Part shown: positions 1 to 16,144 of the stretch, piece after piece
How positions within the stretch are numbered: the stretch's first letter is position 1
How the letters are laid out: every line of letters begins with the position of its first letter
From: Candidatus Margulisbacteria bacterium GWF2_35_9
GTDB lineage: Bacteria; Margulisbacteria; Riflemargulisbacteria; GWF2-35-9
Length of the DNA: 16,144 bases
Reading direction: 5' to 3'
NCBI GenBank assembly: GCA_001783275.1
Contig: MFRH01000066.1
Location: 10,033-26,176, forward strand
Translations under genes and position numbers: made by a program
Notes under the pieces: model-generated
Database searches by the model: none
What the model saw: only the letters and a program-made list of their open reading frames with translations
Told to the model about the DNA's origin: nothing

Positions 1-2
1 CC

Positions 3-260
3 ATGTTTTATAAAAAAGTTTTTAATGTAGAGGCAAGTTATAAGCAACTCATCTTTGGGGCAATTTTTGTCACTACCTCTATGGCCATATTTAATATTGT
101 ATTTGGTTATTTTATTGTTTATATCGCAAGTAGTTTTAACAAAACATATGGGACAATATCAAGTATTATTCTTCTATTGTTATGGTTTCAGATAAATGCA
201 TTGTTTATATTGATGGGATCAAATATTGTGATGCTAAATCAGAATAAGCATCTAGCATGA
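3..260 (+). CDS. C-terminal fragment of a YihY/BrkB-family integral membrane protein. The 5' end lies outside the window.
   Basis: Open frame from the window edge. The hydrophobic TM-rich C-terminus (…ISSIILLLLWFQINALFILMGSNIV…) resembles the conserved YihY/BrkB (RNase BN-like) C-terminal block. The TGA stop overlaps the next gene's ATG (gcATGAaa at 257-260). Confidence 0.5.
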   Translation: MFYKKVFNVEASYKQLIFGAIFVTTSMAIFNIVFGYFIVYIASSFNKTYGTISSIILLLLWFQINALFILMGSNIVMLNQNKHLA

Positions 261-3200
261 AAAAAATTTTGCGATCTATGGCTCTTTGGTGTTTCATAAT
301 AATCACCTTTATGTTTTTGAGTATTATTGTTGTAATGCATACTGGTTTGCCTCAGGCCTATTTGAGTAAATTTATAACCAGCAAGATCAGTGACTCATTT
401 CCTGCAAAAATAACCATAGGCTCCATTGGTGGCAATTTTTTATGGAAATTAACGCTTAATGATATTAAGGTAGATACTGACACGTCTCCTAAACAAAGAA
501 TATTATCGGTATCATCAATAGGGATTAGATATAACCTTTTTAACCTTTTTTTTAACCGCAATTCATCAGAAAATATAATTAATATTAATATTTCAAGACC
601 GGTGGTTTTGATAAATCGCGATAAGGATGGGATTTTTAACTTTTCAAGCTTAATTCCTCCAAAGAGTCAGAATCCTTCAAGTGCTGAGTTTCCTTATAAA
701 TTGAATATACAAGTCAATAAGGGTGAGATTAATTACACGGATTATGCTACTCCCTTGCAGGTGCAAATAAAAGATACACAAGTCCAGGCAGAGTATGCTC
801 ATTCAATGTTTAAGCTTTTTGGAGTTAGGGGCGAGGTCGCTGGTAATTCATTTTTCGTTTCAGGTAACATATCCCTTAAGGAAAGTTCTCCCGGGATAGA
901 CATAGAATTGGCTGCTGCCAACTTTGATCTCGCTTCGATTGATTTGGTTTATCCGCCAGCAAAAGCATACAAATTAGAGGGGATGGCTAATCTCAATATT
1001 ACAGCCAAGTCTGTTCCAGGACAATCAATCCCAATAATTATAGGTCGCATAAGTATCCCCCAAGCCAGCGTTTATTCTTATTCGATTGCCAATATCTCTT
1101 CTGCTTTTGAATTCAATAAGCAAAAAATTAGCTTCTTAATAGATAAAGGTCTTATTGAAAAAGGGACATTTAAAACAGAAGGTACTGCGGATTTCAGTGG
1201 GCCACAACCCGCTTTTAATATTAATGGGTCATTAATGGGAGTCGACTTACAAAATCTAGTTGGGAATACTAAAATTATTACAGGAAAAGCCGATGCAGTT
1301 TTTCAGGTGAAAGGGTCTTTAAAGCAAAACTCAATCGTGTTAAATATTAAAGGAAAAAACGCTAATGCGTATGGTCGCTCGATTATAAAAGCAGACCTGA
1401 AACTCGACCTGAATAGGGGAAGCGTACTACTAAGGAAGGCCAGCATCTATACGGACAAAAAGGGGGAAATACACGCAACAGCTACGCTTTTCAAAGATAA
1501 AAATTTTGTCACCGATCTTTCGCTTAGATCATTGTCTTTTGATTCCACTAAAATATATATCAGTTCCATGGGCTCAGCCCAGGGATACATCGATAGCGAT
1601 ACTAGGTTTAGTGGCAGACTAAGTGAACAGTTTTTTTCCTCTCCTTTAGAGAATATTAAGGTGACAAGTTTATCTAATATTAAAGAAATAGACTTGTCCT
1701 ATGTAATCACAAGCAATTCTGAGGCTATAGCTCAATCTATAGATTTGCTTTCTTTTAATCTTTCCTGGGATGGCAAGTTACTAAGTGCTGATAAGATTAC
1801 TCTGCGTGAAAAAGAAACACGCCTGTTTGGAAGTGGATTTTTTGCCCTCGATAAAAGCTATCTTTTTAAGTTTAAGGGTGCCCCGATTATGCTCGAAAAT
1901 TTTGACTCTATTATCGCCGGGAAGGGAGTCGCTAGTGGTCCAATAGTCATTCAAGGAGAGGTTAGCGGCATATTGCCCTCTTGGAATTTAATGCTGGATT
2001 TTGATGTTAAATCACCGAGCTATAAAGGACTCGTTATAGATAAGATTAAAGGCTCCCTATTAAAAAAGCAAAGCATGCTCGAGATTGCTAATATGGAGAT
2101 TAGCAATAATAAAGATCTTTACATTATTGGTGGGAAAATAAATTTACCTAATTATCAAAAAGTTGACCTAAATCTTGAGATCAAAAAAGGGTCAGTTAAA
2201 AATATAATAACCTTAATTCGTGATGGGGTTAAGGTCGCCGGTATATATAAAAGTGAGCACGTTTTTGATTCGCTTGCAGGTTTAGACGAAAAAGCACTAA
2301 CTCAGATACTTAGTATTAATGCCTCTCATAACATTAACGAATCCATTCCTGTTTACAATGAAAATCAAAATACCATAACACATTTAAAATCATTTATAAC
2401 CGATACTACTACTACTGCTAATGAAAAAAAGAATGATAATAAACAGTCTTTGATTGATGATTTAACAGGGGATATTAGCGGTAAACTCAGTTTTAATAAT
2501 CTAACGAGTAATGTGTTGATGGGTGCCGATATTGGAATAAAAAACTTAAAGTTAGCCGAGTCTACTTTTGGCTCAATAGAGATTAAAGCAGAATCTACAC
2601 CTGGACCTATCGTGTCTTCAGTGGTCGTTAGAGACGGGTTAGTTGGGGGCACCTCTTTTGAGGAGGTTAGTGCCCAGTTGCTTTATGATCAAGATAAAAC
2701 TTTAATAATTGAAAGCGTCACGATGAAGTTGCATGGTTATAAAAATATCAAAATTATATCTGGTATAGTTCCTTTAGCAGAGCTATTTGGCCCTGTTGAA
2801 AACCCTAAAGCGCTCAGTCTCAATATTGAGATAGCAGGAAATCAAATCGCTATTGTTTCTTTATTTACAAATGCCATTGAATCAGCAACGAATGAAGGGG
2901 CCCTCATTTTTAACATAGGAGGCAGTGTCAAAAAGCCAATATTAAAAAAGGGATTAATTTCGATAATTAATGGTCGATTGAATTTGAAAAAGGGACTATT
3001 TCCAGTAGCCAGCTTTGTAATTCCTGAAGTCGATATTAGGGTCAAAGATAACGTCGCCTCAATTAATGCTTTTTCCCTGTCCTGGGAAGGCGATAAAAAA
3101 TTAAAAAAAACAAATCTGATTTCTGCGAGAGGAAGTGTTGGACTTAGATTGGCTCCATCCAAAGAGACTACAAGCTTTGTCATTAATACTGATATCAAAA

Positions 3201-4450
3201 TGGATGACACGGATCTCTATCTGAATATCCCTGATCTCTGCATCGGAATGTTAAAGATACGAGAGACCTCTTTTAAAGGGGATTATTTTTTCTCTCTTTC
3301 CAAATCAGATAAAGGGATTGAGGCCCCCTTAAAAAATGGACTTTTACTAAAATCAAAGCTTGAGCTTTATGAAACGGTGCTTTCTATTCCTAAAATAAGT
3401 AAGAAAAGCAAGTTATTTCCATCCATATTGATTGATATAGAGTTCACAATGGGTAAAAATGTGTTGCTTTCAGGAGGCGTTGTTCCTGAGGGAGTACTAA
3501 GCGGTTTTATAAATAACATCGATATCTATTTTGATAAGAGTCCCCACCAGTTAATGATTGGAGGAAGCCTGAATCGATATTCAATTGAAGGGAATCTGTT
3601 CTTCAGGTATGGAACAATTGTTCTTCTTAATAAAGATTTTACCCTTATGTCTCAATCAGAGCAGGAAAAATATTTTGGGCGGTCAAAAGATCTAGCCAAG
3701 CCTAATTATATAGAGTTTCGTAAAGAAGATACTGCCCCTCTTTTGCATTTAAGAGCGATGACTGAAACAGATGTTGCACAAACAGAAGTTGGGAGTAGTT
3801 TGGGGCAGCGAGAAGTTTTTATTTTTGTTATTGATGGGACTGTAACGGATGTCTCAAATATGTATATATATCAGTTCCATCGACAAGGTTCAACGTTTAC
3901 TCCTGATGAAGGTAATCCGATTGTGATTGGTCGAATGAGTGTCGTTCAACTCGAAAAACTAAGTACTTATTTGTGGCCTGAGTTACTAAGTGTCAGTTTT
4001 TATCAGAATTTGGCCAATGAAGGGTTACAAGGGGAGTCCGCTGGAATTTTTATAAGGCAATTATCAGAACGAGCGGTGAACAATATAGTTTATAGACAGC
4101 TGCGTCCAGTTGAGAGAGAAATAGCTGATAGGATAGGTGTTGATGATATTCATTTTAATTATAATTTAGGAAATATTATAAGTGATGGCAGTTCAGATAA
4201 TAATAATGGAAAACAGGACCTTGTCGGAGTGGATATCAGTTCCAGATTATTTATTGACCGACTTTATGTCACTGTGCGTACGAATTTGGATCGACAGGAG
4301 AATGACAAAACTCTCAGTGTCGGTATTTCACAATACGAACTCAAGCTATCTTTGTTAGAGTGGCTTTCGTTGATTTATCATAACAAGACAATTTTTAGTG
4401 ATAATAGAAGTGAAGGAGTATTTGCTCTTGAAGCAGAGTACAATTTTTAA
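257..4450 (+). CDS. tamB: TamB/AsmA-like translocation and assembly module protein (1397 aa, N-terminal signal-anchor, DUF490-like C-terminus).
   Basis: Single long ORF. N-terminal TM anchor (ALWCFIIITFMFLSIIVVMHTG). Very large, predicted beta-rich periplasmic body. C-terminal amphipathic block ending …GVFALEAEYNF, typical of the TamB DUF490 C-terminus. Immediately followed by an Omp85 gene. ATGA overlap with the upstream ORF. Confidence 0.78.
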   Translation: MKKILRSMALWCFIIITFMFLSIIVVMHTGLPQAYLSKFITSKISDSFPAKITIGSIGGNFLWKLTLNDIKVDTDTSPKQRILSVSSIGIRYNLFNLFFNRNSSENIININISRPVVLINRDKDGIFNFSSLIPPKSQNPSSAEFPYKLNIQVNKGEINYTDYATPLQVQIKDTQVQAEYAHSMFKLFGVRGEVAGNSFFVSGNISLKESSPGIDIELAAANFDLASIDLVYPPAKAYKLEGMANLNITAKSVPGQSIPIIIGRISIPQASVYSYSIANISSAFEFNKQKISFLIDKGLIEKGTFKTEGTADFSGPQPAFNINGSLMGVDLQNLVGNTKIITGKADAVFQVKGSLKQNSIVLNIKGKNANAYGRSIIKADLKLDLNRGSVLLRKASIYTDKKGEIHATATLFKDKNFVTDLSLRSLSFDSTKIYISSMGSAQGYIDSDTRFSGRLSEQFFSSPLENIKVTSLSNIKEIDLSYVITSNSEAIAQSIDLLSFNLSWDGKLLSADKITLREKETRLFGSGFFALDKSYLFKFKGAPIMLENFDSIIAGKGVASGPIVIQGEVSGILPSWNLMLDFDVKSPSYKGLVIDKIKGSLLKKQSMLEIANMEISNNKDLYIIGGKINLPNYQKVDLNLEIKKGSVKNIITLIRDGVKVAGIYKSEHVFDSLAGLDEKALTQILSINASHNINESIPVYNENQNTITHLKSFITDTTTTANEKKNDNKQSLIDDLTGDISGKLSFNNLTSNVLMGADIGIKNLKLAESTFGSIEIKAESTPGPIVSSVVVRDGLVGGTSFEEVSAQLLYDQDKTLIIESVTMKLHGYKNIKIISGIVPLAELFGPVENPKALSLNIEIAGNQIAIVSLFTNAIESATNEGALIFNIGGSVKKPILKKGLISIINGRLNLKKGLFPVASFVIPEVDIRVKDNVASINAFSLSWEGDKKLKKTNLISARGSVGLRLAPSKETTSFVINTDIKMDDTDLYLNIPDLCIGMLKIRETSFKGDYFFSLSKSDKGIEAPLKNGLLLKSKLELYETVLSIPKISKKSKLFPSILIDIEFTMGKNVLLSGGVVPEGVLSGFINNIDIYFDKSPHQLMIGGSLNRYSIEGNLFFRYGTIVLLNKDFTLMSQSEQEKYFGRSKDLAKPNYIEFRKEDTAPLLHLRAMTETDVAQTEVGSSLGQREVFIFVIDGTVTDVSNMYIYQFHRQGSTFTPDEGNPIVIGRMSVVQLEKLSTYLWPELLSVSFYQNLANEGLQGESAGIFIRQLSERAVNNIVYRQLRPVEREIADRIGVDDIHFNYNLGNIISDGSSDNNNGKQDLVGVDISSRLFIDRLYVTVRTNLDRQENDKTLSVGISQYELKLSLLEWLSLIYHNKTIFSDNRSEGVFALEAEYNF

Positions 4451-6125
4451 ATTATTTCTACTGAGTGCCCTATTCTTTCCGGCGATATGCGTTGCAGGCT
4501 TGTCACCACTTACCGGAATATATGATAAGGTAATCGCACAAGTTAGGCTTGAAGGTAATCATTATATTACCTCAGCTTCTATCTTTGCCTCAGTTAACTT
4601 TGAAGCTTCTGCTAACACTCTCGTGAAGGTAGAACAAGTTAGAAATGATATAGAAAATATCTATTCATTAGGTTTTTTTAAGAGTGTAAACGTGGCGCTA
4701 AAATCTGAGAAGCAAGGGCAAGTATTGATCTATCAGTTAGAAGAAAATCCCTTGATTAAAAAAATTGTTATTAATGGGATATCAGCAGAAGACGATAATT
4801 TTTTTTTAGAGGCGATGAATACTCGTCCTTTAACTGTATTGTCCTATAAAGTTATTGATGAAGATATTCAGAGAATTAATAAAAAGCTTGTTGATTATGG
4901 CTATTCTCTTAATAGAGTTAGTAACGTTGAATTTTTAACTACTAGTAACATCGTGTTGCTGAGCATCAAAGAAACTAAAATTAATAACGTATTGATAAAT
5001 GGTAACCAACGATTTGCTGATAATCTCATTTCTCGGGAAATGACTGCTAGGAAAGGCAGGGTTTTTAACTTAAATGAAGTGAGAAAAGACAGAGATATCA
5101 TACTTGGTTTAGGATATTTTTCATCAGTTTCTGCTCCTCAACTAGTGCCTGTAAAAGACACGGATGATATTGATATCGTCTTTTCGGTTGTCGAAAGAAA
5201 AGTGAATTCTATTTCCCTTGCTCTTGAAGAAGGGCGCAAGTCTATTAACCTGACTTTTCGTAATCAGCTTGTTAATTATTTGAAGTGGGGAGAGTCTTTT
5301 TCTGCAAGAGCACAGTACGGAGAAGAGCAACTGTATAGCCTGCATTTTTATCTTCCGTGGACATTTAATCAGAGAGTTTCTCTTGGATTGAATAAATGGC
5401 TTCAAATTAGCAGAGAAAGTGATAAAAATGGCATAGATTACGATGTATTACGCAATGGGGCAGATATAATTTGGGGCTTGCCGCTGGCTGATGAAATTAA
5501 AATGTATGTAACTTATCGAAGTGAAAATGTGCGTGAAAATGTAGCTGTTCCGTCAATAATCTATACAAAAAATGATATAGAACTTGCTATCTCTTATGAG
5601 AATCGAGACAGCTTAGTCAAACCGACTAATGGCAGCTATGGCTATGCTCAGGTCAGTAAAGGCGGGAACTACGGTTTGTTTGACCTTGGCGGAATCAATT
5701 ACGTTCGTATGAGCGCGAGCTATATGCAATTTTATAAAGTAAGAGATAAGCAGGTATTCGCCTTTCGTAATAGCTATGGATCATTCAGTCCTGACCAAAA
5801 TAACATTAAATTGCTGGAGTTAGATCTATTTACTATCGGAGGAGCATCTACAATAAGAGGTTATACTGACTCTACATCACGCAGAGGGTTGCATATGTTG
5901 ACGGGTAATTATGAATATAGAATATATTTAATGGAGGCTCTGTCACTGGTGTTTTTCTATGATATGGGTATCGTTTATGAACAGGAAATATCTTTATCAG
6001 ACTTCATTGCGGGGCGTGGTTTTGGGTTTAGGTTTTTCACACCTTTTGGACCTATCAGGCTAGATTTAGCGTGGTCTAATAGTAGTGATTTTGTCTTGCA
6101 TTTTGGTTTATCAGAAATGTTCTAA
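4398..6125 (+). CDS. tamA: Omp85-family outer-membrane protein (TamA/BamA-like; POTRA repeats plus C-terminal 16-strand barrel).
   Basis: 575 aa. Signal-peptide-like N-terminus (KLFLLSALFFPAICVAG). Repeated POTRA-like segments. C-terminal 'bacterial surface antigen' barrel with terminal motif …RFFTPFGPIRLDLAWS…HFGLSEMF ending in Phe. Size and adjacency to tamB favour TamA over the essential BamA. The ATG at 4398 overlaps the tamB 3' end by 53 nt, so the true start may be slightly downstream. Confidence 0.78.
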   Translation: MIIEVKEYLLLKQSTIFKLFLLSALFFPAICVAGLSPLTGIYDKVIAQVRLEGNHYITSASIFASVNFEASANTLVKVEQVRNDIENIYSLGFFKSVNVALKSEKQGQVLIYQLEENPLIKKIVINGISAEDDNFFLEAMNTRPLTVLSYKVIDEDIQRINKKLVDYGYSLNRVSNVEFLTTSNIVLLSIKETKINNVLINGNQRFADNLISREMTARKGRVFNLNEVRKDRDIILGLGYFSSVSAPQLVPVKDTDDIDIVFSVVERKVNSISLALEEGRKSINLTFRNQLVNYLKWGESFSARAQYGEEQLYSLHFYLPWTFNQRVSLGLNKWLQISRESDKNGIDYDVLRNGADIIWGLPLADEIKMYVTYRSENVRENVAVPSIIYTKNDIELAISYENRDSLVKPTNGSYGYAQVSKGGNYGLFDLGGINYVRMSASYMQFYKVRDKQVFAFRNSYGSFSPDQNNIKLLELDLFTIGGASTIRGYTDSTSRRGLHMLTGNYEYRIYLMEALSLVFFYDMGIVYEQEISLSDFIAGRGFGFRFFTPFGPIRLDLAWSNSSDFVLHFGLSEMF

Positions 6126-6369
6126 CTTTACTAAAAAGTATAGATTCAGGATTATCCATTCGAATTCTATAACCATCGAGTATATCAATAGCCTTGGCGA
6201 GAGCGAGAACACTCGGTTTCCCGCTAAGGAGTATACTGATTAATAACAGGAATACGGAACTAATGATACTAAGATATATTCCCTGCTTAATTGATGAGAG
6301 TGATTCAATTTAAAAAGCAAGGTCAACTCATTTCAAATATAGAATAAAATATACTAAAGGAGGATCGTG

Positions 6370-6846
6370 ATGGAAATAATCAAGTCTGATCATAATTTTG
6401 CAGCCGTGTGGATTGACCATAAGAAAGCAGTTATCTCTTTTCTTGATGATAAGGGGCATCGTGAGCAAGTTTTAACTATTGAGTCAAACGTAAGCGCTCA
6501 TATAAATTTCAAAACTGGACGGGGATATAGTAGCAACCAACATCTGCAAATGGTTAAACCAGCAATTAGTCAGGAGCGCAAACATCAAAGCCAGTTGAAG
6601 CGTTACTTCCAAGAAATAATACAAACGCTTAAAGGCATTGGTAGCTTCATCGTTATTGGTCCTGGGGAGGCCAAAATAGAATTTCAAAAAGAAATTCACA
6701 AAAACAAAGAACTTTTTCCACTTCTAAAAGAAGTTCTGCCCCAAGATAACATAACTGAAACCCAACTTGTTGCCTATGCCAAAAAATTCCATGTGCCAGT
6801 TGGATCACCTTTTACTGTGTCTAAGCCTAAACTGATTAGAAGGTAG
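6370..6846 (+). CDS. Hypothetical 158-aa protein, possibly Host_attach / bacterial eRF1-like (baeRF) fold.
   Basis: Strong SD AAAGGAGGA (6356-6364) lies 6 nt before ATG 6370 (GTG 6367 is the alternative). Sequence …AAVWIDHKKAVISFLDD…GIGSFIVIGPGEAKIEFQKEI… is reminiscent of the small Host_attach family. Ends TAG. Its 3' end overlaps the HDAC-like remnant on the opposite strand. Confidence 0.55.
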   Translation: MEIIKSDHNFAAVWIDHKKAVISFLDDKGHREQVLTIESNVSAHINFKTGRGYSSNQHLQMVKPAISQERKHQSQLKRYFQEIIQTLKGIGSFIVIGPGEAKIEFQKEIHKNKELFPLLKEVLPQDNITETQLVAYAKKFHVPVGSPFTVSKPKLIRR

Positions 6847-7396
6847 AGGGGTTTAAATTTATTGATTTTGTGAAGAGCTTTGATAAGGGTTTCTTTGTAT
6901 TCTTCATAAGTAATGTGCTCTGGCATAGGATAATTAACATTAAAGCCTTGGCCTATCCCCTCGCCTATTTCCTCTGTAAAACCAGAAAAATAAGGATAAG
7001 CAACGCGGGGATTTCCGTGGATGGACAAACAGAGAAGGTTTGGGTTTTAACTTTTATACAGAGATTGGTTTTTTCCAGTTCAGCCATGATGGAAGCAACT
7101 CTTACAGGAGATTCGACATAACCCCGCTCCTTAACGTGATGAATATAATGCTTCTCATTAAATATCAAGGCAATTTTTTGCCTGTCTTTTATCAAAAAGT
7201 CTCGGGATGGGATAGGTTTTTTAATATATATTTTTTCTCTGCATTTTACTGGGTCATCCTTAAAGGAATTTAGAACCATGCGCATATATTTGGGTGAACA
7301 CAAATCGGAGTATTTGCGTCTAAGGATAGCTTTAACAATTTTTACGGTTGATTCCAAGTGAAGGTTATTTTTATCAGCTTCCAAACTATCAAACAT
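6774..7396 (-). pseudogene. Histone-deacetylase/acetylpolyamine-amidohydrolase (HDAC-fold) gene remnant. Two overlapping reading frames, with the catalytic core deleted.
   Basis: The upstream ORF (7396..6965) contains the N-terminal HDAC block …IALIFNEKHYIHHVKERGYVESPVRVASIMAELEKT (the HPE-x-P-x-R region). The downstream ORF (7028..6774), in another frame, carries YPYFSGFTEEIGEGIGQGFNVNYPMPEHITYEEY (FPGTG…G-x-G…N-x-PL motif) and …ISLGLDTVKGDPTGTWNF (G-x-D…DPLG block). About 150 aa between these blocks are missing, including the HH and D-x-H zinc/catalytic residues. The 3' end is overrun by the convergent gene at 6370-6846. Confidence 0.6.
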
Positions 7397-7402
7397 CAGC
7401 TA

Positions 7403-7912
7403 AGGAGGATTATCATCCCCTTCATTTAAGGGTGTTTCATATTTGGTATTCACGATAGAGGTCACTCCAAAACGTTCATAAAACTTGAGGCGACTGATAT
7501 TTTCCTTGAGGATATTGGGGGTCCTTACAAAGAGTAGAATCATCTGGCAGACATTCAAAAAACAAGCCGATACTTTTTAGCTTTTTCGCTTCTGAACGTG
7601 CTTTTTCATATAGAATGCTACCTATCTGCCGGAAAAACCTTTTTTGGTGGCGATGTAATCCAGAAAGCTGAAATTCAAGTCTGGAGCATGAAACAAAAGC
7701 GCAAAGGCATCCACGCTTCCTTTATAATTATCAGCTACCAGCAAAATAGACCTGAATTTGTATTTTAAGGGATTATGAAGTTGTTCAGTTAATTGTTGTA
7801 TTTTTTCTTCTTTAACACTAGGGAATTGAGCCCTGATAATATCCTGAACCTGAATAATTACTTTTTGATTAGCAGGATACAGAGCATCATGAATACGTCT
7901 TATTCTTAACAT
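7403..7912 (-). pseudogene. GNAT-family acetyltransferase paralogue interrupted by two in-frame stop codons (TAG at 7624..7622, TAA at 7579..7577).
   Basis: ORF 7912..7625 (96 aa) ends …LDYIATKKGFSGR*. The same frame continues VAFYMKKHVQKRKS*KVSACFLNVCQMILLFVRTPNILKENISRLKFYERFGVTSI…, ending at TAG 7402..7400. The tail carries the GNAT C-terminal 'FYE+FGF'-like motif. The total is about 170 codons, a normal GNAT size. It starts directly after the upstream GNAT's TAA (TAAATG). TAA and TAG are bona fide stops elsewhere in the window. Confidence 0.55.
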
Positions 7913-8413
7913 TTACACGACTTTTACAAAGATGACTTTGTCGTCATTGGGCCCGTAGAAATCTTTTAACTGGGCTTCCACTATATAGTCGCTTTTTTGA
8001 TAGAATTTTCGGGTGGGTATGTATAGGTCTTTAGATGATGTTTCCACATAGATACGACCTCCCCCAATTTCCTTGATAATCATCTCGGTTCGTTTCATAA
8101 GCTCTTTGCCTATTCCGCTCTTTTGATATGTATTCTCTACAGCAATCCAGTATAGGTCGTAACTTGAAGCAGTACCCATAATCGGCCCATAACACACATA
8201 TCCAATAACTTCGCCTTCATTTTCAGCAAAAAGGAAATAGTAGCCACTTTCTTTACCTTTCTGGAGACGTTCATCAATAAGTTCAACCGCAATTTCCTGT
8301 TCTTCCTCATTAAAGAAATCCGTAGATTTAATTATCCTACGAATAGCTTCTGAATCAGTACCCAACGTTTCCTGCCGAAAGTTTAAAGAGATATTCGTTA
8401 GTTTATTTTTCAT
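7913..8413 (-). CDS. GNAT-family N-acetyltransferase (166 aa).
   Basis: Motif A …YQKSGIGKELMKRTEMIIKEIGGGRIYVETS… and C-terminal …KFYQKSDYIVEAQ… . ATG 8413-8411 overlaps the TGA of the upstream ATP-grasp gene (ATGA). Confidence 0.85.
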   Translation of the reverse strand: MKNKLTNISLNFRQETLGTDSEAIRRIIKSTDFFNEEEQEIAVELIDERLQKGKESGYYFLFAENEGEVIGYVCYGPIMGTASSYDLYWIAVENTYQKSGIGKELMKRTEMIIKEIGGGRIYVETSSKDLYIPTRKFYQKSDYIVEAQLKDFYGPNDDKVIFVKVV

Positions 8414-9402
8414 GTAGGTATCCTTATAGCTTTTATTATAATTTCAATCATTTCTTTGTAAGAAAGACCGCTTTCTTTTGCTGCTGCGACAAATCCACTA
8501 TCTTCAGCTATTCCTGGATTTGCATTAACTTCAAGTATCCATGGACGGTTGTGTTTATCCACCCGGAAATCTACTCTAGCATATGCGTTAAGACCAAAGA
8601 GTTTCCAGCAATTTAATGAAATCTGTTTAAGTTCATCCAACAACTTTTTATCACTGTCTTTGAAGGTAAATGTCCGACTGGTATTTTTATATTCAAAGGT
8701 GGTTTCCTCCCACTTAGCGGCATAGCTTACTATTTTTGCTTTGTCTTTTGGAAAATTGAAAAACTGCATTTCGGCAGGTGGTAAAACAGTTGGATTAGAA
8801 TCGGGACCAATAATGGAAATATTAAATTCCCGACCATCTATATATTCTTCAGCAAAAAAATGGTCATGCAGTCTTTCGTTCCTGTCCAGAATGAAATCGT
8901 TTAAGGCTTGTCCGCTATTAAAAGTTTTTACTGAAGAATCATCAATATTTATAGAGGCATCCTCTACTATAGATTTTACAATTACACGCTTGTTTTCTAA
9001 GGGAACAGCAGATGAAGAAGTCTTAGGATCATACCATTCTGCTGTTGGCAGGATTGCCTGTCTTAACACCGTTTTGCTTAATACCTTGTCTGTTGTTAAA
9101 TAAATGGCCTCCGCAGAACATCCACTGTATGGAATTGCGTAAAAATCTAGTAGGGCTGGGACAAGATGTAAAAAACGTCCCTCCATTTCAACCAGATTAA
9201 ATACAAACTCAGCGGTTTTTAGCTCAGGAAGAATGGACGTCAAATTTTCAGGAGATACTTGTTTTATAAGTGGATCATAGCCCAAGGCTATAATGGCCTC
9301 GTTAACATTCTTTATCTGAACAAGCGTATCCAACTGATCCTCTGCATTAGGATCAGTTATCTGCTGATGCAAAAGCACCACATTTTTTAAACGTGTAGTC
9401 AT
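8410..9402 (-). CDS. D-alanine-D-alanine-ligase-like ATP-grasp amide ligase (about 330 aa).
   Basis: C-terminal …YARVDFRVDKHNRPWILEVNANPGIAEDSGF… matches the Ddl ATP-grasp Mg/ATP site. The N-terminal Ddl-like Rossmann domain starts at MTTRLKNVVLLHQQ. I place the start at ATG 9402-9400, which forms an ATGA overlap with the upstream stop. The longest-ORF start at 9486 would instead give an 88-nt overlap. Confidence 0.82.
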   Translation of the reverse strand: MTTRLKNVVLLHQQITDPNAEDQLDTLVQIKNVNEAIIALGYDPLIKQVSPENLTSILPELKTAEFVFNLVEMEGRFLHLVPALLDFYAIPYSGCSAEAIYLTTDKVLSKTVLRQAILPTAEWYDPKTSSSAVPLENKRVIVKSIVEDASINIDDSSVKTFNSGQALNDFILDRNERLHDHFFAEEYIDGREFNISIIGPDSNPTVLPPAEMQFFNFPKDKAKIVSYAAKWEETTFEYKNTSRTFTFKDSDKKLLDELKQISLNCWKLFGLNAYARVDFRVDKHNRPWILEVNANPGIAEDSGFVAAAKESGLSYKEMIEIIIKAIRIPT

Positions 9403-11729
9403 TGCATGACCGGAGTAAGTCTTTTTACAGCTGAATCCATAATCATTTGGATCAGTTTTGTATAAGGGATTCCCATATGTCTGCAAAGAATTGGCAGGTC
9501 CGAATCATTCGGGTTTAGTCCAGCAAGTGTATTAACCTCAATAAAGTTAGGAACTCCATTTTTATCCAGACGCATATCAATTCTCCCACCATCTCTACAT
9601 CCCAAAGCTTTCCATGCTTTGATAGCGATATCTGCACTTTTTTGGGCTTCAATATCTGTTGCTATTGTATAGTGAATCATTTCCTCATAATTTTGCTTAT
9701 TAGCGTAAGAATATATCTCTTGTTCCGCATTTTTTGAAATGAATACTTCTAAGACTCCAAGAGCTTTCGCTTCAGATCCTGTACCAACTATTCCAATAGT
9801 GAATTCTCTTCCTGGCAGAAATTCTTCAACAAGAACTGCTTGTTGAAATTTAACCAACAAGTCTTTGACCGTTTGATGCAAAGTTTCTTTATCCTTTATT
9901 TTTGAAGTGGCAGTAACTCCTTTACTGCTACCTTCCGCCACTGGTTTAGCGAATAACGGGAATTCCAGATTAATGTTTTCTATATCCTCTACATTTTCCA
10001 CTACATGAAAAGCAGCGGTAGGAATTCCTTTATCTTTTAACACATGCTTTACAAGGCCTTTATGCTGGGAAAGTGAATGAATGGTTGAAGATGAAAAGGT
10101 AGAAGGAATGCCATACGCATCTAATAGGCTGGGCACTTGAGACTCCCGGGATATTCCATGTAGACCTTCGGCAATATTAAACACCAAATCCCATTTTTTC
10201 CCATTGTGCAATAGGTGAACCAAATTATGAATATTACCGATTCGATCTGTTTCGTAGCCTAATTCCTTCAAACTATTTTCAATGGCTTCAATGGTTTCTA
10301 TTTTATCAAATTCAGCGATATCCTCATTGCTGTATCCCATATTTTTATAATCTTCTTTCAAGTCATAACAGATGCCAACTTTGAGTTTTTTGCTTTTCTG
10401 CTCAGAAACAGGGTCATAGTAAGAATATATCTTGTCCTGATAGTTTTTCAACATAACCTGATTGCCATTCCGTCCAATATAATACTCTGGTAATATCGGG
10501 ATTTTTCCTCCTCCACCAGGAGCGTCTATTACATAATGAGGAATAGCATAACCAGAGGTGTGGCCTCTTAATCCCTTGATGATTTCCAGTCCTTTTTCTA
10601 CACTTGTTCGGAAGTGAGAAGATCCTTCAATAAGATCGCACTGATACAAATAGTAGGGGCGGACTCGAATCTTGAGTAGTTCATGGAACAGCTTCTTCAT
10701 AATGGGGACACTGTCATTTATACCTTTTAGTAAAACCGTCTGACTACCCAAGGGAATGCCAGCATCGGCAAGCCGATTGCAGGCCTCTCTTGTTTCTTCT
10801 GTTATTTCATCTGGATGAGTGAAATGCAGACTTAAATACAGTGGCTTGTACTTCTGCAGAATCTTTAGCAATTTTTTGGTTATTCTTTGTGGCAAGACAG
10901 CTGGTATTTTGGAGCCAATCCGAATAATTTCAAGATGTTTTATTTCGCTTAATCCTGAAAGCAACCAGTCTAGTTGCTTATCTGAAAGCGTCAAAGGATC
11001 TCCACCGGAAATAATAACATCACGTATTTCGGTATGGGCCTGAATATAATCAATAGAATCCTGCCAATCAGCAAAACCGGTTTTTTGTTTTTTAGTTACA
11101 TGACCTACTACCCGAGAGCGGGTGCAGTATCGGCAATTGACAGAACAAAAACTGGTTGCCAGAAAAAGGGCCCGGTCTGGGTATCGATGTATAATACCAT
11201 TTACGGGTCGAGTAGTGTCTTCTCCTAAGGGATCAAAGGATTCTTCCTGTGTAATTTTCAATTCATCTATAACTGGAATAACCGAACGGCGTATAGATTG
11301 TTTTCCATTTCTTTCATCCAGAAGGCTTGCATAATAGGGAGTTATTGAGATCGGAAGCTTCCCAAGTTTGCCTCTTTTTTCAAGTATCTCCCGTTCAGTA
11401 TTGCTTAGTGTAACAAATGTTTCCAGTTGTTTTAATGTTCGAATCCTGTTACGCAACTGCCACTTCCAGTTACCCCAGTTAATTTTTGTCGATCCAGGAA
11501 AGTGTTTATGATAAAACTTTGCGGATTTATTAGAAATTGGGAAACCATGGTTTTTGTTTGGGATAACAGAAGGAAGGGACATAAGATTTTTTTCATAAAT
11601 CGGCAATCTCAGACCGTGTTTTGGTAAAATAGCAATTATAGTGCCAAGCGGAGGCTCTCCTTCATCGGAATTTTCCTCAGAAATGGAACCTATATCAACC
11701 AGATTTAGGTTATTATTTTTTGTTATCAT
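9399..11729 (-). CDS. kamA: Fusion protein: lysine 2,3-aminomutase (radical-SAM KamA/AblA, residues about 70-440) fused to a C-terminal D-Ala-D-Ala-ligase-like ATP-grasp domain (about 450-776).
   Basis: N-terminal part is block-by-block colinear with Clostridium subterminale LAM: WGNWKWQLRNRI, ITPYYASLLD, HRYPDRALFLATSFCSVNCRYCTRSR (CxxxCxxC), IISGGDPLTLSD, RIGSKIPAVLPQRIT, RVRPYYLYQCDL, GLRGHTSGYAIPHYVIDAPGGGGK. C-terminal part is colinear with Ddl: WDLVFNIAEGLHG, PLFAKPVAEGSSKGV, VLVEEFLPGREFTIGIVG, GCRDGGRIDMRLDKNGVPNFIEVNTLAGL. Ends TGA at 9401-9399. Confidence 0.9.
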   Translation of the reverse strand: MITKNNNLNLVDIGSISEENSDEGEPPLGTIIAILPKHGLRLPIYEKNLMSLPSVIPNKNHGFPISNKSAKFYHKHFPGSTKINWGNWKWQLRNRIRTLKQLETFVTLSNTEREILEKRGKLGKLPISITPYYASLLDERNGKQSIRRSVIPVIDELKITQEESFDPLGEDTTRPVNGIIHRYPDRALFLATSFCSVNCRYCTRSRVVGHVTKKQKTGFADWQDSIDYIQAHTEIRDVIISGGDPLTLSDKQLDWLLSGLSEIKHLEIIRIGSKIPAVLPQRITKKLLKILQKYKPLYLSLHFTHPDEITEETREACNRLADAGIPLGSQTVLLKGINDSVPIMKKLFHELLKIRVRPYYLYQCDLIEGSSHFRTSVEKGLEIIKGLRGHTSGYAIPHYVIDAPGGGGKIPILPEYYIGRNGNQVMLKNYQDKIYSYYDPVSEQKSKKLKVGICYDLKEDYKNMGYSNEDIAEFDKIETIEAIENSLKELGYETDRIGNIHNLVHLLHNGKKWDLVFNIAEGLHGISRESQVPSLLDAYGIPSTFSSSTIHSLSQHKGLVKHVLKDKGIPTAAFHVVENVEDIENINLEFPLFAKPVAEGSSKGVTATSKIKDKETLHQTVKDLLVKFQQAVLVEEFLPGREFTIGIVGTGSEAKALGVLEVFISKNAEQEIYSYANKQNYEEMIHYTIATDIEAQKSADIAIKAWKALGCRDGGRIDMRLDKNGVPNFIEVNTLAGLNPNDSDLPILCRHMGIPYTKLIQMIMDSAVKRLTPVMQ

Positions 11730-11926
11730 TTTTTATTTCAGCCCTCATTTTTAAGTATTATTTCTGTCTATTTAAAACTCATTACATAAATATCATCATA
11801 CAAGTATTTTTAAAAAAAATAAATGGCCTATATTGAAGTTTTTTAAGTAGTCTTTTTATAGATTTTTTTGACCTCTTAAAACCAAACGCCTCTTCCTATG
11901 GCAACACGGTTATTTTTGAACTAGTC
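11730..11926 (-). promoter_or_regulatory. Upstream leader/promoter region of the kamA-fusion operon.
   Basis: 197-nt AT-rich gap between the SPFH gene end and the kamA-fusion ATG, same strand. GAGG lies about 12 nt upstream of the ATG. No specific promoter elements could be pinned. Confidence 0.25.
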
Positions 11927-12796
11927 TTAACTTTTTTTTATAGGAACTACACCTGCTAAATCACCGATCACATTAACTAGGTCAGAAGTTGATGGCACTA
12001 TAATTTTGGCATTATTTTCTAATGATTTTTGAGTTGTTTCCAAGCGTTTGAGTAATTGTGCATTACCAACAAAATATTTATTTGCAGCTTCGTTAATTGT
12101 CCTAATGGCTTCAGCTTCTCCTTCAGCTTCCAATATTCTGGCTTGTTTAATCCCTTCAGCTTTCTTAATGGATGATCGTTTTTCACCATCGGCCGCTGTT
12201 TCTGCCGCAGTTGCATAGTCAACGGCAGCAAGTTTTTCGTTTTCTGCCTTCACTATTTTATTCATCGTTTCTTGTACATCTTTTGGAGGATCAATTTGTT
12301 TAAGCTCCGCACGAACAATTTCCATACCCCATTTGGACGTTTCTTTAACAAGAATTTTTATGAGTTCCCCATTAATCCTGCCTCGCTCGCTATTAGCGGA
12401 TTTCAATGTCATGGTTCCAATAATATTACGCAGAGTTGTTCGGGCCAAGTTAACGATCTGATTATTAACATCAAAGACGTTATAAACACAATTTTTAACA
12501 GACTCTTCATCACTTTTAATTTTAAAATAAATCTGAGCATCCACTAAAGCATTAAGATTGTCATTTGTAATAATTTCTTGGGGTTCAGCATCTATCATTT
12601 GTTCAGTAATATTAATTATATAGATTAAGTCGATAAACGGAATAATCCAATTAAATCCGGGGTTTGCAAAACGTTGATATTTACCAAGTCTCTCGATTAA
12701 ACCTCTATTGGTAGGTCTTACAATCCTTATCCCCAGAACAAAAATAGCAATAACAACTATAAAAGCTGAAAAAAAAGTCATATAAATGTAATCCAT
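11927..12796 (-). CDS. SPFH/band-7 (stomatin/prohibitin/HflKC-like) membrane protein.
   Basis: N-terminal TM helix (FFSAFIVVIAIFVLGI) followed by the SPFH core (IVRPTNRGLIERLGKYQRFANPGFNWIIPFID…) and a C-terminal Ala/Glu-rich coiled coil (…EAEGEAEAIRTINEAA…). Confidence 0.85.
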   Translation of the reverse strand: MDYIYMTFFSAFIVVIAIFVLGIRIVRPTNRGLIERLGKYQRFANPGFNWIIPFIDLIYIINITEQMIDAEPQEIITNDNLNALVDAQIYFKIKSDEESVKNCVYNVFDVNNQIVNLARTTLRNIIGTMTLKSANSERGRINGELIKILVKETSKWGMEIVRAELKQIDPPKDVQETMNKIVKAENEKLAAVDYATAAETAADGEKRSSIKKAEGIKQARILEAEGEAEAIRTINEAANKYFVGNAQLLKRLETTQKSLENNAKIIVPSTSDLVNVIGDLAGVVPIKKS

Positions 12797-12991
12797 ATAA
12801 AAACCCTCCTTAATATTTTATTAACTATTTCCAAGCATAACCCATGAACTTCATAGAAGCAAACTAATAAGCTTTTTCAATAAATCAGGAATATTTCTTC
12901 CCTAAATCGTAATTAAGGGATATCATTCTCTTTACTTATAACCGTCTTTGGAAAAATATAAGTATAAAATATAAAATAAATGAGGTATAAC
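12797..12991. promoter_or_regulatory. Divergent intergenic region. Presumed promoters for the SPFH gene (minus) and the zinc-ribbon gene (plus).
   Basis: 195-nt AT-rich spacer between divergently oriented starts. Several -10-like hexamers (TATAAA/TAAAAT around 12962-12976). No confident -35 assignment. Confidence 0.3.
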
Positions 12992-13360
12992 ATGGGATTT
13001 TTCGATAAGGGAAAAAAAGATAATAATGAATTTCGATCAGAAGGAACAAAACGTAGATCCTCAGGTGGCGGTAGAGACTCATATGAAGAAAAGGAGTTAA
13101 CAACTGTCACATGCGATACCTGTGGCAAAAGTTGCACGGTACCCTTTAGACCAACAGCTGGCAAACCAGTTTATTGTAATGATTGTTTTAAGAAAAATGA
13201 TTCGGGTTCACGAAGTGACAGATCCGCCTATCCAAAACGTCGTACAGGTTCAGATTCTCGTGGTAGAAGTTCAGACAGTGGTTCTTCAAGTCGTGAATTA
13301 GCTCAGATTAATGCCAAGTTAGATCGTATTCTAGAGATGCTAGACCAAGACGCAGAATAA
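12992..13360 (+). CDS. Small C4 zinc-ribbon protein with a basic RS/SR-rich tail and a C-terminal coiled segment.
   Basis: CDTCGKSCTVPFRPTAGKPVYCNDCF (CxxC-x17-CxxC). This matches a widespread small zinc-ribbon family (C-x2-C-G-K…VPF-P…+PVYC-x2-C). GAGG lies 6 nt upstream of ATG 12992 (longest-ORF ATG is at 12980). Followed by a strong intrinsic terminator. Confidence 0.7.
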   Translation: MGFFDKGKKDNNEFRSEGTKRRSSGGGRDSYEEKELTTVTCDTCGKSCTVPFRPTAGKPVYCNDCFKKNDSGSRSDRSAYPKRRTGSDSRGRSSDSGSSSRELAQINAKLDRILEMLDQDAE

Positions 13361-13364
13361 ACTC

Positions 13365-13399
13365 TAAAAAAAGGCCATCCTTTGAATGGCCTTTTTTTT
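13365..13399. terminator. Rho-independent terminator, potentially bidirectional.
   Basis: A8 run (13365-13372), GGCCAT (13373-13378) / ATGGCC (13386-13391) stem with 7-nt loop CCTTTGA, then T8 (13392-13399). Sits immediately 3' of the zinc-ribbon gene. Confidence 0.75.
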
Positions 13400-13607
13400 C
13401 TCTGATAAAATACTTGATCGGCTTATTTTTTAACAAAATCATCATAAAACTTTTTTCTAAACATATATACCAGAATATTTCGATGCAAGTTTTTCTTTCT
13501 AAATGCCGATATAAGAAGTGTTACTAGGAAAAATGTCTTTACTTTGCTAACTTATTGCATCTAATTTGACGGATAATCTTTAAGAACCATTCATTTTAGG
13601 AGTCTTT

Positions 13608-14105
13608 ATGGCAGAAACATCGGGCATTTCTTTCAACGCTGGCATCAATTCTGGTTCGTTAGGTATCAATTCCAAACAAGACGTAGATGCTTTATCTGCA
13701 TTAACTGAGGAATATAGCGCAGGCAGTTTTTCTATAAATGGCACGTCGTTTATAAACAGTTTTCAAAATGAACTCGACGATTTACAAGAAGTGTCGCAGG
13801 TCTCATTATCCTCTATGACATTAGGTGGATCTGTTGATAATATCAAAGATGCAGTAAGTAGTATCGCCAATAAATTAGGCGTTTCCTTTAATGATGCAAT
13901 CAACATGCTCAAAACAACTGGCGGTAAAAATATTGATACAGATCCATTAGATAAAAAGAATGCCCTTCACAATTCAACTCCTTTTGATGAGATGAAAAAC
14001 ATACAAGCACTCTATTCAAGATTTGAAGACGAAGATGAAAAAAAAGTTGATAGTACTATTATTTCAGCGATAAACCCGACCTATCAATCAACGATGGTTT
14101 TCTAA
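13608..14105 (+). CDS. Hypothetical acidic Ser/Asn-rich protein (165 aa) with no signal peptide and no recognised domain.
   Basis: AGGAG (13598-13602) lies 5 nt upstream of ATG 13608. The ORF is uninterrupted. Composition is low-complexity and acidic (many D/E/S/N). I recognise no homolog. Confidence 0.5.
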   Translation: MAETSGISFNAGINSGSLGINSKQDVDALSALTEEYSAGSFSINGTSFINSFQNELDDLQEVSQVSLSSMTLGGSVDNIKDAVSSIANKLGVSFNDAINMLKTTGGKNIDTDPLDKKNALHNSTPFDEMKNIQALYSRFEDEDEKKVDSTIISAINPTYQSTMVF

Positions 14106-14260
14106 TAGCCATTAGTTATTCCCCTCTATTAATTTTATTAAGCCCTATAGTAGAATACTAATATAATAATGGGGAATTAAACTGGAAATAGAAAATCCCA
14201 CTCAAGGAAAAACATAAATTTTATTGAAGGACGTACTGATTTGAATTATAAAGTATTTAT

Positions 14261-15550
14261 ATGAGGCTCTTAAACTTTCAGGTTAATTACTATAAATGCA
14301 TCAGTGATTCCGGTATTATCAACATTAACGATATTGCGTGTTTCATTGGCAACAACAATAGTGGAAAAACAGCTTTATTTGAAGCTCTTTACAAATTGAA
14401 CCCCGCTTTTTCGAAAAACAAGTTTTTTGAGTCTGATGATTTTCCAAAAGACAAGATTGAATACCAAAACTCTAAAACAAGAGTAATTACTTGTACCTTT
14501 AAACTAACTGATGCAGAATTAATATTTATTAATAAAAAATTTGGAGACCATTGCATAAATTCCGATATTATTACTGTATCAAGAGACTATGCAAATAATC
14601 TCCATTGGGATTTTGAAATTAACGAAGAAAGTTATGTTAAACATCTTATTGATAAAAGAAATTTAACAAAATTATTTGAGAAACATTTAAGTAAGATTAA
14701 TTCAGTGGAATCCTGCTATAGTGTTGCGAAGGAATTGCCTCCTCTATCAACCAGCCTCGTTTCGTTTATTACCCAACTTGAATTATTGAAAATTCGTTCA
14801 ATGAAGGAAGAAATTATTGAAGGATACTTTCAACACTGGATACCCAAATTCCTATATATTTCTGAAGTTCATAAGCTACCGGGTTATTTTTCATTAAAAC
14901 AAATAACCAAAGCCCTCTCTTCATCAGATGATGTTAAAGAAGCTGCAAAAACAGCTTTAGCTTTCTTAAAACTACTGGAAGTAGATATTAACAGCTTATT
15001 AACCGAACCAGATAATAATAAACTACTTGAAACAATGAATAACTTATCAAGTAATCTGTCATCACACCTTTCTTCCATTTTACAAATTTTTGAACATCTA
15101 CAAATTGATATTGATATTCAATCCCTAGTTGCCCAAAATGTTCGTATTGATTCCACAATTTATATCAACATAACCAATAAAGAAACTAAGATCACTTTAC
15201 CTATTGGAAAACATGGAAAATCACTAGTTTATTTTTTATCGTTCCTTTGCTCCTTATCAATAATAAAAGATAAAACCGAACCATATATAATACTTATTGA
15301 TACACCCTCAGATCATTTAAGCATCGATGCTCAATCCGAATTTTGTAAATATATTCATGATGTATTAACACAAAAACACCAAATTCTATATACAACACAT
15401 TCTCCATTTATGATTAATACGAAAGCAAAAGACAATCTTTATTCTGTCTTTATCAAACCAAACTTCGGGACTGTCGTATCTCAAGACGTAAACTCAGATT
15501 CACTGACAAAGAAGATTTCAGATATCGCAGACAAATTCTATTCGAAATAA
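14261..15550 (+). CDS. OLD/AAA_15-type ABC ATPase (429 aa) with a degenerate Walker B. Putative orphan defence/abortive-infection ATPase.
   Basis: N-terminus MRLLNFQVNYYKCI…ININDIACFIGNNNSGKTALFEAL matches the OLD-family start (MkIkslkIkNF…) and has the P-loop GxNxSGKT. It has a long helical insert. The C-terminal …PYIILIDTPSDHLSIDAQ…QILYTTHSPFMI gives Walker B hhhhD plus the TTHSP H-loop. The canonical DEPE…LHP is DTPS…LSI here. No TOPRIM or nuclease domain is present, and no partner gene lies downstream. Confidence 0.72.
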   Translation: MRLLNFQVNYYKCISDSGIININDIACFIGNNNSGKTALFEALYKLNPAFSKNKFFESDDFPKDKIEYQNSKTRVITCTFKLTDAELIFINKKFGDHCINSDIITVSRDYANNLHWDFEINEESYVKHLIDKRNLTKLFEKHLSKINSVESCYSVAKELPPLSTSLVSFITQLELLKIRSMKEEIIEGYFQHWIPKFLYISEVHKLPGYFSLKQITKALSSSDDVKEAAKTALAFLKLLEVDINSLLTEPDNNKLLETMNNLSSNLSSHLSSILQIFEHLQIDIDIQSLVAQNVRIDSTIYINITNKETKITLPIGKHGKSLVYFLSFLCSLSIIKDKTEPYIILIDTPSDHLSIDAQSEFCKYIHDVLTQKHQILYTTHSPFMINTKAKDNLYSVFIKPNFGTVVSQDVNSDSLTKKISDIADKFYSK

Positions 15551-15591
15551 TTTGAACGAAAGTTATTTGCTTAATTTAGGATGAAAATTAT

Positions 15592-16014
15592 CTATTTAAA
15601 AACGCGTCTTAAAACCATATAAAACGTTTCTTTTCTAAATGGCTTAACAATATAATAACTTGCACCCATCTGCATTGCTTGGATAACTCGATTCTTATCA
15701 CCTAACGCAGAGACCATAATAATTTTTGTATTTGGGTATCCCTCAACTATTTCTGGCAACGTAGTTAATCCATCCTTAATTGGCATTGTTATATCTAGGG
15801 TAACCAAATCAACAGGCTCATTTATTTCTGCTAACAATTTAAGGGCTTCTTCACCATTTTTTGCGGATCCAATAACATTTAATCCGAAATCTTTTAAAGT
15901 ACGCGTTACAATTTTTATCATTGCAATTGAATCATCGATTATGAATGCATTTAACGGTTTACCGTCTTCTTTTACACCAAGTACCATTAACTCATCATTA
16001 GCATTTTTTAACAT
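15592..16014 (-). CDS. Stand-alone CheY-like response-regulator receiver domain protein (140 aa).
   Basis: Receiver signature: acidic pair IIDDS, phospho-acceptor context LVTLDITMP, IMVSA (Thr/Ser position), and VKPF (conserved Lys). SD-like AAGGGG lies 5 nt before ATG 16014. No output domain. Confidence 0.85.
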   Translation of the reverse strand: MLKNANDELMVLGVKEDGKPLNAFIIDDSIAMIKIVTRTLKDFGLNVIGSAKNGEEALKLLAEINEPVDLVTLDITMPIKDGLTTLPEIVEGYPNTKIIMVSALGDKNRVIQAMQMGASYYIVKPFRKETFYMVLRRVFK

Positions 16015-16144
16015 ATTTACCCCTTATTACGTGTATACTTTATTTTATTATACTCATTTGTTAAGCAAAATAAAATACTTATTCTGTTTCTTGTATATAA
16101 TACAACCATTTATGTTACTATTTCGATATGTGCGCCAAGCGAAG

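Follow-up and report, generated by a model that had tools for sequence, protein, structure and literature searches.

Acetylpolyamine amidohydrolases (APAHs) act on small N-acetylated amines, and the solved chains listed in our comparison (PDB 6PHR, 9GKZ, 3Q9B and 3MEN) are 341–362 aa, the length of a single domain. The ablA–ablB operon for N-epsilon-acetyl-beta-lysine, a compatible solute of methanogens, combines a KamA-family lysine-2,3-aminomutase with a GNAT acetyltransferase. To our knowledge, this operon contains neither an ATP-grasp pair nor a GNAT–deacetylase fusion. In Bacillus, a GNAT (AcuA) and a classical zinc deacetylase (AcuC) encoded at one locus form an acetylation/deacetylation couple acting on acetyl-CoA synthetase (PMC13121692).

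Here we describe a locus in a 16,144-nt stretch of DNA from Candidatus Margulisbacteria bacterium GWF2_35_9 (contig MFRH01000066.1; the whole stretch is referred to as the window), where an otherwise intact aminomutase/ATP-grasp/GNAT operon is closed by an ordinary, fairly young pseudogene of ~1.1 kb. We are highly confident that positions 6774–7912 of the minus strand are the non-functional remnant of one ancestral gene encoding a GNAT–linker–deacetylase fusion of the APAH type.

Extent and ancestral architecture of the remnant

The fusion was revealed by the homologues P0095 and P0098, in which a GNAT-like domain comes first and is followed by a linker and then by the deacetylase domain. Residues 1–293 of P0095 align to 7912–7034 by tblastn, and the tblastn alignments of P0095, P0220 and P0221 all begin at 7912. 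When 1.84 billion representative proteins were searched exhaustively, many full-length members of 575–600 aa emerged that carry GNAT, linker and deacetylase as a single protein, along with a few relatives of 738–762 aa that have a second GNAT domain at the C-terminus. The window is collinear with the full-length relatives from 7912 to 6783. Many entries of a homologue list limited to proteins <500 aa are truncated or split gene calls; these were not read as family-wide decay, and full-length members exist among the 1.84 billion representatives.

A family profile of 581 positions, made from 20 full-length members, was searched against every stop-to-stop minus-strand fragment of 6300–8000. Minus-strand frame A matched profile positions 1–94 at 7912–7631 (87 bits, E=3e-27), positions 119–169 at 7561–7409 (31 bits, E=2.6e-10) and positions 173–294 at 7399–7031 (101 bits, E=1.5e-31), and minus-strand frame C matched positions 84–136 at 7667–7509 (29.7 bits, E=7e-10) and positions 445–529 at 7037–6783 (134 bits, E=2e-41). 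Positions 295–444 and 530–581 had no match in any minus-strand frame of 6300–8000. The repaired conceptual translation aligned to the profile over positions 1–293 and 445–529 with zero indels, and this composite gives a collinear match to the GNAT domain, the linker and the deacetylase domain, as a member of the fusion family should. One uninterrupted full-length frame is absent, being broken by two frameshifts, one in-frame stop and deletions of 150 and 52 positions. The remnant is recognized as a pseudogene by its homology to a family with intact members and by disabling lesions seen consistently in the sequence data. Before decay, the gene would have had ~580–590 codons, specifying a GNAT acetyltransferase domain at the N-terminus, then ~90 residues of linker and a zinc-dependent APAH-type deacetylase domain, and it would have been the final, tightly packed member of the aminomutase/ATP-grasp/GNAT operon.

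The first piece of the remnant (7631–7912, minus strand, as are all the pieces) holds the first 94 profile positions of the N-terminal GNAT domain by both profile HMM and tblastn, and lies within an annotated 96-aa ORF (7622–7912) whose ATG at 7912 directly follows the stop codon of the GNAT gene upstream. A second piece from the middle of the GNAT domain, IGSILYEKARSEAKKLKSIGLFFECLPDDSTLCKDP (7518–7625, profile HMM), is readable in a shifted frame only, and the end of the domain (NILKENISRLKFYERFGV...NPP) lies at 7403–7516 (profile positions 119–169). When repaired, this N-terminal part scores above the Pfam GNAT threshold (PF00583, 24.4 versus 20.7 bits). The inter-domain linker at 7118–7399 (profile positions 173–264) accounts for the greater part of A2Y40_08380, annotated as a 143-aa hypothetical protein. 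Since PF00850 spans residues 265–568 of the intact relative P0221, 7396–7118 is linker and only 7117–7034 is the start of the deacetylase.

An earlier note on this DNA correctly placed the remnant as the last gene of the aminomutase/ATP-grasp/GNAT operon, but had confined it to 6774–7396 and taken it for a stand-alone HDAC gene beside intact GNATs, the trace of a dismantled acetylation/deacetylation cycle in a host-associated or genome-reducing organism. Both deacetylase blocks of that account are real, as is the gap of 150 residues, and the fusion and linkage data presented below make a pairing of acetylation with deacetylation plausible. However, the apparent second GNAT (7400–7912) belongs to the remnant as its broken N-terminal domain, so that the latter continues upstream to 7912, and 7118–7396 is linker. 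The proposed lifestyle finds no support either. The genome is from aquifer groundwater, and the Riflemargulisbacteria, the Rifle aquifer clade of Margulisbacteria, have been described as sediment-associated fermenters (PMC6349859). ORF listing and a Pfam scan of the main ORFs showed no other broken gene within the 16 kb. Taken as a whole, the stand-alone HDAC account is exceedingly improbable, and we favor the decay of a single fusion gene.

The deacetylase part of this fusion gene falls into two short minus-strand ORFs in different frames, 6965–7396 (143 aa) and 6774–7028 (84 aa). The 84-aa ORF matches PF00850 (Hist_deacetyl) over positions 170–251 of 298 (E=7.6e-18, 65 bits against a cutoff of 27.9). 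The 143-aa ORF has no Pfam match because only 28 deacetylase-domain residues remain, yet matches the family profile. The last third of the 143-aa ORF (…KIALIFNEKHYIHHVKERGYVESPVRVASIMAELEKTNL…) also aligns to the N-termini of deacetylase homologues of 340–360 aa (tblastn, E 1e-12 to 1e-20). The 28 residues, VESPVRVASIMAELEKTNLCIKVKTQTF (7034–7117; profile positions 265–293; tblastn with P0002, P0003 and P0006), are the so-called 'HPE region', and the C-terminal block of the domain, LSIHGNPRVAYPYFSGF...SLGLDTVKGDPTGTWNF, occupies 6783–7037 by both PF00850 and the family profile. That the N- and C-terminal blocks lie in two different frames, as the earlier note had it, is borne out by the profile matches at 7399–7031 and 7037–6783, but the motifs it had read as HPE, FPGTG and DPLG are in fact YVESPVR, YPYFSGF and GDPTG.

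The gap between the two blocks, profile positions 295–444, is exactly 150 positions, in line with the ~150 aa that had been estimated, but a further 52 C-terminal positions, with the EGGY motif, are also gone. In 20 of 20 full-length relatives the missing 150 positions contain the His-His dyad of RPPGHHA and the zinc ligands of DIDYHHGNG, and the catalytic dyad is not present in any of the three minus-strand frames of 6300–8000. The earlier statement that the zinc ligands are missing is right for two of the three, the Asp and His of the DIDYHHGNG block, but the third, the Asp (GLDT) in SLGLDT (6832–6818), is kept. The catalytic Tyr of EGGY has been lost with positions 530–581, and the frame ends at a TAG at 6776–6774. 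The core of the earlier proposal, a deacetylase-fold pseudogene with its catalytic center deleted, is thus upheld by the PF00850 match and the 150 missing profile positions. Two candidate stretches were dropped along the way. 'EFFGIGNKLG', in another frame past 6783, gave no profile signal as a residual deacetylase C-terminus, and 'FHHG', a tblastn extension in a shifted frame at 7094–7083, is a chance reading, as these bases in the continuous N-terminal frame give the strongly conserved SIMAELEKTNL.

Five lesions and the convergent gene

Comparison with the family shows that the fusion gene carries five independent lesions predicted to have inactivated it. The first is a frameshift at 7622–7627 in the acetyl-CoA motif of the GNAT domain (G-R-G-I-G-S), evident from the minus-strand reading. 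Only AG (7627–7626) stands where two codons are expected, leaving HMM positions 96–97 without codons of their own, and a premature TAG lies at 7624–7622; the change amounts to a 4-nt deletion, or to 1 nt plus 3 nt. The second is a +1 insertion in a run of five C (7517–7521; G5 on the plus strand), where GAC CCC C followed by AAT ATC stands against K-D-P-N/L-I/V-L in the family; the original frame is restored, and the second and third HMM pieces overlap here. The third is an in-frame TAG at 7400–7402 in place of the conserved Tyr of PP-Y-LV, a change of one base from TAT or TAC that gives NPP(stop)LMFDSL versus NPPYLVLDSLG in the closest relatives P0122, P0102 and P0127. The fourth is an internal deletion of ~450 nt with a change of frame, whose junction at 7031–7040 is marked by a jump in HMM coverage from 293/294 to 445, the flanking pieces joining at 7031–7037. 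The fifth is a 3' truncation with its junction at 6774–6792 and ending on the TAG at 6776–6774, where the HMM stops at position 529 of 581, the last 52 positions are lost and deacetylase homology stops at 6783 (…GDPTGTWNF). The deletion junctions are placed to within a few bases, and a repeat scan of 6100–8500 found nothing that would account for the deletions.

It could be argued that the fragments retain some reduced function, the 143-aa or 96-aa ORF serving for instance in binding or regulation without catalysis, or frameshift recoding yielding a longer product. In favor of this, the codons that survive remain well conserved by comparison with the family, and public annotations call the 96-aa, 143-aa and 158-aa ORFs as genes. 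However, the 96-aa ORF ends ahead of the acetyl-CoA motif, most of the 143-aa ORF is linker, followed by 28 domain residues and an out-of-frame tail, and none of the homologues among the search hits conserves this truncated architecture. Recoding is unable to restore the 150 and 52 missing residues, catalytic ones included, and programmed frameshifting was rejected on the same ground, as the catalytic residues are physically absent. A reduced function of this kind is therefore extremely unlikely, and we infer that the annotated 96-aa and 143-aa ORFs are by-products of the decay of the fusion gene.

The remnant meets an intact gene on the opposite strand. A2Y40_08375 (6367–6846, plus strand) encodes a small Dom34/pelota-like protein, identified from its homologues, which are 126–162 aa long and include one labelled a Dom34-type ribosome-rescue protein, and from a weak match to TIGR00111 pelota (E=0.005). 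The gene overlaps the 84-aa remnant ORF by 73 nt, confirming the report of a 3' end overlapped by a convergent gene. Homology to the Dom34-like family stops at K-F-H142 (6790–6792), and the last 17 codons (6793–6843, VPVGSPFTVSKPKLIRR) read the deacetylase sequence SLGLDTVKGDPTGTW in antisense and are not family sequence. This antisense reading also occurs in an unrelated locus (L004). The end of Dom34-like homology (6792) and the end of deacetylase homology (6783) meet within ~10 nt, and no terminator between the convergent genes was found in the scan of 6100–8500. In the simplest reading, a single deletion would have taken away the C-terminus of the deacetylase, the spacer and the original end of the Dom34-like gene, which would then run to the first stop in the antisense pseudogene sequence. 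The tail of the Dom34-like protein would thus be a by-product of a deletion.

These lesions are difficult to explain as errors of assembly or sequencing. The source is a metagenome-assembled genome and one lesion sits in a homopolymer (C5, 7517–7521), so that a real genome with an intact fusion gene might in principle appear broken through collapsed or mis-joined reads. However, positions 6300–8450 (2151 nt) are 100% identical in three separately produced assemblies, possibly sharing read sets: the ENA scaffold of 64.6 kb, JGI 3300025154 and the Logan re-assembly of SRR3309375. Four different kinds of change make up the five lesions, with one nonsense substitution and two large deletions among them. 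Collapse-prone repeats are absent from 6300–8450, and the altered end of the neighboring gene fits the terminal deletion. An artefact is very improbable, and the concern that the pseudogene might be the product of one assembly is laid to rest by the identity of the three. Intact minority alleles may nonetheless be present in the population.

The state of the surviving segments bears on the age of the genuine decay that we favor. Repaired positions 1–293 score 288 bits, versus 280–323 for homologues left out of the profile, and repaired positions 445–529 score 128 bits versus 141–147. The surviving segments thus score almost like presumably intact relatives, with little neutral drift, so the inactivation looks evolutionarily recent. 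No relative of >73% identity was found that would display the ancestral intact gene in this lineage, so it is equally possible that the gene was acquired recently and then decayed, or that an old operon member was lost.

The operon, the five-part module and a possible former role

Upstream of the remnant, three intact, tightly packed genes occupy 7913–11729 of the minus strand, identified by Pfam and NCBIfam matches: a KamA-type aminomutase fused to a first ATP-grasp domain (9399–11729), a second ATP-grasp enzyme (8410–9486) and a 166-aa GNAT (7913–8413). The aminomutase domain matches lysine-2,3-aminomutase 2A5H (E=5e-123) and retains the equivalents of that structure's Asp293 and Asp330, which we take to bind the lysine side-chain amine. 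It scores 490 bits against TIGR03820 (AblA), versus a cutoff of 525, compared with 442 for Glu-2,3-aminomutase and 400 for Arg-2,3-aminomutase. An AblB-type acetyltransferase was not among the 14 matches of the 166-aa GNAT at E<=0.01, the best of which is generic rimI (43 bits). The protein is homologous to the GNAT domain found at the C-terminus of the three-domain relatives (P0220 residues 597–754 versus 8389–7916, 44% identity). On these sequence grounds, 'beta-lysine operon' is a reasonable but unproven label for the upstream genes.

The five components are linked also in two other unrelated contigs/lineages (L003 and L014), at 40–63% identity to the window. The order is aminomutase, ATP-grasp, ATP-grasp and GNAT–deacetylase–GNAT in L003, and aminomutase, GNAT–deacetylase, ATP-grasp, ATP-grasp and GNAT in L014. 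In two related Margulisbacteria (L001 and L002) the core genes are 73%, 63% and 63–65% identical to those of the window, but the operon ends after the small GNAT, with 30–60 nt to the next gene and no fusion gene or remnant. The fusion gene also occurs on its own, with no aminomutase nearby in six of nine sampled contexts. Several of these stand-alone genes adjoin mechanosensitive channels or sucrose-synthesis genes (L004, L009 and L013). No description of the aminomutase/ATP-grasp/deacetylase/GNAT module was found in the searchable literature. An uncharacterised fusion family inside a recurring five-part module, and a neighbor given a new tail by a deletion, are mildly interesting in their own right.

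The nearest solved structures to the deacetylase domain of the intact relative P0003 are APAHs (E=1.6e-71), and the domain fusions take the form of an N-terminal GNAT joined to the HDAC domain or, in P0220 and P0244, of an HDAC domain flanked by N- and C-terminal GNAT domains. A likely functional link of the deacetylase to the GNATs and the aminomutase is supported by domain fusion and by the linkage in L003 and L014. Given the action of APAHs on small N-acetylated amines, deacetylation of a small acetylated amine related to the operon's products may have been the activity of the ancestral protein, although our confidence in this is low. Fusion and linkage suggest its substrate and any link to beta-lysine, whereas the lack of an aminomutase near the fusion gene in six of nine sampled contexts counts against such a link. 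The specific role named in the earlier note, deacetylation of a beta-lysine solute, is unsupported. In intact systems, the deacetylase domain would strip the acetyl group from a small N-acetylated amine of the aminomutase/ATP-grasp/GNAT enzymes. Because the three core genes persist in the two related Margulisbacteria, which have no fusion gene, the deacetylation step would be dispensable and appears accessory.

A broader reading, which we offer tentatively and consider possible rather than probable, is that an undescribed, widely scattered pathway makes and recycles a small N-acetylated peptide that contains beta-lysine and is an osmolyte or else a protected or bioactive amine, with the fusion protein serving as an optional de-protection or recycling enzyme. 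The hints for it are the recurring linkage (L003, L014 and the window), the Rosetta-stone fusions and the neighbors of the stand-alone genes in L004, L009 and L013. If this were true, the present genome would be a natural knockout caught mid-loss, and the two sister lineages would have finished losing the fusion. Loss of the deacetylase fusion with three core genes intact helps to separate core from accessory steps, and the public annotation is corrected in that the 96-aa and 143-aa 'hypothetical proteins' are pieces of one pseudogene. Beyond these points the locus represents ordinary gene decay, and it says nothing reliable about the lifestyle of the organism.

Comparison with known systems

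The deacetylase domain of P0003 matches the four APAH structures over the whole domain (E=1.6e-71 to 2e-60). The FP(H/Y)F-x-GF and GxD...DP motifs, still present in the window, are common to these structures, and intact relatives are named 'acetylpolyamine amidohydrolase' by NCBI. In contrast to the single-domain APAH chains, the fusion family adds an N-terminal GNAT and a linker, and sometimes a C-terminal GNAT. Unlike the APAH enzymes, the copy in the window has lost the His dyad, two zinc ligands and the catalytic Tyr, and it is not an enzyme.

The AcuA/AcuC couple differs in that it consists of separate proteins acting on a protein lysine, whereas the family described here is fused and of the APAH-like, small-molecule type. 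The partners differ as well, those of the window family being an aminomutase and ATP-grasp ligases. The KamA-family aminomutase and the GNAT are likewise found in the ablA–ablB operon, but the window aminomutase falls under the AblA cutoff and the window GNAT lacks an AblB match. The window further encodes two D-Ala–D-Ala-ligase-like ATP-grasp enzymes and, ancestrally, the GNAT–deacetylase fusion.

The remnant itself resembles ordinary bacterial pseudogenes in its multiple disabling lesions, its loss of catalytic residues, its recognisable homology and the spurious short ORFs annotated as hypothetical. It is unlike them in only one detail, namely that a deletion has re-terminated the convergent neighbor on antisense pseudogene sequence.

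Shortened and split copies of the fusion gene

A variant of the GNAT–APAH fusion protein, P0121 (463 aa; L011 825-2216), is shortened in frame. Two blocks of the profile are absent from it, positions 281-337 and positions 474-535; the third zinc-ligand region falls in the latter block. The shortened variant was found on four contigs from three sources. In addition, many of the retrieved fusion-gene copies are split by frameshifts. These include the copies on two contigs with the linked module (L003 4351-4425, where profile positions 466-512 are also missing, and L014 9239), two stand-alone copies (L004 11428-11452 and L009) and those at L008 9167-9173 and on L010. We retrieved the fusion-gene copies through a protein search that yielded only proteins below 500 aa, and split or truncated calls are therefore favoured in this sample. 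Some of the contigs with split copies resemble long-read assemblies. The split copies are not evidence for decay across the whole family.

Neighbouring genes

Genes for MscL or MscS-type channels adjoin stand-alone fusion genes, and in L009 sucrose-phosphate synthase and sucrose synthase genes do so as well (neighbouring genes at L004 11724-12029, L013 3375-4235, L009 1-39 and 1614-7954). These neighbours loosely hint at a connection of the fusion gene with osmotic adaptation.

In the window, the gene at 6367-6846 (+) belongs to a family of small Dom34/pelota-like proteins (126-162 aa) with invariant motifs WIDHKKAVI and GPGEAKIEF and without any Pfam domain; its last 17 residues are encoded by antisense pseudogene sequence. 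Genes for a treble-clef zinc-finger protein (PF23477; 12980-13360, +) and an AAA_15/AAA_21-type ATPase (14261-15550, +), a kind frequent in defence systems, lie within an AT-rich stretch (GC 0.29-0.30).

The recurrent aminomutase/ATP-grasp/GNAT module

An apparently undescribed module of KamA-type aminomutase plus ATP-grasp ligase, a second ATP-grasp ligase and a small GNAT, with the GNAT–APAH fusion optional, was seen repeatedly (window 7913-11729, minus strand; L001 4575-8402; L002 120-3947; L003 3-5165; L014 6711-12236). Gene order and fusion pattern vary among lineages, the aminomutase and first ligase being one fused protein in Margulisbacteria and separate proteins elsewhere.

Contig L001 belongs to a relative from the Marinamargulisbacteria. 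At 2040-3710 it encodes EF-P together with EarP, the rhamnosyltransferase that acts on EF-P; the aminomutase–ATP-grasp operon follows closely downstream, after a single 145-aa ORF. The arrangement may equally be coincidence, or EF-P modification may conceivably be linked to this operon, since in other bacteria the beta-lysine for EF-P modification is made by a KamA paralogue.

What the first reader, a model, noticed from the sequence alone, without database searches (positions are those of the whole stretch)
7403..11729. Undescribed beta-lysine ligase/acetylation operon: LAM-ATP-grasp fusion + second Ddl-like ATP-grasp + GNAT (+ decaying GNAT and HDAC-like genes)
A bona fide lysine 2,3-aminomutase makes beta-lysine. 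It is covalently fused to a Ddl-like ATP-grasp amide ligase and translationally coupled (ATGA overlaps) to a second Ddl-like ligase and a GNAT acetyltransferase. Established analogies: AblA/AblB (LAM + GNAT make N-epsilon-acetyl-beta-lysine); B. subtilis kamA-yodP; and Ngg (a GNAT-Ddl-like fusion making N-acetylglutaminyl-glutamine, a dipeptide osmolyte). This gene set therefore looks like machinery to build an N-acetylated beta-lysine-containing di/tri-peptide or short beta-lysine oligomer (a compatible solute or small bioactive peptide), made without an NRPS. I do not recognise this exact architecture (LAM fused to Ddl-like ligase) as a characterised pathway.
Basis: partly seen in the sequence, partly recalled or inferred. 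Interest (0 to 1): 0.88.

Follow-up and report, generated by a model that had tools for sequence, protein, structure and literature searches.

The report
Orphan beta-lysine ligase/acetylation operon
This is an intact operon that most likely turns lysine into beta-lysine and builds it into a small acetylated amide compound without a giant peptide synthetase; the same uncharacterised gene set is conserved in hundreds of anaerobic bacterial species, so it probably makes a common metabolite nobody has yet identified.

Summary
On the minus strand, 9399-11729 encodes one 776-aa protein: a lysine 2,3-aminomutase (LAM) fused to a D-Ala-D-Ala-ligase-like ATP-grasp domain (AG1). ATGA overlaps couple it to a second ATP-grasp (AG2, 8410-9402) and a GNAT (7913-8413). 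A single decayed GNAT-deacetylase gene follows (6777-7912).

The main correction concerns rarity. The fusion is a variant of a widespread unfused operon: LAM, AG1, AG2, GNAT, sometimes GNAT-deacetylase. AG2 relatives occur at 588 or more loci in species-representative genomes. Of 59 loci with enough flank, 52 carry LAM plus AG1. About 15 phyla are represented, mostly anaerobes. LAM and ATP-grasp have fused repeatedly, in both orders.

The LAM keeps every lysine-specific catalytic residue. Both ligases keep the Ddl catalytic residues but not its substrate residues. The deacetylase is of the acetylpolyamine-amidohydrolase type. I found no curated family, defence model, precursor peptide or paper that explains the operon. 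One member has an orphan crystal structure (2R7H).

Best reading: NRPS-independent synthesis of an acetylated beta-lysine amide of unknown structure and role. It is a new variant of a known kind, of moderate to high interest.

The parts
9399..11729 (-). Fusion gene, 776 aa: lysine 2,3-aminomutase domain joined to the first Ddl-like ATP-grasp ligase (AG1)
   Evidence: ORF. Pfam finds Radical_SAM + LAM_C + Dala_Dala_lig_C on one chain. It is 67-74% identical over its full length to P0001-P0003.
11541..11729 (-). N-terminal extension (aa 1-63), predicted disordered, carrying a conserved acidic SDxGEPPLG motif
   Evidence: AF2 pLDDT is 25-30 for residues 1-61. The motif is conserved in 5 fused relatives, so the stretch is coding.
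10401..11540 (-). LAM domain (aa about 64-443): radical SAM/PLP lysine 2,3-aminomutase, short form without the Zn site
   Evidence: 2A5H match at E=1.7e-122. C125/C129/C132, R134, D293, D330 and K337 are conserved. C268 is Ser and the C-terminal Cys tail is absent. The KamA subfamily model is passed at 358 bits against a 199 cutoff; the AblA equivalog scores 490 against 525.
9414..10385 (-). AG1 domain (aa about 449-772): Ddl-like ATP-grasp amide ligase, joined to the LAM by a linker of about 5-10 residues
   Evidence: Dala_Dala_lig_C E=1.1e-32. Ddl catalytic residues K97, K144, E180, E187, K215, R255, D257, E270 and N272 are conserved; Y216 is absent; AEFD and SD motifs are invariant. Linker residues 442-446 have low pLDDT.
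8410..9402 (-). AG2: second Ddl-like ATP-grasp ligase, 330 aa, with ATGA overlaps at both ends
   Evidence: Junctions read. 100% identical to P0121 from Candidatus Margulisbacteria GWF2_35_9. Catalytic residues are conserved, Trp sits at Ddl position 216, and there is an insertion of about 14 aa after K215. The AF2 model has pLDDT 92.5 and its nearest solved folds are Ddl, TM 0.73-0.80.
7913..8413 (-). GNATc: GNAT N-acetyltransferase, 166 aa
   Evidence: Acetyltransf_1 E=2.9e-13. About 45% identical to PDB 2R7H at E=6e-40. No AblB or Ngg model appears among its 14 NCBIfam hits.
6777..7912 (-). Pseudogene of a single GNAT-like/HDAC (acetylpolyamine-amidohydrolase type) gene: frameshifts, internal stops, catalytic core deleted, 3' end truncated
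   Evidence: tblastn of the intact L004 761-aa protein against the window, checked against three-frame translations. The 84-aa piece hits Hist_deacetyl at 7.6e-18. Intact homologues match APAH structures 9gkz, 6phr and 3q9b at 2e-68 to 4e-61.

Best explanation
The operon is an NRPS-independent pathway that makes a small acetylated amide compound built on beta-lysine.

1. **LAM step** (strongly inferred from conserved residues). The LAM domain converts L-lysine to beta-lysine by radical-SAM/PLP chemistry.
2. **First ligation** (inferred from repeated gene fusion). AG1, fused to the LAM, takes beta-lysine directly. Like Ddl, it phosphorylates a carboxylate with ATP and joins it to an amine, forming one amide bond.
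3. **Second ligation** (inferred). AG2 forms a second amide bond, on beta-lysine or on the AG1 product.
4. **Acetylation** (inferred from AG2-GNAT fusions elsewhere). The GNAT acetylates a remaining free amine.
5. **Deacetylation** (inferred from the enzyme type). In fuller versions of the operon, a GNAT-like/acetylpolyamine-amidohydrolase protein adds and removes an acetyl group on a long aminoalkyl chain. The natural candidate is the epsilon-amine of the beta-lysine unit. It could act in turnover or as a protect/deprotect step. That gene is dead here, so this organism runs the biosynthetic core only.

Beta-lysine has three handles: a carboxyl, a beta-amine and an epsilon-amine. The core supplies three modifying enzymes. 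A triply decorated beta-lysine is therefore the simplest product model.

The co-substrates and the physiological role are not known. Candidate roles are a compatible solute, a polyamine-like cation, a nitrogen store or an exported compound.
For: - **LAM identity.** All lysine-specific and catalytic residues are conserved. It scores 490 bits on the AblA model, 442 on glutamate aminomutase, 400 on arginine aminomutase and 250 on EpmB.
- **Ligases look active.** AG1 and AG2 both keep the Ddl ATP/Mg/catalytic residues.
- **Fusion evidence.** LAM-AG1 fusions fall in at least 10 separate clades of an NJ tree among unfused LAMs. Reverse AG-LAM fusions are also common. AG2-GNAT and GNAT-HDAC-GNAT fusions occur as well.
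- **Conserved operon.** Of 59 GTDB loci with enough upstream flank, 54 have LAM and 52 have LAM plus AG1. Of 58 with downstream flank, 54 have the GNAT and 20 the HDAC. The hosts span about 15 phyla.
- **Self-contained.** No other gene is conserved with the core, which suggests that common metabolites are the inputs.
- **No precursor peptide.** No conserved small ORF was found.
- **Deacetylase type.** The HDAC domain is closest to the small-molecule acetylpolyamine amidohydrolases.
- **Small-molecule hints.** A DMT_6 or MFS transporter sits inside the operon in some lineages. Lysine-biosynthesis genes lie beside an AG-LAM fusion in L007.
Against: - No product has been observed, and no enzyme of the set has been assayed.
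- Substrate-site residues differ from Ddl, so the acyl donor and acceptor cannot be read from sequence.
- AF2 gives no confident packing of the two domains (pTM 0.54), so physical channelling is not supported structurally.
- Some loci carry AG2 plus GNAT with no LAM within 10 kb (L027, L060, L074). AG2 may therefore not strictly need beta-lysine.
- Two acetyltransferases plus a deacetylase in one system are not fully explained.
Confidence: 0.6

Rival explanations
1. It is a protein or peptide modification system. The ATP-grasp ligases would attach beta-lysine to a protein side chain or terminus, as an EF-P beta-lysylation analogue. Alternatively they would process a ribosomal peptide, like the two ATP-grasps plus GNAT of microviridin biosynthesis.
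For: - Two ATP-grasps plus a GNAT is also the microviridin enzyme set (my own knowledge).
- The GNAT's best NCBIfam hit is RimI, a protein N-terminal acetyltransferase, although at 43 bits against an 86-bit cutoff.
- In the close relative L003 the fusion gene lies downstream of EarP and EF-P.
Against: - No conserved small ORF lies near the core in about 85 loci.
- The ligases are Ddl-type by sequence and fold, not RimK/graspetide-type.
- The L003 EF-P has Arg at the loop tip and an adjacent EarP. It is therefore the rhamnosylated type, with no lysine to beta-lysylate.
- LAM chemistry needs a free alpha-amino acid (established mechanism).
- The deacetylase is of the small-molecule APAH type.
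Confidence: 0.1
2. It is plain N-epsilon-acetyl-beta-lysine osmolyte synthesis (AblA/AblB-like). The two Ddl-like genes would do something unrelated, such as cell-wall D-Ala-D-Ala synthesis.
For: - The LAM scores best on the AblA model.
- A GNAT is present in the operon.
- An APAH-type deacetylase would suit an N-epsilon-acetyl-aminoalkyl group.
Against: - The LAM is covalently fused to AG1, and this fusion arose repeatedly.
- The GNAT has no AblB-family hit.
- Both ligases fall far below the Ddl cutoffs, at 157 and 111 bits against 243, and lack Tyr216.
- The four genes travel together in 52 of 59 loci.
- Hosts include freshwater, groundwater, peat and reactor organisms, not only saline ones.
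Confidence: 0.07
3. It is lysine catabolism or fermentation. LAM would be the first step of the lysine-to-butyrate/acetate pathway.
For: KamA-family LAMs start lysine fermentation in Clostridia and Porphyromonas (established knowledge).
Against: - No beta-lysine 5,6-aminomutase, 3,5-diaminohexanoate dehydrogenase, cleavage enzyme or CoA-transferase genes lie in the window or in the related loci.
- The partners are ATP-consuming ligases, which points to biosynthesis.
Confidence: 0.03
4. It is a decaying, non-functional locus. The downstream pseudogene would signal that the whole operon is being lost in this genome.
For: The GNAT-HDAC gene is clearly dead.
Against: - The three upstream genes are intact and full length, and keep every catalytic residue.
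- They are 63-74% identical to intact relatives.
- About two thirds of intact operons elsewhere lack the HDAC gene altogether, so it is dispensable.
Confidence: 0.05

Closest known systems
AblA/AblB pathway for N-epsilon-acetyl-beta-lysine (methanogens, some bacteria)
   Same: A KamA-family LAM makes beta-lysine from lysine. A GNAT in the same operon acetylates an amine. The LAM's best HMM match is AblA.
   Different: - The LAM scores below the AblA cutoff, 490 against 525.
- The GNAT is not AblB-family.
- Two ATP-grasp ligases are integral to the operon, one of them fused to the LAM.
- An APAH-type deacetylase is an optional member.
- This LAM clade lacks the Zn site.
PylB/PylC of pyrrolysine biosynthesis (my own knowledge; PylC model TIGR03909)
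   Same: The logic is the same. A radical-SAM enzyme rearranges lysine, and a Ddl-like ATP-grasp ligase then joins the new amino acid to an amine through an acyl phosphate.
   Different: - PylB is not a KamA-family, PLP-dependent aminomutase.
- AG2 homologues score only 26 bits on the PylC model against a 248 cutoff.
- There is no PylD here.
- This system has two ligases and acetylation.
D-alanine-D-alanine ligase (Ddl)
   Same: Same fold: AG2 model TM 0.73-0.80 to Ddl structures. All ATP/Mg/catalytic residues are the same.
   Different: - Only 18-22% identical.
- Below every Ddl HMM cutoff.
- Tyr216 is absent in AG1 and replaced by Trp in AG2.
- AG2 has an insertion of about 14 aa after K215.
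- The genomic context is LAM and GNAT, not mur/ftsQ.
Ngg (N-acetylglutaminylglutamine amide synthesis; GNAT fused to an ATP-grasp-like ligase; my own knowledge)
   Same: It makes an N-acetylated small peptide without an NRPS, by combining a GNAT with an ATP-dependent ligase. AG2-GNAT fusions exist in this family too.
   Different: - No Ngg-family HMM hit appears among the GNAT's hits.
- The domain order is reversed.
- There is no AsnO-type amidotransferase.
- The building block here is beta-lysine.
Blasticidin S genes BlsG/BlsI (arginine 2,3-aminomutase plus ATP-grasp ligase; recalled from memory, not tested)
   Same: A KamA-family 2,3-aminomutase supplies a beta-amino acid that an ATP-grasp enzyme couples to an amine.
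   Different: - That pair sits inside a large actinomycete antibiotic cluster.
- Here the residues are lysine-type, and the arginine aminomutase model scores 400 against a 600 cutoff.
- This operon is small, self-contained and phylogenetically widespread.
Acetylpolyamine amidohydrolase (APAH; PDB 9gkz, 6phr, 3q9b)
   Same: The HDAC domain of intact operon members matches APAH at E=2e-68 to 4e-61.
   Different: - In this family it is fused to an N-terminal GNAT-like domain, and sometimes also to the operon's C-terminal GNAT.
- In the window it is a pseudogene.
PDB 2R7H, 'putative D-alanine N-acetyltransferase of GNAT family' (structural genomics)
   Same: It is a true family member of the window's GNAT, about 45% identical at E=6e-40. 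Its gene sits in the same LAM/AG1/AG2/GNAT operon.
   Different: Its name is a guess taken from the neighbouring Ddl-like genes. I found no functional study.

Membership tests
KamA-family lysine 2,3-aminomutase | Radical-SAM CxxxCxxC cluster motif (Cys125/129/132 of 2A5H) | tested here: met
   Conserved in the window protein and in 19 relatives.
KamA-family lysine 2,3-aminomutase | PLP lysine (Lys337) and lysine-specific substrate ligands (Arg134, Asp293, Asp330) | tested here: met
   All conserved. Glutamate aminomutases replace the two Asp residues (established knowledge).
KamA-family lysine 2,3-aminomutase | HMM score above the curated cutoff | tested here: met
   The TIGR00238 KamA subfamily model scores 358 bits against a 199 cutoff. 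The AblA equivalog TIGR03820 scores 490 against 525, so that narrower model is not met.
KamA-family lysine 2,3-aminomutase | Inter-subunit Zn site (Cys268 plus the C-terminal Cys375/377/380 of the Clostridium enzyme) | tested here: not met
   Position 268 is Ser, Asn, Asp, Gln or Thr. The chain ends, or continues into AG1, at about residue 371 in all 20 operon LAMs checked. This marks a distinct short clade; it does not argue against LAM chemistry.
KamA-family lysine 2,3-aminomutase | Conversion of L-lysine to beta-lysine | not testable with these tools
   Needs an anaerobic enzyme assay.
EpmB (EF-P beta-lysylation aminomutase) | EpmB HMM above cutoff, with an EpmA partner | tested here: not met
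   TIGR03821 scores 250 bits against a 369 cutoff. No EpmA-like gene is in the window. The relative L003 has an Arg-type EF-P with EarP.
D-Ala-D-Ala ligase (Ddl) | ATP-grasp fold and catalytic residues K97, K144, E180, E187, K215, R255, D257, E270, N272 | tested here: met
   Conserved in AG1 and AG2. Fold confirmed for AG2.
D-Ala-D-Ala ligase (Ddl) | Ddl HMM above cutoff, and the D-Ala site triad Glu15/Ser150/Tyr216 | tested here: not met
   Best Ddl model scores are 157 bits (AG1) and 111 bits (AG2) against a 243 cutoff. Tyr216 is absent in AG1 and is Trp in AG2. Position 150 is Thr/Ser in AG1 and Ala/Gly in AG2.
AblB beta-lysine N-epsilon-acetyltransferase | Match to the AblB-type GNAT family | tested here: not met
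   All 14 NCBIfam hits of the GNAT are listed and none is AblB. The best is RimI at 43 bits against an 86 cutoff.
PylC (3-methylornithine-lysine ligase) | PylC HMM above cutoff | tested here: not met
   TIGR03909 scores 26 bits against a 248 cutoff for an AG2 homologue. It is not listed at all for the window proteins.
Graspetide/microviridin-type RiPP system | A precursor peptide gene next to the ATP-grasp ligases | tested here: not met
   No small ORF of 25-110 aa is conserved beyond 5-6 related loci.
HDAC/acetylpolyamine amidohydrolase | Intact catalytic core (His-His, Zn ligands, catalytic Tyr) | tested here: not met
   In the window the core (residues about 311-428) is deleted, the frame is broken and the C-terminus is missing. 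Intact homologues elsewhere do meet this feature.
Known anti-phage defence systems (PADLOC) | Any PADLOC model hit for the operon proteins | tested here: not met
   0 families for all four proteins.

The most novel reading that the evidence does not exclude
The operon makes a previously undescribed beta-lysine-based metabolite. The product would be a beta-lysine decorated on its carboxyl and its two amines by two ATP-grasp ligations and an acetylation. This would be a common metabolite of anaerobic bacteria across about 15 phyla, for example a new class of compatible solute or polyamine-like cation. An APAH-type enzyme would be dedicated to its turnover.
Probability: 0.45. Interest if true: 0.75.

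Novelty: new variant of a known kind. Interest (0 to 1): 0.62.

Why it matters
- **A likely unknown metabolite.** If the inference holds, hundreds of anaerobic species share an unrecognised small-molecule pathway. They include sulfate reducers, syntrophs, Bacteroidales, Planctomycetota, Spirochaetota, Dependentiae and Margulisbacteria. Its product is absent from current metabolite lists.
- **New enzymology.** It would add a second biosynthetic fate for beta-lysine besides acetyl-beta-lysine and NRPS antibiotics. It would also give two new substrate specificities for Ddl-like ligases, which are currently mis-annotated as D-Ala-D-Ala ligases.
- **An orphan structure explained.** The crystal structure 2R7H would gain a function.
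- **Directly testable.** The same operon occurs in cultured Desulfovibrio and Oleidesulfovibrio species.

Tried and rejected
1. **Riboswitch or other RNA leader.** An Rfam scan of the window and 9 loci found none near the operon.
2. **RiPP precursor.** No small ORF is conserved.
3. **Accessory genes.** All-against-all clustering of about 4000 ORFs from 87 loci found only lineage-specific neighbours. These are a sigma-54 activator, an 82-104 aa protein, a DMT_6 transporter, lysA and Pit/PhoU.
4. **Sigma-54 promoter in the window.** A perfect -24/-12 match at 11631-11646 lies inside the conserved coding N-terminus (GEPPLG), so I reject it as chance. Matches upstream of the LAM in Desulfovibrio-type loci, next to a sigma-54 activator gene, look real.
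5. **Defence system.** No PADLOC hit.
6. **EF-P modification.** Rejected for this lineage.
7. **Literature.** Nine searches found no paper on the operon. Only 3 held papers contain both 'aminomutase' and 'ATP-grasp', and none is relevant. The Iyer et al. 2009 amidoligase paper is not held.
8. **Domain packing in the fusion.** The AF2 model gave two good domains but pTM 0.54, so no orientation could be inferred.
10. **Promoters and terminators.** The sigma-70 promoter and terminator scan was no better than shuffled sequence.

Full report
**What is in the window**

The minus strand between 6777 and 11729 carries one operon.

- **Fusion gene.** ORF 9399-11729 encodes 776 aa. Pfam finds Radical_SAM (192-340), LAM_C (384-467) and Dala_Dala_lig_C (564-764) on the same chain.
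- **Couplings.** The fusion's TGA overlaps the ATG of the next gene as ATGA at 9399-9402. That gene (8410-9402, 330 aa) is a second Ddl-like ATP-grasp, which I call AG2. Its TGA in turn overlaps the ATG of a 166-aa GNAT (7913-8413), which I call GNATc.
- **Source organism.** AG2 is 100% identical to a 'hypothetical protein' of Candidatus Margulisbacteria bacterium GWF2_35_9, which identifies the source.

**The decayed downstream gene**

Directly after the GNAT stop, an ATG at 7912 opens what used to be one gene. I aligned an intact 761-aa homologue from locus L004 to the window. That protein has an N-terminal GNAT-like domain, an HDAC domain and a C-terminal GNAT.

- Window 7912-6968 covers the GNAT-like domain and the first part of the HDAC domain, with stops or frameshifts near 7625, 7553 and 7400.
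- HDAC residues about 311-428 are missing, including the His-His motif.
- A frame-shifted piece at 7094-6777 covers residues 428-530, and the rest is gone.

**The aminomutase**

- The domain aligns to Clostridium subterminale LAM (2A5H) at E=1.7e-122.
- The cluster cysteines 125/129/132, the carboxylate ligand Arg134, the epsilon-ammonium ligands Asp293 and Asp330, and the PLP lysine 337 are all conserved.
- NCBIfam ranks AblA-type LAM first (490 bits), ahead of glutamate (442) and arginine (400) aminomutases and EpmB (250). It passes the KamA subfamily cutoff but not the deliberately strict AblA cutoff of 525.
- One real difference exists. The Zn ligand Cys268 is replaced and the C-terminal Cys tail is absent. 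This holds for all 20 operon-associated LAMs I checked, fused or not. It is a distinct short LAM clade.

**The two ligases**

- In an alignment with E. coli DdlB, AG1 and AG2 both keep K97, K144, E180, E187, K215, R255, D257, E270 and N272. (The DdlB sequence came from memory; its numbering matched all the named residues.) Both should therefore catalyse ATP-dependent acyl-phosphate formation and amide ligation.
- They are not Ddl. They score 157 and 111 bits against a 243 cutoff.
- Tyr216 is missing in AG1 and is Trp in AG2.
- AG1 has invariant AEFD and Ser-Asp motifs.
- AG2 has an insertion of about 14 residues after K215.
- An AF2 model of AG2 (pLDDT 92.5) is closest to Ddl structures, at TM 0.73-0.80 and 18-22% identity.
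- The AF2 model of the whole fusion shows two well-folded domains, a disordered 61-residue N-terminus and a short low-confidence linker (442-446). Its pTM is 0.54, so no inter-domain geometry can be claimed.

**How common the gene set is**

*Fusions.* A protein search found about 30 fused LAM-AG1 clusters at 46-74% identity, named at most 'KamA family radical SAM protein'.

*Unfused operons.* Scanning one genome per GTDB species with an AG2 profile gave at least 588 loci, and I fetched the best 80. I mapped six domain queries onto them, with these results:

| Loci considered | Number | Carry |
|---|---|---|
| At least 3.5 kb upstream of AG2 | 59 | LAM in 54; LAM plus AG1 in 52 |
| At least 3.2 kb downstream of AG2 | 58 | GNATc in 54; the HDAC domain in 20 |

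- The order LAM, AG1, AG2, then the GNAT genes is nearly constant, but the position of GNATn-HDAC varies. It usually lies between AG2 and GNATc. In D. mangrovi and the window it follows GNATc, and in some Bacteroidales it lies between LAM and AG1.
- Hosts include Syntrophales, Syntrophobacteraceae, Desulfobacterales, Desulfovibrionaceae, Bacteroidales, Cytophagia, Planctomycetota, Spirochaetota, Ignavibacteria, Krumholzibacteriota, Acidobacteria, Aminicenantes, Dependentiae, Kiritimatiellia, Chromatiaceae and Riflemargulisbacteria.
- Among these 80, only the Riflemargulisbacteria locus (L008) is fused.
- Desulfovibrio mangrovi (L090) has the window's exact gene order, unfused and with an intact GNAT-HDAC gene.

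**Fusions as evidence of function**

- In an NJ tree of LAM domains, the fused proteins fall into at least 10 separate groups among unfused ones. An NJ tree is only indicative.
- An exhaustive search of 1.8 billion representative proteins shows many further fusions in both orders, LAM-AG and AG-LAM.
- One reverse fusion carries an extra Peptidase_S51 domain (L006). Another lies beside dapA/dapB/dapF/lysA (L007).
- AG2-GNATc and GNATn-HDAC-GNATc fusions also occur.

Repeated independent fusion is the strongest available evidence that AG1 uses the LAM product, and that AG2 and the GNAT act on the same molecule.

**What is not there**

- No other gene is conserved with the core. Neighbours are lineage-specific: a sigma-54 activator and a small protein upstream in Desulfobacterota, a DMT_6 transporter inside the operon in Smithella-like genomes, an MFS gene in L005, and lysA in six loci.
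- There is no conserved small ORF, so a RiPP precursor is unlikely.
- There is no riboswitch and no PADLOC hit.
- No NCBIfam equivalog exists for any component.
- Nine literature searches found nothing on this gene set. The library lacks most subscription journals, so a description elsewhere cannot be excluded.

**Deacetylase and GNATs**

- Intact HDAC domains of the family match acetylpolyamine amidohydrolases at 2e-68 to 4e-61. This is well above the matches to protein deacetylases. It points to an N-acetyl group on a long aminoalkyl chain of a small molecule.
- The N-terminal GNAT-like domain has a weak Acetyltransf_1 hit.
- GNATc is about 45% identical to PDB 2R7H. That protein's gene lies in a sigma-54 activator/LAM/AG1/AG2/GNAT operon of an Oleidesulfovibrio-like organism. 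Its deposited name, 'putative D-alanine N-acetyltransferase', appears to be a guess from context.

**Mechanism**

The shown and inferred steps are set out under the best explanation. In brief:

- Lysine-type LAM chemistry is strongly supported by residues.
- Two active amide ligases and an acetyltransferase acting on the LAM product are inferred from fusions and conserved synteny.
- The three-handles/three-enzymes product model, and the epsilon-N-acetyl target of the deacetylase, are my inference.
- Loci with LAM plus AG2 (plus GNAT) but no AG1 (L019, L072), and loci with AG-LAM alone, suggest that each ligase can work on beta-lysine without the other.
- Loci with AG2 plus GNAT and no LAM within 10 kb are a caveat.

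**Verdict**

The real finding is a widespread orphan operon rather than a unique fusion. It combines known enzyme kinds in an arrangement with close logical parallels (AblA/AblB, PylB/PylC, Ngg), so I rate it a new variant of a known kind, interest 0.62.

Noticed in passing
window 14261-15550 (+): A 429-aa AAA_15 ATPase matches the PARIS defence protein AriA over the whole profile (PADLOC E=6e-22). It lies in the lowest-GC part of the window (about 30%). No AriB/Toprim partner is visible before the window ends.
   Followed up: partly
window 6367-6846 (+): A 159-aa ORF with no Pfam or PADLOC family converges on and overlaps the truncated 3' end of the HDAC pseudogene. Its arrival may have caused the truncation.
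   Followed up: no
window 257-4450 (+) and 4398-6125 (+): A 1397-aa DUF748 protein overlaps the start of an Omp85/POTRA protein. The pair resembles a TamB/TamA-like outer-membrane assembly module.
   Followed up: no
window 11631-11646 (-): A perfect sigma-54 -24/-12 consensus (TGGCACTATAATTGCT) lies inside the fusion gene's coding N-terminus, where it encodes the conserved PLGTIIA stretch. I judge it a chance match. Real-looking sigma-54 sites, together with an activator gene, precede the LAM in Desulfovibrio-type loci L088-L090 and in L064.
   Followed up: yes
window 11541-11729 (-); also L003, L008, P0002, P0003: The fused proteins share a disordered, acidic N-terminal extension of about 60 residues with a conserved SDxGEPPLG motif of unknown role.
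   Followed up: partly
window 10401-11540 (-) and LAM genes of L001-L072: The whole operon-associated LAM clade lacks the Zn site of the Clostridium enzyme. Cys268 is replaced and the C-terminal Cys tail is absent. This implies a different oligomer interface.
   Followed up: yes
L004 15355-18481: Several MttB-family genes and a pyrrolysine insertion element (PYLIS_3, 64.9 bits) lie a few kb downstream of a LAM-AG1 operon. This is probably coincidence, but the operon's logic resembles PylB/PylC.
   Followed up: no
L003 7372-9042: In the closest relative with flanking sequence, EarP and an Arg-type EF-P lie just upstream of the fusion gene, on the same strand.
   Followed up: partly
L006 6682-10835: A triple fusion of Peptidase_S51, ATP-grasp and LAM (944 aa) is translationally coupled to a 440-aa protein with no Pfam family. 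The S51 family (cyanophycinase, dipeptidase E) hints at an aspartyl-containing partner substrate.
   Followed up: no
window 12980-13360 (+): A 126-aa protein has a treble-clef zinc finger (zf_Tbcl_2, 4.5e-16) and an Arg/Ser/Gly/Asp-rich tail. Its function is unknown.
   Followed up: no

Follow-up and report, generated by a model that had tools for sequence, protein, structure and literature searches.

The minus-strand region at 7912-6774 of the window (the whole 16,144-nucleotide stretch of Candidatus Margulisbacteria bacterium GWF2_35_9 DNA that was analysed) is very probably a pseudogene, the disabled remnant of a fusion gene of about 580 aa that stands last in a conserved five-gene cluster, and the two in-frame stops near its start would have come from compensating frameshifts. 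The reading frame opens with an ATG at 7912-7910, directly after the TAA (7915-7913) of the upstream GNAT gene, and runs for 170 codons to a TAG at 7402-7400, with only a TAG at 7624-7622 and a TAA at 7579-7577 as internal stops. Translation confirmed what an initial annotation of this DNA had described, namely the two in-frame stops, the frame of about 170 codons and the TAAATG junction with the upstream GNAT. Over the region, the ATG frame holds three stops and the other two frames 14 and 15, while composition-matched shuffles contained a mean of 11.9 stops (P for three or fewer = 0.002). With far fewer stops than expected by chance, the ATG frame is therefore a real coding remnant. Its first 96 codons are 100% identical to a deposited protein (P0001, 'hypothetical protein A2Y40_08385'), and family-like sequence is found on both flanks of the two stops. 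No Pfam family matched the 170-codon ATG frame when the stops were entered as X, and the GNAT assignment therefore comes from homologues and a structure model.

Judged from the alignment to homologues, the two stops appear to be the out-of-frame read-out of a stretch flanked by two frameshifts, one of net -1 and one of +1, and not nonsense substitutions. Beginning with the ATG, the first pseudogene segment (7912-7626) keeps the original frame; its ~96 residues form the start of the GNAT-fold N-domain and correspond to family HMM 1-96. Within 7645-7625, family homology then passes from the ATG to the -1 frame, placing in this interval a first frameshift of net -1 (one base lost, or four). The interval holds an A6 run (7645-7640), a T5 run (7637-7633) and GGCAGATAG, and six alternative repairs fall within 8 bits of one another (385-393 bits). 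The frameshifted stretch of 36 codons (7625-7518) is correct only in the -1 frame (IGSILYEKARSEAKKLKSIGLFFECLPDDSTLCKDP); in terms of the GNAT fold, it corresponds to helix 3, strand 5 and the region of the acetyl-CoA-binding motif A. Using hmmsearch, the -1 frame of approximately 7649-7512 matched family HMM positions 90-135 with 41.9 bits (E = 7e-15), and its translation, RQIGSILYEKARSEAKKLKSIGLFFECLPDDSTLCKDP, agrees with the family consensus rGiGgalyervreealelktvGlffeclpddpklsrdp. Both internal stops are out-of-frame artefacts, the true frame reading ATA GGT (Ile-Gly) at the TAG (7624-7622) and CTA AAA (Leu-Lys) at the TAA (7579-7577). Around the stops, the ATG frame (SGR-stop-VAFYMKKHVQKRKS-stop-KVSACFLNVCQMILLFV, roughly 35 columns) had no identity to the homologues shown in the alignment, which agree closely among themselves over these columns.

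The second frameshift is a C5 run (GACCCCCAAT, 7521-7517) with one extra C (+1), at which reading returns to the ATG frame. The -1 frame reads ...CKDP up to the CCC at 7520-7518, and the ATG frame resumes at the AAT at 7516-7514, giving NILKENISRLKFYERFG, which matches the family. Repair of both shifts increased the family HMM score from 321 bits to 385-393 bits. The net -1 and +1 shifts cancel, so that the flanks keep their register and the frame appears undisturbed around the stretch. In the course of decay, a net single base would have dropped out of 7645-7625 and the C5 run at 7521-7517 would have acquired one C, possibly as small indels from replication slippage at short homopolymer runs; the 36 codons between the shifts would then be read one base out of register, in a wrong frame that happens to hold a TAG and a TAA. 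The initial annotation had proposed two nonsense mutations flanked by GNAT-like sequence with no indel. Its description of the flanks stands, but the absence of an indel does not, as about 38 codons including both stops are unlike the family while the -1 frame matches, and the two nonsense mutations give way to an out-of-frame reading of sequence that the HMM recognises (positions 90-135, at the 41.9 bits given above).

The third pseudogene segment (7516-7403) is again in the original frame and contains the end of the GNAT-fold core (…RLKFYERFGVTSIVNTKYETPLNEGDDNPP). It is followed by a genuine nonsense codon, the TAG at 7402-7400, which replaces the Tyr of the DNPP-Y-L motif. A Tyr is found at this position in four homologues (P0002, P0003, P0005 and L077), which read GDDNPPYLV(Y/F)DDLG where the window reads GDDNPP-stop-LMFDSLEA with the frame unchanged across the site; further on, the window continues as GDDNPP-TAG-LMFDSLEADK…HHVKERGYVESPVRV compared to GDDNPPYLVYDDLGQD…HHVEERGYVESPVRI in P0003. 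Since the homologues continue through this point, the TAG at 7402-7400 is a nonsense codon at a conserved Tyr and not the natural end of the gene. Homology extends past it to approximately 7064 and then, in another frame, from approximately 7045 to 6777. A GNAT ending at 7403, as originally assumed, is therefore too short a reading of what in the family is a fusion of about 580 aa.

The fourth segment (7399-7064, original frame, family HMM 172-284) encodes the linker and the first ~20 deacetylase residues (…HHVKERGYVESPVRVASIMAELEKTNL) and is annotated in GenBank as a separate hypothetical protein of 143 aa (A2Y40_08380). At 7064-7045 lies the junction of an out-of-frame internal deletion of about 460 bp, with family HMM positions ~285-438 missing, and beyond it a remnant of the deacetylase C-terminus (7044-6774) in the -1 frame (LLCLSIHGNPRVAYPYFSGF…LGLDTVKGDPTGTWNFLA; HMM 429-532) that ends in a TAG at 6776-6774. 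The hmmsearch domains accordingly alternate between frames (325 bits for HMM 1-294, 41.9 bits for 90-135 and 122.6 bits for 429-532), and tblastn agrees with them, mapping homologue residues 1-295 to 7912-7031 in one frame and residues 429/430-532 to 7094-6774 in another. Homologue residues ~296-428 were found in no frame by tblastn or hmmsearch, and HMM positions 533-579, the last ~47 codons, in no frame of 6000-7950.

The deleted part corresponds in the intact relative L077 to the motifs PPGHHA (residue 391) and DIDYHHGNG (427), and the lost 3' end to QEGGY (553). Following HDAC8 and the acetylpolyamine amidohydrolases (APAH), we take PPGHHA, DIDYHHGNG and EGGY to be the catalytic histidines, two of the three zinc ligands and the catalytic tyrosine. 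Among catalytic and zinc-binding residues, the window copy kept only the aspartate of GLD(T)xKGDP. A complete PF00850 domain is likewise absent, the window retaining only HMM positions ~267-284 and ~440-532. The ~460 bp deletion would have removed the catalytic core of the deacetylase, and the loss of catalytic residues suggests that no functional product is made. Overall, the lesions number at least five and are of three kinds, comprising two frameshifts, a nonsense codon, the ~460 bp deletion and the loss of the 3' end. Homology to the intact family runs across and beyond the disabling sites, and the lesions, compared to intact relatives, block a full-length product. Intact family homology, several lesion types, indels at or near homopolymers and a larger deletion are all shared with the ordinary decay of bacterial pseudogenes, but it is mildly unusual that compensating small indels mimic an open frame with two nonsense codons.

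From sequence and modelling, the parent gene is best described as encoding about 580 aa, in which a linker joins a GNAT-fold N-domain to an acetylpolyamine-amidohydrolase-like zinc deacetylase domain. Homologues with 39-55% identity align across all 170 codons and then run on into the deacetylase domain. Word-indexed protein searches were insensitive (6, 4 and 7 matches). A genome-contig scan identified at least 495 related loci in species-representative genomes; the 80 of these closest to a Dehalococcoidales query included no close relative of the window copy. Intact relatives taken from genome contigs (n = 26) encode 578-592 aa in a single frame. In L077, the deacetylase domain was matched by Pfam PF00850 (Hist_deacetyl) at residues 267-572 with 257.9 bits, while its GNAT matches remained below the Pfam cut-offs (PF13508, 22.9 bits versus 27; PF00583, 20.3 bits versus 20.7). 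Among solved structures, the C-domain of L077 is closest to acetylpolyamine amidohydrolases (E ~7e-68, over the whole domain length).

The GNAT fold consists of a mixed beta-sheet and four helices in the order beta1-alpha1-alpha2-beta2-4-alpha3-beta5-alpha4-beta6, and its acetyl-CoA-binding motif A reads Q/R-x-x-G-x-G/A. The N-domain of the family is predicted to adopt this fold, a prediction made for the homologue P0003 rather than for the window copy. For the P0003 N-domain, the AF2 model gave block-mean pLDDT values mostly of 78-95 across residues 1-120, with a single block at 63, and every match listed by Foldseek against the PDB was a GNAT (probability 1.00, TM 0.73-0.80 normalised to target), the best being GCN5, PCAF and AAC(6'). 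The family HMM has the motif-A-like consensus R-G-I-G-G-A. In the window copy, the motif A pattern is not preserved, the sequence being R-Q-I-G-S-I, which is present in the -1 frame only and ends in Ile; the ATG frame has G-R-stop at the same place. The family thus resembles the GNAT superfamily in the predicted fold of the P0003 N-domain and in the motif-A-like consensus, but differs from it in that the N-domain is very divergent and in the family is always fused to or beside a deacetylase; it may transfer acetyl groups or only bind a ligand. With the APAH proteins (PDB 9gkz, 6phr and 3q9b; HDAC/arginase fold, PF00850), it shares the matches of the L077 C-domain, and the window keeps N- and C-terminal pieces of that domain; stand-alone APAHs, however, are without the N-terminal GNAT-fold domain (~170 aa) and linker of this family. 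A further difference concerns the window copy itself, which is without the His-His pair, the Asp/His zinc ligands and the catalytic Tyr, and for this reason cannot be an active APAH member.

The pseudogene is the fifth and last gene of a minus-strand cluster encoding an aminomutase, two ATP-grasp ligases, a GNAT and the GNAT/deacetylase, of which the other four are intact. The first gene in the cluster (9399-11729, minus strand) encodes a 776-aa fusion of a KamA-family radical-SAM 2,3-aminomutase (CSVNCRYC motif) with an ATP-grasp ligase. It is followed on the same strand by a second, intact, D-Ala-D-Ala-ligase-like ATP-grasp gene (8410-9486 as the longest ORF, ~8410-9402 and 330 aa as called) and an intact small GNAT gene (7913-8413) of 166 aa with the motif A QKSGIG, matched by Pfam PF00583 with E = 2.9e-13. 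The cluster is widely distributed, at least 495 loci having been detected across species-representative genomes. Of 15 related loci inspected, from MAGs that include Dehalococcoidales, deltaproteobacterial and Chromatiaceae ones, 13 show the five modules in synteny. The initial annotation had regarded the damaged gene as a possible redundant paralogue of the small GNAT upstream. BLASTP detected no similarity between the small upstream GNAT and the N-domain of the pseudogene, and one homologue of 762 aa (P0028) fuses the GNAT-fold domain, the deacetylase and a small GNAT in one protein, its C-terminal domain being 44% identical to the small GNAT of the window. From these comparisons, the small GNAT and the GNAT/deacetylase are distinct, co-conserved and co-operating modules, and the idea of redundancy was dropped.

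The best NCBIfam match of the aminomutase was the AblA model, at 490 bits and so below the cut-off of 525 bits. A KamA-family aminomutase and GNAT genes are what the cluster shares with AblA/AblB, the lysine 2,3-aminomutase and beta-lysine acetyltransferase of the N-epsilon-acetyl-beta-lysine osmolyte pathway, but its two D-Ala-D-Ala-ligase-like ATP-grasp enzymes and the GNAT/APAH fusion are, to our knowledge, no part of the ablAB system. In the library searched, no relevant paper dealt with the five-gene cluster or the GNAT-APAH fusion. We speculate from the gene content that the cluster would make an N-acetylated beta-amino-acid peptide or amide, with the fusion enzyme handling the acetyl group.

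We considered whether the gene might be intact in the organism, with the indels or stops being contig errors. The window comes from a MAG, both small shifts are at or near short homopolymer runs, and other public assemblies hold family copies with error-like frameshifts, such as L002 and several truncated representatives. However, the original scaffold, a MEGAHIT contig, a JGI assembly and a Logan assembly, products of different pipelines whose read sets may be shared, are 100% identical across 6774-7912, and two of the four differ from the window elsewhere at three places (L085 at 5094 and 5731; L086 by a 5-bp indel at 5082-5086). On the strength of these four identical sequences, an assembler artefact appears to be excluded. 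Under an explanation by error, each of the lesions, which number at least five, are independent and fall into three kinds, would also have to be wrong, a base substitution and a deletion of 460 bp among them, and A6 and C5 are short homopolymers for indel errors in short-read data. Sequencing error could account for the two small indels at most; if reads were systematically wrong at both short homopolymer sites, this would leave the TAG and the 460-bp deletion unexplained, and the gene would not be rescued thereby. Overall, we consider an artefact improbable. The narrower reading, that a stand-alone GNAT of ~170 codons, a redundant paralogue, was very recently inactivated by two nonsense substitutions without an indel, would fit a frame that is open save for two stops and has family-like flanks. 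It is contradicted by the dissimilarity of the ATG frame to the family between these flanks, where the -1 frame matches with E = 7e-15, by homologues that run through the supposed natural stop into the deacetylase domain, and by the absence of BLASTP similarity to the upstream GNAT, and we give it very little credence.

An alternative explanation is that the frame is subject to programmed recoding, through a -1 shift at the A-rich run (CC AAA AAA GG) and a +1 shift at the C run (CCC C), or through readthrough, yielding a 170-aa GNAT-fold protein that ends at the TAG at 7402-7400. Both shift sites are indeed on slippery-looking homopolymers, and the out-of-frame stretch is well conserved and free of stops in the -1 frame, but recent mutation accounts equally well for this conservation. 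Taken in the zero frame, the A run breaks the X XXY YYZ register, its codons being ACC AAA AAA GGT with A AAA AAG out of register, and the CCC C site, though present, is not diagnostic of +1 shifting. No stable RNA structure was predicted downstream of either site (z = +0.55 and +0.36 compared to shuffles), no Rfam frameshift element was matched, and all intact relatives examined are encoded in one frame without a conserved shift. In the P0003 model, moreover, the residue equivalent to the TAG precedes a strand (172-176) and helices (186-215) modelled with moderate confidence (pLDDT ~76-78), and the remainder of the gene is visibly destroyed. Programmed recoding is thus highly unlikely, in line with the initial annotation, which had rated programmed readthrough as much less likely than inactivation. 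Equally slight is the chance that the GNAT-fold module of ~170 aa may still be made by a double slip, -1 at the A run (7645-7640) and then +1 at the C run (7521-7517), as a de novo rescue of one domain from an otherwise destroyed fusion gene; each test specific to programmed frameshifting came out negative. A genetic code in which TAG and/or TAA serve as sense codons has nothing to commend it beyond the presence of the stops, and is hardly conceivable given that 11 neighbouring ORFs end in TAA (7), TAG (2) and TGA (2), that several neighbouring genes align to homologues or domain models along almost their entire length, and that the stops vanish once the frame is corrected.

Returning to the decay of a fusion gene, we compared the surviving sequence with that of intact family members. 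After repair, it keeps 21 of 22 invariant family columns, 49 of 54 columns conserved at 90% or more and 72 of 78 conserved at 80% or more; intact members scored in leave-one-out fashion span a range that includes these values. Identity to the best relatives is 55%, similar to that of the intact neighbouring genes (KamA domain 57-60%, first ATP-grasp domain 51-52%, small GNAT 53-55%, second ATP-grasp 35-46%). As the surviving sequence is as conserved as intact members, the decay is likely to be recent on the scale of family divergence. The very recent inactivation suggested at first holds in this relative sense, given the conserved columns that are kept, but the damage goes well beyond two point mutations. 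Using the 143-aa fragment as query, no close orthologue was found in a library of 1.84 billion proteins, and the nearest non-self relative was 58% identical. At 58% identity, this relative is too distant for dN/dS, for dating, for reconstructing the ancestral sequence or for placing the first shift exactly. Orthologues ending naturally at the first stop, which would have spoken for a shorter gene, were not seen; the relatives found, of which the closest is the 58% identical one, read straight through.

On balance, we regard the region as a pseudogene of the ordinary kind that probably decayed recently and that derives from a widespread, uncharacterised family of fusion enzymes. As one decaying gene in a metagenome-assembled Margulisbacteria genome, the finding matters little in itself. 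It does illustrate a trap, since compensating frameshifts can mimic two in-frame stops without frame decay, and the other frames need to be checked in such cases; GenBank, for its part, splits this one pseudogene into two hypothetical proteins (A2Y40_08385 and A2Y40_08380). The lineage appears to have kept the biosynthetic half of the cluster and to have lost the enzyme for acetyl transfer and deacetylation. It is in this respect a natural knock-out of the fifth cluster gene with the other four intact, which could help to dissect the contribution of the fusion enzyme once the product of the cluster is known.

The pseudogene, a remnant of a fusion gene encoding a GNAT-fold/acetylpolyamine-amidohydrolase-like protein, was split by GenBank into two separate hypothetical proteins on the minus strand, A2Y40_08385 (96 aa; 7403-7912) and A2Y40_08380 (143 aa; 6968-7396), each of which is now a singleton cluster in protein databases. 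On the opposite strand, the last ~23 codons of the convergent gene A2Y40_08375 (6367-6846, plus strand; 159 aa) overlap the pseudogene's 3' remnant. Six non-self homologues of A2Y40_08375, 126-162 aa long, share 35-38% identity with it. One of them carries the name 'stalled ribosome rescue protein Dom34', and the pelota/Dom34-like signal of A2Y40_08375 itself is weak (NCBIfam E = 0.005).

Several public copies of the fusion family (the locus L002 and the database proteins P0011, P0012, P0016, P0020, P0022, P0034 and P0068) have apparently frameshifted or scrambled C-termini. In L002 (ENA ERZ21869602, contig ctg92109l, 6862-12235), the genes adjoining the family copy are also split, and the damage looks like an indel error of a long-read or low-coverage assembly. 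Database frameshifts in this family are often artefacts. The four assemblies of the window's own population differ only at 5082-5086, 5094 and 5731, all of which lie inside the Omp85/BamA-like gene (4398-6125). One assembly (L085) carries two SNPs, at 5094 and 5731, while the JGI assembly (L086) carries a 5-bp indel at 5082-5086, and gene calling there splits the Omp85 gene into two ORFs of 326 and 250 aa. These differences could be due to strain heterogeneity or to assembly error.

The same POTRA/Omp85 gene follows, and overlaps, a gene for a 1397-aa protein with a sub-threshold Pfam DUF748 match (46.3 bits; cut-off 50), and the pair (257-6125, plus strand) resembles a TamB/TamA-type outer-membrane translocation module. 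At the other end of the window (12980-15550, plus strand), two small ORFs, one of them with a zinc-finger domain match, lie ahead of the gene for a 429-aa AAA_15/AAA_21 (AbiEii-like) ATPase, and together they may form a defence-type module.

The pseudogene belongs to a minus-strand cluster of five modules (6774-11729), namely a KamA-type 2,3-aminomutase, two D-Ala-D-Ala-ligase-like ATP-grasp modules, a small GNAT and the GNAT-fold/acetylpolyamine-amidohydrolase fusion, for which our literature search found no paper. Related loci include L003, L005, L009, L024, L071 and L079. Gene order and fusion state vary between loci: a KamA-ATP-grasp fusion is present in the window, L024 and L028, and the family representative P0028 is a triple GNAT-fold/deacetylase/GNAT fusion. 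Synteny of the five modules was kept in 13 of the 15 related loci checked, which take in Dehalococcoidales, deltaproteobacterial and Chromatiaceae MAGs, and the GNAT-fold/acetylpolyamine-amidohydrolase fusion gene occurs at no fewer than 495 loci in species-representative genomes.

Follow-up and report, generated by a model that had tools for sequence, protein, structure and literature searches.

The locus examined here raises the question of what is made by a single polypeptide that carries both a lysine 2,3-aminomutase (LAM) and a domain resembling D-alanine-D-alanine ligase (Ddl), and whether the fusion or the operon around it is the unit to be explained. β-Lysine has three known roles: osmolyte precursor, modifier of EF-P, and antibiotic building block, the last installed by NRPS or LysRS-like enzymes. 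The window, by which we mean the whole stretch of 16,144 nucleotides of Candidatus Margulisbacteria bacterium GWF2_35_9 DNA that was analyzed, points to a fourth, apparently unstudied route, in which Ddl-derived ATP-grasp ligases consume β-lysine.

Extent and Authenticity of the Fused Gene

The fused gene occupies positions 9399–11729 of the minus strand (on which all features described here lie), where the ORF listing gives exactly one ORF, with an ATG start and no internal stops, encoding 776 amino acids plus the stop codon. The same protein is deposited for GWF2_35_9 as GenBank OGI07524.1, annotated as "hypothetical protein". A disordered N-terminal extension is followed by the LAM core, a linker, and a Ddl-like ATP-grasp domain (grasp1), and Pfam places Radical_SAM at residues 192–340, LAM_C at 384–467, and Dala_Dala_lig_C at 564–764 (1.1e-32).

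The preliminary description of this DNA had read the gene as a single-polypeptide fusion with a junction at about 10400–10450. The fusion is borne out, and the junction is now placed more exactly: comparison with the unfused neighbor genes of a Margulisbacteria relative (L049) maps the interdomain linker, of 8 amino acids (about residues 444–449), to 10383–10400, with a natural KamA C-terminus and a natural grasp1 N-terminus joined end to end. That the fusion is instead an assembly or frameshift artifact joining two genes might be argued from the separate genes of most relatives, but the identical, uninterrupted 776-residue ORF is present in two assemblies with separate records (ERZ28564009 scaffold_1040 and ERZ27254744 k141_387277, with reads possibly shared), and co-linear fused orthologues (approximately 28 clusters at 90% identity, 47–74% identical) are found in other samples and taxa, those at 67–74% identity crossing the junction without a gap.

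The Lysine 2,3-Aminomutase Core

The aminomutase part (residues 77–443, 10401–11501) is matched over its full extent by C. subterminale LAM (2A5H) in a phmmer search of the PDB (1.7e-122), and the same structure is the top Foldseek match, at approximately 47–48% identity over 370 residues. The KamA subfamily model TIGR00238 is passed (358 bits, cutoff 199), the AblA equivalog TIGR03820, which is the best equivalog match of the core, is narrowly missed (490 bits, cutoff 525), and the EpmB equivalog TIGR03821 falls far short (250 bits, cutoff 369).

The LAM hallmark blocks are kept, as had been proposed. The CxxxCxxC [4Fe-4S] motif (C195, C199, and C202; 11124–11147) aligns with C125, C129, and C132 of 2A5H, just past it R204 corresponds to R134, which binds the carboxylate, and D365 and D402 are the equivalents of D293 and D330, which bind the lysine ε-ammonium group; all six residues are invariant in 25 fused orthologues. 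K409 (codon at 10503–10505), which sits in APGGGGK, corresponds to the PLP lysine K337 of C. subterminale LAM in both the 2A5H and the orthologue alignments. In glutamate 2,3-aminomutase, Lys and Asn replace Asp293 and Asp330. The overall fold is likewise that of KamA and AblA, from which the fusion differs in that its C-terminus runs on into the ATP-grasp domain. The Zn site of 2A5H is lost, with C268 replaced by S340 and the C-terminal domain that bears the other three ligands (C375, C377, and C380) absent; among 30 fused and 88 unfused relatives, none has a CxCxxC after the GGGGK loop. The intersubunit Zn site characterizes the clostridial enzyme, not the family as a whole.

The N-terminal extension (residues 1–76, 11502–11729) had been described as approximately 65 residues without a recognizable domain. 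Residue 77 aligns with residue 9 of 2A5H, so the excess over KamA and AblA is approximately 68 residues, and Pfam finds no match in it, but it is not peculiar to the fusion, being carried by unfused relatives as well. Residues 1–61 are predicted to be disordered (AlphaFold2 pLDDT < 50), and both sequence and length vary among relatives (alignment A1). Within the extension lies an acidic motif, S21-D-E-G-E-P-P-L-G29 (11643–11669; family consensus E-E-x-E-P-P-S/G), and this EEPP motif is conserved in 97 of the 109 fused and unfused relatives, compared to approximately 10 expected from shuffles.

The ATP-Grasp Domain and Its Departure from Ddl

The grasp1 domain comprises residues 450–776 (9402–10382; PF07478, 1.1e-32). 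Approximately 30 Ddl structures are found by phmmer in the PDB (1e-21 to 1e-11, over roughly residues 500–770), and Foldseek matches Ddl structures with TM(target) values of 0.7–0.8. Identity to DdlB (2DLN/1IOV; our reference sequence was verified to be identical to 1IOV) and to the Van ligases is approximately 20–25%, while stand-alone grasp1 homologues are 55–60% identical. The ligase domain has thousands of stand-alone homologues.

The preliminary description had called this domain D-Ala-D-Ala-ligase-like, which stands for fold and chemistry but not for specificity. The three-domain ATP-grasp fold is common to grasp1, DdlB, and the Van ligases, and the catalytic machinery is retained, with K557, K595, E635, E642, K678, R716, D718, E731, and N733 corresponding to K97, K144, E180, E187, K215, R255, D257, E270, and N272 of DdlB. 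These shared residues imply the Ddl chemistry of acyl-phosphate formation followed by attack of an amine. The serines S150 and S281 are also kept (S601 and S743). By contrast, the D-Ala specificity residues H63, Y216, and L282 are replaced by E521, Q679, and D744, so that the first and last are now acidic, and the equivalent of E15 is ambiguous (E469 or E473), the alignment being uncertain both there and at the omega-loop (K215/Y216). Of the DdlB positions earlier singled out for checking, K215 and S150 are thus preserved and Y216 is not, and grasp1 does not carry the D-Ala recognition set (the E15-S150-Y216 triad, H63, and S281/L282). The DdlB GEDG loop has become xxRE(S/A)Q, and grasp1 is linked to LAM rather than to mur/fts genes.

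The frequent database name "D-alanine--D-alanine ligase" for stand-alone homologues would favor a C-terminal half that is a genuine D-Ala-D-Ala ligase. Besides the changed specificity residues, however, the Ddl models are missed (NF002378, 156.7 against a cutoff of 243; TIGR01205, 126.9 against 245.65), with all Ddl equivalogs far short, and we rejected grasp1 as a D-Ala-D-Ala ligase on both counts. The name is probably wrong for the homologues within the operon described below. Taken as one explanation, an artifactual fusion or a true D-Ala-D-Ala ligase is largely refuted, and we give it hardly any credence.

The Operon and Its Recurrent Fusions

The unit to be explained is the operon rather than the fusion, a context absent from the preliminary description: the fused gene heads a four- to five-gene operon with the order kamA-type LAM, grasp1, grasp2, a small GNAT, and often an acetylpolyamine-amidohydrolase-like deacetylase, and most lineages carry the same genes in the same order unfused. 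In the window, grasp2 (8410–9402, 330 amino acids, GenBank OGI07523.1) is a second Ddl-like ATP-grasp ligase, the ATG of which, at 9402, overlaps the TGA stop of the fusion (ATGA), suggesting that the two are translationally coupled. The two ligases are about 25–28% identical; their catalytic and Mg/ATP residues are complete in both, and as paralogues they are marked by S-D-L in grasp1 and by a Trp at the Y216 position in grasp2. The start of the GNAT N-acetyltransferase (7913–8413, 166 amino acids; Pfam, and PDB 2R7H at 6e-40) overlaps the end of grasp2, and an NCBIfam scan of this protein returned RimI-like and other GNAT models, with no AblB model.

The fifth gene is present as a pseudogene (6777–7912), recognized by translation and by tblastn with an intact orthologue (L034:13819–15558). 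The intact gene encodes 579 amino acids, with a GNAT-like N-terminal domain and an acetylpolyamine-amidohydrolase-type HDAC domain, whereas the remnant has three in-frame stops and a frameshift, and has lost approximately residues 296–429 and the C-terminus. The intact HDAC domain matches acetylpolyamine amidohydrolases (3Q9B, 6PHR, 9GKZ) over its full length (1e-59 to 1e-67), from which the fifth gene differs in its added N-terminal domain and in its operon linkage to LAM and the ligases. Several carriers, GWF2_35_9 among them, lack the deacetylase or retain it only in decayed form, so it is not essential.

From 11729 to 7913, and with the remnant to 6777, the genes of the window match those of L034, L049, L031, L046, L043, and L045 gene for gene. 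The KamA-grasp1-grasp2 order recurs in Margulisbacteria relatives (L034–36, L049), in Desulfoferrobacter/Syntrophobacteraceae (L031–33), in L040 and L046, in Bacteroidales (L043/44, where a 263-residue protein without a Pfam match holds the GNAT position), and in Ignavibacteriales (L045, with no GNAT called); the gene after the fusion or grasp1 is a grasp2 orthologue in L031, L034, L040, L043, L045, L046, and L049. A GNAT comes next in most such loci, its position being conserved in L031, L034, L046, and L049. Among 29 loci of Omnitrophota and of MAGs labeled Planctomycetales, most have one or two grasp genes directly upstream of kamA, with starts and stops often overlapping or almost abutting. 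Approximately 12 genomic contexts were inspected by hand. The kamA-grasp1-grasp2-GNAT(-amidohydrolase) operon is thus widespread among anaerobes, in many anaerobic and candidate phyla, and we found no published study of it, or of the biochemistry of any member, in the searchable literature. One carrier, Desulfoferrobacter suflitae, is cultured, which makes the question of its function testable.

Counted as clusters at 50% identity, there are 6 LAM-grasp, 4 grasp-LAM, and 14 grasp1-grasp2 fusions. Further fusions are HDAC-GNAT (L040), Peptidase_S51-grasp-LAM (P0035), LAM-GNAT (P0380, P0417), and LAM with Peptidase_S66, of the LD-carboxypeptidase family (P0486). In a neighbor-joining LAM tree (without support values), fused sequences are interspersed with unfused ones, which indicates recurrent fusion. 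The fusion is a modest evolutionary event, in which a stop codon and a spacer between neighboring genes were lost, several times.

A Proposed Route from Lysine to a β-Lysine Peptide

Fusion of the ligases to LAM in both orders, and to each other, places them in the same pathway, a clean "Rosetta stone" argument, and this repeated fusion, together with gene order, lends strong support to the earlier claim that β-lysine production is coupled to ATP-grasp ligation. A grasp-LAM fusion in Eubacteriales that adjoins a dapA/B/F-lysA operon under lysine-riboswitch control is in keeping with such a pathway. The fused protein joins, naturally and end to end, the enzymes encoded by the first two genes of the operon, and on the sequence evidence we consider it probable, if by no means certain, that the operon ligates β-lysine twice and reversibly N-acetylates it into a small peptide or oligomer. 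The LAM domain would bind free L-lysine through R204 (carboxylate), D365 and D402 (ε-ammonium), and the PLP carried by K409, and migration of the α-amino group would yield β-lysine; the residues are present, and the activity is inferred from them. The grasp1 domain would then form an acyl-phosphate on a carboxylate and couple it to an amine, with β-lysine as one of its two substrates; the former D-alanine pocket, rebuilt with the extra acidic residues E521 and D744, would suit a cationic diamino substrate. Grasp2 would add a further unit, the GNAT would acetylate a free amine of the product, and the amidohydrolase, where present, would take the acetyl group off again, for turnover or activation, the predicted end product being a small N-acetylated peptide or oligomer containing β-lysine. 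Which substrate is activated, which amine or carboxylate is its partner, and whether a dipeptide, tripeptide, or polymer results are guesses.

The preliminary description had gone further and proposed substrate channeling, to be checked by modeling whether the active sites face each other. Channeling through a fixed interface is not supported: the linker ranges from 8 amino acids here to approximately 70 among fused orthologues (alignment A1), both domain orders occur, the genes are mostly separate, and the predicted model of the fusion has a pTM of only 0.54. We suggest that fusion instead keeps the two enzymes together on a flexible tether and in a 1:1 ratio. For biocatalytic β-peptide synthesis, one chain that could both produce and ligate a β-amino acid would be of interest.

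The logic of N-acetylation combined with an ATP-grasp peptide bond, giving a small capped peptide, is shared with bacterial Ngg, which makes N-acetylglutaminylglutamine amide, and with mammalian NAT8L and RIMKLA/B, which make NAAG. Unlike the Ddl-like ligases of the present operon, whose special substrate would be a β-amino acid made in situ, the Ngg and RIMKLA/B ligases are members of the RimK/cyanophycin-synthetase branch and act on Glu, Gln, or Asp.

Other Candidate Products

The AblA/AblB pathway to N-ε-acetyl-β-lysine likewise uses β-lysine as a building block and encodes an aminomutase and then a GNAT within one operon; bacteria are known to carry β-lysine osmolyte genes (PMC9337991, PMC3543383). 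With AblA the best equivalog match and a GNAT in the operon, an N-acetyl-β-lysine osmolyte could be proposed, but the AblA cutoff is missed, the GNAT is a RimI-like protein without an AblB-family match, and two ATP-grasp ligases, which occur fused to each other and, in either order, to LAM, stand between LAM and GNAT, often with an added amidohydrolase. As many carriers are also groundwater organisms, and no Na+ or other riboswitch is found upstream, we regard this product as very unlikely.

Attachment of β-lysine to a macromolecule, whether a protein side chain or terminus (EpmA-independent, for example on EF-P) or a peptidoglycan precursor, is somewhat less improbable but still doubtful. EpmB/EpmA resembles the present system in that a KamA-family aminomutase supplies β-lysine to a dedicated ligase, but EpmA is a LysRS paralogue acting through an adenylate, the ligase here is an ATP-grasp enzyme, no EpmA-like gene is found in the window, and the EpmB cutoff is missed by a wide margin. 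RimK and D-aspartate ligase are ATP-grasp enzymes that modify proteins or murein precursors, which would favor such attachment, as would the LAM-Peptidase_S66 fusion and what we read as housekeeping synteny of the Omnitrophota genes. Genes for EarP and EF-P are also found 1–2.5 kb upstream of the fusion in L030 and L034, the two closest relatives; however, EarP marks the arginine-type, rhamnosylated EF-P, an opposite-strand tRNA gene (and, in L034, an AbiEii insertion) intervenes, and EF-P linkage is seen neither in the window nor in other phyla. The deacetylase, moreover, resembles small-molecule amidohydrolases rather than protein deacetylases.

A more plausible competitor, to which we nevertheless assign only a minor share of the probability, is that the ligases polymerize β-lysine into an ε-linked oligo- or poly-β-lysine polycation, whose charges the GNAT and amidohydrolase mask and unmask. 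Self-ligation would be the simplest descent from Ddl, which couples a substrate to a second copy of itself, and minimal systems consist of LAM and one ligase (group-1 Omnitrophota L001–L008; Eubacteriales P0032). The new invariant acidic residues in both substrate subsites, the acetylpolyamine type of the deacetylase, the cyanophycinase-family S51 domain of P0035, and the low-salt groundwater origin of the Omnitrophota loci, which in our reading lie amid housekeeping genes, are consistent with such a product. Against it, two ligases as distinct as grasp1 and grasp2 suggest that two kinds of bond are formed and not a single kind repeatedly, and there is no conserved exporter or primer-related gene nearby. 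Under this less likely scheme, the operon would be a ribosome- and NRPS-independent route to a β-lysine polycation, with two Ddl-derived ligases, a tethered aminomutase supply, a GNAT/amidohydrolase charge switch, and, as part of the same tentative proposal, the conserved EEPP motif docking the enzymes into one complex. The product would resemble the β-lysine chain of streptothricin or ε-poly-lysine but be made by ATP-grasp enzymes, and could stand in for polyamines or store nitrogen in Margulisbacteria, Omnitrophota, Desulfobacterota, Bacteroidota, and Ignavibacteriota.

Architecture and Reality of the Fused Gene

The gene at 9399..11729 (−) is a single ORF without interruption, with an ATG start, and encodes a 776-aa protein (GenBank OGI07524.1, "hypothetical protein") in which Pfam places Radical_SAM at residues 192-340, LAM_C at 384-467 and Dala_Dala_lig_C at 564-764. 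In NCBIfam, the N-terminal half falls in the KamA subfamily (TIGR00238, 358 bits vs a cut-off of 199) with the AblA lysine 2,3-aminomutase as its top equivalog (490 bits, under the cut-off of 525), and Ddl models match the C-terminal half far under their cut-offs. A search of solved structures matched residues 77-443 to the C. subterminale lysine 2,3-aminomutase (LAM) structure 2A5H (1.7e-122) and residues of about 500-770 to ~30 Ddl structures, and Foldseek returned 2A5H and Ddl structures once more when given an AlphaFold2 model built from 25 orthologues (mean pLDDT 76.8, pTM 0.54), the confidence of which is usable per domain only. The ORF, Pfam, NCBIfam and structure matches thus agree with the preliminary description of a LAM joined in one polypeptide to a D-Ala-D-Ala-ligase-like domain, coordinates included. 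In our alignment, residues 444-449 (window 10383-10400) form the junction.

The preliminary description had allowed that this junction could be an assembly artefact or a frameshift. This did not hold: gene calls from two separately recorded assemblies contain the identical 776-aa protein, and full-length fused orthologues, co-linear through the junction, form about 28 clusters from other samples (47-74% identity), one member being carried by the cultured sulfate reducer Desulfoferrobacter suflitae (WP_258928636.1). We therefore consider an artefact to be essentially excluded.

A search of representatives clustered at 50% identity gave, among its 150 best matches, six clusters with the order LAM-grasp and four with the reverse order, grasp-LAM. 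When LAM cores were placed in a neighbour-joining tree, computed without support values, fused members were dispersed among unfused ones. The LAM core of the window is 64-67% identical to unfused proteins, vs at most about 58% to other fused groups. In the locus of its closest unfused relative (P0030, locus L049), KamA ends in "...KYYDPIEDKSL" and, after a 139-nt spacer, the N-terminus of the separate ATP-grasp protein (grasp1, as we also call the ATP-grasp domain of the fusion) reads "MDNKKQIESTLTVGLTYDLK"; the window sequence across the join is "...SYYDPVSEQKSKKLKVGICYDLK". Taken with the two assemblies and the co-linear orthologues, the scattered tree and these termini show that the fusion is real and has arisen several times, by the joining of two neighbouring genes end to end.

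The Aminomutase Half and Its N-Terminal Extension

Alignment with 2A5H places the cluster cysteines C125/C129/C132 at C195/C199/C202 of the fusion, the carboxylate-binding R134 at R204, the ligands of the lysine epsilon-ammonium group, D293 and D330, at D365 and D402, and the PLP lysine K337 at K409, none of which varies across 25 fused orthologues. This confirms that the LAM hallmarks, including CxxxCxxC and the PLP lysine, are retained, and the invariance of all four groups of residues points to free L-lysine, neither glutamate nor arginine, as the likely substrate of this domain. Glutamate or arginine 2,3-aminomutase could be excluded, as the two lysine-binding aspartates are kept and the scores of the corresponding HMMs are lower and far under their cut-offs. 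What differs from clostridial LAM is the Zn site, which is lost in the fusion: C268 is replaced by S340, and the C-terminal segment, which holds what we take to be the other three ligands of 2A5H (C375, C377 and C380), is missing. A CxCxxC motif downstream of the GGGGK loop was found in none of 118 relatives.

Compared to clostridial LAM, the fusion also has ~68 extra N-terminal residues, which have no Pfam match, are predicted to be disordered (pLDDT < 50 for residues 1-61), and vary in length and sequence among relatives. The extension of about 65 aa without a recognisable domain noted previously is therefore present, but it is not specific to the fusion, since unfused relatives share it. 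Its one conserved element is an E-E-x-E-P-P-S/G motif near residues 11-25, which 97 of 109 relatives carry, fused or not (among proteins P0001-P0120; about 10 expected by chance), with S21-D-E-G-E-P-P-L-G29 as the window counterpart (11643-11669, −). Our guess is that this motif might dock partner enzymes or the reductant.

An Active-Looking Ligase with a Rebuilt Pocket

The ligase half was aligned to E. coli DdlB, using a sequence checked to be identical to 1IOV/2DLN. The catalytic residues K557, K595, E635, E642, K678, R716, D718, E731 and N733 are kept, corresponding to DdlB K97, K144, E180, E187, K215, R255, D257, E270 and N272, respectively, whereas the D-alanine pocket is altered (H63 to E521, Y216 to Q679, and L282 to D744, the last of these within an invariant S-D-L). 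Thus, of the residues that the preliminary description had singled out for comparison, K215 and S150 are retained along with the ATP-grasp chemistry (as is S281), Y216 is replaced, and E15 is ambiguous, its counterpart being either E469 (MAFFT) or the near-invariant E473 of an A-E-F-D motif. The N-terminal segment of Ddl and its omega-loop align with uncertainty.

Retained chemistry in a rebuilt pocket argues for grasp1 being an active-looking ligase with acyl-phosphate chemistry, though not a D-Ala-D-Ala ligase, and the extra acidic residues in its pocket would suit a cationic diamino substrate. That grasp1 is a genuine Ddl is essentially excluded by the missed HMM cut-offs and the replaced pocket residues. 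We note that grasp1 is 55-60% identical, across 98% of the domain length, to stand-alone proteins of 325-355 aa; at E <= 1e-20, the candidates that were scored included more than 7,500 such homologues, many of them labelled "D-alanine--D-alanine ligase".

The Downstream Operon

The preliminary description did not include an operon around the fusion gene, and we find one directly downstream. A second Ddl-like ATP-grasp ligase, grasp2 (8410..9402, −), begins with an ATG that overlaps the TGA of the fusion as ATGA; it keeps the catalytic residues, with A, W and G at the positions of DdlB S150, Y216 and L282. It is followed by a 166-aa GNAT, assigned by Pfam (7913..8413, −) and 100% identical to a Candidatus Margulisbacteria bacterium GWF2_35_9 protein, the top structural relative of which is 2R7H (6e-40), named by its depositors "putative D-alanine N-acetyltransferase", and then by a decayed gene (6777-7912, −), referred to here as the fifth gene.

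The intact orthologue of the fifth gene, from a Margulisbacteria relative (locus L034), has 579 aa, with a GNAT-like N-domain and an HDAC domain. Its residues 1-295 correspond to window 7912..7031, with three in-frame stops, and its residues 430-532 to window 7094..6777 in a different frame, such that the remnant lacks residues of about 296-429 (a ~134-codon internal deletion) as well as the C-terminus. Because both recorded assemblies share these lesions, the remnant is probably a genuine pseudogene. The HDAC domain of the intact protein is nearest to the acetylpolyamine amidohydrolases 9GKZ, 6PHR and 3Q9B (1e-59 to 1e-67), which are small-molecule deacetylases. A 159-aa ORF with only a faint pelota match (6367-6846, +), called as a 158-aa gene in public assemblies, overlaps the 3' end of the deacetylase remnant in antisense.

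No riboswitch or other RNA was found upstream of the fusion, either with Rfam at gathering thresholds across the window and seven related loci or in a permissive scan of 11600-12000, and promoter and terminator sites in 6000-13000 were not above shuffled-sequence numbers.

Conservation across Lineages

About a dozen gene contexts were checked by hand. Fusion, grasp2, GNAT and deacetylase occur in Margulisbacteria relatives (L034-36), fusion, grasp2 and GNAT in Desulfoferrobacter (L031-33), and fusion and grasp2 with a single HDAC+GNAT polypeptide in L040, where trimethylamine methyltransferase genes near the fusion operon contain a pyrrolysine insertion element of the mttB type (PYLIS; 18071-18170, +). 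Separate genes for KamA, grasp1 and grasp2 are followed by GNAT in L049 and L046, stand as a trio in L045 (Ignavibacteriales), and precede a 263-aa protein and Peptidase_C1 in L043/44 (Bacteroidales). Of 29 loci belonging to Omnitrophota or to MAGs with a Planctomycetales label, most have one or two grasp1-like genes directly 5' of kamA, with starts and stops often overlapping or almost abutting; the recurrent neighbour families of the Omnitrophota loci, whose sequences we inspected, gave no clue to the product and are by our own reading housekeeping genes (purH, folC, mnmE, pabB/C, nrd, dcd).

Further architectures include grasp1-grasp2 fusions (14 clusters, P0369-P0503), a Peptidase_S51-grasp-LAM protein (P0035), and LAM fused to GNAT, fused to Peptidase_S66 (LD-carboxypeptidase), or containing an intein with LAGLIDADG (P0368, P0380, P0417, P0486). 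In a Eubacteriales MAG (L038), a reverse-order grasp-LAM fusion adjoins the end of a lysine-riboswitch-controlled dap/lysA operon, with the riboswitch at 11310-11484 (−) followed by dapA-dapB-dapF-aminotransferase-lysA-DUF4855.

A Proposed Beta-Lysine Pathway

We read this unit as a pathway, rather than as a bifunctional oddity. The radical-SAM/PLP domain, in which the required residues are in place, would turn L-lysine into beta-lysine; grasp1 and then grasp2 would form two ATP-dependent amide bonds with beta-lysine as substrate, as the repeated fusion and the gene order suggest; and the GNAT would N-acetylate the product, with the acetylpolyamine-type amidohydrolase, where present, undoing the acetylation. 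The end product would be an N-acetylated small peptide or oligomer with beta-lysine. The ligase modules are repeatedly accompanied by small-peptide hydrolases of the S51 and C1 families, and LAM occurs fused to an S66 domain, which fits a metabolite that is synthesised and later degraded. A plain AblA/AblB-type osmolyte pathway, by comparison, leaves the ligases unexplained.

The fusion itself supplies proximity and fixed stoichiometry. The substrate channelling implied in the preliminary description is unsupported as a defined channel, since the linker, of 8 residues in this protein, reaches about 70 in others, the domains occur in either order, most lineages are unfused, and inter-domain confidence is low (pTM 0.54).

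The most interesting alternative, albeit an unlikely one in our estimate, is that the product is a beta-lysine homo-oligomer, that is, a polyamine-like polycation, which would fit the Ddl ancestry of the ligases, minimal systems of LAM plus one ligase, the acidic residues in the ligase pocket, the acetylpolyamine type of the deacetylase and the low-salt habitats. Attachment of beta-lysine to a macromolecule (EF-P or murein) is possible, and what points to it is slight: in the two closest relatives, genes for EF-P and for EarP, which rhamnosylates EF-P on arginine, are found 1-2.5 kb upstream of the fusion (L030 7372-9042, L034 5855-7531). However, an opposite-strand tRNA gene intervenes in both, and EarP/EF-P genes are absent from the window and from the vicinity of the module in other lineages, such that we judge this linkage to be coincidental.

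Novelty and Other Genes in the Window

No description of a LAM/ATP-grasp system was found in the searchable open-access literature; the domains are singly known families, and public fused entries carry generic names. The window holds a fused form of a widespread operon that appears unstudied.

Elsewhere in the window, a 429-aa AAA_15 ATPase (14261-15550, +) aligns with the full length of the profile for AriA, the ATPase of the PARIS defence system (6e-22); we saw no adjoining gene for an AriB/TOPRIM partner, the next gene being a response regulator on the other strand. At 257-6125 (+), a 1397-aa DUF748 protein, TamB-like in our reading, is encoded by a gene that runs into the start of the next, for a 575-aa protein (POTRA/Omp85 in public calls), the two presumably forming a TAM-like outer-membrane assembly pair in this Margulisbacteria genome. 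Finally, a 126-aa protein at 12980-13360 (+) carries a treble-clef zinc finger (zf_Tbcl_2) and tails rich in Arg/Ser/Gly.

Follow-up and report, generated by a model that had tools for sequence, protein, structure and literature searches.

A TOPRIM-less, putatively ATP-binding derivative of class 1 OLD proteins in Candidatus Margulisbacteria

OLD proteins have been studied as immune effectors that combine an ATPase with a nuclease. The closest described systems are the class 1 OLD proteins, which include P2 Old, the Thermus scotoductus protein (Ts OLD, 6P74), Vibrio cholerae OLD and E. coli YbjD/OldB. In Ts OLD the helical insert of the ATPase is the dimerization region. Exchange of the D-loop histidine of Ts OLD (H283A) abolished ATP hydrolysis and the H306A exchange in P2 OLD abolished killing (PMC7049728). 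For the class 2 protein GajA, a report cited in PMC12796447 describes binding of ATP without hydrolysis, with ATP as a regulatory ligand. In the archaeal protein Cran1, substitution of alanine for the two glutamates of Walker B was without effect, and therefore loss of a motif in the OLD family is not always loss of activity. Outside this family, degenerate ABC sites, in which the Walker B Glu is replaced by Asp, Ser or Asn and the H-loop and signature are changed, keep ATP bound and unhydrolyzed for minutes (PMC7756269). Here, a gene located in a stretch of 16,144 nucleotides (hereafter the window) is described, the product of which is best read from its sequence as a conserved, TOPRIM-less class 1 OLD derivative that would bind ATP but be impaired in its hydrolysis.

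Gene, predicted fold and family origin

The gene and the C-terminal end of its product are located as follows:
14261..15550, + strand, gene for a TOPRIM-less OLD-type ABC ATPase-like protein (open reading frame with its stop codon, 429 aa, AAA_15)
15494..15547, + strand, C-terminal tail (residues 412-429), modeled as a short helix at low confidence (pLDDT ~50)

The reading frame starts with an ATG, which agrees with M1 of the homologues in the alignment. It contains no internal stops, whereas 32.5 are expected from composition and 19-49 are present in each of the other five frames, and it is therefore no chance frame. A hypothetical protein recorded for Candidatus Margulisbacteria bacterium GWF2_35_9 has the same amino acid sequence, and four independent assemblies are 100% identical in DNA across the locus. 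Neither Rfam nor tRNA scans gave a match in the window or at the contig end.

In an HMM scan, Pfam AAA_15 (PF13175) covered the whole length of the protein (E=5.1e-20, 72.9 bits compared with a cut-off of 32.1), which confirmed the OLD/AAA_15 assignment made in the initial annotation. A phmmer search of the PDB with the protein alone gave no significant match; the best solved match of the family profile was the class 1 Ts OLD 6P74 (E=2e-19). The predicted structure (pLDDT 91.5) contained large helical inserts at residues 122-193 and 212-273, in agreement with the large insert that had been proposed initially. Fold searches with this model supported an ABC ATPase fold, but could not separate OLD from SMC, Rad50 or PtuA. 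A RecF/SbcC-like housekeeping ATPase, which had been named as the competing assignment, found little backing, as the models for RecF and SMC matched only far below cut-off: NCBIfam RecF reached 26.6 bits (cut-off 172) and Pfam SMC_N 26.8 (cut-off 40), both over the P-loop only.

Alignments showed that the protein stops where the TOPRIM domain begins in full-length relatives. It had no match to the TOPRIM model PF20469, and no TOPRIM-coding remnant could be found by tblastn anywhere in the window or in loci L089 and L090; as a positive control, the same queries detected the TOPRIM region of the frameshifted locus L092 at E=1e-85. The homologues outside the subclade described below that were recovered in a word-indexed search were 560-714 aa long, besides the short entries P0074 (465 aa) and P0020 (562 aa), and carried TOPRIM motifs, with PF20469 above cut-off in P0002 and P0012. 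These full-length relatives are stand-alone genes in variable contexts without a helicase, a reverse transcriptase or AriB. The nearest characterized kin are stand-alone, class 1-like OLD nucleases in which ATPase and TOPRIM are fused, so that an entire domain was lost and not merely an adjacent gene. Two apparent leads were discarded. The pairing by MAFFT of the C-terminal SDIADKF with ADIEDLF of the TOPRIM region is likely an alignment artefact, because the tails of the other subclade members lack SDIADKF, and P0041 was ruled out as an intermediate, since its motifs are canonical and TOPRIM is present.

The word-indexed search missed every short relative, and only an exhaustive representative search brought up a small TOPRIM-less subclade, in which four sequences are complete and two are partial. 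The five other sequences are 29-36% identical to the window protein; orthologues at ~35% identity are too divergent for dS or dN/dS. The subclade was monophyletic in 40/40 bootstraps, with a long stem, and was nested among TOPRIM-bearing sequences, again in 40/40. All members for which the C-terminus is available terminate at a common point just before TOPRIM, and in each of the three members for which a gene map is available, the gene is complete and lies inside its contig.

The nucleotide-binding site and the helical insert

Across the subclade the catalytic motifs are lost, and the P-loop (where present), the Walker B Asp and YTTxSPFM are retained. In the window the corresponding features are:
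14348..14371, + strand, Walker A/P-loop G30-T37 (GNNNSGKT), intact, read from the sequence
14762..14839, + strand, helical-insert motif, residues 168-193 (SFITQLELLKIRSMKEEIIEGYFQHW), conserved only in the TOPRIM-less subclade
15212..15223, + strand, degenerate ABC signature H318-G-K-S321 (R-S-x-G in relatives), from the alignment
15284..15310, + strand, Walker B strand and D347-T348-P349-S350, Asp retained and the following catalytic-type Glu replaced by Thr
15320..15322, + strand, D-loop position S354 (equivalent to Ts OLD H283), from the alignment
15389..15412, + strand, H-loop Y377-M384 (YTTHSPFM), His380 present, aligned to Ts OLD H310

P-loop positions G30, N32 (Ser in P0125), G35, K36 and S/T37 are retained in all five subclade members that include the N-terminus, and are 100% conserved in full-length relatives except for T37 (82%). 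The Walker B hydrophobic strand ends in the expected Asp (YIILID347), and the model places a beta-strand at 342-346 directly before D347. The next residues, encoded by gat aca ccc tca (nt 15299-15310), read ILIDTPS compared with LLLDEPG in the family. In alignments with 18 and 67 homologues, DTPS fell on the DEPG column, in which the Glu is 95-96% conserved in full-length relatives, whereas T, T, N, D and N are found in the subclade. Loss of the Walker B Glu, as read initially, therefore stands. The family profile put the same column on VIIEEPEMYLH of 6P74, at Ts OLD E276-E277 (PMC7049728). Because DTPS sits on the DEPG column and this column aligns to 6P74, it is, as judged from the alignments, the true Walker B region and not a misalignment, which settles a doubt that had been raised along with the original reading.

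The ABC signature and the D-loop are altered as well. In full-length relatives the signature is strongly conserved (R 94%, S 94%, G 100%) and its family form RSrGF is matched to LSDGQ in the ATPase of retron Ec78, but both R and G are gone from all subclade members. The D-loop column is His in 100% of 66-67 full-length relatives and Ser in the window protein. The H-loop reported as TTHSP was recovered as YTTHSPFM, with His380 present; in the four other subclade members that cover this region it is replaced by Gln. Residual ATP hydrolysis by the window protein is possible, since His380 is retained and a further histidine, His352, is nearby. The fused ATPase-TOPRIM architecture of the kin and the loss of signature and D-loop His are points that the initial annotation did not contain.

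Conservation was gained in the helical insert. Block conservation of residues 168-193 was 0.77 in the subclade, compared with 0.24 in 66 full-length relatives, and no variation occurs within the subclade at S168, L176, R179, E184, G188 and Y189. In the model, helices 164-178 and 181-193 span this motif.

Locus context and competing explanations

The gene is flanked by the following neighbors:
13608..14105, + strand, orf165, a 165-aa reading frame
15592..16014, − strand, convergent stand-alone REC/CheY-like gene (PF00072, E=2.7e-25), used as a synteny marker only

Both neighbors had been described correctly, the upstream one as acidic (D+E 23, K+R 11) and the downstream one as a convergent CheY. 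A 69%-identical CheY is likewise convergent to subclade member P0123 in locus L090, and because it adjoins this gene, P0123 is regarded as the positional orthologue of the window protein. Another member, P0122, is surrounded by housekeeping genes. The downstream gene is convergent in the window and in the three members with gene maps. Neither a reverse transcriptase upstream nor a UvrD-like helicase downstream was present in the window or the subclade loci, no mobile elements or defence neighbors were found at the locus, and a search for a viral or phage counterpart of the subclade protein gave none. A contig scan of 80 loci encoding the neighboring SPFH protein identified none with the ATPase, orf165 or the LAM cluster; this protein is conserved at 70-80% identity in many phyla, and these loci are accordingly not close relatives.

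Combining these results, we consider it moderately likely that the gene encodes a functional, catalytically stripped class 1 OLD descendant that binds ATP and has neither nuclease activity nor normal hydrolysis. Of the possibilities raised initially, an ATP-binding but non-hydrolyzing protein fits the conserved P-loop and Walker B Asp and the missing Glu, D-loop His and signature best. A class 1 ancestor, stand-alone and with fused ATPase and TOPRIM, would have lost its entire nuclease domain, then the residues for hydrolysis (the Walker B Glu, the D-loop His and the signature R-S-x-G, as well as the H-loop His in most members), with the P-loop and Walker B Asp retained. A protein with this set of motifs would most likely bind Mg-ATP, with very slow turnover or none. 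It may act as a nucleotide-bound switch or scaffold, the output of which would probably run via the helical insert, now the most conserved part of the protein; the window protein may also dimerize. Because a handful of other bacteria retain the same stripped-down form, the gene is probably not dying but repurposed, with an ATP-binding protein as its product. The core-genome context, together with vertical inheritance, favors a cellular role other than that of a nuclease over a classical mobile defence module.

The opposite view, that a truncated and inactivated class 1 OLD defence gene is being lost and has no functional product, is very improbable. It could draw on the missing TOPRIM domain, on the retention of only 38/54 family-conserved ATPase columns, the fewest among 68 sequences, on the absence of a significant PDB sequence match for the protein alone, on a GC content of 0.30 compared with about 0.36-0.385 for most neighboring genes, and on the lack of a Shine-Dalgarno sequence. 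However, the last point is uninformative on decay, because four or five other genes of the window lack one too. The GC content is below that of the flanks in three loci, and this as well as the long branches could reflect relaxed constraint; some of the divergence may be compositional, since the genomes are AT-rich. Against decay, the five other sequences share the architecture and the motif losses, the three of them with gene maps are complete, and one is the positional orthologue; the frame is free of stops, and conservation specific to the subclade has newly arisen in the insert. L092, which is a genuine and recent OLD pseudogene, does not resemble the window gene: its motifs are canonical and TOPRIM is still encoded downstream. 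The suggestion of a degenerating defence gene is thus not upheld.

It is also rather improbable that the protein serves as sensor ATPase in a split PARIS-, Septu- or Gabija-like system, the nuclease or effector of which lies elsewhere or is orf165. ATPase-only members of the superfamily usually act with a nuclease partner, as in PARIS, and the best PADLOC models for the window protein were AriA, NsnB, Old and GajA, with PtuA models at E about 1e-7 only. The PADLOC check that had been proposed thus returned family models for the protein itself, but no matches in four neighboring genes, and the AriA match extends end to end just like the generic AAA_15 match. By sequence, the window protein nests inside fused class 1-like OLDs. 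A gene for TOPRIM, DUF4435, HNH or a helicase was not adjacent in any of five subclade contexts, in line with the lack of a nuclease partner noted initially, and the downstream gene is convergent. Orf165 lies on the same strand, 155 bp upstream and with no predicted terminator between, and had been proposed as a partner, but a homology search found no homologue and EamA, PiT, LpxC or a 936-aa protein is located upstream of the other members instead. A conserved neighboring partner or operon is therefore not apparent. An anti-phage protein that is independent of a nuclease, in which the ATPase-like domain alone gives defence or toxicity and the role is still immunity, is unlikely, but less so than a split system. 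The OLD family is overwhelmingly associated with defence, YbjD without TOPRIM and YbjD K35A keep anti-phage phenotypes (PMC13261556), and P0123 and the window protein have evolved fast, as conflict genes typically do (35% identity, compared with 69% between the CheY proteins next to them). YbjD, however, has canonical motifs and the window protein does not, Vibrio cholerae OLD and P2 OLD require both ATPase and TOPRIM residues, and a core-genome-like context with positional orthology, without mobile elements, defence neighbors or a viral counterpart, speaks against immunity.

The stripped OLD descendant favored here can be extended, tentatively, to the subclade as a whole. It is possible that the subclade forms in effect a further OLD class, neither nuclease nor hydrolytic ATPase: a pseudo-ATPase offshoot that was domesticated and is inherited vertically, and that would use bound ATP and a repurposed dimerization insert for a cellular function other than defence in Margulisbacteria-like bacteria, with a possible link to the conserved CheY-type regulator next to it. 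The subclade amounts to an experiment of nature on the abilities of the ATPase module by itself, because this lineage dropped the nuclease and the hydrolysis machinery, retained the nucleotide pocket and tightened the conservation of the insert. It parallels two recent findings, YbjD working without TOPRIM or with a Walker A mutation and the non-defence role of archaeal Cran1. For annotation, a match to AAA_15 or AriA-like models is not, on its own, a sign of a defence system.

Comparison with known systems

With class 1 OLD proteins the window protein shares the N-terminal ABC ATPase with helical insert (AAA_15) and a gene that stands alone, without a helicase, reverse transcriptase or AriB neighbor. 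In the alignment, K34, E276 and H310 of Ts OLD correspond to its P-loop, its Walker B acidic residue and its H-loop His, respectively. In contrast to class 1, it lacks TOPRIM, has Thr for the Walker B Glu and Ser for the D-loop His, has lost the signature R-S-x-G and has gained the subclade-specific insert motif. Given these differences, among them the complete lack of TOPRIM, the protein itself is predicted to have no nuclease activity.

PARIS AriA (class 4 OLD) adjoins the TOPRIM protein AriB (DUF4435) and Septu or retron PtuA adjoins the HNH nuclease gene ptuB, whereas neither ariB nor ptuB is found at the window or subclade loci; in contrast to AriA and PtuA, the window protein branches by sequence inside the fused class 1-like OLDs. 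Gabija GajA (class 2 OLD) is likewise an OLD-type ATPase, and the nucleotide binding without hydrolysis described for it in the cited report is the likeness to the window protein, but GajA has a TOPRIM nuclease and the GajB helicase and the window protein neither. Cran1 (class 5 OLD, Sulfolobales) is a precedent within the family for vertical inheritance and a cellular non-defence role; however, it is archaeal and retains every residue of the active site and an active TOPRIM nickase, both of which the window protein lacks. The motif pattern resembles that of the asymmetric ABC transporter sites of CFTR/ABCC7 (NBS1), ABCB11 and Pdr5, in which the Walker B Glu is replaced (Asp, Ser, Asn or Met), the H-loop deviates, the signature is altered and the P-loop is mostly intact (PMC7756269). 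In these transporters one degenerate site of a membrane heterodimer is paired with a canonical site, whereas in the window protein a whole soluble protein is degenerate, with no canonical partner known.

The ATPase-like gene and its family

Analysis of the ORF, a Pfam search and reading of the DNA bore out the features reported in the initial annotation: the ORF itself, its Walker A, DTPS and H-loop motifs, the convergent CheY gene and the acidic 165-aa ORF upstream.

Features of the ATPase-like gene and its surroundings
13608-14105, +, orf165, acidic and S/T/N-rich, with a good Shine-Dalgarno
14261-15550, +, ATPase-like gene (ORF, 429 aa)
14348-14371, +, Walker A GNNNSGKT, read off the DNA
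15299-15310, +, D-T-P-S (gat aca ccc tca), read off the DNA
15389-15412, +, YTTHSPFM, read off the DNA
15592-16014, -, REC/CheY gene, 3' of the ORF and convergent to it

The ORF contains no stop codon versus 32.5 expected from composition, and the other five frames contain 19-49. Its product has the same sequence as a hypothetical protein from the MAG 'Candidatus Margulisbacteria bacterium GWF2_35_9' and is covered end to end by PF13175 (AAA_15; E=5.1e-20, 72.9 bits, cut-off 32.1 bits); SMC_N, AAA_23 and ABC_tran each remained under their own Pfam cut-off. Housekeeping RecF, raised as an alternative, matched in the P-loop only (26.6 bits vs a cut-off of 172). The AlphaFold prediction (pLDDT 91.5, pTM 0.88) places a beta-strand (342-346) directly before D347; residues 122-193 and 212-273 form large helical inserts. 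In fold searches PtuA, retron ATPases, SMC, Rad50, GajA and the Thermus scotoductus class 1 OLD nuclease (Ts OLD) all scored similarly, so this fold is common to all of them and does not discriminate; the placement with OLD comes from sequence, not fold.

When the protein was aligned with 18 or 67 homologues, its ILIDTPS fell on LLLDEPG of the family. The best solved match of the family profile was the Ts OLD structure 6P74 (E=2.3e-19), in which VIIEEPEMYLH was paired with the family LLLDEPGLNLH; DTPS thus occupies the Walker B position, as had been proposed. The corresponding Ts OLD residues are K34 (P-loop), E276 (Walker B acid), H283 (D-loop) and H310 (H-loop) (PMC7049728).

Residues of the ATPase-like protein and their Ts OLD counterparts
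D347, E276, Walker B acid: kept
T348, the next Glu (E277): replaced
S354, H283, D-loop: lost
H380, H310, H-loop: kept

Loss of the TOPRIM domain and of hydrolysis motifs

Homologues outside the source genome found by word-indexed search were all 560-714 aa, except P0074 (465 aa) and P0020 (562 aa). The full-length ones run past the ATPase domain into DTLFPLQAALGY...LLVEGPSDLIYL...PVGG...D...DIEDLF, the TOPRIM domain, and PF20469 exceeds its cut-off in two homologues (P0002 and P0012). The ATPase-like protein ends precisely at the ATPase/TOPRIM boundary of the alignment, and no coding remnant emerged when seven to eighteen TOPRIM regions were run by tblastn against the window and its longer contig. 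The protein retains 38 of the 54 ATPase-domain columns with conservation of 80% or more, the lowest number among 68 sequences. The lost columns cluster at the signature-like R-S-x-G, where this protein reads H-G-K-S and a retron ATPase has LSDGQ in the aligned position; at the Walker B Glu and the Gly after it; at the D-loop His; and at Y-W-x-Q-N.

In an exhaustive HMMER search over 1.84 billion representatives, the four top non-self matches were all short: P0122 (433 aa, E=4.5e-79), P0123 (429 aa), P0124 (368 aa, its N-terminus incomplete) and P0125 (446 aa). A scan of metagenomes contributed L091, an N-terminal fragment, bringing the number of sequences seen to six, all uncultured. P0122, P0123 and P0125, the three members with gene maps, are complete genes that lie within their contigs with a convergent gene after each, so their shortness is not due to assembly; every member with a C-terminus ends at the same point.

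Motif positions in the short subclade
Walker B Glu: T, T, N, D, N
Signature R and G: lost in all
D-loop His: S, D, H, S, Q
H-loop His: H in the window protein only; Q, Q, Q, Q elsewhere
P-loop G30, G35, K36, S/T37: kept in 5/5 members with an N-terminus
Walker B acid, P349, Q358, YTTxSPFM: kept

Hydrolysis motifs were lost in coordination, with retention of the P-loop and the Walker B Asp. Constraint has shifted to the helical insert: the most conserved stretch of the subclade, residues 168-193 (SFIxQLEiLxlRsMxdEIieGYfxxW), is not a catalytic motif, and its block conservation is 0.77 in the subclade vs 0.24 in 66 full-length relatives.

The subclade was monophyletic in 40/40 neighbour-joining bootstraps, on a stem of 0.37 vs a median internal branch of 0.06, and its members lie 2.05-2.30 from the full-length proteins vs 1.39-1.52 for their nearest full-length kin. 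Since it fell within TOPRIM-bearing sequences in every one of the 40 replicates, domain loss is the parsimonious reading, and descent is from fused class 1-like OLDs. P0041, its frequent sister, carries a TOPRIM domain together with canonical motifs.

A lone decaying remnant was favoured at first and was dropped after the short relatives emerged in the HMMER search. A recent OLD pseudogene serves as contrast case and positive control: P0295, a split canonical class 1-like gene (L092, 4001-6008) with transposase genes around it, carries RSRGF, DEPG, TTHSPFM and a premature stop, directly followed 3' by TOPRIM coding sequence (5268-6005; tblastn E=1e-85). The ATPase-like gene is an intact stand-alone gene, retained long-term.

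Neighbourhood and inheritance

At the P0123 locus (L090), the convergent CheY is 69% identical to that of the window, and the ATPase-like pair is ~35% identical; the two ATPase-like proteins are positional orthologues, and their gene evolves far faster than the adjacent CheY. The upstream gene differs at each locus: orf165 in the window, a PiT-type phosphate transporter fragment in L090, EamA (P0122), a cNMP-binding protein with a 936-aa protein (P0125) and an LpxC-like gene (L091). The suggestion that orf165 could be a partner did not hold: it matched nothing in Pfam, NCBIfam or PADLOC and found only itself among 5.8 billion proteins, and is thus a true ORFan and not a conserved partner.

At each of the three loci with DNA, the ATPase-like gene is poorer in GC than its flanks (0.30 vs about 0.36 in the window; 0.333 vs 0.365 in L089, 2036-3337; 0.309 vs 0.40 in L090, 450-1739) despite apparent vertical inheritance, which agrees better with weak constraint or low expression than with recent transfer. 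Independent assemblies of the locus all stop 300-700 bp past the ATPase gene, just beyond CheY, and L001 (11880-11995) runs 75 nt past the window end (16015-16144) into more GC-rich sequence; neither segment gave an Rfam or tRNA match. This end may be a repeat or a strain-variable junction.

The remaining window holds TamB/Omp85 genes and a lysine-aminomutase/ATP-grasp/GNAT cluster.

Other features of the window
257-6125, +, TamB-like (DUF748, 1397 aa) and Omp85/POTRA (575 aa) pair, ends overlapping
7913-8413, -, GNAT acetyltransferase, after the second ATP-grasp
8410-9486, -, second ATP-grasp gene, next after the fused gene
9399-11729, -, radical-SAM lysine-2,3-aminomutase fused to a D-Ala-D-Ala-ligase-type ATP-grasp (776 aa)
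11927-12796, -, SPFH/Band 7 protein (289 aa)
12980-13398 region, small treble-clef zinc-finger protein (PF23477, E=4.5e-16)
13366-13398, strong bidirectional intrinsic terminator after the zinc-finger gene

The first pair is consistent with a diderm envelope in this genome. The cluster at 7913-11729 (-) resembles a beta-lysine (ablA/ablB-like) pathway plus ligases, its product perhaps being a beta-lysine peptide or osmolyte. The zinc-finger gene probably starts at the second ATG (12992, GAGG upstream). Cross-phylum conservation of the SPFH/Band 7 protein is unusually high (70-80% identity to proteins of Omnitrophota, Ignavibacteriota, Bacteroidota, Planctomycetota, Spirochaetota and others).

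Proposed mode of working and comparison with known systems

From its motifs and by analogy, the protein would bind Mg-ATP and hydrolyse it poorly or not at all, because of what is known of Ts OLD and P2 OLD mutants, degenerate ABC sites, GajA and YbjD. In Ts OLD, alanine substitutions including K34A, H140A and E276A were assayed for effects on hydrolysis, which was abrogated by H140A and H283A (PMC7049728). Degenerate ABC sites, with a replaced Walker B Glu, a deviating H-loop and an altered signature, hold ATP for minutes (PMC7756269). GajA has been described, in work cited in PMC12796447, as ATP-binding and non-hydrolysing, and the YbjD phenotype survives TOPRIM removal or K35A (PMC13261556). 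In Cran1 the Walker B glutamates are dispensable, so motif loss is no proof of inactivity. Signalling would probably proceed via the helical insert; the Ts OLD dimerisation domain is such an insert (PMC7049728).

A cellular role, with Cran1 as precedent, is favoured because of core-genome context, positional orthology and the absence of partners and mobile elements. The 23.7-kb P0122 contig carries the housekeeping genes rpsB, tsf, guaA, bipA and glutamine synthetase. A nuclease-independent immune role is possible. PADLOC gave no match among the four window neighbours checked, and no relative was found on any viral contig or phage searched. The full-length relatives are stand-alone genes whose surroundings vary, from housekeeping genes to a Type ISP restriction enzyme or a recombinase/MqsA element, and those examined had no helicase, reverse transcriptase or DUF4435 neighbour, which is the published definition of class 1 OLD (PMC12392090).

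A limited literature search turned up no account of a class 1 OLD offshoot that is TOPRIM-less, partner-less and motif-degenerate. The protein is not an OLD nuclease, since the defining TOPRIM domain was tested for and is absent, nor is it an AriA, PtuA or GajA, since it has no partner nuclease or helicase. Its proposed mode of working would resemble that of an OLD/ABC nucleotide sensor, and the subclade offers a clean natural counterpart to the question of what the OLD ATPase module does alone.
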